Below the pieces are notes generated by a model. That model had not been told where the DNA came from. It was given only the letters and a program-made list of their open reading frames with translations, and did not search any database. Below, in pieces: positions 1-64,000 of a stretch of DNA of 64,000 bases. A program made the translations under genes and the position numbers. The stretch spans positions 22,038-86,037 of the forward strand of contig JBCCYL010000019.1 in assembly GCA_039189765.1 (NCBI GenBank). The letters are read 5' to 3'. Within the stretch, counting starts at the first letter, position 1, and each line of letters opens with the position of its first letter. Source of the stretch: Cyanobacteria bacterium P01_F01_bin.150 (GTDB taxonomy: Bacteria; Cyanobacteriota; Cyanobacteriia; CAKZMO01).

Positions 1-61
1 CAGGCAGATAGATAATATTCGATTATCCAATTTCACAGACATTAGTTATTCGGAGAAAACT

Positions 62-253
62 ATGACTTTTTTATCAATTATCAAGACCGTTTTCCATATC
101 TATTGTTCCAGCATTCTTTTTGGCAGCATATCGATGAAACCAGTATCCCCCCATACTGTGAAAAGCCCATTCAATCCTTCCCCCGTAATGATGGCAACGC
201 ATACCGATATGGCACCTACTGCACCACCAAAGGATCGGGGTTCAGGACGTTAG
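62..253 (+). CDS. patX: PatX/PatS-family RGSGR peptide (candidate HetR inhibitor)
   Basis: 63-aa ORF with a hydrophobic N-terminus, a Pro-rich linker and C-terminal ...APPKDRGSGR-stop (RGSGR at 236-250). It ends 57 bp before hetR. An internal ATG at 209 would give a 14-aa PatS-sized peptide. Confidence 0.8.
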   Translation: MTFLSIIKTVFHIYCSSILFGSISMKPVSPHTVKSPFNPSPVMMATHTDMAPTAPPKDRGSGR

Positions 254-304
254 AACCGCCCTATGCAATGTCTAGAAAACTCGTGAAAGTATGTTTAGAG
301 GTAA

Positions 305-1216
<912 letters not shown>

Positions 1217-1272
1217 TGGCTAACACTAGCTGATGTTCAGCCCTTAGCCCCTTCTACTCCGCTTGCTCGGCG

Positions 1273-2274
1273 TTAGAATTGCTTCAAAAATCGGAGGTCG
1301 CTATTGTACAACCGACGGATATCGTCAATTTGATGCAGCACCATGGCAAAACGCTCAACTCCAAAACCTGCGGCAAAACCCGTGTACACCTCTGGGTCGT
1401 ACCCCACATTTTGCAAAACATTGGGGTCCACCATGCCGCAGCCCAGCACCTCCAGCCAACGGCCACGCCAGCGCACATCGACTTCCGCAGACGGTTCGGT
1501 AAACGGGAAGAAGCTAGGACGGAAGCGGACCTCAATATCCCCAAACATCGCTTCCAAGAAGACCTTGATTGTGCCCCTCAAATCAGTGAAGGTCAATCCT
1601 TTATCCACCGCTAAAATCTCTATTTGATGAAAGACAGCTGAGTGGGTAGCATCTACCGTATCCCGACGATATACCCGGCCAGGAGCAGCAATTCTAATCG
1701 GAGGCTCATTATTTTCCATGTAGCGGATTTGCACAGAGGAGGTGTGGGTCCGCAATAAATTACCATCCGGTAAATAGAACGTATCCTGCATATCCCTTGC
1801 GGGGTGATCAGCGGGTGTATTCAGAGCCTCAAAATTGTAATAGTCGCTCTCCATCTGGGGACCCTGAGCGACCGTATAGCCCAGACCTGTAAAAACTTCT
1901 AGGGCACGCTCAATCGTACTCGTTAAGGGATGGATACGTCCTTGGGGCTTGTAAACACCAGGCATTGTGACATCCAGGGTCTCAGCCGCAAGTTGGGCCT
2001 GAATCTGAGCCTGTTCGAGGGCAGTGCGGGATGCTTCTAAAGCGGTTTGAAGGGCAGTCTTTACCTGATTGGCTAATGCTCCAATGACAGGCCGTTGCTG
2101 ATCGTCCAGCTTACCCATCCCCTTGAGGACAATCGATAGTTCTCCCTTTTTCCCAAGATATTTAATGCGGAGTTCTTCCAGCACATCCAGGGTATTGGCA
2201 GACGCGATCGCCGCTTGGGCATCTTTTTGGAGTACTTTGAGTTGTTGTTCGAGTTCGTTGGGCGAGCTGGTCAT
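1273..2274 (-). CDS. pheS: Phenylalanine--tRNA ligase alpha subunit
   Basis: [30 protein letters not shown] and [13 protein letters not shown] motifs; likely start is the ATG at 2274 (MTSSPNE). Confidence 0.97.
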
Positions 2275-2374
2275 GCGGCTAGTTATATACAAATAGAAGA
2301 AGACGTAAAAAGTATAAACCCTGCTATTACAATATCGGACATAGCCATACCCAAGAAATAGAAAATAAACGCCA

Positions 2375-3208
2375 ATGAGACTTTTAGTTAGCAACGACGA
2401 TGGCATCTTCGCTCAAGGCATTAAGATTCTTGCCAATACTTTAGCGGCCGCTGGTCATGAAGTTGTTGTTGTTTGTCCCGATCGAGAACGCTCAGCGACA
2501 GGCCATGGGTTGACATTACATAAGCCCATTCGAGCCGAGGAAATCAATTCTGTATTTGATGCTGACGTGAAAGCATGGGCCTGCTCTGGAACGCCATCGG
2601 ACTGCGTAAAGCTAGCGTTAGGCGCTATCTTAGATACTCCCCCTGATTTGGTCCTATCAGGAATTAATCATGGTCCCAACTTAGGGACTGATGTGCTGTA
2701 TTCAGGGACAGTTTCAGCTGCAATGGAAGGCGTCATTGAAAATTTATCAGGCATTGCTTTTAGCTTAGCTAGCTTTTCTGCCAGTGAATTTAAGCCCGCT
2801 GCCAACTTTGCAAAATCTCTAGTAGCCTACATCGCTCAAAATCCCCTAAATGAGCCGACTTTGCTCAATGTCAATATTCCCCCCGTGCAGGAACATCAGA
2901 TTAAGGGAGTGAGTTTTACCCGGCAGGGAATTCGACGCTACGAAGATCTTTTTGAGAAGCGAGTCGACCCACGGGGAAAAACCTATTATTGGCTAGCGGG
3001 AGAAGTAGTAGAGGATGATGATGGGGATTTGGACCGTCTTCCAAAGTGGGGTTTAGACTTGCCTCACCTGGAATGGCTCCAAAAAATAAGTACAGACGTT
3101 CAAGCCATTCGCAATCATTATATATCCATCACGCCTTTACAATATAATCTTAGCAATGTAACAGGTTTGACTAACTTACAACATTGGAAGATACATTTTC
3201 CTGTATAG
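2375..3208 (+). CDS. surE: 5'/3'-nucleotidase SurE
   Basis: [15 protein letters not shown] and [22 protein letters not shown] motifs. Confidence 0.96.
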
Positions 3209-3433
3209 AGGGTAGCATTACTGTAATTGCACTTTAGGGATGCAAGACATATACTGTCGGGCATGGCTATAGTAAGTAAAGCAAGATTTGCCTCAGCAGC
3301 ATGTCATTTAGTGAATTTATATATTTTTATTTGAGAAGTTGCTGGCAAAGATGGGTTCACTAGAGTTAATGTAGAGCACGTTCTACTAGAGGCCCAATAT
3401 CAGGTACTAGTTGGAGTCTGGCGAAAAACGCTC

Positions 3434-4294
3434 ATGGCAGAGAAGCTAAACCACCAATTCAAAGTCCGCTTTTGGGGCGTTCGTGGCAGCATTGCATGCC
3501 CCGGACCCAAGACTGTTCGTTATGGCGGTAATACTTCTTGTATTGAGATGCATGTGGCAGGGCAACGTATTATTTTTGATGCTGGCACAGGAATAAGAGA
3601 GCTGGGACAGTCTTTACTTAAAGATATGCCGCTGAAAGCTAGCATGTTCTTTACCCACTCTCATTGGGATCACATTCAAGGCTTTCCGTTTTTTGCTCCA
3701 GCCTTTGTTCCCGGTAACCAGTTTGATATCTACGGAATGATTGCGCCCAACGGTGCCACAATTGAACAGCGTCTCAACGCTCAGATGTTGCACCCTAATT
3801 TTCCAGTGCCACTCCAAATTATGGGTGCTAACCTAAATTTCTTCGATATTGATAAAGAAGAAACGGTCACCCTTGATAACGGCGTTCGTGTCGAAAACTC
3901 TCTACTTAATCATCCCGGTGAAGCCATCGGGTATCGAGTATGCTGGAATGGCCATGCAGCAGCCTATGTTTCAGACACCGAGCACTTTACAGATCGCCTT
4001 GATGAAAATGTTATTCGTCTCTCACAGGATGCAGATGTTCTAATCTATGATGCAACCTATACAAATGAGGAATATTACAGCGAGAAAAGTAGCAAAGTCG
4101 GTTGGGGGCACTCTACCTGGCAAGAGGCTGTGAAAGTCGCAAAGGCAGCCAATGCTAAGCGGCTTGTGCTATTTCATCACGATCCCGTTCATGATGATGA
4201 GTTTATGGACAATATCAAAGACCTGACAGCCGCCCAATTTCCAAATGGAATGGTGGCCTGGGAAGGGTTAGAGATAGACCTATTAGACTCCTAA
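3434..4294 (+). CDS. MBL-fold metallo-hydrolase (RNase Z/phosphodiesterase-like)
   Basis: FWGVRGS...YGGNTSC, THSHWDHIQG metal motif, GWGHST, LFHHDP. Confidence 0.9.
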   Translation: MAEKLNHQFKVRFWGVRGSIACPGPKTVRYGGNTSCIEMHVAGQRIIFDAGTGIRELGQSLLKDMPLKASMFFTHSHWDHIQGFPFFAPAFVPGNQFDIYGMIAPNGATIEQRLNAQMLHPNFPVPLQIMGANLNFFDIDKEETVTLDNGVRVENSLLNHPGEAIGYRVCWNGHAAAYVSDTEHFTDRLDENVIRLSQDADVLIYDATYTNEEYYSEKSSKVGWGHSTWQEAVKVAKAANAKRLVLFHHDPVHDDEFMDNIKDLTAAQFPNGMVAWEGLEIDLLDS

Positions 4295-4359
4295 ATGAGC
4301 TTTTTTATGTCAGAATGTGAGGCGTAATATGATGCTGTGGGATAGCAATGCTCTAAAGC

Positions 4360-5292
4360 ATGGGAAATCAATCGCCAACTATTATTGCGCTGGGTAATTT
4401 TGATGGAATTCATCGTGGGCATCGTCAGGTAATTGACTCCATTTTGACGCAGTTTAAGGAATCTATCCAATCGAGTGCCAGGGTTGTCGTCTCGTTTGAA
4501 CCCCATCCCCAAGAATTTTTTACAGGTATTCATCGCCCTTTGTTGACCCCATTGTCAGAGAAGCAGGATTATTTACGCTTGCTTGGGGTGGATGAATTGA
4601 GATTATTACCCTTTGATGCGGCTATGGCTCGACTGACCCCTAGAGAGTTTGTGGAATCTGTCCTAATTAAAGATTTAAATGTTCGGTCTATTAGTGTAGG
4701 TCAAAATTTTCGTTTTGGTCACCGCCGAGCAGGTAATACAGAAGATCTAAAAGCGATCGCCGCTGAACACGATATTCCAGTCTATATTGCACCACTGTAT
4801 CGCTGTGGTAGCGAACGAGTGAGTAGTTCTGCTATCCGAAACGCATTAGACAAAGGGGATGTGAGTGCAGCCAAACGTCTTTTAGGTCGGCCTTATAGAC
4901 TAATCGGGTCTGTGGTCAAAGGACAACAGTTGGGACGAACGCTCGGCTTTCCTACAGCCAACCTACACTTGCCCGATGATAAATTGAGGCCCAAGTATGG
5001 CGTATACGCCGTAAATGTGTTTATTCACGCCAATAATGGGTTTACCATGCCACAGGCATCTGACCTGAAGCCATTGCCTGGAGTTATGAATATTGGTAAT
5101 CGCCCCACTGTCGATGGATTCCAACAAACGACAGAAGTGCATCTATTGGATTGGCAAGGCGATCTATATGGCAAGACAGTCACTGTTGAACTACTGTCCT
5201 TTTTAAGACCAGAACAACGATTTGATTCACTGGATGCTCTGAAAACACAAATTAGTCATGATTGTGAACAAGCGAGGTTGCTAAAGTTGTAA
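4360..5292 (+). CDS. ribF: Bifunctional riboflavin kinase/FAD synthetase
   Basis: ALGNFDGIHRGH, VSSSAIR, GRTLGFPTAN and NIGNRPTV motifs. Confidence 0.95.
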   Translation: MGNQSPTIIALGNFDGIHRGHRQVIDSILTQFKESIQSSARVVVSFEPHPQEFFTGIHRPLLTPLSEKQDYLRLLGVDELRLLPFDAAMARLTPREFVESVLIKDLNVRSISVGQNFRFGHRRAGNTEDLKAIAAEHDIPVYIAPLYRCGSERVSSSAIRNALDKGDVSAAKRLLGRPYRLIGSVVKGQQLGRTLGFPTANLHLPDDKLRPKYGVYAVNVFIHANNGFTMPQASDLKPLPGVMNIGNRPTVDGFQQTTEVHLLDWQGDLYGKTVTVELLSFLRPEQRFDSLDALKTQISHDCEQARLLKL

Positions 5293-6272
5293 TGTCGGCA
5301 CTTATTGTCATTTGTGGTCCCACTGCTACCGGGAAATCAGGGCTGGCGATCGCCATTGCCCAGCGAATTCGCGAGCAGGCCACTGAGCTGAAAACGTCGC
5401 ATTCCAAGGCTAACTGGGGAAACTACACGGATGCGGTTATTCTTAGTGCAGACTCCCGCCAGATTTATCGAAAGTTTGATATTGGCACAGCCAAACCATC
5501 AGCCGCTGAACAGGCCCAGGTCCCCCATTACCTAATTGATATTTGCGATCCAACGGTGACGTTAACCTTAGCCAATTATCAGGACCAAGCCCAAGCGTTG
5601 ATTCAGAAATTTCATCATCCGACCGAGCAAATATCCTTATCAATGCCCCTATTGGTGGGTGGAACCGGACTGTATATCAAATCGATTATTCGCGGACTTA
5701 AAATTCCTCGAGTAGCTCCCCAAGCAGAGTTGCGATCGCAGCTCACAGCCCTGGGACAACCCTATGCCTATGCCCTTCTACAGCAAGTGGACGCGATCGC
5801 AGCTCAAATAATCCATCCCAATGATCAAGTGCGTACATTGAGAGCGCTAGAAGTGTTTTACGTGACAGGAAAACCAATTACAGATCAACAAGGAGAGAAT
5901 CCACCTCATTATCCAGTTTTGCAAATTGGCCTAGACTGCGCCACTCTGAGTGACTTAGAGAGACGCATTGCCCATCGTGTTGAGCAAATGGTGGAAAAGG
6001 GATTTGTCCAAGAAGTCGAGATTCTCTGCCAAATCTATGGAGCAGACTTACCGTTGATGAAGACATTGGGCTACCAGGAATTTGCCCAGTTTTTGGCTGG
6101 CGATGTCTCATTACTGGACGCCAAGCACCTCACCGTACGCCACACTCGCCAGTTTGCCAAACGTCAGCGCACTTGGTTCCGCGCTGATTCCACTATTAAC
6201 TGGTTTGATTCAGATGCACTGGATATTGTCGATCAAGTTTGGGAAAAAGTTCGAGATTTTTATGTGAAATAG
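5292..6272 (+). CDS. miaA: tRNA dimethylallyltransferase
   Basis: GPTATGKS P-loop, SADSRQIY, DIGTAKP, VGGTGLY and TRQFAKRQRTWF; 1-nt overlap with the ribF stop. Confidence 0.96.
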   Translation: MSALIVICGPTATGKSGLAIAIAQRIREQATELKTSHSKANWGNYTDAVILSADSRQIYRKFDIGTAKPSAAEQAQVPHYLIDICDPTVTLTLANYQDQAQALIQKFHHPTEQISLSMPLLVGGTGLYIKSIIRGLKIPRVAPQAELRSQLTALGQPYAYALLQQVDAIAAQIIHPNDQVRTLRALEVFYVTGKPITDQQGENPPHYPVLQIGLDCATLSDLERRIAHRVEQMVEKGFVQEVEILCQIYGADLPLMKTLGYQEFAQFLAGDVSLLDAKHLTVRHTRQFAKRQRTWFRADSTINWFDSDALDIVDQVWEKVRDFYVK

Positions 6273-6284
6273 GTCAACCAAAAA

Positions 6285-6309
6285 CCCTGATTTTTCCAAA
6301 AAATCAGGG
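6285..6309. terminator. Hairpin after miaA, between convergent genes
   Basis: CCCTGATTTT ... AAAATCAGGG inverted repeat starting 12 bp after the miaA stop. Confidence 0.55.
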
Positions 6310-6351
6310 CTTCAACTCTAGCCGATGTCAAGATATGGTCGCATTGGTTAG

Positions 6352-6392
6352 GACGTGTTTGTGGAGGCACGACGCGCACTCACAAACACGTC
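6352..6392. repeat. Palindromic REP-like hairpin (family B)
   Basis: GACGTGTTTGTG-N17-CACAAACACGTC; similar hairpins at 36507-36543 and 44165-44199. Confidence 0.6.
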
Positions 6393-6408
6393 TCCGGCTA
6401 GAAGAAGC

Positions 6409-9400
6409 TTAAAACCGGAAATTAGACTCATTAAGATCATTTACATCTACAGACTCTAGCCTGGCAATGGTCTTAAATCTCTGTCCAGTCCAGCCTTTAA
6501 CGATGGCATCATCCCCTCGTTGAATAAAGTTCAAGTTCTCCATTGATCCGATGGTCTGAATTCTCCGTAAATCAATAACGTCCTTAATCAGTTCAAAGTC
6601 AGTAATCACATCGCGAAATTCATTGGTGGAACGATATCGGAACGTGTCTTGACCTTGTCCCCCCGTCATCGTGTCTCGACCTCTGCCGCCAATAATCAGG
6701 TCATCCCCCGCACCACCATTGATGGTATCCCTGCTCTGCTGACCGTAGAGCCGATCATCTCCGTCACTGCCAATGATGACATCCCTGCCTCGACCACCAA
6801 ATATACGGTCATCCCCATCACCACCATTGAGGTTGTCATTGCCAGAATTACCTCTAATTAGGTCGTTGCCACTACCACCATTAACCAGGTCATTTCCCTT
6901 TCCGCCAAAGAGACGGTCATCATTGGTACCGCCATTGATCACATCATTGCCCTCTGCCCCCCTAATCTCATCCTTCTGGCTACCACCATTTAGAACATCA
7001 TTAGAACTGTCACCCAAAATAGCGTCAGGGTCGCTTAAACTCCTAATGGAACGAATTTGTTCCGGTGCAACAAGGGTAAAATTCGTGCGGATGGTCGCTG
7101 GATTGGAGATTAAGCCATCGTTGTCAGCCACAGTGTATTGGACCGCAGTGGGATTACCTTGAAAACCAGCTTCAGAGGTAAAAGTAATTAATCCAGTGGA
7201 AAGGTCAATATCCCACGTTCCCTCCCCAGGCACCGTCAGGGTCTTGCCGTCAGGCGTTAGGCTAGAGCCTTGGGGCACATTTACAAAAACGACGGTTGTG
7301 GGGTCTAGTGAACCATCCACATCCACATCATTGGTTAAGGGATCAATACTGCCTTGGCTGACATTTGTCACCGTTAGGACATCATCACTGGCCGTCGGTG
7401 CAACTAACTGACCAGGAGTGAAGTAATTGATGCGAACGGTTGCTGCATTAGAAATAGCTCCTGTATTGTCCCGAACCGTATAGCCCACAGCCGTGGGATT
7501 GCCAGTAAATCCTGGAACAGGAGTAAAGGTGATTTCGCCTGTGGTTGAGTTAACGGTCCACGTTCCTTGACCAGGTACTGTTAGGCTCTTGCCATCAGAA
7601 GACACCGTGCTACCAGCCGGAGGATTGGTTAAAACCACGGTGGTTGGGTCTAAGCCACCATCATCTGTATCATTCAGCAATGGATTAATGGTAACTGGGG
7701 TACCCGCAGGAGCCGTGGTTGTATCATCACCTGCGGTGGGAGGGATGATCGTTGCTTCATAGTCAATACTCACCGTGGCTGCACCAGATGTTGCCCCCTC
7801 CGTATCTTGAACGGTATAGGAAATGGGAGTGGGATCGCTGGTAAAGCCAGGAAAAGGAGTAAAAGTAATTGCGCCTGTGGTGGGGTTGACGCCCCAAATT
7901 CCTTGGTTAGGGACCGTCAAGCTCTTACCATCGGCAGACACTGTGCTGCCCGCAGGGGGATTGGTCAAAACAACGGTTGTGGGGTCTAAGCCAACATCAT
8001 CTGTATCGTTTAGCAACGGGTTAATAGTGACTGGGGTACCCACAGGAGCCGTGGTTGTATCATTGGTGGCAACAGGCGGTACGATAGCCCGATCAAGACT
8101 CCGGTAGTCGGCATCAAGAGCATTTGCATCGTTATTTTTAAGAACAGTGATTGGGGTATCAACAATACCATCAGGGTCCACATAGGACGCTCCAACCCCA
8201 TCGTCAATTCCATCCTTATTGCTATCCTGATTCTGAAGTGTTAAGCCGGATTCAGCAATATCATTGAGGCCATCATTATCTGAATCGAGATCCAGGTAGT
8301 CTGGCTGATCAATTCCATCAGTATTTTCGGGCGGAACAAACTGTCCCCCAAAGATCGACCCAGCCGAGTCAAAGGCATCCAGGACACCATCCTGATCTAA
8401 GTCTGAATTTGCTGTGCCATTGCTGGTGTATCCCGCAGTGGGCTGAGCCTCAATTACATCCGGAATGCCATCATTATCAGCATCCAGATCGAGATAGTTT
8501 GGAATACCGTCCGCATCAAAGTCCGGAGCAATAGTGATAGTATTTGCCCCATCGACGGCATCTGCTAAGCCGTCTCCATCCAGATCACTGGGGTTAGGAG
8601 TCGTGGAAATCCCATTGGCGATATCATCGCGAATACCGTCATTGTTTTGGTCAATTAACGCGGCATTCTGACCGCTTTCAACCAAGTCACTAATGCCATC
8701 ATTATCTGAATCGAGGTCTACACGGTTGGGAATCCCATCACCATCCGTATCAATAGACGTTTGCAGCGTGTTATTTCCGAAAATAAAGACTTTTCCGTCT
8801 GCAGCATCTGATCCATTCTGCTCAGGAATGACGCGAATAGACGAAATTGCCGACCCCACTGGAGCCAAATCATCAAGGGGGTAAACCGCAATCCCCAGTT
8901 CTTGAGTCCGGAGATTATTTCTACTATCACGATACTCAACATTAACGCCTGTTTTAATGTAGTCGCCAGTAGGAACGCTAATGGCAGCGGCAAGGGGATT
9001 GCCGTTCGCATCAAATGCCTGAAGCTGGACCGCATTGTTGGAGTTGCGCTCGGTAAAGGCAACAAACATACCACTGGTTGCAATGACGGGAATGTCATAC
9101 CCTAACTCAAAGAAGTCAGAGCCTGAAACTCCTGTGTCAATACCTTGATAATAGTTCAAGTCTCGGCTGGCAAAGGGCGCAATGGCATCTGCATTCCAGT
9201 TGGCAGAAGAGCCAAAGTCAGTTTCTTGGTCGCCGTTATTGATCACATAAATGCCGCTAGCATTTGCAGCTGAAATAGTTGTAAAGCCAGACTGATAGGA
9301 ACTAGGGGTGGTTAACTCGGTGTAAGTGATGCCTTCAACGGAGATTGAATTTAGAACAGTTCCAGTCACCCCAAAGTCGACGACTGCATCCGCATAAGCG

Positions 9401-10074
9401 CCGTCCTGGCCGCTATCGGTGGGTGCCGGTCCCTCTAGTTCATCTGGGATCCCATCATTGTCATCGTCTAAATCAACATCATCGTCGATCCCGTCGCCAT
9501 CTGTATCCACTAAAACGCCAGCATAGGTGGCCAAAATCTCTTCTGAGAAAGGCACTAGATCGTTACCAATGGCCAAAGCCTGACCGTCATTGTTTGGAGC
9601 AGAGTAGGCGATCGCATTAAGCTCCCAGCTACCCCCAAGGTCTGCATTGCCGACTTTCGAGGTAGAACCATAAATAGCAGCACCGGTAAGCTGATGGAGT
9701 TTCGATAAAAGTTCTTCTCCTGCATCCCCAGCCGCTGCATTACAAGCATAGAGATATAGATGGGAGGTTGAAGCTCTATGGCTAAACCAAGATTGAATTT
9801 GCGGCCCATACTGTTCCAAGTGACTAAGACTTAGCTGAGTATTTCCCAGGGATACCCAGCCTGGTGAACCGTGGGCCACAATATGTAGGTCTAAGGACTG
9901 AGCATATCCTTCATACCCTGCCAATACCTCGGTAATTTGTTGAATGCCATCCTGATGTGGCTTAAGAATATGAACTTGTACATGGGGTAAGACATTGACC
10001 TCAAGCTGCTCATAATTTTCAACGGATGCATCAATAAATACAATAGAGGTTGTCAGATCTGTGGAGTTCAACAT
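6409..10074 (-). CDS. Large Ca-binding RTX-type surface/adhesin protein (DUF4347-like N-terminus, DxDxDG repeats, three Ig/CshA-like repeats, C-terminal nonapeptide repeats)
   Basis: N-terminal IVFIDASV...LHIVAHGSPG; many D-x-D-x-D-G-I-P-D units; three ~110-aa units (PVTINPLLND...GTW...TGEITFTP...YTV); GGxGxD repeats and C-terminal DTF..DVITDF..DVIDL. No signal peptide, which suggests type I secretion. Confidence 0.85.
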   Translation of the reverse strand: MLNSTDLTTSIVFIDASVENYEQLEVNVLPHVQVHILKPHQDGIQQITEVLAGYEGYAQSLDLHIVAHGSPGWVSLGNTQLSLSHLEQYGPQIQSWFSHRASTSHLYLYACNAAAGDAGEELLSKLHQLTGAAIYGSTSKVGNADLGGSWELNAIAYSAPNNDGQALAIGNDLVPFSEEILATYAGVLVDTDGDGIDDDVDLDDDNDGIPDELEGPAPTDSGQDGAYADAVVDFGVTGTVLNSISVEGITYTELTTPSSYQSGFTTISAANASGIYVINNGDQETDFGSSANWNADAIAPFASRDLNYYQGIDTGVSGSDFFELGYDIPVIATSGMFVAFTERNSNNAVQLQAFDANGNPLAAAISVPTGDYIKTGVNVEYRDSRNNLRTQELGIAVYPLDDLAPVGSAISSIRVIPEQNGSDAADGKVFIFGNNTLQTSIDTDGDGIPNRVDLDSDNDGISDLVESGQNAALIDQNNDGIRDDIANGISTTPNPSDLDGDGLADAVDGANTITIAPDFDADGIPNYLDLDADNDGIPDVIEAQPTAGYTSNGTANSDLDQDGVLDAFDSAGSIFGGQFVPPENTDGIDQPDYLDLDSDNDGLNDIAESGLTLQNQDSNKDGIDDGVGASYVDPDGIVDTPITVLKNNDANALDADYRSLDRAIVPPVATNDTTTAPVGTPVTINPLLNDTDDVGLDPTTVVLTNPPAGSTVSADGKSLTVPNQGIWGVNPTTGAITFTPFPGFTSDPTPISYTVQDTEGATSGAATVSIDYEATIIPPTAGDDTTTAPAGTPVTINPLLNDTDDGGLDPTTVVLTNPPAGSTVSSDGKSLTVPGQGTWTVNSTTGEITFTPVPGFTGNPTAVGYTVRDNTGAISNAATVRINYFTPGQLVAPTASDDVLTVTNVSQGSIDPLTNDVDVDGSLDPTTVVFVNVPQGSSLTPDGKTLTVPGEGTWDIDLSTGLITFTSEAGFQGNPTAVQYTVADNDGLISNPATIRTNFTLVAPEQIRSIRSLSDPDAILGDSSNDVLNGGSQKDEIRGAEGNDVINGGTNDDRLFGGKGNDLVNGGSGNDLIRGNSGNDNLNGGDGDDRIFGGRGRDVIIGSDGDDRLYGQQSRDTINGGAGDDLIIGGRGRDTMTGGQGQDTFRYRSTNEFRDVITDFELIKDVIDLRRIQTIGSMENLNFIQRGDDAIVKGWTGQRFKTIARLESVDVNDLNESNFRF

Positions 10075-10451
10075 GAACAATACTTCCTTACTTATAATAT
10101 ATCGGTATCAAATATGAACAGGGATATAGTCCTACGCTGAGTGGCTAAATTTAGAATGGCGATCGCGCTAATTCTGAGCGCATGAGAAGACCTCAGGGTT
10201 ATCACCATGTAGTGATTTCTAGCAATCAATAGCCAATCAGCACTTTTACTGTGAAAAATAATGATAGTTAGGTAAAATTCGTGTTAACTTGCACCCCTAC
10301 ACAGCCGATAATACTGAAAAACACGGATGAATTCACGTGCAAAAAGATACCTTTACTGTTTATTGATACTGAGAATGATTCAGTTCATCTTGCGTTCACA
10401 TCACCTCATTGAAAGTACCTAAAGGCACTCCGCATCAATGACTGAATATGA

Positions 10452-10526
10452 GGGATTAACTCTAGGCTCGTATGGGCAGGACGCTCTCACGCAACTGTTA
10501 ATTCTGTTTCGGATGCAAACGAAGCT
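10452..10526 (+). repeat. ~80-bp dispersed element (family A), degenerate copy
   Basis: GGGATTAACTCTAGG...CTGTTAATTCTGTTTCGGATGCAAACGAAGC aligns by eye with the 14461 and 56701 copies. Confidence 0.6.
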
Positions 10527-10722
10527 CCAAAATAAGCACCATACGTAAAAGCGATCGCCTCTACTGCATTGGGGCGATCGCTAGACTTAAAAAATTGACT
10601 GTTTCCACGATTTAAGAATTAAGATCTCATAAGGAAATCGTAGAAAATTCTTGAAATCCATTCTAAAATCTAGACTATAAACTTATGCTCTTAATATAAG
10701 ATACGTCCAAAAAGGAGAAGAT

Positions 10723-10890
10723 ATGGCTCAGGTTACTGTCAATCAAGAGGAAAGCATAGAGGCTGCGTTGCGCCGTTTCAAGCGACAGGTTTCAAAGGCT
10801 GGAATTTTTTCTGACCTCAAGCGTACAAGACATTATGAAACGCCTGCTGAAAAGCGCAAGCGTAAAGCAACAAGCCGCCGAAGACGGTAA
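10723..10890 (+). CDS. rpsU: 30S ribosomal protein S21 (55 aa; absent from the ORF track)
   Basis: Translated by hand: [64 protein letters not shown] at 10712-10717. Confidence 0.95.
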
Positions 10891-11007
10891 GGTTCTTTTT
10901 TTGCTTGCCTAATCTGTACTTAGCCATAATTTGTGTTTCATATCGATCGTTAATTCGGCGAATCGTCTTAGTCGAGTGGTGGGAGGGCTTTGCTCTCCTA
11001 CCGTTCT

Positions 11008-14000
11008 TTAAGGTGTACTTTGAGAAAGCGGAGCTACAGTTCCTAAATCTGTCAGGAACTGCAAAGCTTTTGCCGTATATTGAGCACAAGTCCGGGGAGA
11101 CATTTCATAGAACGCTTGCCACGCATTAGCTTTTTCCTCATGGTATCTGTGATCGTGGCCGGTATGCCGATCCAGCCACGATAAACGAACCGCGTGGCCA
11201 ACAAGGACATCAAAAACGATGTTATCGTCTAGATGCAAATCTGGATTTTGCTTGACCAAAGCCGCAACCTCGGCCAAAGCTTCTACGGTAAGCTGACGAT
11301 ATTCAGGCGCTTGAATTTTATTCAACAAGTGCTCTACCCTTAGGGCAAAATCTTTCTCCTCAGGAGTTGTATCAGACAGCATCAGTTGGCTATCCAATCG
11401 GTTTCGTCGTTCCAATTTATCTCCAATCACCACCCCTTTGCAGTGATGTAAAAGTTGCCAAACGTTGGGGTAAAAATCTTTAGGCACCATATTTAACGCG
11501 CCGTCTCGCTGACGTTGCTTGCGCCAGCTCCCACCAACAGGCTCCAGTTCCTCGTCAGTCTTCGCAGCAATGGACTCAGGCAGAATCTGCCATTGGATTC
11601 CCACTGGTTGATCCCCCTGGTTGCGCAGATGCAAAGACTCACGCTTAAAGAGGGTTTGATTAAATCCTCCATAACCTTCTAGCACTTGCAGGAGGCGAGA
11701 TTTAACATCAAAAGGGCTAAGCCGCATTAGCGTCTCGTAAGCTTCATCTTGGGACAACTCTTGCTCTTCAGCGATCGCACTGGTAATCAACAAAATCAGA
11801 TAGCCCACCCGCAGCGTTAGGAGTCCATCAAACAATGCTGGATTTGTTTTAATCAGAACGCTGAGGTAAATTAACAGCTCTTGAGTGAGGGGGCGATCGC
11901 GCACATCCTCTCCACAAAATTCTTTGATTTTTTCCATCACCACTTCATGGGATGTGGGTTCAGTAATGAGCGATGCTTGAGAATAGGATTTACCCACTGA
12001 AATTTGCTTTTGTCGGATGACAATATCGGTCACCGCATCAGACAGGGCAATATCCACTTTTTCTAAAACCCCCGCAGCCCGGCGAATAATCGCCCAGAGT
12101 TCCCATTGGGCGGCCTGCTCATAGACTTCATTCAGTAGTGTCCGGAGCGTTACCATCGAATGGGGACCGTTAAGTTTGGTATCAAAGCTCAAACCCTTCA
12201 GGCGGACCAAATTTTCAAGCACCTCAATATGTTCGTAGAGGTTAGTGGACTGACGTAGGATTCGAATCAGCTGCATTTCATCTGTTTCACGTTCCAGAAA
12301 AAATTCCTGATGTTGGCTGAGGGGAACAGAGCGGCTGCGATCGCAGTGCAAATAGATCCTCCTTCGAGACGCCTGCGGCATTGCCTCCGATGCCAACTGC
12401 ACGTCATCGGCCAAGGCAATGCGCTCTGTTTTCGCCGTTAAGACAAGTTGATGCAGCGCTCCCAATCGTACAGGCGTTCCCTCACAGTCACCATCCCGTA
12501 GCTGCTTCATCAAGCCCAGCACCGGAGAATCCTCTATCTTTTCCGCATGGCCCATTTCAAACATCCCCTGGGTCAACAGTAGAGTGACGGTGGGACGTCC
12601 CAAGCTGTGCCAATGACGGTAAATATAGGCTAGTTCTCCTTTAATCTGAGCCACTAAGAAGTGATAATCTAAGGTCAGATAAAACTGTTGAGCATCCAAA
12701 AATGCGGGTAAAAAAACCACCCGTTCCCCTCGAATTTGAAAAAAACGAGATGTGGTCAAACTACGCAGTCGTCGCTCTGGTCGCCCTGTCAGTTTCAATG
12801 CATGATTTTCGCCAATCTTGGTGTAAAGCGCTGACAGTTTATTAGCAGAACGGATTTGAACGGATTCCAACTGTTGTGGAGTTTGAGTCGCAATGCCGTA
12901 GCAAGCCAACTCGGCCTGTAGGTCTTCGTTTTCCGCCAGAAGTGCAACTTGCACAATAGGACGACGACGCTGGCCCAAGCGCTGATGCTGGCCCAGCGGA
13001 TCAATATCACCGATAGAAATTAGTTCATCCTGGAGCATCCGACCCAATAAATACAAGCTTTGGGCCCAGACCAGCGGCACGTTCTCATTCGGTAAGCGCG
13101 CCTGGCTCGAAGGGTCCTCACGCTCTGCATCAATACACTGCTTCGGAACGTAGTAAAGTTCGGGCAACAGCCCAAACTCCCCGTCTTTCACCAATAGATG
13201 GTCTAAGCGAGTTCGATAGGATTGTGCCGCAGCGCGATCGCCCCTAAAAATGGCATCCAATAACAGGTACGTAAAAAATAGAGGCCATTCACACTCAATA
13301 TGCTCAAACTGCTGTAGCTCACCAGGCTCATAATGCAAACGACTAATATCTTCAATTACCGTTTGGTGACCATCTCGCAAAAATCGTTTACATCCATAGC
13401 GCCCCTGCAGCTTGGTGATAATTTTTTCTCGGGTTTTCTCCGCCACTGTTGGATCGTCTACAGCAAACGCTGGAAAGCCAATAATGCTTAATAGTGCCCC
13501 ATCCACCTCTTTAGACCCCGACTCCCGAGGCAGAAGGGATTCAAGTGTAATTCTGGCCCGAGCAATTTCGTCCGGCAGCACATAGATAACTGAAGCAGGC
13601 CCACCTCGCATCCCAAATAAATTTAGGCCACTCATCGCTTCCAATGCCGCCTTCGCCATTCCTACAGAGCTGGCATTCAGTTCTGGCTTGCCGTGGTTGG
13701 TCTTATTGCCTCGTTCCCAGATACCATAGTCGGGAGTTCGATAGGTGCGCCCAATGTAGTACACCAGATTCTGAACAAAATCCACTTCATCCAAGGTTTG
13801 GATAATGGCCAACCCAGACGTCGTCATTTGGGCCAGCATCAGTAGAAAAAGAGACGTAGCATCCAACTGTAAGTGGCCCCACTCCGCATCCCCTACCACT
13901 GGTTCGCCCGTTTGAGAATGATATTTGGCATGGAGGGCGTCCAGAGGGGCTTGAGTCTCCTTAAATTGCTCAACTTTAGACGCTTGCCGCATCATGGCCA

Positions 14001-14364
14001 CCAACAAACCTCGCATCAGCTTAATTACGCTATGCTCCAGCTCGTAGGCTCGTCCCCGATTGCCTTCATCTACTTTGCGATAGGCTAATGCCAAGCCCCA
14101 CACTGCTAAAATGCTGTACACGTTATCTCTCACCCAGGCATCCGTGTAGTCCCCATGCACTGTAATAGCCGTACTGGCTGGTAGTAGTCCTACAATTGGC
14201 GTTTGACGGGACAGAATAAGATGCCTTACTTCTTGATAATAGGCATCCAGGATTGTCTCTGTATCTCCGCTTTGACTTAAGCGATCAGTGTGAAGAGGAT
14301 TTAGAACTGTACTGCTTGCCGTAGGTTTCTTAGAAGTTGGCACTGGGTCAGAGGAGTGGGTCAT
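11008..14364 (-). CDS. Glycoside hydrolase family 15 / phosphorylase-kinase alpha/beta-like protein
   Basis: DAWVRDNVY, WGHLQLDA, PDYGIWERG, GRYGCKRFLRDG, ECEWPLF and PLVWAQSLY motifs. Start uncertain (14364 ATG or 14403 TTG). Confidence 0.88.
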   Translation of the reverse strand: MTHSSDPVPTSKKPTASSTVLNPLHTDRLSQSGDTETILDAYYQEVRHLILSRQTPIVGLLPASTAITVHGDYTDAWVRDNVYSILAVWGLALAYRKVDEGNRGRAYELEHSVIKLMRGLLVAMMRQASKVEQFKETQAPLDALHAKYHSQTGEPVVGDAEWGHLQLDATSLFLLMLAQMTTSGLAIIQTLDEVDFVQNLVYYIGRTYRTPDYGIWERGNKTNHGKPELNASSVGMAKAALEAMSGLNLFGMRGGPASVIYVLPDEIARARITLESLLPRESGSKEVDGALLSIIGFPAFAVDDPTVAEKTREKIITKLQGRYGCKRFLRDGHQTVIEDISRLHYEPGELQQFEHIECEWPLFFTYLLLDAIFRGDRAAAQSYRTRLDHLLVKDGEFGLLPELYYVPKQCIDAEREDPSSQARLPNENVPLVWAQSLYLLGRMLQDELISIGDIDPLGQHQRLGQRRRPIVQVALLAENEDLQAELACYGIATQTPQQLESVQIRSANKLSALYTKIGENHALKLTGRPERRLRSLTTSRFFQIRGERVVFLPAFLDAQQFYLTLDYHFLVAQIKGELAYIYRHWHSLGRPTVTLLLTQGMFEMGHAEKIEDSPVLGLMKQLRDGDCEGTPVRLGALHQLVLTAKTERIALADDVQLASEAMPQASRRRIYLHCDRSRSVPLSQHQEFFLERETDEMQLIRILRQSTNLYEHIEVLENLVRLKGLSFDTKLNGPHSMVTLRTLLNEVYEQAAQWELWAIIRRAAGVLEKVDIALSDAVTDIVIRQKQISVGKSYSQASLITEPTSHEVVMEKIKEFCGEDVRDRPLTQELLIYLSVLIKTNPALFDGLLTLRVGYLILLITSAIAEEQELSQDEAYETLMRLSPFDVKSRLLQVLEGYGGFNQTLFKRESLHLRNQGDQPVGIQWQILPESIAAKTDEELEPVGGSWRKQRQRDGALNMVPKDFYPNVWQLLHHCKGVVIGDKLERRNRLDSQLMLSDTTPEEKDFALRVEHLLNKIQAPEYRQLTVEALAEVAALVKQNPDLHLDDNIVFDVLVGHAVRLSWLDRHTGHDHRYHEEKANAWQAFYEMSPRTCAQYTAKALQFLTDLGTVAPLSQSTP

Positions 14365-14460
14365 AGCATCATGATTGACAACTGATGAGGGCTGCACCTG
14401 CAAGCCCTGACCTATAGTAACCTGTCATGAAAACGGTCTCGTATTCCAAAGAGGCCAATT

Positions 14461-14584
14461 GGGTATCCACTTTAGGCGGCTGGAGTGGGTGCGTCGCGCC
14501 TACACCACTGTTAATTCTGTTTCGCATTAAAACGAAACCCTCTCAATTTTATGCGAGTGAGTGTTTCGCATTAAAACGAAACCC
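14461..14584 (+). repeat. ~80-bp dispersed element (family A) plus a duplicated 3' hairpin
   Basis: Full copy at 14461-14540; the 23-mer TGTTTCGCATTAAAACGAAACCC occurs at 14518-14540 and again at 14562-14584. Confidence 0.8.
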
Positions 14585-14659
14585 GGTATCCTGTTGAGGA
14601 AAGAACGTCCTTAGAAATGTTTATTTATCGTGTCTCATAACAAATAATTGGGTTTAGTA

Positions 14660-15427
14660 ATGGTTCAGATGAAGGATCAATCAGCAGGTGTTTCTCTTAT
14701 CCAGCCTCCACAACCCACACATGCGGTGCTGGGATTACCATTGCATATTTTGGGCAACTATACCCAATGGCTATCGGACTGCATTACCCAGAAACTAGGA
14801 GTACATGTCGTCACCCTAAATGCAGAAATGGCAATGCAAGCAGATCAAGAGAGGGCTTTAGCTGATGTCATTCACAAAGCAGAAATGGTGGTGCCAGACG
14901 GAGCAGGCGTTGTCCTTTACCAGCGTTTGCGCGGACACAAAATTCAGCGATGTCCTGGAATTGAGCTGGCAGAGTCAGTGATTCGTGCCAGCAGCACAAT
15001 AGGTGCGTCAACACCTCTGTTCTTCTTTGGTGGTGCACCAGGCATTGCAGAAGCGGCGGCGGCAAAATGGCGTAAGGAACTACCTGCAATAGCGATCGCG
15101 GGCATCCAACATGGTTTTATTTCTGACGATGAAGAAGCATTGTTTTGTCAACAATTGCAAGACGCTAATCCAGCAGTCATTCTGGTAGGGCTAGGCGTCC
15201 CTCGCCAGGAATTCTGGATTGCTAAACATCGATATCTGTGCCCAAATGCAGTCTGGATGGGAGTAGGGGGCAGTTTTGATGTATGGGCCGGAACCAAAAA
15301 TCGCGCCCCTAAGTTTTTACGAGAGAACTCTTTGGAGTGGACCTACCGACTGTACAAGGAGCCTTGGCGCTGGCGACGGATGTTGGCCTTACCCAAATTT
15401 GTGTGGCGAGCAATCTGGGAACGCTAA
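14660..15427 (+). CDS. WecB/TagA/CpsF family glycosyltransferase
   Basis: VVTLNAE, PDGAGVV, GLGVPRQE, GVGGSFDV and RAP...LEWTYRL motifs; start uncertain (14648/14660/14669). Confidence 0.92.
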   Translation: MVQMKDQSAGVSLIQPPQPTHAVLGLPLHILGNYTQWLSDCITQKLGVHVVTLNAEMAMQADQERALADVIHKAEMVVPDGAGVVLYQRLRGHKIQRCPGIELAESVIRASSTIGASTPLFFFGGAPGIAEAAAAKWRKELPAIAIAGIQHGFISDDEEALFCQQLQDANPAVILVGLGVPRQEFWIAKHRYLCPNAVWMGVGGSFDVWAGTKNRAPKFLRENSLEWTYRLYKEPWRWRRMLALPKFVWRAIWER

Positions 15428-15460
15428 GGGACTTGCGAGAAAATAACATACCAATTTCGC

Positions 15461-15539
15461 GTAGGATGGGCAATACGAACGGGGGCAAATCAGCTAAACA
15501 TTTCTATGGGCACGTCCTATTGTCCTTTGCCCATCCTAC
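15461..15539. repeat. GTAG-type REP inverted pair
   Basis: GTAGGATGGGCAA (15461-15473) and TTGCCCATCCTAC (15527-15539) form a perfect 13-bp IR between convergent genes. Confidence 0.7.
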
Positions 15540-15551
15540 TTTCCTAGCTAA

Positions 15552-16193
15552 TTAAAGCGGCTTGACTTTGACCCTTTGCACTAAAGCACCTTCATGCCAG
15601 TATCCAGGATTGCTGACTCTGACCAAATCGCCAGGGTTGGCCTGTCCTTCCAAAAGCTGATGTTGTTTAGGATCATAGGGCAATTCAGCTCCAACAGAAG
15701 CAATGACTTCCACTCCCCACTGCTTTAACAGCAGCTCCACCGGGCGAACCAGAGGGATAAGACGAGTCGCTGGCAAATTAGCATTGGATTGAGCAGCATG
15801 GGTAGCCGCAGGCCAGTAGGTCATCCACGATTCCAGAACCTGTAAGCTAGTTCGCTGAAAGCTATGCTTGAGGCTAGCCTCTTGACTTTCTAGCTGGTCT
15901 TTGAGCCGCTTATATTCCAATTGAAGATTGGTTTGTTGCGGAGGCAATGCCTTTTTAGCTTCGTTAGCCTCAACGAGGGACATTCCTGAACACTTATCAG
16001 TCAAGGTTTCAACCGAAATATTAAGCGCCTTGCTAATGCGTAGAAGTGTGCCTAATCGAAGTTGAAGAATACGACCTTGGCGAATTTGATGAATATACCA
16101 GGAAGAAACGTTGGCTTGTTGTGCCAGCACGTGAAAGCTAGGGATGTTGGCCTGTGCCATGAGCGATCGCAGTTCTTGAGTGTAATTCGCCAT
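15552..16193 (-). CDS. XRE-type HTH protein with a C-terminal GrpE-like domain
   Basis: N-terminal HTH (LAQQANVS...TLLRISKALNISVETL), then a coiled coil and GrpE-like VGAELPYDPKQHQL...V..PGY.....LVQRVKV. Confidence 0.7.
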   Translation of the reverse strand: MANYTQELRSLMAQANIPSFHVLAQQANVSSWYIHQIRQGRILQLRLGTLLRISKALNISVETLTDKCSGMSLVEANEAKKALPPQQTNLQLEYKRLKDQLESQEASLKHSFQRTSLQVLESWMTYWPAATHAAQSNANLPATRLIPLVRPVELLLKQWGVEVIASVGAELPYDPKQHQLLEGQANPGDLVRVSNPGYWHEGALVQRVKVKPL

Positions 16194-16224
16194 GACAACC
16201 TATGAGTCCTCCAATCCAGATTTA

Positions 16225-16263
16225 CTGTGACAATTCCCTATGACAATGCTCTGTGACAATTAA
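16225..16263. promoter_or_regulatory. Three 13-bp tandem repeats (CTRTGACAAT core); candidate operator
   Basis: CTGTGACAATTCC / CTATGACAATGCT / CTGTGACAATTAA at 16225, 16238 and 16251, just upstream of the HTH-GrpE gene. Confidence 0.45.
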
Positions 16264-16353
16264 CCATGGCAGTGGCAGCACTAAACGCATAGAATGATGC
16301 CTGGCCCGCAGCCACCCATTCATCATAAACTGTCAGATACCCAATGGGCGGGC

Positions 16354-16614
16354 CTATGCCAAATGCATTTTAAGAACCGCTTTGGGCGCACGACGGATGC
16401 GGCAGCGGATCGTTTCATGCCCCAGTCGGCTGCAGGCTTCATAACGATGACATCCTGAAAAGCCATAAAATCGGCCTTCTACTTCCAAAACATCAATCGG
16501 TTCCTGAAGTCCAATGTCCTGAATCGAAGCCATTAACTGTTTGACCTTATCAGGATTATTCTGACGGTACAAAGGCCGGTGAATAGAGTTTAGGGGAAGA
16601 TTTTCAATTCTCAT
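16354..16614 (-). CDS. srxA: Sulfiredoxin
   Basis: 86-aa ParB/Srx fold with the catalytic YGFSGCHR motif. Confidence 0.92.
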   Translation of the reverse strand: MRIENLPLNSIHRPLYRQNNPDKVKQLMASIQDIGLQEPIDVLEVEGRFYGFSGCHRYEACSRLGHETIRCRIRRAPKAVLKMHLA

Positions 16615-16651
16615 TAGATTTATTCAAACGATCGTTACAGATGGACTTAAA

Positions 16652-16730
16652 AGCGATCAACTTTAGGCAGGCAGCGTAGGCACGTCGTGCCCATCTTACC
16701 GTTACTTTATTTCACCTTAAAACGAAATCT
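16652..16730 (+). repeat. ~80-bp dispersed element (family A)
   Basis: GCGATCAACTTTAGG...GGCACGTCGTGCC...TATTTCACCTTAAAACGAAATCT. Confidence 0.7.
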
Positions 16731-16855
16731 GACTGTCAAATCTAAAGCGGCATATTAGTCGTGAAGACCAACATACCGCGAATTACAGCCTAAATTAAAA
16801 AGAGAGAGAAGGGGAAACGAGTCTCGAACGATGCGCTGTTTGTTTTAGAAGGGAA

Positions 16856-17035
16856 AAACGAACTGTGTACTTTGAGCTGACAAGAAAATTAGCTAACCAA
16901 TGTCCTAGGAAAAATGCCTTAGGCAAGAAAGGAGGCTCTTCTATCAGATAAATCAGGAACTTCAGCACGACTGGCAGAAATCGATAATCAGGAACTTCAG
17001 CACGACTGGCAGAAGGAGTGTTGCACAGTTCCCGT
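16856..17035 (-). ncRNA. ssrS: Probable 6S RNA (SsrS/SsaA) with an internal duplication
   Basis: ~180-nt non-coding stretch whose ends pair (GAACTGTG/CACAGTTC), with further internal complementarity (GCTGA/TTAGC, TCCT/AGGA) consistent with a rod fold. Identity rests on recalled resemblance to cyanobacterial 6S; not checked against Rfam. Confidence 0.55.
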
Positions 17036-17141
17036 TAGCCTGGTTCATGGTCTATCCTCTAAATTATTTGCAGTAACTTTGAGGTCAACCATCAACCGGG
17101 CTAGGGGAAACTTTAGGGAAAGAATCGACGTGGAGAGAATC

Positions 17142-18362
17142 TTAGCTATCTGCTGCTGCTCCCTCATCTTTAATGCAGTTCAACATCCGAAGCGTTGCAG
17201 CTGCCGCATAGTTGCGCTTAGTGTTGCTATCGGGATAGAAGTTTCTACCCGTCTCATTGAGAGGAGACGCAACACCGCAGTAGGAGGACATTTGGTCAAT
17301 CACAGGAGACGCCCAGTGAGTCGAAGTGTCAGCGAAATCAAACGCGTCTTGCTTGGGCCATAGGGTCTGATCCAACTGCTTGAGAGACTTACCATATTCA
17401 GACGCACGACGCAGAATTGCCATCAATTCAGCACGAGTTACAACCTGACCGGGGCGGAAAGAGCCATCTTGGTAGCCGCTAACGATGTTGTTATCTTTAG
17501 CAAACTGAATCTTGGCTGCGCTCCAGCGAGATGTACTTACGTCGGGGTAGGGGTTGCCACTAACTTGCGTAGGAACGTTCAGGTCAACGTCAGGAAGCTT
17601 ATCCAAAGACTCTAGAACCATGGAAACAATTTGCTCACGAGTCAGGGACTGCTGGGGCCGGAAGGTATTATCCTCGAAGAACCCTGCAACAAAGCCCAAG
17701 TCAACCGCATCCTGGATTTCCTTAGCGTATACATCACCTTGAATATCAGGGAAGCTGTAAGCAATCTGATTATCGCCATTGCCCGCATCAGGGTCGATGA
17801 TGATGGGAGCATCACTATCGTAGGTGAGATAGACATGGCCCAATACTTGATCGTTGTAAGTACGCTTCGTAAATTTCCAACCGGGTTCTAGATTTAACTT
17901 GGCAAATCCATCCGTTGTGCCGTTGGCCCTAGCAATTTCTAATTCCTCAGCATTGCGGTTGTCCGGTGCACCAATTAAAACTAAATCATCCTCACGCTCT
18001 ACCACCCTTAGGCTATAGTTAAGCGCTAAATCCTGGCCATCAACGCGAATCGAATAACCATTGCTGTCGGTGCTGCGTCCGCAAATTCCGGTAAAGTCAA
18101 AGTTGACGAGTAGAGGGTCAATAATAGTAGGCGCGGCACCGACTTCATCCCAGCACTGACGAGTATTGGAGACTTGCTCAACGACCAACAGTTGATGAGC
18201 GGATTCGCCTCGGGGAGCAGCGATCGCAATAAAGCTATCTTGATTGACTTCAGATTGGCCAAATGTAGCACTACTTACAGTTTCCATTGTTCCAAAGGCA
18301 CCCAAGGTAGCAGCGGCGATAGTAGCGACAGCAGCAAGTTGACGACGGATAGAAAAAGTCAT
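17142..18362 (-). CDS. Secreted DUF3747-like protein with S-layer homology domains
   Basis: Signal peptide; DPLLVNFDFTGICGRSTDSNGYSIR; SLH motifs FRPQQSLTREQ, GYQDGSFRPGQVVTRAE and FYPDSNTKR. Confidence 0.85.
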   Translation of the reverse strand: MTFSIRRQLAAVATIAAATLGAFGTMETVSSATFGQSEVNQDSFIAIAAPRGESAHQLLVVEQVSNTRQCWDEVGAAPTIIDPLLVNFDFTGICGRSTDSNGYSIRVDGQDLALNYSLRVVEREDDLVLIGAPDNRNAEELEIARANGTTDGFAKLNLEPGWKFTKRTYNDQVLGHVYLTYDSDAPIIIDPDAGNGDNQIAYSFPDIQGDVYAKEIQDAVDLGFVAGFFEDNTFRPQQSLTREQIVSMVLESLDKLPDVDLNVPTQVSGNPYPDVSTSRWSAAKIQFAKDNNIVSGYQDGSFRPGQVVTRAELMAILRRASEYGKSLKQLDQTLWPKQDAFDFADTSTHWASPVIDQMSSYCGVASPLNETGRNFYPDSNTKRNYAAAATLRMLNCIKDEGAAADS

Positions 18363-18908
18363 TGTTGTTGTTCCTTAATGTGTGAAAGTTGGCAGATGTA
18401 AATTTGGAAAAAGAAGGAATTCGTTGCATGCTAGTGGCCATTAGAGTGGAAAGCTTGGCTTATAGAGTGTTGCCAATGGCGTTGCTCGTAAAGCGTTGCT
18501 CTTTAGTTGGGCTTAGCGTTGTGCGTTCGTGTCCTTCGCTATGACCCTAGTATTAGGCAACTGCCAAGTCTAGTTGGGAGCGATCGTTTTACTTCGTTGA
18601 TTGTCCTGCTTGTTTTTTCAATTTAGGGAAATATATGGGGAACCTAAAAGTTCCCTCAAGAGTAGACCCAATCAAGGAAATAGCTATTTATTTTGAGAAT
18701 GACTTAATGCGTTGACGTTGACCGATCTGGTAACTGTCTACAGAATTGGCACATTTACCATACGCCACTGTCCATCAAACTGGCACATCAAACGATGACT
18801 TGAAAAATAGGCCGTAAAATAGTGGGTGGCACTTGAGGCACGAGGGTCGATAAATCAGATCAATTCCTGTTGAAAGGGGTGAGGCTAGTCATAAACAGCA
18901 TTAGCGGG

Positions 18909-19175
18909 ATGGATAACATGAATAAACTCACCGGGCAGATAGCAATGGTTAGAGCAGTTCCGGGCAATCCGAACAGCAATGCAGAACCGTGGATTAAGGT
19001 TGAGGGTCAAGAATGGCAGCATTATAAAGAGAGTACTGTCTGGCAGGCACTCCCAGCCTTAGAATATGTCCCCAAAAATTCCAGCCCAGGGATGGAAGCA
19101 TTTCTAAGACTGACCCGTGCAGGATTTACGGTGGTAAAAGGCGCATTTTTAACCGCGCAAGATTTGCCTCAATAA
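18909..19175 (+). CDS. Hypothetical protein
   Basis: Only sizeable ORF in the gap; no recognised motif; start uncertain. Confidence 0.5.
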   Translation: MDNMNKLTGQIAMVRAVPGNPNSNAEPWIKVEGQEWQHYKESTVWQALPALEYVPKNSSPGMEAFLRLTRAGFTVVKGAFLTAQDLPQ

Positions 19176-19221
19176 TCAGACCGGCAAACTACTGCCAGCT
19201 CCGGGGCTTGCATCTAGAACG

Positions 19222-19851
19222 CTAGACCAATCCCCTCAACACTCCGACATAAATACCTTGGATATCGACCCTTGTCGCCGCCACAGCCGTGGGATTGTAC
19301 TGGGGATTAGCAGGCTTGAGGGTCACAACCTCACCATCAATGTGGTAATACTTTAGCGTCGTTTTACTCTCGACCCGAGCCGCCACAATAGTGCCATTTT
19401 TAATTCGCTTAACATCATCCGGCAGGGTCAAGATCACCACATCTTGATTTGCAATCATTGCGCCAATCATGCTGTCCCCGATGACGCGCAAAGCAAAAAA
19501 CTTGGAAATATCGTGGGTAGACCATTTAGAGTGACGCAGAAGCTTGGATAAATCAAAGGTCTCCTCAACCGCCTCATCAGGAAATACTTCCATTAAGCTC
19601 TGTGCAGAAATAAAGCCCTTAATAGATGTCACGTTAGATGGCTGCAAAATTTGAAACGATCTCGCCCGACGCGGGGTCCAAGCCAGCCATCCTCGATCCT
19701 TTAAGGTATTAAGATGGTGCTGTACAGGCGAAGTCGATCGATACCCCATGGCATCTCTAACCTCTCGTACGGAGGGGGAGTATTCGTGCTGATTGATAAA
19801 TGCTTCAATCCAGGCAAAAATTTTCTCGGGAGACGTGCGAGCTTTAGACAT
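19222..19851 (-). CDS. lexA: LexA-like repressor (S24 family)
   Basis: N-terminal wHTH (YSPSVREVRDAMGYRSTSPVQHHL), catalytic GDSM and TTLK; the cleavage-site region reads ISAQ rather than IAAG. Confidence 0.85.
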   Translation of the reverse strand: MSKARTSPEKIFAWIEAFINQHEYSPSVREVRDAMGYRSTSPVQHHLNTLKDRGWLAWTPRRARSFQILQPSNVTSIKGFISAQSLMEVFPDEAVEETFDLSKLLRHSKWSTHDISKFFALRVIGDSMIGAMIANQDVVILTLPDDVKRIKNGTIVAARVESKTTLKYYHIDGEVVTLKPANPQYNPTAVAATRVDIQGIYVGVLRGLV

Positions 19852-19911
19852 GGGGACAATCCCTAGATGGCAATTCTATTGTACTATGCCCTGAAGCCAA
19901 TTCAAAGCTTC

Positions 19912-19992
19912 GTGTTTTGCTTTCAATCGAAACACAATTATTGGATAGTGGGGACGATTCATGCCCCCATTACCGCACTAAAATTGATACCC
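19912..19992 (-). repeat. ~80-bp dispersed element (family A)
   Basis: Reverse complement: GGGTATCAATTTTAG...GGGGCATGAATCGTCCCC...GTTTCGATTGAAAGCAAAAC. Confidence 0.75.
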
Positions 19993-20087
19993 TGAGCTCC
20001 CAAATGCATAACGCTTTCATAACGTTTTAGATTAGAGAATTTGACTGAACGTTCCATGATTATTGGCCACCGACTGAATCGTTTTAC

Positions 20088-21414
20088 CATGCCTACCCGT
20101 ATATTTGGAATCTTGGCCCTGCTACTTTGGTTAAGCTGTAGCAGTTGTGCCTCATCCCAAGCCCAGGCAGAAGAACGATTGTTTTTACCCCTCACCGTTG
20201 AGTTTTTGGATGAGTATATTTTGCCAGCATCCGATTATGATGGCACAACCGTGGGGGGACTGTCGGCGATCGCCTATGATCGTCAGCAAGATTTACTCTA
20301 CGCCCTCTCAGACGATCGAGGGAACTTTGCTTCTCCCAGATTCTATACCCTACGCCTCCATGCTACTGAGGATACGAAATCGTCTAATAATTTAGAGTTT
20401 GCCAGCTCCCTAGAGAATGGTGCCTCTAATACAGAACCCAACTTTGTCATTTCCTCAATCGATATCGAAGCCGTTACAACATTAACGCAAGAAAATGGCG
20501 ATGCGTTTCCAACAGATACGATTGATCCAGAAGGATTAGTATTGTCCCCTAATCGAACCCTATTTATTGCCAGCGAAGGGGTAACGAGTGAGCGTCTTGC
20601 GCCCTGGGTGGATGAGTTTGACCTCAGCACTGGTCAACGATTGCGCCGTTTACCGATTCCTCGCCAATATCAACCAGCGGCCCCTGCTGAAGCAGCATCA
20701 GAGAACCCAAATACCAGTCAGGCTGATAGTTCCATCAATAGTCCCCCAATAGGAGTCCAAAATAATAAGGGGTTTGAAGCCCTCGCTCTCAGTGCCTCAG
20801 GCATGGGAGTCGGAAATGATGAACCCTTTCGGGTATTTGCGGGCCTTGAAAACCCATTAATTCAAGATTCCGATATCGTAGCTACCGAAGCTCTCCAACC
20901 AGGGCGTATCATTCACTATGTCGTTAGCCCTGATCGAGCTTTTATATTAGCTGAGCATGTTTATCCCATCGATCCACTGCCATTTGGAGCCGTGACCACT
21001 GGCTTGGTCGAACTGTTGGCCTTGGGGCCAAGTGGTGATTTCTTGAGCTTGGAACGCTCCTATGGCCTGGGGGGTACCCGAGCCAAACTATTCCAAACCA
21101 CCTTTGCCGATGCCACCGATACCATCAGCCTCTTGCGGCTTGCCCCCAATGCAGTTCCAGCCTCTGAGGGAGTGTTGGCAGACGATAGTCCCCAAGCTTG
21201 GCTAGATGGGATTCAACCAATGCGCAAGAAACTGGTGCTTGACCTTTATGATTTGGGTATTACCCTCGATAATTTAGAAGGCATGACGCTGGGACCTAGA
21301 CTTTCAGACGGTAGCCAAAGCCTACTTTTAATGAGCGACAACAATTTCAACTCCGACGAACAGGTCACCCAATTTCTATTGTTTCGCATCAAGGGACTGC
21401 CACCGATGCTTTAG
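20088..21414 (+). CDS. Esterase-like activity of phytase family protein (exported)
   Basis: Signal/lipoprotein-like N-terminus, GGLSAIAYD, ALSDDRG, DPEG, NKGFEAL, DNLEGM and SDNNF; start uncertain. Confidence 0.85.
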
Positions 21415-21417
21415 TAT

Positions 21418-22506
21418 CTAGTGGCGTTCGATCGCGAGTTGGACAAGGCGGTCTACCAGTTCAGGAAACGGAATGCCCGTCGCGTCCCAGAGCATCGGGT
21501 ACATGCTGGTAGCGGTAAATCCCGGCATTGTATTAATCTCGTTAATTAAGACGTCCCCCGTTGACTCCACATAGAAAAAATCGACGCGGCTCAGACCGGC
21601 ACAATCCAAAGATTGAAAGGCCTGAATAGCTCGCTCCTGAATTGTATTAACAATCGCCTCTGGTAGGGGAGCGGGAATATGGAGCTGGGCCAACCCCTCA
21701 GTATACTTTGTTTCATAATCGTAAAAATCACTATCGAAGGTGATTTCGCCGATTACTGACGCCTCAGGATGATCGTTACCCAGCACCGCACATTCAACTT
21801 CCCGCGCATTTACTCCAGCTTCTACAATCAGCCGCCGATCGTAGGTCGCAGCTTCATCTAAGGCTTTCTCAAGTTCATCGCGCGATCGCACCTTAAAAAT
21901 TCCCACCGAGGAGCCAAGATTGGCAGGCTTAACAAAACAGGGGTAGCCAATTTTTTCTTCAAGGCGATCGCACACCTTTGGAAAAACACAGGCATTTGAC
22001 CATACTTCTGCCCGAGTCACCGCTGCATACTTTACCTGGGGCAAATCCGCCTGGGCAAAGGCCATCTTCATCGCTAGCTTATCCATACCCATAGAAGATG
22101 CTAGCAGTCCTGGCCCCACATGGGGCACATTCATAAGCTGGAACAGCCCTTGCATCGAGCCGTCTTCACCATTAGGTCCATGGAGAATCGGAAACCACAC
22201 CGCCACATCTGATGCCTCTGCGGGAAACTTCCAATGTTCTTGAGACGTTTTAGAAGCCTTAGTAGAGTCAGTTGTGGTCTCTTGGTCTGGTGCCACACCC
22301 GCTGTCAATACAGCTTGAGACGCATCACGGGATTGCCAAACGCCGCTGCGATTAATATAAAAGGGACGGACATCGTATTTGCGAGGGTTGTCGTCGGATT
22401 GGAGTCCAGATGCGATCGCTTGAGCCGACCGAATAGATACATCGTGCTCACCGGACTGGCCACCAAACAGTAGACCAACAATGATTTTTCCCGATGTCTG
22501 TGCCAT
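21418..22506 (-). CDS. ddl: D-alanine--D-alanine ligase
   Basis: [37 protein letters not shown] and [10 protein letters not shown] motifs. Confidence 0.96.
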
Positions 22507-22582
22507 TAACCGCCTTCCCTCTAAACAAAATGTAACGACACTCTACCAAAATTCAGGTAGCGTAAGCGTCCATTTATTTAAT

Positions 22583-23155
22583 TTAGGAGGGGACGGCACA
22601 TTCCTCGTTTGATCCAGTTCGAGTTGCTCCCAACAACGATCGAATAATCACACACTTTTTCACACCATCTTTATCTGGAATTCGAACATTAATGTAGATA
22701 GGTAAATTCACATCAGCAATTCCGCCTGTAGAGGTAAAGCTAATGGAATTTTCAAGCTTAGTCCATTGTGGATTGTTGTCATCATCAGTTGTCGATTCCA
22801 AAACCTCTAGAGCAACCATTCCATCCAAATCACCTTCTCCTATCTTAGATGAAATACCGTTACTGTTAATGTAGGAGGTGTTTGTGTTTTCATCAAACTC
22901 AAATTTAAGGGTACGCGTTCTGCGAGTTCGCTTTGCGTCTGCTTGGGCAGAGCGAATCGATTGCAGCACTTGGTCGGTGGCGCGGTTAGCTCGTTGGCGA
23001 TTGGCGAAGGCTAGCCAGCTGGGGGCGGCGATCGCCGCCAAGATTCCCAGAATAGCAACTACAACAATCACCTCTAAAATCGTCATCCCTTTAGTAGAAG
23101 ACGATTTTAATAAAGAGTAATTTTTTATCAGTCTCATATGCTTCAGAACCTCCAT
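22583..23155 (-). CDS. Type IV minor pilin/pseudopilin (FimT/GspH-like; HpsD-like position)
   Basis: Prepilin site KG|MTILEVIVVVAILGILAAIAAPSW. Confidence 0.85.
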   Translation of the reverse strand: MEVLKHMRLIKNYSLLKSSSTKGMTILEVIVVVAILGILAAIAAPSWLAFANRQRANRATDQVLQSIRSAQADAKRTRRTRTLKFEFDENTNTSYINSNGISSKIGEGDLDGMVALEVLESTTDDDNNPQWTKLENSISFTSTGGIADVNLPIYINVRIPDKDGVKKCVIIRSLLGATRTGSNEECAVPS

Positions 23156-23210
23156 AGATTGATCGTGCGGTTTTTCTAAATTGCACAGTGAGTAAGTTGC
23201 GATCGCTGTC

Positions 23211-24158
23211 CTAATTCCCTTCGAGTAATCCTCTTGAAAAAACTCTAGCTTCTAAAGATGGAAGAAAAGACGTATCGGTCATCAGCCCAGACCGACCTTT
23301 GGCATTTCCATGGAGAAACAACACAACATCTTGATTACCAAAACCTGCCGCAGTAGCAGAAGAGCGGGTATTAATACACGCATAAAAACCACCTGCAGGG
23401 GTAGCAGAGGGGGTCGCCTCATAACCGGTTGAACAGGGTGGTGTAAAAGCGCCAGCAGAATAATCGACAAAGTCAATCAGTATTTCTGGCTCAGGCAACG
23501 TTACGTTTGTTTCCTCAAAAGGCCACCCTGAGTCATCATCTGGTGCAGCTCTAACAAAGCTAATTAGTGTTTGGCCAACAGGACTGACATAATTACTGGT
23601 CGCTGAGCCATCTTCAACCAATTCATACCGTAAGATACCGCCTTTACCTTGCCAAAGATCATCACTGGTATTTTGGCTGAAGGCATAGATGACTAAAGAG
23701 TATGAATGACCAGAGAAGCAAGCAACACGCTCCTGCACCGTAGCCCGTGGGTTTACACAATCTTCTTTAATGGTCTGGGAGAGCGGTTGTTGCTTCCAAA
23801 ACGCTAGGACAGGTGTCGGAGCAGTAGCTTCATTCGGATGGTCGGGCAATGTTACCAAAGCACTAACATTTGCCCACTCTGTAGGCGTATAGACGTGCAA
23901 TGCTTGCTTGATTTCAGTAGACATAAAATCTAACGCTAATTGCAAATCGCGTTGCGTTTCTGTTCGATTTGATTCCCTTGTATCAGACGTTAACAGTTCA
24001 TTTGTCAAATATAGTAAGCCGGTGATGATACCGCCTGCGATTAACACTGTGACTAATAGTTCGATCAGGGTAAAGCCTTGCTTTCTTTTTAATTGCGGCT
24101 TGCTACAGTAAATAAATATGAAATGACCGTAAAACGTTTTCAGTTTTTCTAAAGACAT
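23211..24158 (-). CDS. Type IV minor pilin/pseudopilin (PilW-like; HpsC-like position)
   Basis: QG|FTLIELLVTVLIAG prepilin motif; PVLAFW. Confidence 0.85.
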   Translation of the reverse strand: MSLEKLKTFYGHFIFIYCSKPQLKRKQGFTLIELLVTVLIAGGIITGLLYLTNELLTSDTRESNRTETQRDLQLALDFMSTEIKQALHVYTPTEWANVSALVTLPDHPNEATAPTPVLAFWKQQPLSQTIKEDCVNPRATVQERVACFSGHSYSLVIYAFSQNTSDDLWQGKGGILRYELVEDGSATSNYVSPVGQTLISFVRAAPDDDSGWPFEETNVTLPEPEILIDFVDYSAGAFTPPCSTGYEATPSATPAGGFYACINTRSSATAAGFGNQDVVLFLHGNAKGRSGLMTDTSFLPSLEARVFSRGLLEGN

Positions 24159-24221
24159 TGTCTTAACCTCAGCAGACGGATAGGGCAGATAGTTTTTCGA
24201 TCCCGATACAAGGCATGAGTA

Positions 24222-24959
24222 TTACTTGCAATCAGCATCATCCAATGAATAAAATTGACAGATAGAGTTATCTGCGTCTCCCTGATTGACACTGGTGAAA
24301 AGAACCGCTAAAGGTCTACGGCTCTGATTGCCTTGCCCCGTAGTATATTTCAATGATGCTTCTTGAACATCTTCATCAGTTAAATTACCTAGATTAGCTT
24401 TGACACTAGCTGCAAAAACCCTCACGCCAATCTGGAATTTATCCGGTTGTGCTACACCTGCCTCAGAAGGATCTTCCGTGCGAAAAACCTGCATATAAAA
24501 ATCAGCAGTACAATCTGCATCCATATCGACAGGCACAAGTGTTAATGCATCGGCAAGCGGTTTTCCTTCATATTGATTGCAGGATGATTTAACGGATTTC
24601 ATTGGCGTATTTACATCATCTGTTTTCGGTGGAGCAACATCTTCTAATCCCCCACTGATGGCAAACGGAAGGTTTAATGCTTTATTATGCTGATCTTGTT
24701 CAACCAAGGTGCGAACCCGATCAATTTCTGATTGAGCGACTTGTAGTGCTTGTTCTGCGCGCCGATTTTGCACTCGCGTTGCAGCCGTTAAAAACATGGG
24801 AGGAAGCATCATTGCCCCGGTTATCGCAATAACGACAATAGCGACTAGCGCCTCGATCAAGGATAAACCCTGATCAGACGTAACATTATATTTTTTATGG
24901 CCTAAACGGGTAGAAAAACTCAAGGATTTCAAGAACAAGGGAATTTTTGATTTAAGCAT
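24222..24959 (-). CDS. Type IV minor pilin/pseudopilin (PilV-like; HpsB-like position)
   Basis: QG|LSLIEALVAIVVI; ATRVQNRRAEQALQVAQSEIDRVR. Confidence 0.85.
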   Translation of the reverse strand: MLKSKIPLFLKSLSFSTRLGHKKYNVTSDQGLSLIEALVAIVVIAITGAMMLPPMFLTAATRVQNRRAEQALQVAQSEIDRVRTLVEQDQHNKALNLPFAISGGLEDVAPPKTDDVNTPMKSVKSSCNQYEGKPLADALTLVPVDMDADCTADFYMQVFRTEDPSEAGVAQPDKFQIGVRVFAASVKANLGNLTDEDVQEASLKYTTGQGNQSRRPLAVLFTSVNQGDADNSICQFYSLDDADCK

Positions 24960-25123
24960 GGGAAAAAAGAGAAATTAGAAATCTTTAAAGCAATAGCCCT
25001 CAGCATTTTTTGAGGAATCACGATCAATCCAACTTAGTTGGTCGTTCATTTTAGGTGAGTATTGAGGACATAAAATGCCCTCAATACAGCTAATCTTGTT
25101 TCGCCTCAAAACGCACTCTCATG

Positions 25124-28100
25124 TTAAGGCGCTGGGCATATGGCACCTTCTCCTTCCAGCGTCCGGCAAAGATTATAGATGTAGGGATCATTAACAGGGG
25201 GTTCAGTATAAAACTCGCTGCGACTAGAATCCGGAGAAATCAACCGACTTGCGATGGGACCTGCCGGAGCAAATTGAAGCGCCACATCATAGCCCCATGC
25301 GCGTCCGGGCGGATTGTAGTACTCGTGGAAAATTGCCTGAGTTGTATCCTCAGTTAAAGACGAAGTAGGAGTACTAGTAACAGGACGAGGTTCCCATACT
25401 AGTTGATCGTAGGGAGCTGTTGCCAAACGGCTAAAGTCTAATTGATAGAAAGCTCCCTGAATAATGGCAGAAACAGAACCATTATCATCCTCCCATGATT
25501 CAATAAAGCGGGGGAAATTATGAAGACCTCCATAGGACTGAGTTTCGCGGGATGGAATAATCCGACTGTACAAACCCGCATTGACTGTTGTCCTAGTCCC
25601 AGGGAGAAGACGATTGTCTCGATTCCCCCTGATCCCACCAAAATTGCCAGCAAATTCACCTGTTCCTCCAGAGACTGCCGGATTACCACTAGGGCGTATA
25701 ACATATGGTGTTGAGGTTCCTCCTCCTTGCCTAACCCATGATGCATCAGCAGGCAATGGTTGGTTTAGATAAGACGTCGTCTCAAGGGAAGAATTGCATC
25801 CATACTTCGTATCGACATTGGACACTTGCTTGGTCGTACTACCGACAAACTCAAAGATATCTGCAACACTACCATCACAAAAATTGTTAGACAGGATGGT
25901 CACGGCATCAGACATAACTTCAGCAGAACGCCAGCTATCTCCATCGGGTGTCGCAAAATTTTCATCTAGCTTGGTAGGGTCGGCTCCTCTACCATAGAAA
26001 TCATCGTAGGTCGCCAAATCTAGCTTGTCTGTAAATTCTTGAAGTTGCTTGTTTGGATCTTCTAGATTGCTGCCAAGAGACTGGTGCCAGTTAAAATCAC
26101 CGGAAATATATACCGGATCGTCAGAAATAAAGGCTATGCCTACACCATTATCATCATCTCGATCAAGACGCTTGCCTCGCTTCAAGCGGAAGCCATAGGG
26201 CCTCCGATCGGGGTCAGCATAGTAGTCAATTGGCTTTAAACTAATCCCATTTGTAGCCAGAGGTGGATCTGTGGCATCCTCACTCATCAACGCAAAGTCA
26301 GGATCCGCAGCGTTCATTTGGCAATCACCAGTACTCTGCAAGATGATATCGTTGCTGCATGTGCCTGCACTAGCCCCTCCAGTGGCGGGGCGCACAATAG
26401 AGTCTTCTCGTAAAGCATCTTCACGGAAGGCATAAATAATTCCTCCTTCGCCGACTGTCGGATCTCCGAGGGGTAACCAATAGTCACCGGTTCCAAATTC
26501 TGACTGCCTTAGGAGATCCATGTTCAAATCCAGGGTTCGGACAGACATCAGTTGGCGGCCATCATACAGGGCTGAATCTTTGAAGCCAACTCGAACGGTC
26601 CGAGTGCCTGTTGCACCAGGACTACATACCTCATCTTCACAGACGATCAAGACATCCCCATTATTATTGGGGGCATTACCGGCATACCCAACACCAGCGG
26701 GATTAAGGTCAGAAGGCAGTGCCCAGGAACCTCGTGCTTTGGGCTTGAGGGCGATTGCAGCTGGATTAACCTCTGCATAATTGTATGAGGCATTTTCCCC
26801 GCTGATATAACCGTCATAAGGGCGTGCAACTTCATCCCCTCTAGTTGTATCAGCGTGGGAGTCTTCAGGAAAGAGAGAATAAAGAATCGGATATTTATGA
26901 CCACTGGGACAAAGAGCTGCTAGCGCAGGCAAGTCTAATGCAGCCATTTCGGCTGGACAAAAGTTCAGATCTGATGCAGATGGCTCATAACCACTATTTA
27001 GATCTAGTTCAACCTGTTCTTTGGTCGCAATAAAACGAGCGAGCGTCGAGTTAGGATCGAACGTTGTGTTTAGGCTCTTCAGAAGTGACTCATTGATCTC
27101 ACCATAGTTAAATGTTGTCAAGTAGTTAACGTTGTATGCCAACATACCCAACATACAGGCAGACGTTTGGAGAGTCGTCTTATCCGCTGGGCTTAAACTG
27201 GCGTAGTTACTTGAACCATCTAAAATTCGACGGAGAATCGAAAAATCACCCCACTTCGCCATTTCAGGATAGGGATGCTGCACCCCATCCGTCTGAATAG
27301 CATTGAAGGAGGGTGCTCCACCGTTAGGATCACCTGCAAAATGGGCTAAATTCTTTAGTGCTTTGCTCATCGCACTAGACGAATCTGATAAGTTAAAATT
27401 ACCCGCAGTAAAGCTAGGAGCCTCAAATTCCCATCCATTGGTCCCGTAGCCATTGAAAAAGTCACTAATCATTAGGGGATAGGCTGGATTTGTTCCCCCT
27501 TCCGCCAAATTCAAAAATGTTGCAGCATTTTCCAGCGTTTCAGGCGTTCCTGGATGGACAGTTGTGGCCAAACAGGCCAATGGCTGGTCATTATCTGTTG
27601 CAGACCCTCTAGGATTAGCGTGATAGACAGCGGTTGCTTGAACCGCAGATAAGTTGTCATCCCAGGTGCGCCGCTGCCGAGCTTCATGACAGCGACCTTC
27701 ATTATTTCCACCTACATCACAGCTAGTGCCATCAAAGACCTCCAGAGGCTCAGATAATTCTAGGCGTTGACCAACGATAACCCGCATGCCCTCAACGCGT
27801 GCGCGATTCTCCCAATACCCATCCAAAGCAACACCTGTGGGATCATCGGGATAAGCCGTAGAACCAGAAGCAAAAATTTCTGCATTGTCGGCTGCTGTAA
27901 GAACATCCCCAGCATTCTTCCCCAAATCCGCAAGGGTCACTAAACCATCGCCTTCTGTGTCGTAGGCTGGAGCTGGACCCGCACGATTATCGGCTCTATA
28001 AACATCATCCGCCTGAGTTGTATCACTCTCATTAGTCACAATTTGGGAGTCAAACCGGTTAGCTCGATTATCCACCTCTGTGTCAGCAGGTTCCCAGTCT

Positions 28101-29515
28101 CCTTCCTGTACAGCTTTTGCATAGTCATCATCCTTTCCCGATGCCAGCCCTCTGGGAGTGAGCTTATTCTCGGTGATTAAACTAACCGCATCTGGAGCTA
28201 ATAATGAACTAATCGTGGTCGGATCATTCTTTTTTACTGAATGATTGCCTTGATTAACTTGGGCCTTCTCTTCTACAGTTCTGAGTGGAACTTTGCCAAT
28301 TTCTTGAAAAACATGGAGGTTGGCTTGATTTCCCTCATCTTTATCGTCTACTCGTCCACTGATAATTTGACCATTGGTTTCACCAAAGACAATTTCTGAG
28401 TCCTCCGCTGATGTGTTTAAGCAGGAGTGTTCAGAACTAATTAGAAATGCTTCGAACTTAGCAGGCTTGCCAATCAAAATGTTGCTATCAGTGTGAATCG
28501 CTCCATTCCAATTAAACTTTGGACCAGGGAATACTTCGAAGTCGTTGCGGAACCATGCTCCCCACTTATTGCCGGTATTAATCTTTCGATCTTGATGAAA
28601 CTCAATAGTTGCCACTGTTCCTGTACTGTCAACCATCAAATCCCCATTTGGATCTTCTGGCTCAATCGCAGGAACAACAACAGCATTGACTTGAAAATTC
28701 TTAACTCTTTCTGCAGTGCTTGTAGAACCCTGTAGCCATCCAGCGATAGGATTTGAAGTGATGTTCTTACATTTGGGACCTTTAGCCGCCAAACTAAGAG
28801 GCCCATGACGAACCTGTAGAGAATTCGCCCGATTTTGAACCGCTGGATCCCTCGTATCCTCTAGTTCATCAATGTCGGCAGGTGTATCGAACAGGATTGA
28901 ATAAGCAACCCAGGCATCAGGCAACCCATTGCCATCGGTATCAGCTTTAAATTTCCATGCATTGTCGTCTCCGTCTCCATCCAGATCTATACGCTCTTCT
29001 TCTGAGTTAAATGAGGTTTCATCATCGTCAGGAAACGTATATGGATCGGTAACAGGAGTCCCATCTAAAAGCAGGGGCTTGTAAGCAGGTAAGGTGATAC
29101 CATCATTTAGCATCATCGCATGGAGCCTGTCTTCACCATTGACTCGTTTCTTTAAAAAACGATCATCTTTGTCAAAAAGAAGCTCAAGTTTTGCTTTTGC
29201 TCGATCAATCGCTGGCGTAGCCGCATTGTAAATCACTTGTTGCTGTCTCTGCCCAATAGTTTGTTGCGTTCTAGAGAGCGTTCTAAGACTGATAGAACCA
29301 ACGGCTAAAGACACAACCAAGAGGAGCAAAACTGTAGTTGGCAGAATAAATCCCGCCGAGCGCTGTAGACGCGGATGATTTATCGTAAAACGGAACAAAA
29401 ATCTAATAAGTTGGCCCACTAGACGAGCCATTAGTCTTGTGCAACCACCTGAATCAGAATTGATAACGCACTTCAACCAATTCTGAATTGCCAGGAACTG
29501 CTTACGAATCAACAT
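25124..29515 (-). CDS. hpsA: HpsA-like large pilin-associated protein (hormogonium polysaccharide/motility locus)
   Basis: SAG|FILPTTVLLLLVV prepilin-like segment, NAATPAIDRAKAKL, NKWGAWFRND, GMRVIVGQRLEL, YGGLHNFPRFIE and RAWGYDVAL; first gene of a four-gene pilin cluster. Confidence 0.82.
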   Translation of the reverse strand: MLIRKQFLAIQNWLKCVINSDSGGCTRLMARLVGQLIRFLFRFTINHPRLQRSAGFILPTTVLLLLVVSLAVGSISLRTLSRTQQTIGQRQQQVIYNAATPAIDRAKAKLELLFDKDDRFLKKRVNGEDRLHAMMLNDGITLPAYKPLLLDGTPVTDPYTFPDDDETSFNSEEERIDLDGDGDDNAWKFKADTDGNGLPDAWVAYSILFDTPADIDELEDTRDPAVQNRANSLQVRHGPLSLAAKGPKCKNITSNPIAGWLQGSTSTAERVKNFQVNAVVVPAIEPEDPNGDLMVDSTGTVATIEFHQDRKINTGNKWGAWFRNDFEVFPGPKFNWNGAIHTDSNILIGKPAKFEAFLISSEHSCLNTSAEDSEIVFGETNGQIISGRVDDKDEGNQANLHVFQEIGKVPLRTVEEKAQVNQGNHSVKKNDPTTISSLLAPDAVSLITENKLTPRGLASGKDDDYAKAVQEGDWEPADTEVDNRANRFDSQIVTNESDTTQADDVYRADNRAGPAPAYDTEGDGLVTLADLGKNAGDVLTAADNAEIFASGSTAYPDDPTGVALDGYWENRARVEGMRVIVGQRLELSEPLEVFDGTSCDVGGNNEGRCHEARQRRTWDDNLSAVQATAVYHANPRGSATDNDQPLACLATTVHPGTPETLENAATFLNLAEGGTNPAYPLMISDFFNGYGTNGWEFEAPSFTAGNFNLSDSSSAMSKALKNLAHFAGDPNGGAPSFNAIQTDGVQHPYPEMAKWGDFSILRRILDGSSNYASLSPADKTTLQTSACMLGMLAYNVNYLTTFNYGEINESLLKSLNTTFDPNSTLARFIATKEQVELDLNSGYEPSASDLNFCPAEMAALDLPALAALCPSGHKYPILYSLFPEDSHADTTRGDEVARPYDGYISGENASYNYAEVNPAAIALKPKARGSWALPSDLNPAGVGYAGNAPNNNGDVLIVCEDEVCSPGATGTRTVRVGFKDSALYDGRQLMSVRTLDLNMDLLRQSEFGTGDYWLPLGDPTVGEGGIIYAFREDALREDSIVRPATGGASAGTCSNDIILQSTGDCQMNAADPDFALMSEDATDPPLATNGISLKPIDYYADPDRRPYGFRLKRGKRLDRDDDNGVGIAFISDDPVYISGDFNWHQSLGSNLEDPNKQLQEFTDKLDLATYDDFYGRGADPTKLDENFATPDGDSWRSAEVMSDAVTILSNNFCDGSVADIFEFVGSTTKQVSNVDTKYGCNSSLETTSYLNQPLPADASWVRQGGGTSTPYVIRPSGNPAVSGGTGEFAGNFGGIRGNRDNRLLPGTRTTVNAGLYSRIIPSRETQSYGGLHNFPRFIESWEDDNGSVSAIIQGAFYQLDFSRLATAPYDQLVWEPRPVTSTPTSSLTEDTTQAIFHEYYNPPGRAWGYDVALQFAPAGPIASRLISPDSSRSEFYTEPPVNDPYIYNLCRTLEGEGAICPAP

Positions 29516-30395
29516 AGTGATGTCACCTTCTGCAAAGAGCACCGAATAAGTAAAAACAAACAGCACAGACAAGAGCTGTTACGCAAACTCCACCATTAAC
29601 TTTTATGTCTGCGCCTCTAAATCTCTGAATATAAAAAGTTGAGTCAAATTTAGTTCAGACTCAAATGCGAAACTATTCAATTTATTCACCCCTAGGTCGT
29701 AAAAAGAAGATTTGCACTACTCTCAATCCGTAAGTGAGTCTCCGTATAAACCGAGACAACATGCTTAGAGGTGTGTCTCACACAACATCACTTTGCGATC
29801 GCCAAGGCTCAACCGCCAGTGAAAAATTTAGCCTAGTCTAAAAGCAGAAATGCACCGATAAGAGTATAGCGCATTTTACCGAGTTTTTACTGAGAGAGGC
29901 TCAGGCATAAGCTCTTATTTATGCTTACTTCATAAAAAATATCCGGATGACTTGTAGGAATTATGTAGACGTAAACTTATCTTTAAATGTTCCACAGGCA
30001 TGAAAGGAGGAGGATTACAAAGTCTTGCATGGTCGCAAGTACGTAGTGATCGGTGTAGCTTTGGATACTTTCGGGTTAGGCTGTAGAACTCAAGTCAGCG
30101 TTACTTTTAATGATTGGTCAGTAGAGGCTCCATGATTCAGCATATTCGCGTTGATTGTCGATCTAAAATGCCAGAATGATATATTGAGTTCGTCTAAACT
30201 GCTTTTCAGTGAGGTTTGTCTCAATTCCTAGTAACGCATTCCCCCTCTCTGTCCATACGTGCTTTTCTGGACAGTTGTTCATGTATTAGCAGCGATTTAG
30301 AGTCCCGAGACAAAAGGTGAGTTTGGTGAGTTTAGCGACTAATATTTAGATGAAAGGGTATTACTACCCAAATCGAGTATTGTGATGCGAGACTA

Positions 30396-30436
30396 GATTA
30401 TCCCGTAATACCTAGTTGAGGTATTACGGGATAATC
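30396..30436. promoter_or_regulatory. Perfect 18-bp inverted repeat just upstream of the Hint-gene RBS
   Basis: GATTATCCCGTAATACCT-AGTTG-AGGTATTACGGGATAATC. Confidence 0.6.
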
Positions 30437-30464
30437 CAAAGTTTATATAAGGAGTTAATTGGCG

Positions 30465-31688
30465 ATGGCAGCAGCTGGTGATATCGCGTTTGTTGGTTTT
30501 AATGCTGATGGAAATGATGGTTTCTCTATTGTTGTTGTCTCTGAATTGGACGGCTCAGCGGAACCACTCGAAATCAACTTTACTGATAATGAGTGGGAGG
30601 GTTCGGCTTTTGCCGATTTAAATGAAGGCATTTTGTCATGGACAATTGACGGTGTAATCCCAGCCAACACCGTCATAAATTTTACTAATGTTTCTACAAC
30701 GCCTGAGATCAGTAGTGATTTGGAAACATCTGTTGGAACCGTCACTGGTTTGATGAATATTACAACCGCCAATGAGGCTCTATATGCGGTTGAGGGAATC
30801 GTGAGTGAGATTGAGGCTCCAACCAGTTTTCTTGCGGCGATCGCAAACGATTCCGACATCTTAAATTTAGACAATACTGGTTTAACGCTAGGCCAAACGG
30901 CTGTGGAAATTAGCGGAGATGCAGATTTTTTAGTCTACATAGGCGATCGGAATATGAATGCGTCTGAGCTTCTTGCCAGTATTAATAATTCTGCGAATTG
31001 GGAAATTGAAGATGGTCCAGGAGATCAGAGTAATGATGGTATTGGTCGAGACTTACCGTTTGAATCTGAACCATTTGAATGTTTTTTGACAGGAACTCGG
31101 TTATTGACAGACATAGGGGAAAAGCGGGTGGAGGAGTTGGCGATTGGCGATCGCCTTCAAACCCTTGATGGCACCCTAGAGAAAATCAAATGGATCGGCA
31201 TCCAAACCTGCTACAACAACGATAAAACGAATCATCCTCTACGAACCTACCCGATTAAGGTCAAAGCAGGAGCACTAGGGCCAAACTGCCCCATTCGAGA
31301 TCTGTATGTTTCTCCTGACCATGCGCTCTTGGTGGAGGGGATTTTAGTCAACGCTGGGGCAATGGAAAATGGTGATTCTATTGTGCAAATTCAGCCTACA
31401 GACGAAGCCTTTATTTACTATCACATCGAACTAGAACGTCATAGCATTTTGATTGCAGATGGTGCACCTGCAGAGAGTTATCTACCTCAAAAGCAAGACC
31501 GCAACACCTTTGATAATGGTGCAGAATACAGGGCAATGTATCCCGATAGCAATATGCAGGCCCTCCTGCCAATGAACTATCCACGAGTCAGCAGCAAGCG
31601 CCAATTACCTCGCTTTATCGCAAAGCATATTGCAAAGTGTATTTCCACACATAAAGGGCGAGCGCAAACCACTAAAACTCACGTATAG
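30465..31688 (+). CDS. Hint (bacterial intein-like) domain protein
   Basis: Acidic N-domain (GDIAFVGFNADG); the Hint domain starts E|CFLTGT (Cys codon 31080-31082), includes VSPDH and ends YYHIELERHSILIADGAPAESY; AGGAG RBS at 30450-30454. Confidence 0.88.
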   Translation: MAAAGDIAFVGFNADGNDGFSIVVVSELDGSAEPLEINFTDNEWEGSAFADLNEGILSWTIDGVIPANTVINFTNVSTTPEISSDLETSVGTVTGLMNITTANEALYAVEGIVSEIEAPTSFLAAIANDSDILNLDNTGLTLGQTAVEISGDADFLVYIGDRNMNASELLASINNSANWEIEDGPGDQSNDGIGRDLPFESEPFECFLTGTRLLTDIGEKRVEELAIGDRLQTLDGTLEKIKWIGIQTCYNNDKTNHPLRTYPIKVKAGALGPNCPIRDLYVSPDHALLVEGILVNAGAMENGDSIVQIQPTDEAFIYYHIELERHSILIADGAPAESYLPQKQDRNTFDNGAEYRAMYPDSNMQALLPMNYPRVSSKRQLPRFIAKHIAKCISTHKGRAQTTKTHV

Positions 31689-31707
31689 TGGCTTTCTAAA
31701 AAATAAT

Positions 31708-31740
31708 TGAGGGGATAATCACTCAAGGCTTGTCCCCTCA
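31708..31740. terminator. Hairpin between convergent genes
   Basis: TGAGGGGATAA...TTGTCCCCTCA. Confidence 0.5.
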
Positions 31741-31785
31741 CATGCAAAAACTGAGGAATGACTGCCGCAAGAGACTAGACCCGTA

Positions 31786-33081
31786 TCACTCATCCTCTGG
31801 TAATCGTCCATACCAAGGGCTAACTTCTACAACGCCTGTGGTTCGAAAGACAACTCGAAACTGACCGACAGAGGTCTGAAAGCTGTTTGCTGCGCTTACT
31901 GGAACGGTATCAAAGTCGCTTAAAGGAATGGTATCCACCCATTTTGTCGCCAGTTCATTTACGGGCTTAAAACCTACCATATCACCACTTTCAGTTACGC
32001 CCACACGATAAATTAAATCGTCGGCCAGGTCTTCAGGACGTTTCCACGCCTGATCAATGCGATTCCTAAGCTGAAGCGTTAAAGTATCTAGTTGATCTGG
32101 GTCCGCAATGGGCTGGGCTGTTCCCAAAATCTTATCAATTTCCGCAGCATCCGGTTGCTCCGAAAGCACAGCTTTCGGAGCACTATCAACCGTGGCATCC
32201 CTTTCATCGTCAATGATAACAGCGTTAGCTTCACTATCCGTTGCCGCTGAGACTATATTCCCACTATCCCGAGCCTGACCACTGGCAGATGTCACATCAT
32301 TAGCGTTAGAGGCAGAAGCCGTTTGCCCAGGGGTAATAGAGGAACCAGAGGATGCATCAGACCCAGCATCCCCAGCATCTATCTCTTCTTCCTCCGTGAC
32401 GGGTGGATCGTCTCCGGTCCCAGAGGTATTAGGAGTTGTGCCATCAGACTCTAGACCTGGAGCCAACTCCTCAGTGACGGGTCGAGGCTCAATTTCTGGT
32501 GGATTAATTTTAGGCACTGGCAGGAGGAAGAGGGCGATCGCTGCTACAGCCAAACTAGACACACCAAGGGCCGCAGGTAATAACTTGTCAGCAACTGGTT
32601 CCTGAGTTGCGACGTAGCGCCGTGGCAAAGGAGATAGATCGACCCCCAACGCAGGTAACGTTTGATCATCCGCCACAAGCTGGTCCACCGTTTCAACTAA
32701 GTCAAAAAGCTGAATGGTCTTCAAATCGACCTGATACTTACTCGGATCAGACTCGCTAGCAGCTTGATTGACCGTAAGGCGATGTAAATCTTCTCCAAGG
32801 GGCTGTAGCTGAACCCGTGCGACAGATTTAGTCTTGGATGCTTCAGGGCGGGTAATACCGCTTAAGACTTCTTGCACATATTGGCTGACGGCATAGACTA
32901 ATCCATCCAGCAATTCTTGGCCCCCTGTTAACGGAGTGTCGTATCCAGCAAAGTGACACTCCACACTGGTAACCGCTGAAATCAGAGGATTTTCTTTGTC
33001 TGCAATAGCTCCATTGCTGTCAGCAGGGCCTTCTAACACCAACTTGCAATTGGGTCGATTGTATTGGCGTTGAATGGTCAT
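31786..33081 (-). CDS. DUF4335-like cyanobacterial membrane protein
   Basis: MTIQRQYNRPNCKLVLEG, QLFDLVETVDQ, one TM helix, acidic linker and C-terminal FRVVF...GVVEVSPW. Confidence 0.8.
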   Translation of the reverse strand: MTIQRQYNRPNCKLVLEGPADSNGAIADKENPLISAVTSVECHFAGYDTPLTGGQELLDGLVYAVSQYVQEVLSGITRPEASKTKSVARVQLQPLGEDLHRLTVNQAASESDPSKYQVDLKTIQLFDLVETVDQLVADDQTLPALGVDLSPLPRRYVATQEPVADKLLPAALGVSSLAVAAIALFLLPVPKINPPEIEPRPVTEELAPGLESDGTTPNTSGTGDDPPVTEEEEIDAGDAGSDASSGSSITPGQTASASNANDVTSASGQARDSGNIVSAATDSEANAVIIDDERDATVDSAPKAVLSEQPDAAEIDKILGTAQPIADPDQLDTLTLQLRNRIDQAWKRPEDLADDLIYRVGVTESGDMVGFKPVNELATKWVDTIPLSDFDTVPVSAANSFQTSVGQFRVVFRTTGVVEVSPWYGRLPEDE

Positions 33082-33689
33082 GCGACTTCTCCATCAAAGA
33101 GGCTACTCCAAATCCGCTGTGGGCCAGCAGTGCCCGTACAGAATAGTAGTTTACGAAGCAAATCTATGGCAAGCTGATTCAGTTTCTCATCCGTATCATA
33201 GGCCATAACGCCGGTACGATTGGGGTTCATGCGGGCACGAAAATGAGTACGGAACCGATTCAAATAGGCGGCCAACCAAGGAAACTGCTTTAGCTCTAGA
33301 CTTTGATCCTGCTGCTGTTGGTGCGATCGCAATAGCTGTAGCAAGATCACCGTTGCATTAGACTGCTTAGCCCAATAACACGCAATAATCACTAAAGCCT
33401 TCGCCTCATCTAAGGTTAAGGGTCTCCGTTGGCTATTGCGGCGCAGTGGATTTGTACTTCTTAGCTGCCAGAGCACTACCCTGCTTTTGATAATATCTTG
33501 TAGTTCAAGTTCTTTTGTTATTTTTAAAAACGATTGAGCCCCAGTCAAATCAATGGCTTCAATAGCTAGCAACAGTAGATCGAGCTGCAATCGCACCCGA
33601 CGAGGACAGGACTTGTCCAAAATAGGTGGATTGGGGAGAGTATCCAGAATAGCTGGAACCGAAGGGGACGATGAGCTTGACACTTGCAT
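33078..33689 (-). CDS. DUF3038-like cyanobacterial protein
   Basis: QLDLLLLAIEA, LWQLRSTNPLR and LLFCTGTAGPQRIWSSLFDGE; overlaps the downstream DUF4335-like gene by 4 bp. Confidence 0.82.
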   Translation of the reverse strand: MQVSSSSSPSVPAILDTLPNPPILDKSCPRRVRLQLDLLLLAIEAIDLTGAQSFLKITKELELQDIIKSRVVLWQLRSTNPLRRNSQRRPLTLDEAKALVIIACYWAKQSNATVILLQLLRSHQQQQDQSLELKQFPWLAAYLNRFRTHFRARMNPNRTGVMAYDTDEKLNQLAIDLLRKLLFCTGTAGPQRIWSSLFDGEVA

Positions 33690-33913
33690 AAACAGGAATA
33701 GATAGAAAGTTTAACGCTGTATTGAACAGTCGATAACCGATAAAAATGTCAGTACTAGAAATCAGATAGTTTCCAATACACAACAGACTTAAATCTACCA
33801 GTTTAAGGTACCCAAACAGGGTAGACCACCCATCAATAAAAAGATTGTCCCAGTGATCTACCCTTTACCTTCAAAGCCATTTATGAACGGCAAAGTTCAA
33901 AGCCATGCAAACA

Positions 33914-34198
33914 TCAGCCTTCAACCTTAACCCCGTTCCAGAAGGCGACATAGCCTTCGATGTTCTTTGCTTTTTCTTTTGCTTCTGGGTAATACCATGC
34001 CGCATTTGAGTTAACCTGACCTTCTACTGCGATATCGTAATAACTGGCTATCCCTTTCCAGAAACAGCTAGTGCGCTTATCGCTAGGAGTTAAATACTCC
34101 ATTTTGACGGCATCGGCAGGAAAGTATTGATTCCCCTCAACTACCTCACACTGATCACTTTCTGCAATAACGGCACCATTCCAAACTGCTCTAGGCAT
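33914..34198 (-). CDS. DUF427 protein
   Basis: AVWNGAVIAES, VEGNQYFP, CFWKGIASYY, AAWYYPE and GYVAFW. Confidence 0.9.
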   Translation of the reverse strand: MPRAVWNGAVIAESDQCEVVEGNQYFPADAVKMEYLTPSDKRTSCFWKGIASYYDIAVEGQVNSNAAWYYPEAKEKAKNIEGYVAFWNGVKVEG

Positions 34199-34482
34199 TG
34201 TTTACTCCTGAAACATTTTTTATAAAGTCAATCGAGAATCTGGCTGAACTATTGCTTATTGTAACGGTCGAATGAGTAGGCTAGGGCGTGAAAGCATAAA
34301 TCCCCATTAAAATAGCTCCAGGTTTGGCACGCAAGTGTTTGCATCCGGTAGGATAAACTCGATGACTGATTTTAAGCCCGATCTTTAGAATTTTGAGCTT
34401 TGAAGACCTCTTCTTTGAGCTTTGTACAGCTTTCCGTTTACAGGATTAGTTAGACCGTTCACAGGCAACCCAGGCAGCAATT

Positions 34483-36495
34483 ATGACACCGTCATCATCA
34501 CCTATTTCTCAAAAAGCATCTTCCCAGGACACTTCTTTCCAAAAGTCTCCTCTCCATCAATCCATCGACTATCGCTTTGCTAAAGCTATTCCAGACATAT
34601 GGGCGGTGACCGCTGAGAAATTTGGCGATCGCATCACTGCCCTCAATGATCCCCATTCGAAGCCAACGGTGACGTTTACCTACGCTCAACTCCACAGCGC
34701 AATTCAGCAGTTTGCCTCTGGATTGCAGGCATTGGGTGTGGTGAAGGGCGATCGCATTGCCCTGTTTTCCGACAACAGCCCATATTGGTTTATTGCGGAT
34801 CAGGGAACGATGACAGCTGGGGCCGTAAATGCAGTCCGTAGCTCCCAGGCCGATCGAGATGAGCTGCTGTATATCTTAGAAAATAGCGGTAGCACTGGAC
34901 TAGTCGTCCAAAATGTAGCCACTTTTAAGCTGCTTGCTGATGCGCTGGATGACTACCCCATCGGCTTCGTCATTATGTTATCCAATGAAGATGCGCCGAC
35001 TCATAACAATCTAAAAATTCTTAATTGGACCCAATTTCAAACCCTAGGAGCTAGCCAAGATCTTCAGCCCGTTGAGCAATCACCAGATGATCTGGCAACC
35101 CTAATCTATACCTCTGGCACCAGTGGTCGCCCCAAGGGTGTAATGCTGAATCACAGCAATTTGCTACACCAAGTCAATACGGTCCCGACTGTGGTTACCC
35201 TAACACCAGGAGAGCGGGTATTAAGCCTATTGCCTAGCTGGCATTCCTATGAGCGGACCTTTGAATATTTTGTACTCTCCCAAGGCTGTAGCCAAATCTA
35301 CACATCAATTCGCTACATTAAAAAGGACCTCAAAGCTTACAAGCCCCAGTATATGGTTGGCGTTCCTCGCATCTGGGAATCCATTTATGAAGGGGTACAA
35401 AAACAACTGCGGGAACAACCCCAAAATAAACAGGCTCTAGTTAATTTCTTCTTGGGTAAGAGCCAAGCCTACATTAAAGCAAGACGAAAAGCCCAAAATG
35501 TTGATACAGAGGCGTTGGATGCATCTGCAATGGAGCGGTTTATAGCCCGGCTTCAATGTTTGTTGCTAGCTCCTTTGCATTGGTTGGGCGATCGCCTAGT
35601 CTACAAGACTATCCGAGAAGCGACTGGAGGTGAAGTGAAGTTCCTGATCAGTGGCGGCGGTTCCTTTGCCAAACACCTCGATCTGTTTTTTGAGCTGATT
35701 AACGTCAATATTCTCCAGGGCTATGGCCTAACCGAAACGTCTCCAATCGCGACCGTGCGTCTGCCAAAACAAAACCTGCGTGGCACGTCAGGGCCACCGC
35801 TACCTGAAACCGAGATCCGGATTGCGGATTTGGAGTCGGGCCAGCCATTGCCCAGGGGCCAGAAAGGCGCAATTTTGATTCGCGGCCCCCAAGTAATGCA
35901 AGGTTACTATAAAAATCCAGAGGCCACAGCCAAAGCCCTTGATTCCGAAGGCTGGTTTAATAGCGGTGACTTGGGCTGGGTGGCACCCAAAGGAGACTTG
36001 ACGATTACAGGTCGAGCAAAAGATACGATAGTACTGACCAGTGGTGAAAATATTGAACCCCAGCCTCTAGAAGATGCCTGCACCCGCAGTGCCTACGTGG
36101 ACCAGATGATGGTGGTGGGGCAAGACCAAAAAGTATTAGGTGCGTTAATTGTCCCTAATCTCACGGCCCTAGGCCAGTGGGCTGCTAGCCAACAATTACA
36201 GTTAAATCTCCCAGATGATTGTCAGCTAGAGCTGCCGGAGTCTGGCATTGTGGGCAGTGAAGGAGGGGCAGCGATCGCCCTCAACGATGCCCAAGTTCAA
36301 GCCCTTTTCAAGGCCGAACTGATCCGAGAGGTTAAAGACCGTCCAGGCTACCGTCCTGACGATCGCATCGGGCCATTTATTCTAATTGACGAACCCTTCT
36401 CCCCCGATCGGGGCACGATGACTCAAACTCTGAAAATTAAGCGTCCGGTCGTTACTCAAAAGTATCAGGGCACAATCGACAAGTTGTTTGTCTAA
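34483..36495 (+). CDS. aas: Acyl-ACP synthetase / long-chain fatty acid--CoA ligase
   Basis: IYTSGTSGRPKG, QGYGLTETSP, GWFNSGDLG, GRAKDTIV..GENIEP and TLKIKR. Confidence 0.9.
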   Translation: MTPSSSPISQKASSQDTSFQKSPLHQSIDYRFAKAIPDIWAVTAEKFGDRITALNDPHSKPTVTFTYAQLHSAIQQFASGLQALGVVKGDRIALFSDNSPYWFIADQGTMTAGAVNAVRSSQADRDELLYILENSGSTGLVVQNVATFKLLADALDDYPIGFVIMLSNEDAPTHNNLKILNWTQFQTLGASQDLQPVEQSPDDLATLIYTSGTSGRPKGVMLNHSNLLHQVNTVPTVVTLTPGERVLSLLPSWHSYERTFEYFVLSQGCSQIYTSIRYIKKDLKAYKPQYMVGVPRIWESIYEGVQKQLREQPQNKQALVNFFLGKSQAYIKARRKAQNVDTEALDASAMERFIARLQCLLLAPLHWLGDRLVYKTIREATGGEVKFLISGGGSFAKHLDLFFELINVNILQGYGLTETSPIATVRLPKQNLRGTSGPPLPETEIRIADLESGQPLPRGQKGAILIRGPQVMQGYYKNPEATAKALDSEGWFNSGDLGWVAPKGDLTITGRAKDTIVLTSGENIEPQPLEDACTRSAYVDQMMVVGQDQKVLGALIVPNLTALGQWAASQQLQLNLPDDCQLELPESGIVGSEGGAAIALNDAQVQALFKAELIREVKDRPGYRPDDRIGPFILIDEPFSPDRGTMTQTLKIKRPVVTQKYQGTIDKLFV

Positions 36496-36506
36496 ATGCT
36501 CTAGAA

Positions 36507-36543
36507 CGTTTTTGTGGGGGCGCAAAGTGCCCCCACAAAAACG
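36507..36543. repeat. Palindromic REP-like hairpin (family B) / bidirectional terminator
   Basis: CGTTTTTGTGGGGGC-GCAAAGT-GCCCCCACAAAAACG between convergent aas and the cupin gene. Confidence 0.65.
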
Positions 36544-36557
36544 CCTTCGTCCTATTG

Positions 36558-37187
36558 CTAAATCATTTTGTCATCTAACGATGAAACACAGAATAGAAGG
36601 CACCCTTGAGTTGTCCGCGGCTGATGGGCTGTATCGGCATGGGAAAAAATGCGATCGCCCGGTGAATAGACCTGCTCATCGACTACAAAATCTCCTGCCA
36701 ATACCAAAACTTCCTCTCCTGCCGCATGATGATGATTCGGAAAGACTTCGGCGGTTGTCGCTCTGACAAAAAAGGCTACTGAGCGTGAGTCCTGATCGAT
36801 CTCGTAGATCGCCATTGCTCCATTTTCCATCCCTGGCAACAGTTGCCAAGCTAGCCCTTCCGATTTTTGCTTAAGATCATTGATGGATTGTGTCAATAAA
36901 TGGAAGAGGCTGGACTGGGCCTGCGATGAAGGCGTTTCCTCAATCCGCTCAAATAGACGGGTCTTTAAATCGGATGATAAGGGAACAGGAGGAGTACTGT
37001 AGGGAATGGCGGCGATCGCAGCTTGTAATTCAGCCATTTCTTCTGCTAAGGTCGCATCGCTAATATCGTTCTTGATGCTTACATCAGTTGCATCGCCATC
37101 CGTGAGGAAATTCAGGGCATAATCAGTGGCCCGGTCAGTAAATTCAGCGTTGCTAGCGTCCTGTGGTGTCATATCTGGAGCATTCAT
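36558..37187 (-). CDS. Anti-sigma factor with a ChrR-like cupin domain
   Basis: N-terminal YAL...PPVPLSSDLKTRLFERI anti-sigma segment; cupin FPNHHHAAGEEVLVLAG...HQP...GCLL; follows the ECF sigma gene. Confidence 0.82.
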   Translation of the reverse strand: MNAPDMTPQDASNAEFTDRATDYALNFLTDGDATDVSIKNDISDATLAEEMAELQAAIAAIPYSTPPVPLSSDLKTRLFERIEETPSSQAQSSLFHLLTQSINDLKQKSEGLAWQLLPGMENGAMAIYEIDQDSRSVAFFVRATTAEVFPNHHHAAGEEVLVLAGDFVVDEQVYSPGDRIFSHADTAHQPRTTQGCLLFCVSSLDDKMI

Positions 37188-37217
37188 ACTGGCTTACGCT
37201 CTTCCCCTACTTCAATA

Positions 37218-37242
37218 TACGAAAAATATGATGAATTGGTTC
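37218..37242 (-). promoter_or_regulatory. Candidate ECF promoter for the anti-sigma gene
   Basis: Minus strand reads GAACC-N16-CGTA(TA), 30 bp upstream of the cupin ATG. Confidence 0.45.
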
Positions 37243-37275
37243 TGTGATGTCGTTTTTAGTGGCGAGGTACATGCA

Positions 37276-37836
37276 TTAGTTCATGTCTAGAAGTCCGCGT
37301 AATTTACTGAGTCCAAGCCGCACTCGCGTTTTAACTGTTCCCACAGAGGTTCCCATTTTGTTTGCGATTTCCGACTGACTCATGCCTTGGTAATAAGCGA
37401 ACTCAATTACCTGGCGTTGTTCTAGCGGTAGCTCATCCATGGCAGATAAGACGCGATCGCGCCGTTCGCTAATCATCAGCATTTCATCCGGTGTCCCACT
37501 AGTGCTAGCCATGTCAGACTTTGCTTCAATTGCGGACGCTTCGAATGCTGATGCATATTTCTGGCGTTTTCTCCAGCGATCGATAGCACGGCTACGGACC
37601 ATTAAAAATAGCCATCCGTCCACGCGGCCTCGTTTCGCATTGTAGGTCGCTGCTTTTTTCCAAACATAACTCAATACGTCTAAAACAACTTCCTCGGCTT
37701 CCTCGGCAGAACCCAGAACTTTAAACGCCAAACTATACATGATCCGAGCATAGCGATCATAAAGTTGGCTAAGGGCAGATTGATCCTGCTCAATAATTTT
37801 TTGAAGCAGACTAACGTCGTCAATCGATTGGTACAC
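37276..37836 (-). CDS. ECF sigma-70 factor (SigK-like)
   Basis: ALSQLYDRY, AEEVVLD, WLFLMVRSRAIDRWR and YYQGMSQSEIA...GTVKTRVRLGL. Confidence 0.92.
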   Translation of the reverse strand: MYQSIDDVSLLQKIIEQDQSALSQLYDRYARIMYSLAFKVLGSAEEAEEVVLDVLSYVWKKAATYNAKRGRVDGWLFLMVRSRAIDRWRKRQKYASAFEASAIEAKSDMASTSGTPDEMLMISERRDRVLSAMDELPLEQRQVIEFAYYQGMSQSEIANKMGTSVGTVKTRVRLGLSKLRGLLDMN

Positions 37837-37878
37837 CGTTGTTTTACGTTTAATTAGAAAAAAAGATTGGGCAACAGA

Positions 37879-37903
37879 GATCCAAATTTAAAATTCGGAC
37901 GTA
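37879..37903 (+). promoter_or_regulatory. Candidate ECF promoter for the DUF4331 operon
   Basis: GATCC-N16-CGTA(TA), matching the site at 37218-37242. Confidence 0.45.
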
Positions 37904-38191
37904 TACCCTTACAGATGACTCAAAAACAAGTTTTTCCATCGCTGGGTTGGAGTTAGCCTGGGACACCATTCGGTCTCTTGAGGGCAAAATGCTCCAGTCT
38001 CAGTCACATCCAATTTGTTTACATTCTCTCCTATTGCGGGACAGGGTGACGGAGTCGTTTACCTATATTTTCAAGCATAGACGGTTAATTCTGCATGAGC
38101 AGGATTTCCGTTTACGCCAAACACAATGATGGTAAGCCCTCCATGCCATCACTAACAACGAGTCATTCAATGCAAAGGAAATATTTAAGCT

Positions 38192-39445
38192 ATGACTGCA
38201 CACAAAGAAATCATGCCTAACCTACGCCAACGTTCCATCAAGACTTTATGCCGCATTGGCGGTGCATTATTGGGAGCCACTATTCTAGCGACTGGTGTTG
38301 CGGGCTATCTTCAAGCATCAGACCATGATGATGGAGAAGTAGATCTGAAGGGACGTAATCTGAACTTGACTGATTTGTATGTGTTTCGGGAAAAAGATCA
38401 AAATCCCCAAGCAAAGCAGGACGACTTAGTTTTAATTATGAATACTAATCCCCGTTCGGTTGCGCGCCAACAGTATTATTTCAGTCCAAACGCCCGGTAT
38501 GAGTTTCACATTAGCCAAGTGGCTAACAAAAACAGTCCAGTAACAGGTAAAGCTGATGTCACATTACGCTTTGAGTTTGATGCTCCTGATGCAAACCAAG
38601 AACAAACCGTAAAGATCACAAGTATTCGCGATGGTCGTAGTCATACCACCCGCACAAAAACGACTGCGCTGTTAGACTCCACTCCAAATATCAACAATGT
38701 GTCCATTGGAGGCACACCCATGACAGTGTTTGCAGGCTTACGAGAAGATCCATTCTTCTTTGATGTAGAGCAGTTTTTCCGAGTCCGAGCCGGAGCTTTG
38801 GGCACTGGACCTGCCGTAGGATTCCGGCCTGCGGATAAAGCGGTGGATTTTACCCGTGGCTATAACGTCAACGCGATCGCCATTCGGGTTCCCATCGAGT
38901 TCCTTCAGGGCAATAGCTCCGCCACCACTTTTGATGTCTGGGAAACCATTTCGGTCAAAGGTGAGGATGGCCAATATCAACAGGTGGAACGCCTAGCCCG
39001 CCCTGCCATTAATGAGGGACTACTGACCAGTAATGATTTATTAAATACTCTAAATGCGATCGGGCCAGACTTCGAAGCTGCAGCCCTAGCAGGACAAAAA
39101 GCTGCGGCAGATGCAGCCCAACCGATTCTGGAAGAAGCAGGCCAAACCCTCAAAGCGTTAGGCAATGACGGTGAACGGACGATTGCATTGTTGCAGGCAT
39201 TTTTGCCCGATGTTATGCGGATTGATACCACCCAACCCAGCGGCTATGGTAATGAGCTAAACGACAAAAGCAGTCCAGTTCGAGGTCGCATGCTAAAAGA
39301 TGATGTAGTGGACATTACATTGAGTGTGTTGACCAATGGTGCGGTGACTACAGACAACGTCTCCTACGACGGCACACCCGGTAATCCCTCCCAAGGTCAC
39401 CAACCGTTGGAACCCACTTTTCCCTACTTGGCATTGCCTAATTAA
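38192..39445 (+). CDS. Secreted DUF4331-like protein
   Basis: Signal peptide, then ASDHDDG, LTDLYVF, FAGLREDPFFFD, ERLARPAINE, GRMLKDDVVD and FPYLALP. Confidence 0.87.
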   Translation: MTAHKEIMPNLRQRSIKTLCRIGGALLGATILATGVAGYLQASDHDDGEVDLKGRNLNLTDLYVFREKDQNPQAKQDDLVLIMNTNPRSVARQQYYFSPNARYEFHISQVANKNSPVTGKADVTLRFEFDAPDANQEQTVKITSIRDGRSHTTRTKTTALLDSTPNINNVSIGGTPMTVFAGLREDPFFFDVEQFFRVRAGALGTGPAVGFRPADKAVDFTRGYNVNAIAIRVPIEFLQGNSSATTFDVWETISVKGEDGQYQQVERLARPAINEGLLTSNDLLNTLNAIGPDFEAAALAGQKAAADAAQPILEEAGQTLKALGNDGERTIALLQAFLPDVMRIDTTQPSGYGNELNDKSSPVRGRMLKDDVVDITLSVLTNGAVTTDNVSYDGTPGNPSQGHQPLEPTFPYLALPN

Positions 39446-39557
39446 GCCGGCGTTATAGTCCGTTTGCCCTAGTGCCTAAACTCTGGCGGGGCACCGCCTG
39501 GGATGTTGATTCTGAGGTGCTCTAACAGAAATCCATTCCTACAGCTTTTGCGTCGGA

Positions 39558-39682
39558 ACCCACCCCTAGCCCCTCCAAGGAGGGGGACCGGAACCCCTAG
39601 CCCCTCCAAGGAGGGGGACCGGAACGTAGCGGAAGTCTTCATACACGTCCAATTCCCCTCTCGGGAGGGGCTAGGGGTGGGT
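39558..39682. repeat. REP-like composite: 31-bp tandem duplicate plus an inverted partner
   Basis: ACCCCTAGCCCCTCCAAGGAGGGGGACCGGA twice (39562-39623), then inverted TCCCCTCTCGGGAGGGGCTAGGGGTGGGT (39654-39682). Confidence 0.8.
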
Positions 39683-39821
39683 CAATCGAGACAAAGCAAG
39701 GACGAAAGACTGCGTGGCCTTCTGGAGTCAGAGTCTCTAGTTTGGGTTCCCAGTCTCCAGCTAGGAACCAGATGGAGAGCACTAAAAGGTCTGAATTGCC
39801 ATTTATTTTCTTTCACCCATC

Positions 39822-41168
39822 ATGTTATTTTTTCAAAATCGCCCTTGGCAGAAGCGACTAGCACTGCTGTCGCTCAGTGCTACATGCTTGGCGGCTGTGC
39901 TGGGGCATCGGCTGTGGTCGGCGCATTTAAGTTGGGCTATTCCCTACCCTTACACCCTGCATTCAAACGATCCTGAAACAGCTACCCAAACGCTCAATCA
40001 GGAAATTGCCTTCTATCGCGATCGCATCCAACAAAGTCCCTCTGACGGACTCGATCGCGCCGCCCTAGCCCAAACCTATCTCAAAATGGCAAGGGCCACT
40101 GGCCAGTCCACTTGGTACCTTTTGGCGGAACAATCTGCTCGTCAATCCCTCACCAATCTCTCCACTAACAACCCAGGTGCCACAATGGCCCTAGCTCAAA
40201 TTGCCGAAGCCAAACATGATTTTAATCAATCGATCGCGTTGGCTAAAGAGGTCCTTGCACTATCCCCAAACCATGAAGAAGCCAAAGCACTGCTTGTGAC
40301 GTCTTATCTTGCCATTGGAGAAACTGCAAAGGCTCATCAAATTGCTAATCAACTAGTGGAGCAATTGCCCACGTTGGGGTCTTTTACGCTAAGGGCTTTG
40401 ACCCATGATGCTCTTTGTTTAAAGGAAGACGCGATCGCCGATTTCCACCAAGCCCTGGCTCTAGAAGAACCCCAGGAAACAGGGAGTTCTGCCTGGGCTC
40501 GTACTCTGCTCGGGCGATTTTATGCAGAGCAAGGTGAATTGGCGCAGGCAAAGCAACTATATCAAGATGCGCTGAGGCTTGTGCCTCGTTATCCCCTGGC
40601 ATTAATTAACTTAGCCAAACTTGAAACTCAGCAGGGGCACTATCGTAAGGCTCAGCAACGATACAGTCGAGTGTTTACCTCTGAAGACTATCCTGCAGCC
40701 TTTGATCATGTTGCCACTCAAGGACTTGCCCGCATTAAATTGCTCCAGGGCGATCGTCAAGCTGCGGAAGAAAAATGGGCGATCGCAGAACAACAGTTTC
40801 GCACTCACCAAGATCTAGACTCCTTTGGTCATCGACAAGAATTAGCCCGTTTGCTGCTAACCCGTGGTCATCAGGAGGATCTTCCCGAAGCATTGGCCTT
40901 GATGGAGCAAGAGATAACCCTCCGTCGCGATCATAAAACACTCAGTCTTATGGCTTGGGTACTCTCTCGTCAAGGTCAGTGGGACAAGGCTCAATCAGTG
41001 ATTAAAGAGGCGATCGCCCAGAAATCCTGTCATACTGAAACCTTGTATCGGGCCGCCGCCATTGAGGAGTCCCTTGGCAATACCGACCAAGCCGTTCGAT
41101 ATCAACAACAAGCTCAAGCGATTAACCCAGCGTTCGACGACCGTGCTCAACGCCTATCAGGCTTGTGA
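39822..41168 (+). CDS. Tetratricopeptide repeat protein, N-terminally anchored
   Basis: Hydrophobic N-terminus followed by multiple TPR-like helical repeats. Confidence 0.85.
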   Translation: MLFFQNRPWQKRLALLSLSATCLAAVLGHRLWSAHLSWAIPYPYTLHSNDPETATQTLNQEIAFYRDRIQQSPSDGLDRAALAQTYLKMARATGQSTWYLLAEQSARQSLTNLSTNNPGATMALAQIAEAKHDFNQSIALAKEVLALSPNHEEAKALLVTSYLAIGETAKAHQIANQLVEQLPTLGSFTLRALTHDALCLKEDAIADFHQALALEEPQETGSSAWARTLLGRFYAEQGELAQAKQLYQDALRLVPRYPLALINLAKLETQQGHYRKAQQRYSRVFTSEDYPAAFDHVATQGLARIKLLQGDRQAAEEKWAIAEQQFRTHQDLDSFGHRQELARLLLTRGHQEDLPEALALMEQEITLRRDHKTLSLMAWVLSRQGQWDKAQSVIKEAIAQKSCHTETLYRAAAIEESLGNTDQAVRYQQQAQAINPAFDDRAQRLSGL

Positions 41169-41199
41169 ATTCAATATTGTTGACAACATCCAAATTTAG

Positions 41200-41460
41200 C
41201 CCCTACCTCGTTCCCAGAGCGGTAGGGTGCTGTGGAGCAAAGCGAAACCACCTCCCATGACATAGACCATTGCCTGTAAGAGGTGCGTTATCACGTACCC
41301 TACACCGAATACTGCGAGGCAAGCTCGTATTCCCTCATTCCCAGTGTTTCCTCATTCCCAGTGTCACGCTGGAAATGCCCACTTGAGACTCTGGCTCAAG
41401 TAGGGCAGCGGAGCCAGAGTCTCCTCAAAAGGCACCCAGCCGGAGTCTGGGCACCAGCGG
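41200..41460. repeat. Mosaic of REP-like palindromes
   Basis: CCCTACC/GGTAGGG, GGTAGGGTGC/GTACCCTAC, CCTCATTCCCAGTGT twice, GAGACTCTGGCTC/GAGCCAGAGTCTC; related GGTTCCCAG...CTAGGAACC near 39745. Confidence 0.6.
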
Positions 41461-41501
41461 CTCCATCCTCAAGTACATTCTCACTCTATCCCCAATACTT
41501 T

Positions 41502-42695
41502 ATGTCCCATCTATTCGTCACCCACCGTCTTAGAGGCAAACGTTGGCAATATCTGCGTCTTAGTTTAATCGCTATTTTTTTAAGCTTGGTGTTAACTAGT
41601 TTTGGCGCGATCGCCAGCCATGCTCACTGGGCAGACCTGGCCACGATTGAAATTGATGTCCAGTCCTTACACGTAGACGCAACCATTACCCTACCCACCC
41701 AATGGGTATCCTTCGCAGATCAAAATCAAGACCAGCGATTATCTCCGGCTGAAATTCAAAACTCCCGTAATGCGTTAGAAACCTTTTTAAGCGATCGCCT
41801 CCCCTTCACCAATCGCCAGCAACCCGCAGACTCGATCGAGCTGATCATCCCTGAAAGTCTTTTGAACGATAATGCCGAAACGTCCCGTCCTGCCCTTCCG
41901 AATTCGACATCTTCCGCTGCACCAAGCAATACCCATAGTTCTTTAAACTTGCGATATCAGTGGGAGCAGCCAACAGATGACGTGGTCATTACCTACAATC
42001 TGTTTGACGATAACAGAAGTACTGCTCAAGCACTTGGGACCATTGTGCAGTCAAGAGGGAATGGCGATCGCAACCAACCCTCCACTCACCATGTAGTGTT
42101 TACGGCGGAGTCCCCAACCTTCGCATTGGCAACAGTTCAATCCCAAGGACGACAATTCTTTGATTTCTTGCGCTTAGGCATGGGCCACATTCTTACGGGA
42201 TACGATCACATTTTGTTCCTCATTAGTTTATTGGTTGTTGGGGGCGGCTTACGGGAACTTTGGAAAGTGGTCACGGCCTTCACTCTGGCCCATTCAGTGA
42301 CGTTATCCTTAGCTGCACTTAATCTTGTCAGCCTGCCCTCGGTGTGGATAGAACGAGCGATCGCCCTATCGCTAATTTATGTGGCCGCAGAAAACATCTT
42401 TCGACAATCGATTACCCATCGTTGGCAATTAACCTTTGTTTGTGGTCTGATTCATGGGTTAGGGTTTGCCGGAATTTTGCAAGACCTGAATCTGTCCACT
42501 GTTAATCTACCCTTGGTAATCACTGGCTTTAACCTCGGTATTGAAATTGGGCAGTTAGTCATCATTTCTGTGACCTTCATCGTTTTGCAATGGCTACGGA
42601 ACCAATCATGGTCTATGAAGATTCGTTACTTGGTTTCATGGAGTACTGGTGCAATGGGTTGCCTATTCTTGATCCAGCGTTTTTCGATTAGTTAA
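41502..42695 (+). CDS. HupE/UreJ-family membrane protein with a periplasmic N-domain
   Basis: Signal ending ASHAH; GMGHILTGYDHILFL, VTAFTLAHSVTL, GLIHGLGFA and FNLGIEIGQL. ATG at 41502 preferred because the upstream extension runs through repeats. Confidence 0.88.
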   Translation: MSHLFVTHRLRGKRWQYLRLSLIAIFLSLVLTSFGAIASHAHWADLATIEIDVQSLHVDATITLPTQWVSFADQNQDQRLSPAEIQNSRNALETFLSDRLPFTNRQQPADSIELIIPESLLNDNAETSRPALPNSTSSAAPSNTHSSLNLRYQWEQPTDDVVITYNLFDDNRSTAQALGTIVQSRGNGDRNQPSTHHVVFTAESPTFALATVQSQGRQFFDFLRLGMGHILTGYDHILFLISLLVVGGGLRELWKVVTAFTLAHSVTLSLAALNLVSLPSVWIERAIALSLIYVAAENIFRQSITHRWQLTFVCGLIHGLGFAGILQDLNLSTVNLPLVITGFNLGIEIGQLVIISVTFIVLQWLRNQSWSMKIRYLVSWSTGAMGCLFLIQRFSIS

Positions 42696-42770
42696 ACCTA
42701 AAATTTCCTGAGTAAGGCAAGCTTGATGGGTTAGTCTGGAGAATGGCGTTTAAAGAGAGATTAAGCAGCA

Positions 42771-44075
42771 TTGTATTTGGAGACGTTACCCACACCCCTG
42801 CCATTGAGGAACTTTTCACGTTTTACCGGCCCTATTCTGGATCCTTACCGTTGGCCCTTTGACTTTAACCTACTGCCGCCTTCTAGTTTTTTGGTCGGTG
42901 GTAGTGTTCGAGACGCGCTACTGGGCAGACAGTCGGATCATATCGATTTGGACTTTGTGATGCCGGAAGGGGCGGTTGAAACAGCACGGGCGATCGCCAC
43001 CCACTATAAAGCGGGCTTTGTGCTGTTGGATGCAAGACGTAATATTGCCAGGGTTGTATTTGAAGACGCTACGGCAGACTTTGCACAGCAGGTAGGCGAC
43101 AGTTTAGAAGTTGACCTATGGCGACGGGATTTTACGGTGAATGCGATCGCCTACAATCCACGCACAAAGGAGCTTTATGATCCGCTGGAGGGCTACGAAG
43201 ACCTGCAACGAGGCATTATTCGAATGATTTCAGACAGAAATTTAAAGGATGATCCGCTTCGGCTATTGCGCGCCTATCGTCAATCTGCTCAGCTTGGATT
43301 TGTCTTAGAAATCAATACTCGTCACCATATTTGTGAGTTAGCGCCACTACTAAAGAATATTGCGCCAGAGCGGGTACACGCTGAACTGAGTTATTTACTA
43401 AGCAGCGATCAAGGCACACCAATGCTTACCCAAGCTTGGTCTGATGGCTTATTAAATGCTTGGCTACCTAAAACTTCTACCCTCGGTGTTTCAACAATTC
43501 AGGCCATTGATCAGGCGTTCTCATTGATGATCCGTCATTGCTCAGCATTTGAATCTGTGTTGAAAGGCTGGGTCACGAATCAACAACAAGCCGCAGGAGC
43601 AGGCCGCAGTTGGTTAAAGACTACTAAATTAGCCTGTTTAGTATCCACTAATGACCATAGAGCAGAACAGCAGCTTTGGAAGCTTAAATGTAGTAGAGCT
43701 GAGGTCCAAACCGTTCTGACAATTCTTCGCTGGTTACCTCATTTGCAGGAATATGGCACATTGCCTACAACACCCAAAGAGCAATTTTTCTTTTTTAGGG
43801 ATGTTGAAATGGCCTTTCCTGCCGTGATTTTAATGGCCCTTGCTTTAGGTCAAAATCTTGAGGTAGTGACTCAAATGATTCAATATTTTCTAAATTTAGA
43901 TAGTCCAATTGCCTATCCCAATCCGCTTTTAAAGGGATCGGAATTAATCCAAACCCTGAATTTAAAACCCGGTCCTGCCATTGGTCAACTACTAGAAAAA
44001 TTATGTGTCGCGCATGCAGAAGGTTTGATTTCTAATCATGATGAAGCATTGGGATATGTTAAAAAAATAGTCTAG
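42771..44075 (+). CDS. tRNA nucleotidyltransferase (probably the CC-adding type)
   Basis: LVGGSVRD..LG...DLD, DLWRRDFTVNA and DDPLRLLRAYR; very short segment before RRD (DFAQQVGDSLEVDLW) and no CBS/DHH domains. Confidence 0.88.
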   Translation: MYLETLPTPLPLRNFSRFTGPILDPYRWPFDFNLLPPSSFLVGGSVRDALLGRQSDHIDLDFVMPEGAVETARAIATHYKAGFVLLDARRNIARVVFEDATADFAQQVGDSLEVDLWRRDFTVNAIAYNPRTKELYDPLEGYEDLQRGIIRMISDRNLKDDPLRLLRAYRQSAQLGFVLEINTRHHICELAPLLKNIAPERVHAELSYLLSSDQGTPMLTQAWSDGLLNAWLPKTSTLGVSTIQAIDQAFSLMIRHCSAFESVLKGWVTNQQQAAGAGRSWLKTTKLACLVSTNDHRAEQQLWKLKCSRAEVQTVLTILRWLPHLQEYGTLPTTPKEQFFFFRDVEMAFPAVILMALALGQNLEVVTQMIQYFLNLDSPIAYPNPLLKGSELIQTLNLKPGPAIGQLLEKLCVAHAEGLISNHDEALGYVKKIV

Positions 44076-44164
44076 ACCTATGTGCTTCGAATAGGAGTAC
44101 TCAAAATAGTTATACATATTACTTTAAATTCTCCTAAGAAACACGACGTGTTTCTTGCATTTTG

Positions 44165-44199
44165 AACGAATTGTGTCGGCGAGGCCGACACAATTCGTT
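44165..44199. repeat. Perfect 16-bp hairpin (family-B-like)
   Basis: AACGAATTGTGTCGGC-GAG-GCCGACACAATTCGTT; a second hairpin TGCCTATCTTC...GAAGATAGGCA follows at ~44217-44246. Confidence 0.65.
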
Positions 44200-44814
44200 A
44201 GAGGCTCCTAAGAAAATGCCTATCTTCCTAAGTAAGAAGATAGGCAGGTCATCCTTGTATCCAAACTTGTTCTTCTTAAAGGAGAAATATTTTCAAGTAA
44301 GAATTTCCCCATTCAAGAAACCTTCGATCCCAATAGCTGGGATAGTTAGAGGCTATGGCTTTCTCGCTTGCCCCTAATAAATACAGCTATACAGCTCACC
44401 TAGGCTCTAGCTGATACGATAAATAACAAACTTCTGTAATCAAGCCTAAAGCTATTCACCTCATTTCGAGCTAAAAGCCTTCTAAATTCTCCTATAGTTC
44501 TTAAATTAACTAATCCAGGAGAAGAAACAATCTTCTCCTAGATACCTATAATTTCTCTGTAAAATTAACTACTAGTACAGTGCCTTACCTTAAGAGTCTT
44601 GCGTAGAGGGGGATTTAGCGTTACCAAAAATAAAACGCTCAGCACTAACCTTACTCATCTCTAATCTTAGTGTACACGGTAGATAAGGCTGCACCATATC
44701 ATTTTCATGAATTCTTTGTAATGTTTTTTTGTGTCCGCAACGCCCAAGCCGCTATCGTAGCTTTCAGCACACTAGGCCGAAGGGAAACAGGCACGAGCAA
44801 ATAACTGAAACATA

Positions 44815-45012
44815 GGGGACTCTAGGGGACTCTGAGAACCTCTGGAAACCGGGAGCTTCAAAACCCATAGAATTCCAGAACTCTATGAATCGAATGGGAC
44901 TCTAGGGGACTCCGGAGACTTGAGGATTGAAGACTCAGAGGGGCTAGGACTCTGGGACTCTGGGACTCCCTTGGAGACTCCAGACCGTCAAGAAATCGAG
45001 GACTCTGACTCT
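44815..45012. repeat. Array of GGGACTC(T/C) short repeats
   Basis: The 17-mer GGGACTCTAGGGGACTC at 44816 and 44896; GGACTCTG tandem at 44947-44969; further GACTC units. Confidence 0.65.
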
Positions 45013-45246
45013 CATGACGATATCAATAGTGTGAATCAAAAGCTTAGGAAAAAAAATATGGAAATAGTCAGGTTCTTCAGGTTTTAACTTTCAGTTTTTT
45101 CAGATATTGCTATGTTTTTTTCAGTTTTATGATTTAAAGCATATATACATGTGCTTTAAATCACTTGTTGCCTGAAAAGCCACCCAATTGATGCTGGATA
45201 TTCACTCTCCAGTTGGTTGACAAAGATTTTTTGATAATAGGGCTAA

Positions 45247-45780
45247 TTAATCAGGTTTGAACGGAGCTGTCACAATAACAAAAATTGCCGGACGCAAGGG
45301 TTGTCTCAATGCGGACCAAAATCCAGCGATGTCAGATGGTGACTGCAACGAAAGAGACAGTGATTCATCTCCCTGCAACGTCGGCTCCAAAAATTCTTCA
45401 GGAATAGGACTATGCTTCATCAATGCGGCTAACGCTTCAGACAGTAGCTCTTGCATTCCCAGGGATGTTTGGTTGTGAGCTGTGACCACAAACGCCACAT
45501 CAAACCATAACAAACCTGAACACAGATCAGGAGGATTTCTATCTGTAGAGACCAATGACTGAGTCTGTGCATCGGTTGCAGAGGAATTCGAAACGGGCGA
45601 TCGCCCATATGACGATGAGCGTCTTATGCTGGATTGACGAACATCATAAAAGTATAAGTTCAAGCCAGTTTTTAGCTCTGACACAGTATCGGGCACAGAT
45701 AAACTGATTTGGTCTAATCTAGTAAGCGAAGTCCCAACTACTAGAATATTAGCCAATGTTTGAGCAATAGCAGGAATCAT
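45247..45780 (-). CDS. Pvc16/DUF4255-like protein (family associated with contractile injection systems)
   Basis: LNLYFYDVR, WFDVAFVVTA, LLSEALAAL and FWSALRQPLRPAIFVIVT. Confidence 0.75.
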   Translation of the reverse strand: MIPAIAQTLANILVVGTSLTRLDQISLSVPDTVSELKTGLNLYFYDVRQSSIRRSSSYGRSPVSNSSATDAQTQSLVSTDRNPPDLCSGLLWFDVAFVVTAHNQTSLGMQELLSEALAALMKHSPIPEEFLEPTLQGDESLSLSLQSPSDIAGFWSALRQPLRPAIFVIVTAPFKPD

Positions 45781-45817
45781 AAAAGAAGCCAATAGAATAG
45801 TCGCTTAATAAATCTTA

Positions 45818-45897
45818 GAGTATCAACTTAAGGTGGGAAATGGGGGCGCGTCGCGCCCCCATTTCCCACAAACCTGTTCCACCTTACGTTGGAATCC
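45818..45897 (+). repeat. ~80-bp dispersed element (family A)
   Basis: GAGTATCAACTTAAG-GTGGGAAATGGGGGCGCG TCGCGCCCCCATTTCCCAC-...GTTCCACCTTACGTTGGAATCC. Confidence 0.75.
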
Positions 45898-46062
45898 GAA
45901 TCTTAAAATAATTACTGTTTGAATGATTTAGATAAATTAAATCTTCTCTGTAAATCAAATACCTTATTCAGATTAATCGACCAACAAGTAGAATTTACAT
46001 TGGCCATTGGTCGATACTAACACTAACGATTAATCAAGGTCGCTAAAAGATGTAGCCAGGTA

Positions 46063-46135
46063 GAGTTATATTCAACGGTGTGAGCGCGAAGCACATCAAC
46101 TGTCGGTTATTCTATTTCGGCTAAAACCAAAACCC
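46063..46135 (+). repeat. Family A element, highly degenerate
   Basis: Ends in TTATTCTATTTCGGCTAAAACCAAAACCC, like the 3' end of family A. Confidence 0.4.
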
Positions 46136-46431
46136 AGTACGAAAGACAACTGCAAAATGGGTTAACAAATAGATTATTTTTTCTAATATCTTTACAAATA
46201 AATTAAGTTTAAGACCTTATCTAAATAAGCTGATAAGAGTCACAGGCTCAAATTTACCCAGTTTTTGCGGAGAACCCGGAAAAGGTCCAAAGCCGCGCTT
46301 AACTTTCTCCTTGTATATACGGATGGATTTTAGTCGAATTTCCGGAAAAGTACTGAAGTAGCAAAGTTTCACTAGCGCTGAATGGTTCCTGTTGGTAGCT
46401 GTTTATTAATGTCTATATTGATCCTATCGCT

Positions 46432-47490
46432 ATGATCAATTTATGTTTTTCCCAGCTGTATCCCCCCATTCTGGAGCAAGTTTCCCAACGCTTAGTTCCT
46501 AAGGTGAACCAGCTTGTTTACTGCAATTGGCAGGATAAAGAACGAGCCATCATTAATTTTGAAGATAGAAATGTATCTAAATTAGGGACTAATAATGATA
46601 AAACCAGTTATTTAGAACCAGAGCAATGGTGGTCTGACTATCTAGTACCTGGAAAAATCCAAGAAATGTCATTAGGGTCAGAAAGTGCCTATATTTATCC
46701 ATTTGGAGCCATTCCTTTCTATCAGTATTGGTTGCTTTTATTAAATAGAACACTTACCCAAGAAGAGCGATCGCATCTTCAAAAGCAGGGCGAGCAGCTA
46801 CACCAATATTTAGAGCTTTATCGAAAAAACCAGCAGCAAGCAGCCAAAATTAAACTTTTAGAGCATGTTATTCAACGAACACAGCATCAGCTTCGCCATC
46901 CTCTTAGCTTAATCAAACTATATGCCAGTAACTTACAGCAAGAATTGCCCCATACAAGCCACCAAGCTCAGGCAAATACGATTTACAGCGTTGCTGATGA
47001 ACTGAGTGAGCATCTCTCAGATTTATTAGCCTATGGTGAAGGTGATTTTTTATCTCTTAACAGTCATAATTTACGCGACATACTGATTAAATCTATTGAA
47101 TCTCTTCAACCATTACTTCAAGAATATGGAGTAATGGTTGATTATCCTGATAGAGATGCGATCGCCTATATTGATGCTTGGAAAATCAAGCAAGTCTTTG
47201 ACAATTTATTAAGTAATGCAATTTACTTTAGCCCAGAAGGGAGCCATATTATATGGGATTGGCAAGTTTTCCAAAATGAAATTTTAGTCTCTATCACCGA
47301 TCAAGGCCCAGGTTTATCGGATCTTGACCTATGTCATCTTTTTCAGCCTTTTTACTCTAATCGCCAAAGTGGCCAAGGCCTTGGATTAGCCATTGCGCGC
47401 AAAATTATATTGGATCACAAAGGGCATCTATGGGCCGCAAACTGTCGAGCAGGCGGGGCCAGGTTTTCATTTTCCATTCCCACCGCGTAA
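46432..47490 (+). CDS. Sensor histidine kinase (cytoplasmic, HisKA + HATPase)
   Basis: H-box HQLRHPLS, N-box NLLSNAI, DQGPG and GLGLAI; no obvious TM helix. Confidence 0.9.
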   Translation: MINLCFSQLYPPILEQVSQRLVPKVNQLVYCNWQDKERAIINFEDRNVSKLGTNNDKTSYLEPEQWWSDYLVPGKIQEMSLGSESAYIYPFGAIPFYQYWLLLLNRTLTQEERSHLQKQGEQLHQYLELYRKNQQQAAKIKLLEHVIQRTQHQLRHPLSLIKLYASNLQQELPHTSHQAQANTIYSVADELSEHLSDLLAYGEGDFLSLNSHNLRDILIKSIESLQPLLQEYGVMVDYPDRDAIAYIDAWKIKQVFDNLLSNAIYFSPEGSHIIWDWQVFQNEILVSITDQGPGLSDLDLCHLFQPFYSNRQSGQGLGLAIARKIILDHKGHLWAANCRAGGARFSFSIPTA

Positions 47491-47573
47491 AAGAGCTTGA
47501 TTAAGTCAATACGGCAATAAAGATAAAGCCAAAGTTTAGTGGCTACCTATAAGAAATCGTTTAGGAGAACACC

Positions 47574-48464
47574 ATGCGTCAACTGCTTGACCCTTTCGCG
47601 AATAGCGTTTCAAAAAATAACATATCTCTTCATCCATCCCCAGAGATGTCAGCAGCGTCGCCACAGATAAAATCCAAGCATAAAGAGACCGAGGCTCCAA
47701 TCCCTAACACCCCTGGTTCTCCACAATCCTTTTCTTCACTATTAGCCACTCCATCTCCTTTTTCCCTACAGGCACCACCAACACCGACACTTAATCGGCA
47801 AACCGTTTCTATTTTACTAGTTGATGATGATGCGCGTTTCCGGCAAGGCATTCGCACTCTTTTAGGCTTTTGTGGAGATAAAGGCAACTACAACTTTGTC
47901 GTGGTTGGGGAAGCCGCATCTGGCAGACAAGCTCTTGAGCTGGTTAAAGAACAACATCCAATGCTAGTGATATTAGATGTTGAACTCACTCAGGGCAAAA
48001 TTGATGGCATCGAGGTACTGTCAGAATTACAAAAACAACCCAATAGGCCAAAAACACTAATGATGTCGGCCCATCAGGAAGATGACGTAATCTTTAGATG
48101 CATGCAGGCTGGGGCCTTTGGATATGTGCCTAAATCTCAGATTGCAGAACAGCTTTATAAAGCACTAACGACTGTACTACAAGACCAGGTTTATCTGGGG
48201 GCAACGAGTGCAACAGCCTTTTTCCGGATCTTTCATTTCCATGCTGGGCGATCGCTCCGTGCTTGTCAGGCCATCCATCTTAGTCCTCGTGAACATGAGG
48301 TTCTATCGTTCTTAGTAGAAGGATACTCCAACGAAACCATCGCAAAGTCCCTATATATTTCCGTTGCTACGGTGAAGGCCCATCTCACCTCTGTTTTTGA
48401 AAAGCTAAGCGTTAAGAGCCGTACGCAAGCAATTGTCGCGGCCTTGAAATTAGGGCTAGTCTAA
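47574..48464 (+). CDS. NarL/LuxR-family response regulator
   Basis: ILLVDDD, VILDV, GAFGYVPK and LSPREHEVL...SNETIA..L.IS..TVK.H; Pro/Ser-rich N-extension, so start uncertain. Confidence 0.92.
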   Translation: MRQLLDPFANSVSKNNISLHPSPEMSAASPQIKSKHKETEAPIPNTPGSPQSFSSLLATPSPFSLQAPPTPTLNRQTVSILLVDDDARFRQGIRTLLGFCGDKGNYNFVVVGEAASGRQALELVKEQHPMLVILDVELTQGKIDGIEVLSELQKQPNRPKTLMMSAHQEDDVIFRCMQAGAFGYVPKSQIAEQLYKALTTVLQDQVYLGATSATAFFRIFHFHAGRSLRACQAIHLSPREHEVLSFLVEGYSNETIAKSLYISVATVKAHLTSVFEKLSVKSRTQAIVAALKLGLV

Positions 48465-48531
48465 ATTGCAGGGATCACCCAGAAATTGCATTCCATGAAT
48501 AATCATTGCTTATCGTTGCAGTCAAATTAAG

Positions 48532-49416
48532 TTAACCAAAATTCTGCCAAGCTAATTTTGCAGCTCCCACCATTCCAGCCTGATTTCCCAACGAAGCCCG
48601 TAATAGTTTTAAGTTCGGTCGTGACGTTGGTAAAACCCGCCGTTCAATTTCAGATTGGGCGGCGGGCAGAAAAAACTCACAGCTTGCACTGACGCCGCCG
48701 CCAATGATAATCGCTTCTGGTGTCAACACGTAAAGTAAACTAGCCAACCCTGCTCCTAATTCCTGCCCATAGGTTTGCCAAAAAGCAATCGCTTTTTCAT
48801 CACCCAATTCAGCGCGATCGCCCAATTCTTTTGGCTCTAACCCTGTTCGTCGGCGAATGGCAGGAACGGACAAATACTGCTCCATTGATCCATTATTACC
48901 ACTGTTGCACTGGGGACCATTGGGATTCAGCGTAATTAATCCCAATTCGCCAGCCGTGCCGTGATGTCCTGTAAACAGATTGCCATTGAGAATAATTGCC
49001 CCTCCCACTCCTGTTCCAAGGGTGAGTAGAATCAAATTTTGATAGTCTGTTCCAGCCCCCAGCCAAAATTCCCCTAGTCCTGCACAGTTGGCATCGTTGG
49101 CTAAAATTACCGGGCGATTGCATCGCTTTTCTAGCCATGAGGCCACTGAAATATTCACCCAACCCTCTAAATTAATGGCCACGGTGGCAATGCGCCCTGA
49201 TACATCGGTAGGTCCAGGGGTGCCGATGCCAATTGCGCCTGCAACGTTGTAGGGATCGAGTTGAGCGATCGCCTCTACAAATTTTTCCAAGACAGCATTT
49301 GGTTGGGCCGGTTGGGGGGTATCCACCGTCAGGGATTGCAGACATTCACCCCTGCGATTGAACCGCCCCAGTTTAATCGCGGTTCCTCCCAAATCAATAC
49401 CAATAACTTGTTCCAT
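48532..49416 (-). CDS. ROK-family sugar kinase (glucokinase-like)
   Basis: GIDLGGT, ANDANCAGLGE, TLGTGVGG, GELG and CNSGNNGSME. Confidence 0.92.
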   Translation of the reverse strand: MEQVIGIDLGGTAIKLGRFNRRGECLQSLTVDTPQPAQPNAVLEKFVEAIAQLDPYNVAGAIGIGTPGPTDVSGRIATVAINLEGWVNISVASWLEKRCNRPVILANDANCAGLGEFWLGAGTDYQNLILLTLGTGVGGAIILNGNLFTGHHGTAGELGLITLNPNGPQCNSGNNGSMEQYLSVPAIRRRTGLEPKELGDRAELGDEKAIAFWQTYGQELGAGLASLLYVLTPEAIIIGGGVSASCEFFLPAAQSEIERRVLPTSRPNLKLLRASLGNQAGMVGAAKLAWQNFG

Positions 49417-50034
49417 GGCAACTTGCGCTCTCTACTTAGTCAAGTTCTTAGCCTATCGCAAAGTCCATGTATTGCCGTATCACTGAAGAATGCAAGAAAA
49501 GAAAGCTGCCCGGCATTGACTCGACACCGTTGTTTCATTAGCCCAGACAACTAAATGGCATATTGCCAGAAGCTGGTGCATCATTTGCGATGGCTCGTTG
49601 CTACTAATGGAAAAGGATACGGTCATATATATGTAACATCTGCCCATCGATTGCTTTAGAGAGAGCCTATATTTTAAGCTGTGCCATGGTGTGCTCCCTG
49701 CTCCACAACACAGTTAATGCCTTGCCAGCGTAAAATACAAGCCTCAAAGAGAAGCGATGAAGTCAGTAAAGACCTATCAATCGGTAGACTGGACTGGGAT
49801 AAGAGTACGATACACTCTGTTGCTGAGGGAGACATAAATCTAGTTAGTTAAAAGTTCTTTACTATACTGATTTTACCAGTTTGAAGACCTCTAATCTAAA
49901 ATTTAATGAGACCATTTAGACAACAGAAAAAATTATATTCACTCTCATAATCTAAATATTTTTATTTATTTTATCCATAATTTAGATTGATCTGGAATTA
50001 TTTTATAATCAATAAAAAATCGCACCGCTGAATA

Positions 50035-51030
50035 ATGAATATTATCAAAATTGGCATATTTCTTCCCCAGAAAAATCGTGAAAATGATCATGGATCAATC
50101 CATAAACCTTTATCTAATCGAATGCCAAATCAAGAAATACAAACCCTGATAAGTCTAATTGTTAATAGTGGAAAATTTGAATTATTTGAGATCAATAACT
50201 TCGAGGAATTAATTATATTTAATAACTCTGTTTTTCATGAAAGTACTAATTTAAGCAATGCTTTAGATGTCTTGTTTTGGTTTGGGGAAATCGGCAGAGG
50301 AGAGCAGAATTACTCCTTAGATATTTTAAAGGTAATTTCCCAAGCAGTAACAGTAATACCTAATCCTTATAGTTTTGAAATTGGATTGGATAAATACCTA
50401 TCTCATTTAACCTTAAAATCACAAGGGGTAAATGTTGCTGATTTTGTGTTGATAACCAATAAAAATTTCCATCTTGCACGCCCCATTTTAGATGAATGGG
50501 GATATGGACTTCTCAAACCTAGAAAAGGCGGATTTGGGAAAGGCGTAACGTTAATTGATAGCTTCTCAATGTTGCGTGATGTCGTTGAATATATAGAAAG
50601 TATTAATGGTTTGACAAATGAAGGGATGCTATTAGAGCGATACTATGACAATAGTCTTGATAAGTTTGTGAGTGTAACTCTTGTGGATGGTGAGATAATG
50701 TATGGGTACCGTAAGCGCCCTTCTAAAGTCACAGATTTAGGGAATGGACTGCAAAAAGTTTATGACGCGAATGAGATTGGTGGTGAAGTAGATATCTGTG
50801 ATGTCTTACCAGCACATGAAATCCAGGCATTAAGAGCAAACGATGCTATCGGGTCAGAAGTAATCGGATTTGATATGGTTTGGCACAACGGTCAGCCTAT
50901 TATTGTTGATGAAAACACGTTCCCAGGCATTTATGTTGATCTCTTCAAACAAAAAGGAATATCTTTAGCGGAAAAGATGTATCATCTAATTCTCAGAAGA
51001 GTTTATTCAAAATTTGATGTTCTTTACTGA
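50035..51030 (+). CDS. ATP-grasp ligase (RimK/LysX-like)
   Basis: DKYLSHLTL, LLKPRKGGFGKGV, LLERY, IGFDMV and IVDENTFPG; visibly AT-rich. Confidence 0.85.
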   Translation: MNIIKIGIFLPQKNRENDHGSIHKPLSNRMPNQEIQTLISLIVNSGKFELFEINNFEELIIFNNSVFHESTNLSNALDVLFWFGEIGRGEQNYSLDILKVISQAVTVIPNPYSFEIGLDKYLSHLTLKSQGVNVADFVLITNKNFHLARPILDEWGYGLLKPRKGGFGKGVTLIDSFSMLRDVVEYIESINGLTNEGMLLERYYDNSLDKFVSVTLVDGEIMYGYRKRPSKVTDLGNGLQKVYDANEIGGEVDICDVLPAHEIQALRANDAIGSEVIGFDMVWHNGQPIIVDENTFPGIYVDLFKQKGISLAEKMYHLILRRVYSKFDVLY

Positions 51031-51206
51031 GGTTTTTCACTATATATTTCACAAGTACATAGCGGAGTTTGACGAGCTGACGAGATAGGCTGAAAGGCAC
51101 TTAATCTGAATTCTATGGCTATTCTATGCCTGAGAATAATATTCGAGAATTTAAGCCTGCTGTGATGATCCTCTTTAACTGATATATGTCGGCAAGGAGC
51201 TAAGTA

Positions 51207-52427
51207 ATGACATCTACAACAACTGACACAAGCAATACTCTCTCAAAAAATACAGCGCCTTCATTTAACTGGTTCTTTTCTCTAAAATTGGCAGTTCTCT
51301 TCTTTTTATCAAGACTGCGCTTTATGCATAGCCTATTACCGTCTAGGATTCGAGAAGAATTACCAACTGGATGGAACTATAAAATGTTCTGGACAGCCTT
51401 TTCTACGGGAGGAAACAAGATATATTTTGACTTGTACTGTCGAACCAAAGAACCTCAAAACTATAAGCCAAAAGCCAACGTTACAGTACCTGACTTTCAA
51501 TTGACAGAAGAGCAGATCAAGTTTTTTCATGACAATGGCTATGTTGGACCCTTTGATCTGTTGTCTCCAGATGAAGTCAATGAGTTCAGAGAATACTGTT
51601 TCGACGTCCTGAATAAAGAGTCTCAGGTCTATAATCTCAGCCAAGGGGACTACTACTTCCAAGATGGAAAGAAACAAAATTCCTTATTGGGCGGCTATGA
51701 TGAACTCACAGATGAAGCAAAGAGCTACTTTGTTGAGCGGATAAATTTAGTGGATCGACATCTTGATAGTCCAAAGCTTTTACAGTTAATAAAGCGTCCA
51801 GAAATTATTGAGCGTTGTGCTCAAATTTTAGGAGAGAACCTGATTACTTGGCGTAGTCAATTTTTTACTAAGGAAGCTCACAAAGATGGGACGCCTTGGC
51901 ATCAGGCTAACGTTTGGTTCTTTGATAATTTCAAAGAACCAATTGTTCATTTAGCCGATGTGGAAGAAATTTCCCAATTGACCTTCTGGGTTGCAATCAC
52001 TGATGTAGATAAGAAAAGCGGTTGTATGAAAGTCATTCCAGGTTCACACAAAGAAATCTATCCAATTAACATCGATCAGTCTGGGGTTAATAGCCTTTAC
52101 GGATTTATTGGAGGATCTATAGACTATCCAACAGAGACTTCTCCTATAGACTATATCGAGATGAAAGCTGGACAATTCTTCTTGTTTAGTGAGCGAGTTA
52201 TTCATGGTTCTGTCCGAAATTCAACCGATGAGTTTGGCTTGGCGGTAAACTGTCGCGTTACGCGGACAGACACTCAAATTCACAATCATAAAGTGCTAAA
52301 AAAGGGAGCCTTCAGCATAGATATCTATGGGCTTGATCTTGGCCTTAGGAAATGGAGTACAGTCTTGTTGCGTGGTAAGGATGAATACGGCCTCAATCGT
52401 CTCTATCAAGACGAAAAAGAAGCCTAA
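51207..52427 (+). CDS. Non-heme Fe(II)/2-oxoglutarate halogenase-like enzyme (SyrB2/BarB/CytC3 family, PhyH fold)
   Basis: DRHLD...RPEI..R...ILG.NL..WR..FF.K...GT.WHQA: HxA (codons 51900-51908) replaces HxD/E; LTFWVAITD, GCMKVIPGSH, MKAGQFFLF and distal IHGS. Confidence 0.8.
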   Translation: MTSTTTDTSNTLSKNTAPSFNWFFSLKLAVLFFLSRLRFMHSLLPSRIREELPTGWNYKMFWTAFSTGGNKIYFDLYCRTKEPQNYKPKANVTVPDFQLTEEQIKFFHDNGYVGPFDLLSPDEVNEFREYCFDVLNKESQVYNLSQGDYYFQDGKKQNSLLGGYDELTDEAKSYFVERINLVDRHLDSPKLLQLIKRPEIIERCAQILGENLITWRSQFFTKEAHKDGTPWHQANVWFFDNFKEPIVHLADVEEISQLTFWVAITDVDKKSGCMKVIPGSHKEIYPINIDQSGVNSLYGFIGGSIDYPTETSPIDYIEMKAGQFFLFSERVIHGSVRNSTDEFGLAVNCRVTRTDTQIHNHKVLKKGAFSIDIYGLDLGLRKWSTVLLRGKDEYGLNRLYQDEKEA

Positions 52428-52471
52428 GTATCATCTTTTTCAAAAGAATCACATAATTTTTGGAGGTATCA

Positions 52472-53317
52472 ATGCCGGATAAAGAGCCCATCACAATTAT
52501 TCGTGATCTACCGCCTGGTTTTTCTAAAACTTTGGCACAAGAAATTTCTCAAGCAACATCTTTACAGTGGCTCAATCAGGTCTTTAAGATCTACACCAAC
52601 CCACCGCCTAGCATGATTCCACTCTTTAACAAAAGTGGAGATGCATCTCAAATCCTTATAGAAGAGTGTAATGCAGTGCCCACTTCCGAGATGAAGAAGT
52701 TACCCATAATGCATTCATTTCTCAACCGCTCTGGTCTTTCTTTGCTATTAGTTCGCCTAATTAAGTTGGCTCCAGGTGCACGTGTTATTGAGCATCTAGA
52801 CTACTGTGACTTGTATGGGCCAGAGAAGGTTAGACTACATATCCCTATCGTAACGACTCCTGATTGTCGTGCATTTTTTCAAGGTAGAGCAGTGCATCTG
52901 AGTCCAGATGCCATCTGGATGTTTCGCCCCAACACTTCCGTTCATGCTTATTTAAATGGCAGTATAACAAGACTTCACTTGATAATAGATGCATACGTAG
53001 ACGACGAATTACGTCATGAAATCGAGAACGGTTATTTACCGCAAAAAAACGTTGAACTCCTACCCAAAGCTTCTTCAATAACATATGAAAAACTGCTGAA
53101 TACAGCAGAGTATTTAGTCACTGAGAATCAACATGAACTAGCAGAAGAATTACTACTTAGAACCATTTTCAAATATGACCAGCCATCAGGCTTTACACTT
53201 GACTTAATTATACGTTTGTACAAGAAATGTGGTGTTCCTGAAAAAATCGAAGAATGGAAGGCTAGAAAAGCCCAGCTTCTACGCCAACCAAAAGTCAATG
53301 CATTACAAAGGTATTAA
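52472..53317 (+). CDS. Asp/Asn beta-hydroxylase-like Fe/2OG oxygenase with a helical C-terminal extension
   Basis: RLIKLAPGARVIEHLD (HxD), RLHIPIVT and VHAYLN...RLHLIID; GGAGG RBS at 52462-52466. Confidence 0.8.
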   Translation: MPDKEPITIIRDLPPGFSKTLAQEISQATSLQWLNQVFKIYTNPPPSMIPLFNKSGDASQILIEECNAVPTSEMKKLPIMHSFLNRSGLSLLLVRLIKLAPGARVIEHLDYCDLYGPEKVRLHIPIVTTPDCRAFFQGRAVHLSPDAIWMFRPNTSVHAYLNGSITRLHLIIDAYVDDELRHEIENGYLPQKNVELLPKASSITYEKLLNTAEYLVTENQHELAEELLLRTIFKYDQPSGFTLDLIIRLYKKCGVPEKIEEWKARKAQLLRQPKVNALQRY

Positions 53318-53344
53318 ATTCGTTTCGCTAGAATACCTCTGAAT

Positions 53345-53424
53345 GGATTTCATTTTAAGGCGAAGCAAAGTTAACAGTAGTGGGGACGATTCACGACCCC
53401 ACTACTGTCCTAAAGTTGAACCCC
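53345..53424 (-). repeat. ~80-bp dispersed element (family A) inside the biosynthetic cluster
   Basis: Reverse complement: GGGGTTCAACTTTAGGACAGTAGTGGGG...CCCCACTACTGTTAACTTTGCTTCGCCTTAAAATGAAATCC. Confidence 0.8.
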
Positions 53425-53477
53425 ACTGAAGAATATTTAATAGAAGTCTGTGCTGTTCATTATGTATTTGTGTAATT

Positions 53478-54662
53478 ATGCCCCATTCTTCAATGATTTC
53501 ATCGCCACCCCTACCGCAAAAAGCTCGATTCTTAGCACCTGAATATCATCAATACATCCAAAACATAGAGTCATTTCTAAAAAGCCTTTGCGTTCAATCG
53601 AATCAACTCGATCGTGATCCTAATAAATTACGGCGGGCTTTTAATCGATTAGGAGAAGTTGGACTTTTAGGTATCAACGGTCCACAGCAATGGGGTGGTA
53701 AGCAGTTACCCTCATCTGCATTTTGCCGAGTTCAAGAAATAATGTCTCGTTACTCGGGAGCATTGGCGTTTGTCCAAAATCAGCATCAAAATGCAGTGTC
53801 AAAAATTTCTGACTCTACTAATAAGGAACTTAAGAGACGTTATCTTTCTAATGCTATTCAGGGTCAAATAGGCATTGGAGTTGCTTTTTCCCATCTGCGT
53901 CGGCTTGATCAGCCGTGCATGGGCGCTGAACCTGTTTCGGGAGGCTACCGCATCAGTGGTCAAACGCCTTGGATAACAGGGTATGGTTTTTTTCAATTCT
54001 TTATTCTGGCCGCTACCTTGCCTGACCGGCAAGTACTGTTAGGATTGTTGCCCTTTGACTCGATTAAGCACCATGATGGAAGTATTACTCTCAGCGAACC
54101 CATGAGACTCGCCTCTATGACATCTACGAATACAGTCCAAGCCTCTCTAAAGCAGTGGTTTCTACCAACTAAAAACGTTATTGGCTTTAAGGATAAAGAT
54201 TGGATTCACCAAAGCGATCGCATCAACATACTCAATCATTTCTTTATTGTGGGCTGTGCTCGTGCAGGCTTGGATGTTCTAGAAAAGGCATCACATAAAC
54301 CCTATGCATCGTCCCATATTCGTTCAGCTTGGGCTGCGTTGGATCAACGCCTTAACCAATGTTGTCAGCAAATTTATCAAGCTCAAGTCCAGGCTGAAGC
54401 TCTCAAAAATGAAGGCATTGAGGGCAAAGATCTGGATCAGCATGTACAGTATTTTATTCAACTTCGAGCACAAGCGATTGACTTGGCTGCTCGTTGTGCC
54501 CATGCTGCTGTCATTGTGTCACGGGGCGCGGCTAATGTTCTCGATCATCCTGCTCAACGAATTTATAGGGAATCACTTGCATTCAGTGTGTTTGGTCAAA
54601 CGCCCCCTGTGATGGAGGCTAGCCTTGCTCAGCTTGTACAGCTAAGCAGTTCTATAGATTGA
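53478..54662 (+). CDS. Acyl-CoA dehydrogenase-family flavoprotein
   Basis: LGEVGLLGI..P.QWGG, SGALAFVQNQH, YRISGQTPWITG and HPAQRIYRE. Confidence 0.85.
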   Translation: MPHSSMISSPPLPQKARFLAPEYHQYIQNIESFLKSLCVQSNQLDRDPNKLRRAFNRLGEVGLLGINGPQQWGGKQLPSSAFCRVQEIMSRYSGALAFVQNQHQNAVSKISDSTNKELKRRYLSNAIQGQIGIGVAFSHLRRLDQPCMGAEPVSGGYRISGQTPWITGYGFFQFFILAATLPDRQVLLGLLPFDSIKHHDGSITLSEPMRLASMTSTNTVQASLKQWFLPTKNVIGFKDKDWIHQSDRINILNHFFIVGCARAGLDVLEKASHKPYASSHIRSAWAALDQRLNQCCQQIYQAQVQAEALKNEGIEGKDLDQHVQYFIQLRAQAIDLAARCAHAAVIVSRGAANVLDHPAQRIYRESLAFSVFGQTPPVMEASLAQLVQLSSSID

Positions 54663-54675
54663 TGAGGCGATCGCC

Positions 54676-55401
54676 ATGAATATCCAGCTACCTGATACTT
54701 GGACCCATGACAAAATCTATACTCACCGATATCAAACCCCCAACCAAATTGCTGAGGTGATTGACGAGTTAAGATTAGCAGAAGCTGGCAATCTTCTGGA
54801 TATGGGTTGTGGAAATGGGGCTTTCGCCATAGCTGCATCTCAGCGTTTTCCAGATTGCCAAATCATTGCAATTGATCCGCTTCCGTCAGCAGTTGAAGAA
54901 TGTCAAAAGCGAGTTATGCAGGCCAAGCTACAGAACATATTCATCCAGAAATCTTCTATAGAATGCATTCCCTTGAAGGACAATTGTGTTGATCGTCTTT
55001 TGATGCGTAACGTTATTCATCATTTAGATAATATTGAGCTTGCCTTAAAGGAAGCCTGTCGTGTGCTTTCACCCAATGGACGCATTTTACTTGAAGCACC
55101 TTGTAATATCGGAAGCATACCGTTAGCCCAACTTCTTAGCGATATTTATTTCAAAATGGATGCATCCCACCGACGGACCTTTCATACGCCAAAGTTCATT
55201 TCATCTGTCCTAGATATTTATGAAGTCAAGCACCAATCACAAAAGATATGGCAACGTTCCTCAATCATGTCATCTCAGGTAGTTTCCCTAATTCATCAGT
55301 CTCACATGGCAGATCAATTAAATCTACAGAACAATGAAGACGGCAAGTGGATTATTAAGCTGAATTTTATGAGAATCCTTGCTCAAAAGATCTGTCCGTG
55401 A
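54676..55401 (+). CDS. Class I SAM-dependent methyltransferase
   Basis: LLDMGCGNG motif I, AIDP, IPLKDNCVD, VIHH and EACRVLSPNG. Confidence 0.88.
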   Translation: MNIQLPDTWTHDKIYTHRYQTPNQIAEVIDELRLAEAGNLLDMGCGNGAFAIAASQRFPDCQIIAIDPLPSAVEECQKRVMQAKLQNIFIQKSSIECIPLKDNCVDRLLMRNVIHHLDNIELALKEACRVLSPNGRILLEAPCNIGSIPLAQLLSDIYFKMDASHRRTFHTPKFISSVLDIYEVKHQSQKIWQRSSIMSSQVVSLIHQSHMADQLNLQNNEDGKWIIKLNFMRILAQKICP

Positions 55402-55554
55402 TAGTTCTCAGCAAAGAATCCGTGGACAACCGTCTACTCAAAGCTAGTCCATTTGCTCTATAAAATATAGATATTTACAACTCATTGAAGGGCACTCTAG
55501 AGAAAACATAGGCAAATGGGCAAACAAGACCTGGTACCCTCTGGAGGAGACTCA

Positions 55555-56475
55555 ATGACGCTGCCAAATTTTTTAATTATTGGGGTTCAAAAAGCTGGAA
55601 CTTCATCTATCTATGAATACCTCAAGCAACACCCCGATGTCTACATGAGTCCACTCAAAGAAACCAACTTTTTATCACGGGATTGGAGTTTAGAGGAACC
55701 AGATAAACAAAAACAGCGTAATGAACGATTGCGGAACCAAGGACGTCGAGAATGTATTGACTCCATTGAAAAATATCGAGAACTGTTCGATGGGGTAACT
55801 ACTGAAACTGCCATTGGTGAGGCGTCACCCAACTATTTATTTCGTCCCCAGGCGATCGCCCAAATTAAGAAATACGTTCCTGAAGCTAAACTAATCGCTA
55901 TTTTACGTAATCCGGTAGAACGGGCCTACTCAGATTATCTCATGCATATGCGAGAAGAAATCCAGGGCAAACCTTTATCCGAGCAAATTGCCTGCTATCA
56001 CCAACATCAGTCTTTTACTATCCTCAAGGGTTTTTATAGCCAACAATTAAGACTCTATTGGCAACAGTTTGACTCTAGAAAAATTAAAGTTTATCTCTAC
56101 GATGATCTTTGTGCTGATCCAATAAGAATGATACAGGATATGTATGATTTTATTGGAGTAGACTCATCATTTCAGGTGGATATATCTCAGCGCAAGCAGG
56201 TGGCTAAAGTACCAAAAAATCGATGGTTTAATCAGTTGTTACGGACTCAAAATCCCATCCGAACTACTGCTGCTGCCGCATTAAAGCAATTACTGCCAGA
56301 AATTACTCGACAGCAGATTCGAACTCAACTAATCAATTGGAATTCTCAAGATAAAAGGCAAGTTTCACTATTGACTACAGGGGATCGACAGCAGCTCTTA
56401 GAAATTTACCGCAATGATATTCAAGAGCTTCAGGATTTAATTAATCGCGACCTATCCCAGTGGCTTACGGCATAA
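55555..56475 (+). CDS. Sulfotransferase (PAPS-dependent)
   Basis: 5'-PSB loop IIGVQKAGTSS, KETNF, GEASPNY and ILRNPVERAYS; GGAGGA RBS upstream. Confidence 0.92.
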   Translation: MTLPNFLIIGVQKAGTSSIYEYLKQHPDVYMSPLKETNFLSRDWSLEEPDKQKQRNERLRNQGRRECIDSIEKYRELFDGVTTETAIGEASPNYLFRPQAIAQIKKYVPEAKLIAILRNPVERAYSDYLMHMREEIQGKPLSEQIACYHQHQSFTILKGFYSQQLRLYWQQFDSRKIKVYLYDDLCADPIRMIQDMYDFIGVDSSFQVDISQRKQVAKVPKNRWFNQLLRTQNPIRTTAAAALKQLLPEITRQQIRTQLINWNSQDKRQVSLLTTGDRQQLLEIYRNDIQELQDLINRDLSQWLTA

Positions 56476-56700
56476 TTAAAGAAATCTTTCAGTATTTTAT
56501 ATGCCTTATTTTGGGGGATCAGATGATCAGATTATATAGAGTGTTGACTCTCAAACAATACACTATCATCAAAAACTTTAAATGTTTAGAATTATTTTTT
56601 ACGCCCATAAAAACTTGCATTCATAGGTCATTATAGGCATAAAAAATCGCCATAAACGTCAACCAATAGCTTCTAACAGGAGAAAAATAAGCTAATGACT

Positions 56701-56868
56701 GGGTATCAACTTTAGACCAGTAGTGTGGGTGCAATGCGCCCACACTACTATTAATTTTGTTTCGTTTTAAAACGAAACCCCGCTACAGGATTCCAACGAT
56801 AAGGCGGAACGAATTTGCGGAAAATGGGGGGGCATCATGCCCCTATTTTTCATTTTATGTTGTTACCT
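56701..56868. repeat. Two family A elements, tail to tail
   Basis: Plus-strand copy at 56701-56780 (GGGTATCAACTTTAG...GTTTCGTTTTAAAACGAAACCC) and minus-strand copy at 56788-56868, which resembles the 45818 subtype. Confidence 0.8.
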
Positions 56869-57196
56869 ACGCCACAAAACAGTATAAAATACTACTATTG
56901 AACCGAAATTTAAATGGAGAAAAAAGAGACGATATGGGCGTGCATCTCACTAAAACCATTGTGATAGGATGTTGGTTGGCTAAAATTTTGGTGATTTTAG
57001 GCTCCTGGGAATCATTTAAAACTTTTAATGCTGAAGCTACAATAGATAAGGGATCCCTTATCTATTGTCAGTTGGCAGAGGCGTGTTCTTCAGAAAAATC
57101 TAAAAATCTAGCTCAATTTATAGATTCAGAATCAACTATAGATAAGTATCCTCAAAAAACTACAACCTAACCTAGTCTTAGAATGGTTCTCTAATA

Positions 57197-57257
57197 TTCA
57201 AAAGTTCAACGTTCGCATCTAAAAAGTCTCTTTAGATGCGAACGTTGAACTTTTGAA
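57197..57257. repeat. Perfect 27-bp inverted repeat
   Basis: TTCAAAAGTTCAACGTTCGCATCTAAA-AAGTCTC-TTTAGATGCGAACGTTGAACTTTTGAA. Confidence 0.85.
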
Positions 57258-57298
57258 CTGGGTATTTTAGTGAGCGTCTAATTTTAATATATCTTACA

Positions 57299-57468
57299 GG
57301 TTCCGTTTTGGCTTAAAACTTAAGCCGAGGAAAATCTAATGGGAAATTGGGGTGCGAAGCACCCCAATTTCCTGCCCTAAAATACAAGTCTCCATTTTAA
57401 TATGAAACAACATTAACGATGATGGGGAGAGTGCCCCACACCACCCTAACTACCTAGAGTAAATGCTC
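57299..57468 (-). repeat. Two degenerate family A-like elements
   Basis: Central hairpin GGAAATTGGGGTGC-GAA-GCACCCCAATTTCC (~57342-57372) and a second copy at 57388-57468 with GTTAATGTTGTTTCATATTAAAATG on the minus strand. Confidence 0.55.
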
Positions 57469-57648
57469 TAATTTATCTCTAAATCAATATAAAAAATAGC
57501 TAAAATTAAGTGCATATTTATACCGAAAATTGTTAGTTAGTTATGGATATACGGGAATATTGAAAATAAGATATGAACATCATGAACTGATATTATTCCT
57601 TAGACATGGTGTTTTCAGGGACTGCATTATAAAGGAATCGAATTTAAG

Positions 57649-58221
57649 ATGATTCAAGATTTGGAGCTGATCACCACCTTTATGGAAAAATCCTTGAAAA
57701 AGGAAAATGTGGAATATAGAAGTAATCACTTGAAAGCCCATACTATTTGCAATAATAATCAACTCTTGGCAAAAAATGAAGGTATTGTTGCAGCTATTCA
57801 TTTAACCCAAGATCCATTATGTTTTATAGTCAAACTCCGCTCTTTATATTGGGAACTTATTAACGAGATGTTAATGGATAAAAGCTTTATCCCATTAGAG
57901 AGTAAAAGTGGCATTGACTTTTATCGATATCAGCACTGTGCCATTCCCCAAGCCTATGAAATCTATTGCACTAACCCTCGCCAGTTATGGCAACAATGGT
58001 GGATAAAGAGTCGAAATCAAAAGAGTTCTTTTTTTGCTTTTGATTTTCTCATTCGTACTCGTAATGCCTGGTATCCAGTGCAAGATATCATTATTGAGAA
58101 GCAGTCAATTAGTATAAAAACCTTGGGGTCTGCAATCCCTCTTATCGAGACAGACATAGTGATATGGCTACAAAAAAAGTTATACCAACGACAACTACCT
58201 ACACGACCCATGCAACACTGA
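57649..58221 (+). CDS. Hypothetical protein
   Basis: 190-aa ORF with ATG start and protein-like composition (LWQQWW, WYPVQDI); no function recognised. Confidence 0.7.
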   Translation: MIQDLELITTFMEKSLKKENVEYRSNHLKAHTICNNNQLLAKNEGIVAAIHLTQDPLCFIVKLRSLYWELINEMLMDKSFIPLESKSGIDFYRYQHCAIPQAYEIYCTNPRQLWQQWWIKSRNQKSSFFAFDFLIRTRNAWYPVQDIIIEKQSISIKTLGSAIPLIETDIVIWLQKKLYQRQLPTRPMQH

Positions 58222-58351
58222 CGTCATCGTCCGACAAGCATCAAGACTGTTTGCCTCCAGTCTAAAGGAATCCCATTCTATTCCAGGGCAAGGTGCTCCA
58301 CCTTATAATGATTTGGTCGCCTCTTACACGTTTAGAGTTAGGGTTGCCATT

Positions 58352-59284
58352 ATGCATCAATCTACCCAAAATTCTGCTCTTCGTATTCCTGCCCCACTGC
58401 AATTAGGCGATCGCCTCTGTGTCATATCTCCTAGTGGCACTTTACGAGAAAGGGAAGCCTTTGATGCAGGAATTAAAATTTGGCAAGACCAAGGCTATCA
58501 AATTGATTATGCAGAAGGCTATGATAGCCGCTGGGGCTATCTAGCAGGAACAGATAAAGAAAGGCGATCGCAACTACAGCAAGCATGGATAAATCCTGAC
58601 TGCAAAGGCATCCTCTGTTCACGGGGTGGTTACGGAGGCAGTCGCTTACTCGAACAGTGGCAGTGGCCCGCTAAAGCAAACGACGGAAGTCCTCTATCTG
58701 CTAAATGGATCATTGGATTCTCTGATATCACCAGCCTGTTGTGGAGTCTCTATATCCATGGCATTTCTGGCGTTCATGGTCCCTTATTGACAACGTTATG
58801 CCATGAACCGGAGTGGTCAATACAGCGATTATTTGCATGGGTAGAGGGGCGTTTCTCCACAATGCCAGCTCTTGAAGGAGACGGCTGGATAGGTGGCCAA
58901 GCATCCGGTCTTTTATTGCCCGCTAATTTAACTGTTGCCACGCATCTTTTAGGAACTTCATTGCAGCCTAATTTGGATGGGGTAATTCTAGCCTTAGAAG
59001 ATGTGGGAGAAGCACCCTATCGTATTGATCGCATGCTAACCCAGTGGCGAATGATGGGAGCTTTAGAAAAAATTAAAGGCATTGCCCTGGGGCGTTTCAG
59101 CAAATGTAAAGGGTCAGAAAGGATTCCAAGCTTAACAATCGAAGAAGTGTTGCGCGATCGCCTCTGTGACCTAAATATTCCCATCGTGGCCAATCTTCCC
59201 TTTGGCCACGATGGAGTCAACGCTGCGCTGCCTGTAGGTGTGCAAGCCACTTTAGACGGTACTACAGGGCAACTAAAGTTTTAA
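58352..59284 (+). CDS. ldcA: LD-carboxypeptidase (peptidase S66)
   Basis: [34 protein letters not shown] and PFGH. Confidence 0.92.
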
Positions 59285-62200
59285 TAGGCTTGTCCATTAC
59301 CGCTGGGCTGAGCCAAATTTCTAAACCGAGTAAATTGCGGTTCAAACAGAAGTTTGACAGTGCCCACTGGACCATTTCGATGCTTGGTAATAATCACCTC
59401 GGCAATGCCGCGATCGGGTGTGTCTGGATTGTAGTATTCATCGCGATAGAGCATCATGATTAAGTCAGCATCTTGTTCAATTGAGTTGTGGACAACTATG
59501 TTATTTGCAATGAAATTATGATGTTCTGGAACTGTTAAATCAAACACCTCTTCCATACCATCTGGTTCGATAGATGTGATTGTATCCCAATATAAATCAC
59601 TCGTTGCTAACTGAGATAATTTTGATGAGTTTACGATTTTTGCTACTTTTTTAGCCCTTTCTCTACCAAGATTACAAGTGTATAAAGATGTTCCGCAGTA
59701 TTTTTGCCCCATTGCCGATTGCACTTCACGTAAGTTTAGATTAGCTGCTTTCATTGATGGGACTACGTAGTTTTTCCATGCTTGCAAAGGGATAACATCT
59801 CGATTGGTATTGGCGACGCGTTGCTCCAGATATTCTGCTATCTGATGAAGGGCTGCCAGTTTGTATTTGCCTACTGCACCGACCTTATTGATAAACAACT
59901 CCAAGTCTGTTTTGCCTGTAATTATCACATGATGCTGAAGACGACCTTTATCATCTTGCCCAACGGATTTACATCGAGCATTTATCCCTAATCTTAGGAG
60001 CAGCGATTGTACATTTTGTGCCAGTTTCCTGCTGCTGCTAGCATAGAACGCTATCGGACGAAGTCGTTTACCTTCAACTAGCTTGATGCAACCATCCGTA
60101 CTCCATAAATGTCTGAGAAAAACACCAATAGCTCTGGTTGGCTGTTGAAAAACTTCATTTGGAATAAATTTTTCATGAGAGCGAAGTCCAAAAATCCCTA
60201 GTTCCTGAAACCATGACGATACTGGATTTTTGATGCCATGGGTTAAATGTTGGGCTGAGGGTAAATAAACTTGATACCAGGTGCGTTCGGCCTTGATACG
60301 GGGTTTTAATGCATGCCCAAAGATTTGAGTAGCTAAGTCAACAACAGTTTGGGCCAAATCATATTCACGACTCGTATATTGTATGGAGTGCCGTGGTAAC
60401 GTACAGCCGTCCCCAATTAAATGTGCTATGAGGGCCAATTCTTGGTCTGAAAGTGTTTGTACATATTCAGATGAAATTTTTCTTGGCAATGCAAGACGAT
60501 CACCTACATTTAATTCATCCAATCGCTTCCAACCATCAAATGCGCGAAACTTATGATTGGCAGTAGCTCTAATACTACGACCTAGTCGAGTTGTAAGTCT
60601 GAAAACAGGCTTTGTCCCTGTGCAAAAAGCATTGCTCACTCTTGCTGTTTCAATTTTGAATGTTTCCTCATTCAGTGCCCAAATCTGAAAATCCGATGCT
60701 CCAGCTAAAGTGCTAATGGGAACTTGCTCTCCTGTTTGCGCCAGAGTGATGAGGGTATCTCCCGTTAAGCAGCCCGATTCCCTGAGGTCAGACATCATGG
60801 GACGCTTATTCGTTCTTGACTCTACTCCACGACTAAGCTGAGATAACGTAATAATAGGTACGTTTAATTCACGAGCTAGCTGTTTAAGCGCTCGCGTCAT
60901 TTTCGACAATTCTTGAACACGATTGTCTCCTCCACCTTCCATTAGTTGGAGATAATCAATGAGGATTAGTCCCAATGCCCCCCCCTGTTCAGCTTGGAGG
61001 CGACGACACTTAGAGCGGATTTCGTTCACTGTAATATTGGCCGTATCATCGATAAAAATTGGTATTTGGGACAGACTATCAATCGCATTCGACAATGGTG
61101 CCCACTCGTGTTGACTAAGGCGACCGCTTCGTAAGCGTCCACTTTCCACCTGAGCCTCACTGGACAGTAAACGATAGACAAGCTGCTCCTTGGACATCTC
61201 CAAGCTAAAGATAGCGATGGGAAGCTTGGTGCTGGAGGCTGCGATATTGCGAGCAATGTTCAAAACAAAACTTGTGTTATGAACACAAATATCATTGGCT
61301 ACAAAGTTATGGGTGTCGGGAATTGTCAGGTCGTAAACTTGACCGTCTCCCACATAGTCAATAGCAATGATTTCATCCCAATACACATCACTGGTGGCTA
61401 AATTTTGCAGCGATTCATCGTCTAGTGCGATCGCCAATGACATCAGGCGATCGCGCGATAACGATCGTTTACCTACATGGATGTTGCTAGTACCTTCTAA
61501 TCCAACTCTTTTAGCTAAAGAAGTCCAACTTTCATTACCTTTTGCCAACGCTAGATGATTCCAAATGCCAACAGGTACTAGATCCCGACTAGTGTGTGGC
61601 TTGCGGTGGGCAATTGCGGATTCAACTGCTAAAACCGCCTCTTCTTTGCCAAATATTCCAATGTCATCAATAAAATTCCGAATGGAGCAGGCATCTGTAA
61701 TATCAAGCTGCCATGCTATTCGATGATGACCATCATATTTTACCGAGCGCTTTTTAAGAGATGCAATCACTCCAAATCGCAATAGCAAATGTTGAGTTTG
61801 CCGAGCTAAAGTCTCACTAACACTTGCGTATCCTAATTGCGCCTGTCCAGAGGTCAAGACGCTTGCCCAACCATCCGTGGCAAATAATCGATTAAGAAAC
61901 AGGGCAAGCTGCGATCGCTCCAGGCGAAATACCATCTTGGGGATGAATTTTGTGTGGGAATCCGTACCCCATAAATCTAATGCCTGTAGCCAAGCCGTCA
62001 AATTGTCTTGACCAGCCATGTGTCGCCGTTGAGCAAGGGCATCTTTATCTTGGGATACTCGAAAGCTAGTTGCACGCTTTCCGTTGGAGTTGTCTCTTTG
62101 AATGCTCAGATTGCCAAACTGCTCTATGGATCTTTGAAAATCAGCTTGGATGACTGGATTAAGGTTGGTAAAACTAGGACAGGTATGGGTTAAGCAACTA

Positions 62201-63270
62201 TCTCCCAGTAAATAGGCCAGTATTTTAATGTCGCACTCTCTGTAAGTATCTGATCCTGTGATAGGAATACGGCGAGGAACTGCAATTCGATCGCCTATCT
62301 CTAATTCAGAGAGCGATCGCCACCCTTGAATAGTCAGATATGGATGAGTCAGCGTAGTTTCAATCTGACGCCCCAAACGAGTCGTGACTTGGAAAAGGGG
62401 TTTAATGCCATCATCTACATAGACAGATGGAGTCGTTAAGCGCAGTTTAAATTCTTCTGTAAGGGTTAAAAGTTGAGGAGTATGGTAATTGCGATCGCCT
62501 TGATTCCCTGCTTGGTCAGTTGCTGGCTTAATTGGCTTGTAGCAATACAGCTCTTCGATTGTTTTGACAGAGCCATCGGCTAGTACGATCTCAGACTGAG
62601 CTGCTAAACATTTCCCCATCGCTGGACGAGCCGCAGCAATAATCAGATCCGATCGTTGGAACCCCTGAGTCATCGCGTCCAAATCATAAAATCCACAGGG
62701 AATACCAGGTAAAACTAACCCTTCCGACAACTGTTCAATGTCGGCAAAGGTGGTCATAATGACGTCAGCCGTTGAGGTAAGGCCTTTCGTGGGGCGAGTC
62801 TGAGTAACATTAAAAACAGTCTGTTCAGCCTGGTCTAGAAGCTGTGCCAGAGGTGTTTTGGGATCAAAGCCCATTTGGGTAATTTGCGTTCCTGCACTAA
62901 TAAGCTGCCGTCGCATGTACTTATCCATTACAAGCTTGGCATACTGGTCGATATTGACCGCACTAACGGTTCGATCCACTAGCTGGATTAGTCTGGCTTG
63001 GCCTCCCACCTTGTCCAGAACACCCTCATCCCTCAACCATGTAGTAGTCCGCAGCAGATCCGTGGGCTGGCCCTGATTACTCAAGATAAGCACTGCCCGA
63101 TAAATCTCCTGATGGGCACTGATATAAAAGGCTTCAGGCTGGAGAATTTCAGCGACTCGACTGATGGCCTCGGGATCTAGCAAAATACCTCCCAGGATGG
63201 CTTCCTCTGCATCAATATTTTGGGGAGGGAGGCGATCGCTTACCGCTCGGAAACTAGGTTCTTGAACCAT
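59281..63270 (-). CDS. dnaB: Replicative DNA helicase DnaB with two inteins (about 455 aa after splicing)
   Basis: [53 protein letters not shown] and KHRNGP. Confidence 0.97.
59485..60771 (-). mobile_element. DnaB intein at the ESG|S site, 429 aa, with a LAGLIDADG endonuclease
   Basis: Starts CLTGDT, ends IVVHN before Ser; motifs [13 protein letters not shown] and [10 protein letters not shown]. Confidence 0.95.
61276..62610 (-). mobile_element. DnaB intein in the Walker A motif (GK|T), 445 aa, with a LAGLIDADG-type endonuclease
   Basis: Starts CLAAQSE, ends ICVHN before Thr; motifs [13 protein letters not shown] and [10 protein letters not shown]. Confidence 0.95.
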
Positions 63271-63714
63271 AATTGAAATTTACTACTCGGCAGGGGATTT
63301 AGTCTAAGGATTAAAGCCAGAAGAGTGCAGTGGCCTTCTTGCCAAGTCACTCAAAGATTAGCAGCAATGAGACCACTGCACTCTGCCATAATCCAGATGA
63401 AGCTGATAAGCAATCCGTAGATAAATAAAATGCTCTCTTAGCTTACTGCGTAAAGCCCACAAGACATTTCATTCTTATGATTGTCTTCGGCTGAAGCGCT
63501 CTGCATCGAAAGACAGCATTGACTGCTACGTTCTGCCTAAACCACTAAACGAAGATAGTTCTTTTATACTTAAAAAGCAATAGCCTTTCAAAACTTCACT
63601 GAACCAGTAGGCGTACAATTTTGAAATGAATCCTATTGAGCTATGCATTATAGAGCCTGAGAAGATTAGCCCATATAGATTTCAGAAGTTTAGAAAAAAC
63701 TTGCCAGAAAGAAG

Positions 63715-63743
63715 TTGACAAGGAGAGGTGAAGTGGATATATT
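63715..63743 (+). promoter_or_regulatory. Strong sigma70-type promoter, probably of an rRNA operon
   Basis: TTGACA (63715-63720), 17-bp spacer, TATATT (63738-63743). Confidence 0.8.
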
Positions 63744-63750
63744 AGTTAAG

Positions 63751-63808
63751 CGCCTGACGAAGCGAGGCACCAAGCGGTGTCGGTCAGCCAGGTGACGAAC
63801 CTAGAAAA
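63751..63808 (+). promoter_or_regulatory. rrn leader boxB-like hairpin and boxA
   Basis: CGCCTG...CAGGTG hairpin, then GAACCTAGAAAA (63797-63808), similar to cyanobacterial boxA GAACCTTGAAAA. Confidence 0.65.
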
Positions 63809-63991
63809 GATAATAGTTTAGAAGCCAGATTAACACATAGACCCGTTTTAATCAAATGACGTTTAATGGACAGTCTATCAGTCTATTGAATGAGATAAGA
63901 TTCCGGGATATTTATGAAAAATGTTCTGGAGCTAGATAGAACTACTCCTCACCTGTATTGTTGGTGCGAGCCAAAGATTCGAGTGAGACTA

Positions 63992-64000
63992 ATATGGAGA
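63992..64000 (+). rRNA. rrs: Probable first bases of 16S rRNA (cut by the window edge)
   Basis: The window ends ...ATGGAGA, matching the start of cyanobacterial 16S (ATGGAGAGTTTGATCC), downstream of the promoter and boxA. Only a few bases are visible. Confidence 0.55.

Follow-up and report, generated by a model that had tools for sequence, protein, structure and literature searches.

A cluster of six genes from a filamentous cyanobacterium probably makes, from a free amino acid and without assembly-line enzymes, a small amide carrying chloro, hydroxyl, methyl, and sulfate groups. We tentatively read these genes as a single accessory operon, the product of which would be a small amino-acid-derived metabolite made independently of NRPS/PKS, an interpretation to which we give slightly less than an even chance, and the cluster plausibly represents a lineage-restricted variant of known pathway logic. 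Within the 64,000-nucleotide stretch of DNA analyzed (the window), the six genes occupy positions 50035 to 56475 as intact open reading frames (ORFs), all on the + strand. Their coordinates were checked against the window, and their families agree with those assigned in an earlier sequence-only reading, which had described six co-oriented genes. The genes and two flanking sequence patterns are as follows:

49981..50009, + strand: sigma-70-like promoter match TTTAGA-17-TATAAT (pattern match only), 26 bp 5' of the ATP-grasp start codon
50035..51030, + strand: ATP-grasp ligase, 331 aa, RimK/LysX clade, predicted amide-bond former
51207..52427, + strand: long-form Fe(II)/2OG halogenase, SyrB2/CytC3-like, 406 aa, TIGR01762, H232-Q-A234 plus H333
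52460..53317, + strand: Fe(II)/2OG hydroxylase of the free-L-proline hydroxylase type, 285 aa, HxD...H
53478..54662, + strand: ACAD-fold flavoprotein-like protein, 394 aa, fold without the canonical catalytic glutamates
54676..55401, + strand: SAM-dependent methyltransferase, class I, 241 aa, Methyltransf_11
55516..56475, + strand: PAPS-type sulfotransferase, 319 aa, Sulfotransfer_3
56719..56749, + strand: terminator-like G+C-rich hairpin (pattern match only), 244 bp 3' of the sulfotransferase stop

The single-operon interpretation is based on co-orientation, short intergenic gaps (176, 32, 160, 13, and 114 bp in gene order), a shared lower G+C content, the promoter-like site upstream, and the hairpin downstream. 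The tightest junctions are those between halogenase and hydroxylase genes (32 bp) and between ACAD-like and methyltransferase genes (13 bp). The promoter match covers 10/12 positions and is the best-scoring site within 49300-58400; promoter-like sites overall were not in excess (20, versus 25.5 ± 5.7 in shuffles). The hairpin has a stem of 14 pairs, 8 of them GC, and a weak T-tail (ATTAATTTTG). G+C contents of the cluster genes are 0.35 to 0.45 (GC3, 0.28 to 0.38), versus 0.44 to 0.51 for most flanking genes. Genes for transport, regulation, or PAPS supply are absent from the cluster. In Anabaena sp. CRKS33 (L013), 3.6 kb separate the ROK kinase orthologue from another halogenase-bearing gene set, suggesting that the site is variable.

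The halogenase matches PhyH (PF05721; 2.4e-26) and the "chlorinating enzyme" family TIGR01762 (3e-42; 144.9 bits, under the cut-off of 226.3). Its PDB matches are led by SyrB2 (7.5e-28) and CytC3 (1.8e-27), with the alignment beginning at residue 96, and include no BesD-type structure. The sequence-only reading was right about the HxA motif: in the alignment, H232-Q233-A234 falls on the HQA of SyrB2 and CytC3, and H333 supplies the distal His. Asp or Glu occupies the third triad position in 0/32 aligned relatives, and 71/73 locus copies are non-acidic there; across the family, H232, A234, H333, and R350 are invariant or non-acidic. The long-form family conserves an N-terminal extension of ∼95 residues, in which the block LPTGWNxxMFWTAF is kept throughout, and has an insertion of ∼24 residues; SyrB2 lacks both. 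Residues 19 to 40 of the window's enzyme form a moderately hydrophobic helix (mean Kyte-Doolittle hydropathy, ∼1.3) that contains Lys and Arg and falls under the usual transmembrane threshold.

SyrB2 and CytC3, the closest solved or characterized matches, need a carrier-tethered substrate, which counts against a carrier-free reading. The cluster might instead depend on a carrier encoded elsewhere, with an aminoacyl- or acyl-S-carrier chlorinated as by SyrB2/CytC3 and the ACAD-fold protein working on the thioester, for example by cyclopropanation with loss of chloride or by oxidation of a prolyl-carrier; we consider this improbable. PigA and RedW carry out prolyl-carrier oxidation, and the ACAD-like protein, which is without the dehydrogenase base, weakly matches both (NCBIfam, 3.4e-5 and 5.1e-5, respectively). 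KtzD/KtzA of kutzneride biosynthesis perform a chloride-displacing cyclopropanation, but a literature search gave no support for this precedent. Also in keeping with a carrier, the supplementary table of PMC13489965 lists the long-form relative F6J87_25085 (48% identical to the window's halogenase) under network cluster 1, together with SyrB2-type "chlorinating enzymes," and PKS, AMP-binding, and thioesterase genes adjoin halogenases of the family that are more distantly related. The similarity of the hydroxylase to enzymes of free amino acids argues the other way, as do the extra N-terminal domain and insertion that set the halogenase family apart from SyrB2.

Searches for the missing partners point in the same direction. 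No carrier, adenylation, or thioesterase gene lies in the cluster or adjoins it, a scan of 45 window ORFs turned up no PP-binding, condensation, or ketosynthase domain, and the whole window, translated in six frames, showed neither a LysW-like tail nor a double CxxC nor an ACP DSL-motif frame. The sole AMP-binding gene of the window, at 34483-36495, is 13.5 kb upstream among housekeeping genes. These results bear out the sequence-only reading in that no carrier or assembly-line gene stands beside the cluster, but leave its suggested LysW-like carrier unsupported.

We placed the halogenase in a quick tree (with SH-aLRT supports) of its family, of which 76 loci from species-representative genomes were also compared. 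It groups with copies from Jaaginema, Spirulina, and Geitlerinema (SH-aLRT, 100) within a 30-row clade (support, 99). Across the 20 annotated loci of this clade (157 ORFs), PP-binding, condensation, AMP-binding, and ketosynthase domains were found at 0/20, and thioesterase genes likewise at none. Neighbors there include AlaDH/PNT, saccharopine dehydrogenase, Asp decarboxylase, asparagine synthase, Orn/DAP and Orn/Lys/Arg decarboxylases, a GBBH-like TauD, and SET and class I methyltransferases; other ATP-grasps adjoin clade halogenases at L027 and L032. These amino-acid-type, carrier-free contexts speak more for a substrate that is free-standing than for the classical SyrB2 mode.

Sulfotransfer_3 is the second commonest neighbor in the halogenase family as a whole (10/76 loci), where it is found alongside genes for PKS (type I or III), KAS III, and fatty-acid desaturases. 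Such contexts, the helix at residues 19 to 40, and the ACAD-fold protein among the cluster genes could indicate a lipid-tailoring set, in which the halogenase and sulfotransferase would give a chlorosulfolipid-like lipid or lipo-amino acid, with the ACAD acting on the acyl chain and the ATP-grasp enzyme adding the head group. This is quite improbable: the lipid-type loci sit on other, more basal branches with sulfotransferases unmatched to the window's, the helix is charged and subthreshold, the catalytic Glu is missing from the ACAD-like protein, and neither an acyl-activating gene nor a KS gene occurs in the cluster.

The HxD motif of the third gene likewise held up. Its H-L-D, distal His, and Arg align with 1e5r (proline 3-hydroxylase; 2.4e-8) and 4p7w (L-proline cis-4-hydroxylase; 3.9e-8), and free-proline hydroxylases were its sole PDB matches at E ≤ 0.1. 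Relaxing the threshold to E ≤ 1 adds a single ribosomal-protein match, probably due to chance. Pfam assigns the enzyme to Asp_Arg_Hydrox (PF05118; 6.6e-8), and its Atlas look-alikes carry Asp_Arg_Hydrox and Pro_3_hydrox_C domains. The family comprises six intact variants (five relatives and itself) with 80 to 100% identity and a fully conserved core. The database copy begins 4 codons downstream, and the true start is probably at 52472.

The ATP-grasp protein is predicted to form an amide bond. It matches Pfam RimK (PF08443; 1.3e-6) and, far under all cut-offs, the NCBIfam models for MptN (7.3e-12), the RimK family (1.7e-11), and LysX (2e-9). Foldseek matches of its AF2 model (pLDDT, 90.4) include RimK (4iwx; E, 5.6e-17; TMq, 0.67) and ArgX/LysX (TMq, 0.66 to 0.69). 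K161, E201, D280, and N294 are invariant in the family (n = 58 with its own record), whose 57 other members extend to Chloroflexota, Streptomyces, and Patescibacteria. RimK modifies ribosomal protein S6, and this, together with the Asp_Arg_Hydrox assignment, raises the idea of a RiPP-like system, in which a ribosomal peptide or protein would be the target of the ligase, of an "Asp/Asn beta-hydroxylase," and of the halogenase, methyltransferase, and sulfotransferase. The graspetide ligase PsnB is indeed among the structural matches, but only at rank 36 (TMq, 0.59), after RimK, Ddl, ArgX, and LysX, and graspetide ligases are missing from the sequence-profile matches. As the sequence-only reading had also noted, there is no convincing small ORF in the 618-bp upstream region or the intergenic gaps. 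With the hydroxylase matching free-proline enzymes, we regard a ribosomal substrate as very improbable.

The fourth protein belongs to the ACAD family and fold, as had been proposed, but its function as a dehydrogenase is doubtful. It matches Acyl-CoA_dh_N (PF02771; 2.2e-10) and, by profile against the PDB, ACADs (2.5e-29) and DnmZ, KijD3, and nitrososynthase (∼1e-16); in Foldseek, its AF2 model (pLDDT, 94.2) resembles ACADs (TMq, 0.72 to 0.78), including isovaleryl-CoA dehydrogenase (IVD; TMq, 0.78). G373 stands at the MCAD-Glu position, where 0/69 family members have Glu, and I249 at the IVD-Glu position; since both canonical catalytic glutamates are missing, this is not an ordinary dehydrogenase. 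The family (107 representatives at E ≤ 1e-30) conserves the motifs QxQHQSA, FSHLRR, and HPAQRxYRE, and 2/15 scanned relatives carry a fused PF04199 cyclase domain. The methyltransferase matches Methyltransf_11 (1.4e-20); its nearest characterized structures are N-methyltransferases, matched over the Rossmann core only, from which the acceptor atom is not assignable. The sulfotransferase matches Sulfotransfer_3 (2.6e-18) and Sulfotransfer_1 (1.2e-15), the uncharacterized bacterial sulfotransferase 3rnl (1.6e-41), and heparan-sulfate sulfotransferases (3e-12), and its translation contains KAGTSS and RNPVERAYS, which we take to be PAPS-binding motifs.

Conservation of the gene set elsewhere, on which the sequence-only reading had staked its proposal, largely fails. 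The window's ATP-grasp, hydroxylase, and sulfotransferase were found at 0/76 halogenase-family loci by tblastn (E ≤ 1e-5) and again at 0/76 by profile and phmmer searches of 824 neighbor ORFs (E ≤ 1e-3); the ACAD-like profile matched one locus of the 76 (L072). Gene pairs recur only on two metagenomic contigs of close relatives, at 82 to 88% identity: a hydroxylase (P0147, 82%) with an ATP-grasp (P0088, 84%) on a 21,777-bp contig, and a hydroxylase (P0146, 84%) with a halogenase (P0001, 88%) on a 4,692-bp contig, the shared placing being inferred from equal contig size in both cases. The three closest halogenases (68 to 72% over the tblastn alignment) are housed in another cluster, with AlaDH/PNT, saccharopine dehydrogenase, cupin, second halogenase, and TPP enzyme genes. 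Because the set is missing from the 76 related loci and its nearest halogenases lie in that other cluster, it resembles a recent mosaic.

An accessory island of six genes, or two to three subgroups, recently juxtaposed and acting on different substrates is accordingly an alternative with some weight, though unlikely. An example would be an ATP-grasp and hydroxylase module with an inserted halogenase beside a separate ACAD-like, methyltransferase, and sulfotransferase module. Family distributions differ (6 proteins for the hydroxylase, 57 others for the ATP-grasp, 107 for the ACAD-like protein), G+C is unequal within the cluster (0.346 for the ATP-grasp versus 0.445 for the ACAD-like gene), the 160- to 176-bp gaps could house internal promoters, and the apparently variable site fits as well. 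However, the six genes are intact and in the same orientation, the 32- and 13-bp junctions tie two pairs together, both hydroxylase pairs are seen again in relatives, and amide former, halogenase, second 2OG oxygenase, and methyltransferase classes recur around clade members.

Based on intact catalytic residues, the lack of a carrier, the clade context, the limited pair recurrence, and published logic, we prefer a single pathway. The substrate, the step order, the chemistry, and the action of the six genes on a common molecule are our inferences. The proline-hydroxylase-like enzyme would first hydroxylate a free amino acid, most plausibly a proline/pipecolate-type imino acid or a lysine-derived amino acid. 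The long-form halogenase would then chlorinate an unactivated carbon of the substrate, either free-standing or already ligated, and the RimK/LysX-type ligase would amide-link the product to a second amino acid, which may act as a handle (compare glutamylation in the Bes pathway). The methyltransferase and sulfotransferase would cap a heteroatom, in the simplest case by O-sulfation of the new hydroxyl. Finally, the ACAD-fold protein may perform non-canonical chemistry, either oxidation of an amine or heteroatom or a ring closure that displaces chloride.

Among known systems, the carrier-dependent aliphatic halogenases SyrB2, CytC3, BarB, and CmaB are the best sequence matches of the window's halogenase and share its PhyH fold family and its HQA...H iron site without a carboxylate. 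The window's enzyme differs in its conserved N-terminal extension and its insertion, in scoring under the TIGR01762 cut-off, and in having no nearby thiolation or adenylation partner, in the window or at the 20 clade loci. The hydroxylase shares the HxD...H triad and 2OG-binding Arg region with 1e5r and 4p7w, and the C-terminal helical domain with 1e5r only, but the similarity is distant (E, ∼1e-8) and its own family consists of six near-identical sequences. The ACAD-like protein shares the three-domain fold of ACADs (IVD and SCAD) and of ACAD-fold oxygenases (DnmZ, KijD3, nitrososynthase, and DszC) but has Gly and Ile at the MCAD and IVD catalytic-Glu positions, family-specific motifs, and some PF04199-fused relatives.

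The sequence-only reading's "undescribed route" was too strong, given that AspX and the logic of the Bes pathway are already published. As described by Kipouros and Chang (Nature 2026, PMC13489965), AspX of Vibrio campbellii is a free L-aspartate 3-chlorinase encoded beside an ATP-grasp gene; from this context, the authors predicted a free amino-acid substrate and then confirmed it in vitro. The window similarly has a PhyH/cupin-type radical halogenase gene, in AspX carrier-independent, adjoining an ATP-grasp ligase gene. Unlike the relative of the window's halogenase in cluster 1, AspX falls in "cluster X" of that paper, and its gene cluster as described there encodes a transporter for amino acids and a transcription factor, neither of which is encoded in the window's cluster, whereas the window has four more tailoring genes. 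In the NRPS-independent Bes pathway of Streptomyces cattleya, as described in PMC8341276 and bioRxiv 10.1101/2025.10.10.681649, BesD chlorinates a free amino acid, the BesA ligase (termed an "ATP-dependent ligase" in both, where its ATP-grasp label in the sequence-only reading found no confirmation) makes a dipeptide, and BesE hydroxylates the gamma-Glu dipeptide. The window's halogenase is SyrB2-like rather than BesD-type, and the domain scan revealed no BesB (PLP) or BesC (HemeO-like) gene. The combination of an Fe/2OG halogenase, a ligase, and a second Fe/2OG enzyme, known here from genes, is shared with the Bes pathway; beyond it, the window also encodes an ACAD-fold protein, a methyltransferase, and a sulfotransferase.

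The window derives from the chromosome of a filamentous cyanobacterium and includes hetR (311-1216), pheS, surE, ribF, miaA, ddl and a dnaB gene carrying two inteins. The sequence-only reading had proposed an NRPS/PKS-independent halogenation cluster of six genes here, and we found all six plus-strand open reading frames (ORFs) exactly where it had placed them (50035-56475). They lie between a ROK kinase gene and an LD-carboxypeptidase gene, as follows:

48532-49416, minus strand: ROK-family sugar kinase, upstream flank of the low-G+C stretch
50035-51030, plus strand: ATP-grasp ligase
51207-52427, plus strand: halogenase
52460-53317, plus strand: hydroxylase
53478-54662, plus strand: acyl-CoA dehydrogenase (ACAD)-like protein
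then, up to 56475, plus strand: methyltransferase and sulfotransferase, in that order
58313-59284: LD-carboxypeptidase, downstream flank of the low-G+C stretch

The G+C content between the two flanking genes is 0.36-0.43 in 2-kb windows versus ∼0.44-0.50 across most of the window. The cluster genes themselves have a G+C content of 0.35-0.45 and a GC3 of 0.28-0.38, below most flanking genes and overlapping a few of them (e.g., a histidine kinase gene with a GC3 of 0.34). Gaps between the genes measure, in cluster order, 176, 32, 160, 13, and 114 bp. By pattern match, the top sigma-70-like site within 49300-58400 ends 26 bp 5′ of the first start codon, and a hairpin with a 14-bp stem lies 3′ of the last gene; promoter-like sites overall were no more frequent than in shuffled sequence. 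No riboswitch or leader emerged from an Rfam scan of 44000-64000, whose sole match was a subthreshold miRNA model on a hairpin at 57196-57258.

Several features lie beside the cluster or elsewhere in the window. The stretch at 56476-58312 is AT rich (G+C, ∼0.33-0.37), with two ORFs lacking a family match (56757-57170 and 57649-58221) and long perfect hairpins at 57204-57250 (20 pairs), where the miRNA-model match is surely spurious, and at 57342-57372 (14 pairs). The replicative helicase DnaB (59281-63270, minus strand; 1,329 amino acids) has its two inteins visible as Intein_splicing in two stretches plus LAGLIDADG_3 homing-endonuclease domains. On the minus strand at 22583-29572, a 1,482-amino-acid ORF (25124-29572) is followed by ORFs at 24222-24959, 23211-24158, and 22583-23155, with no Pfam match at an E value of ≤1e-5, and a Hint_2-domain protein is encoded nearby (30459-31688). 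A Pvc16_N-domain protein, of a type that forms part of contractile injection systems, stands alone at 45247-45792 (minus strand); no further genes of such systems were detected in the scanned ORFs. In Anabaena sp. CRKS33 (locus L013, 936-6585), a 45%-identical long-form halogenase is encoded 3.6 kb from an orthologue of the window ROK kinase (71.5% identity), with tautomerase, 2-hydroxyacid dehydrogenase, SDR, and amine oxidase genes in place of the window's genes. The ROK-adjacent site may be a variable accessory-gene slot.

The best solved matches of the halogenase are SyrB2 (7.5e-28) and CytC3 (1.8e-27). Its H232-Q-A234 aligns with the HQA of both enzymes and H333 with their distal histidine, so that HxA replaces the HxD/E of the facial triad. 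The third triad position was never Asp or Glu in 32 aligned relatives (23 Ala, 5 Ser, 2 Asn, 1 Thr, and 1 Gly) and was nonacidic in 71 of 73 copies from related loci. The protein scored 144.9 bits against TIGR01762, below the cutoff of 226.3 and in two matched stretches, and 93.8 against Pfam PhyH (PF05721), above the cutoff of 22. The alignment with SyrB2 begins at residue 96, the first 95 residues forming a family-conserved block (LPTGWNxxMFWTAF...) that marks what we call the long form; ∼24 additional residues relative to SyrB2 lie between positions 127 and 181. Moderate hydrophobicity in residues 19-40 does not reach that of a typical membrane helix.

The hydroxylase matched only proline 3-hydroxylase (1e5r, 2.4e-8) and L-proline cis-4-hydroxylase (4p7w, 3.9e-8) in the PDB at an E value of ≤0.1; the single further match at ≤1, a ribosomal protein, is probably due to chance. 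The HxD motif, distal histidine, 2-oxoglutarate (2OG)-binding arginine region, and proline 3-hydroxylase-type C-terminal helical domain all align (query residues 25-262 with 1e5r and 56-229 with 4p7w), and atlas look-alikes combine Asp_Arg_Hydrox and Pro_3_hydrox_C domains. Based on this remote similarity (E, ∼1e-8), we predict an enzyme of the free-L-proline-hydroxylase type. Free amino acids are the substrates of both reference enzymes. Only six database entries, including the window's own, represent the protein; they are 80 to 100% identical over the full length, with an invariant core.

The ATP-grasp protein matched Pfam RimK at 1.3e-6, and its best NCBIfam matches were alpha-L-glutamate ligases (MptN, RimK family, and CofF) and LysX, all far under their curated cutoffs (44.0 versus 143.4 bits for the RimK family, 37.0 versus 275.6 for LysX, and 44.9 versus 350 for MptN). 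An AF2 model built from 51 sequences was confident (pLDDT, 90.4), and Foldseek comparison of this model supported the ATP-grasp fold (RimK, E value of 5.6e-17; ArgX/LysX, Foldseek score [TMq] of 0.66-0.69). The model is about equally similar to RimK, ArgX/LysX, D-Ala-D-Ala ligases, and DcsG (TMq, 0.60-0.69; 13 to 19% identity). Given the low-scoring profile matches and the similar scores to several ligases, the protein is predicted to be a divergent member of the RimK/LysX branch, whose donor and acceptor are not readable from sequence. K161, E201, D280, and N294, which we take to be the nucleotide- and Mg-binding residues, are invariant in the 51 sequences. The family comprises 58 proteins, the window's own included, and tblastn against 72,556 plasmids gave no match.

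The AF2 model of the ACAD-like protein (pLDDT, 94.2) resembles human isovaleryl-CoA dehydrogenase (TMq, 0.78) and clearly has the three-domain ACAD fold. Profile searches of the PDB ranked true ACADs first (2.5e-29), followed by the ACAD-fold N-oxygenases DnmZ, KijD3, and nitrososynthase (∼1e-16) and by DszC (∼1e-12). In profile alignments, the position of the MCAD-type catalytic glutamate (YEGT) is G373, and this column held no glutamate in 69 sequences (43 Gly, 19 Ala, 5 Ser, 1 Gln, and 1 Pro); the position of the isovaleryl-CoA dehydrogenase-type glutamate (DLER) is I249. We conclude that the protein is not a canonical acyl-CoA dehydrogenase. Its family (107 representatives at an E value of ≤1e-30) shares invariant Q102 and R361 and the motifs QxQHQSA, FSHLRR, and HPAQRxYRE. 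A PF04199 "putative cyclase" (kynurenine-formamidase-like) domain is fused at the C terminus of two of 15 scanned relatives (P0153 and P0155), and several others have unassigned N-terminal extensions of ∼115 residues; these fusions and extensions may be a clue to the chemistry of the family. KtzD/KtzA reportedly offer a cyclopropanation precedent, on which our literature search found nothing. The remaining two proteins are a generic class I methyltransferase and a sulfotransferase whose nearest structure is the uncharacterized bacterial 3rnl (1.6e-41), with heparan-sulfate sulfotransferases next.

The absence of assembly-line genes noted in the sequence-only reading was borne out: PP-binding, condensation, and ketosynthase domains occurred in 0 of 45 window ORFs scanned, and the sole AMP-binding gene (34483-36495) lies 13.5 kb away amid core genes. 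When the full 64-kb window was translated in six frames and scanned, none of the frames contained two CxxC motifs, a LysW-like acidic tail ([DE]W[GAS][DE] C terminus), or an ACP DSL motif. The suggestion that a LysW-like protein holds the substrate was dropped because this whole-window motif scan was empty. The carrier and adenylation genes that a SyrB2-type enzyme leads one to expect were found neither in or adjoining the cluster nor in 20 annotated loci of its clade. A carrier encoded elsewhere could still act in trans, with SyrB2-style chemistry followed by action of the ACAD-like protein on a thioester; we consider this quite unlikely. The relationship of the ligase to RimK also raised peptide or protein modification, which we regard as highly improbable. 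A graspetide/RiPP reading was rejected, as no precursor-peptide-like small ORF was seen near the ligase, PsnB ranked 36th among structural matches (TMq, 0.59), and the profile matches included no graspetide ligase.

A halogenase-family profile scan of genome contigs recovered 76 loci in species-representative genomes. Co-occurrence of the cluster genes in other genomes, the check suggested with the sequence-only reading, was not seen among them: at an E value of ≤1e-5, tblastn placed the window's ATP-grasp, hydroxylase, ACAD-like, and sulfotransferase genes in 0 of 76 loci, with weak methyltransferase matches in 3. Across 824 neighbor ORFs, the ATP-grasp profile and phmmer searches with the hydroxylase and sulfotransferase returned no match, and the ACAD-like profile returned one (locus L072). 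Hydroxylase (82% identical) and ATP-grasp (84%) homologs each lie on a contig of 21,777 bp, and hydroxylase (84%) and halogenase (88%) homologs each lie on a contig of 4,692 bp. These contigs were matched by equal size alone; in our view, the matches indicate that close relatives share at least two of the pairings, ATP-grasp with hydroxylase and halogenase with hydroxylase. The window's own ATP-grasp and hydroxylase (contig of 86,037 bp) were recovered at 100% by the protein search; its own halogenase was absent, the best halogenase match was the 88% one, and the matches listed for the 21,777-bp contig included no halogenase. The gene set is confined to a narrow lineage. A recently assembled mosaic, whose parts share no common substrate, would fit the 0 of 76 loci, and the recurring pairs speak against it; we hold such a mosaic to be unlikely, though the likeliest alternative.

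The closest halogenases in the 76 loci, from Jaaginema (L001), Spirulina (L002), and Geitlerinema (L003), are 68 to 72% identical over the tblastn alignment. They group with the window halogenase (support, 100) within a 30-row clade (support, 99; SH-aLRT only) in a quick maximum-likelihood tree of 81 rows, a few of which are spurious opposite-strand ORFs that form the outgroup. L001 and L003 both encode an AlaDH/PNT-type dehydrogenase, a saccharopine-dehydrogenase-type enzyme, a methyltransferase, and a second halogenase paralog, L001 additionally a cupin and a TPP enzyme; L002 has a cupin and a second halogenase copy cut by the contig end. This type of cluster (L001, 5511-14450; also L003, L005, and L011), comprising methyltransferase, AlaDH/PNT-type dehydrogenase, cupin, saccharopine-dehydrogenase-type enzyme, one or two long-form halogenases, and TPP enzyme, suggests halogenation within a pathway of the lysine, opine, or polyamine type, and we found no description of it in the open-access literature. 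In L011, the AlaDH/PNT-type dehydrogenase is fused to the methyltransferase.

We clustered the 824 neighbor ORFs and scanned representatives against Pfam. Short-chain dehydrogenases were the neighbors in 15 of 76 loci, AMP-binding enzymes in 7 (distant, ∼30%-identical branches), GBBH-like TauD oxygenases in 6, AlaDH/PNT, saccharopine dehydrogenase, and cupin proteins in 4 each, and SET-domain proteins and Orn/Lys/Arg decarboxylases in 3 each. Sulfotransfer_3 sulfotransferases adjoin long-form halogenases in 10 loci (L015, L016, L022, L024, L029, L031, L035, L043, L063, and L067; 14 copies), mostly from Pleurocapsales and often with type I/III PKS, KAS III, fatty-acid desaturase, ICMT methyltransferase, FAD halogenase, and weak AurF-like genes. 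These resemble gene clusters producing chlorinated, sulfated lipids or alkylresorcinols. Given that sulfotransferases recur beside this halogenase family, we considered lipid tailoring (toward a chlorosulfolipid) for the window as well; however, the sulfotransferase-bearing loci sit on other branches of the tree, and we therefore down-weighted this reading to very unlikely.

For the clade itself, we scanned 157 ORFs lying within ∼6-7 kb of the halogenase at 20 loci (65 of 126 and 92 of 107 listed ORFs) and found no carrier, NRPS, or PKS domain among them. The neighbors are amino-acid, amine, and betaine enzymes, including second 2OG oxygenases and methyltransferases; amide formers are present as asparagine synthase in L020, L021, and L054 and as other ATP-grasps in L027 and L032. 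From these types it follows that a general recipe of enzyme classes (amide former, halogenase, second oxygenase, and methyltransferase) recurs in the clade, whereas the window's particular genes do not. In one group of loci (L021, 4473-12548; also L034, L054, and L020), the halogenase lies between two gamma-butyrobetaine-hydroxylase-like TauD enzymes, with asparagine synthase, aspartate decarboxylase, a tandem-domain methyltransferase, and a ureidoglycolate-lyase-like protein, which suggests a chlorinated betaine-like or beta-alanine-derived compound of sponge- and tunicate-associated cyanobacteria.

From these gene identities and motifs, we infer a single pathway, its substrate, and an order of steps. 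The cluster would be one carrier-independent operon that decorates and ligates a free amino acid, a plausible reading that we favor and to which we give a little less than an even chance. The substrate could be an imino acid, given the hydroxylase type. Chlorination would be either kept in the product or cryptic, sulfation may fall on a hydroxyl installed by a cluster enzyme, and the ACAD-fold protein would carry out a nondehydrogenase step. A fuller account, which we offer tentatively and consider doubtful as a whole, has the halogenase belong to an uncharacterized, mainly cyanobacterial branch of the SyrB2 lineage that gained a ∼95-residue N-terminal domain and acts carrier free on amino acids, amines, or small amides. 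In this lineage, recruitment of the halogenase alongside a proline-hydroxylase-like orphan, a RimK-type ligase, an ACAD-fold enzyme devoid of the catalytic glutamate, and methyl- and sulfotransferases would yield a dipeptide-like metabolite carrying chloro, hydroxy, methyl, and sulfo groups, a structural type unreported from cyanobacteria.

The enzyme superfamilies are known, and the pathway logic has published precedents. The particular gene combination is new, as are an ACAD-fold family without a catalytic base and a SyrB2-lineage halogenase that seems to have dispensed with the carrier protein. There is demand for free-substrate radical halogenases as biocatalysts of selective C-H chlorination, bromination, and azidation; to our knowledge, few families exist (BesD/Hal, WelO5, AdeV/AdaV, AspX, and BtnX). 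If the long-form clade is carrier independent, the classical SyrB2 lineage would also have escaped the carrier requirement, and ∼70 related loci in amino-acid, betaine, polyamine, and lipid contexts would be opened to mining. A cyanobacterium of the heterocyst-former type may use the cluster to make a new small metabolite bearing chlorine and sulfate; were the genes only a chance mosaic, the finding would shrink to six individually ordinary tailoring genes.

We found no characterized long-form member, nor this gene combination, in the open-access and bioRxiv literature. A search of AlphaFold models for His2-Ala/Gly sites (Kipouros and Chang, Nature 2026; PMC13489965) noted carrier-independent candidates beside amino-acid transporters and ATP-grasp ligases and showed chlorination of free L-aspartate by AspX and of biotin by BtnX. 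In its supplementary network table, Spirulina sp. SIO3F2 F6J87_25085 (402 amino acids) falls in network cluster 1 with SyrB2-type "chlorinating enzymes," not in cluster X (PMC13489965). This protein, P0010 in our protein search, is long form and 48% identical to the window halogenase; the long-form clade has therefore already been flagged computationally, and we found no sign of a study of it beyond this flag.

As described in PMC8341276 and bioRxiv 10.1101/2025.10.10.681649, BesD of the Bes pathway chlorinates a free amino acid, the ATP-dependent ligase BesA adds glutamate, and BesE hydroxylates the dipeptide. The Bes-type alkyne pathway also has BesB (a PLP lyase) and BesC (a HemeO-like oxidase), whereas the window cluster has no PLP or HemeO-like gene, and its halogenase matches SyrB2/CytC3 rather than BesD-type chains. 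The AspX cluster joins a "cluster X" halogenase to an ATP-grasp and an amino-acid transporter; in the window cluster, an ATP-grasp gene adjoins the halogenase gene and there is no transporter, and the 48%-identical relative is assigned to network cluster 1, not X.
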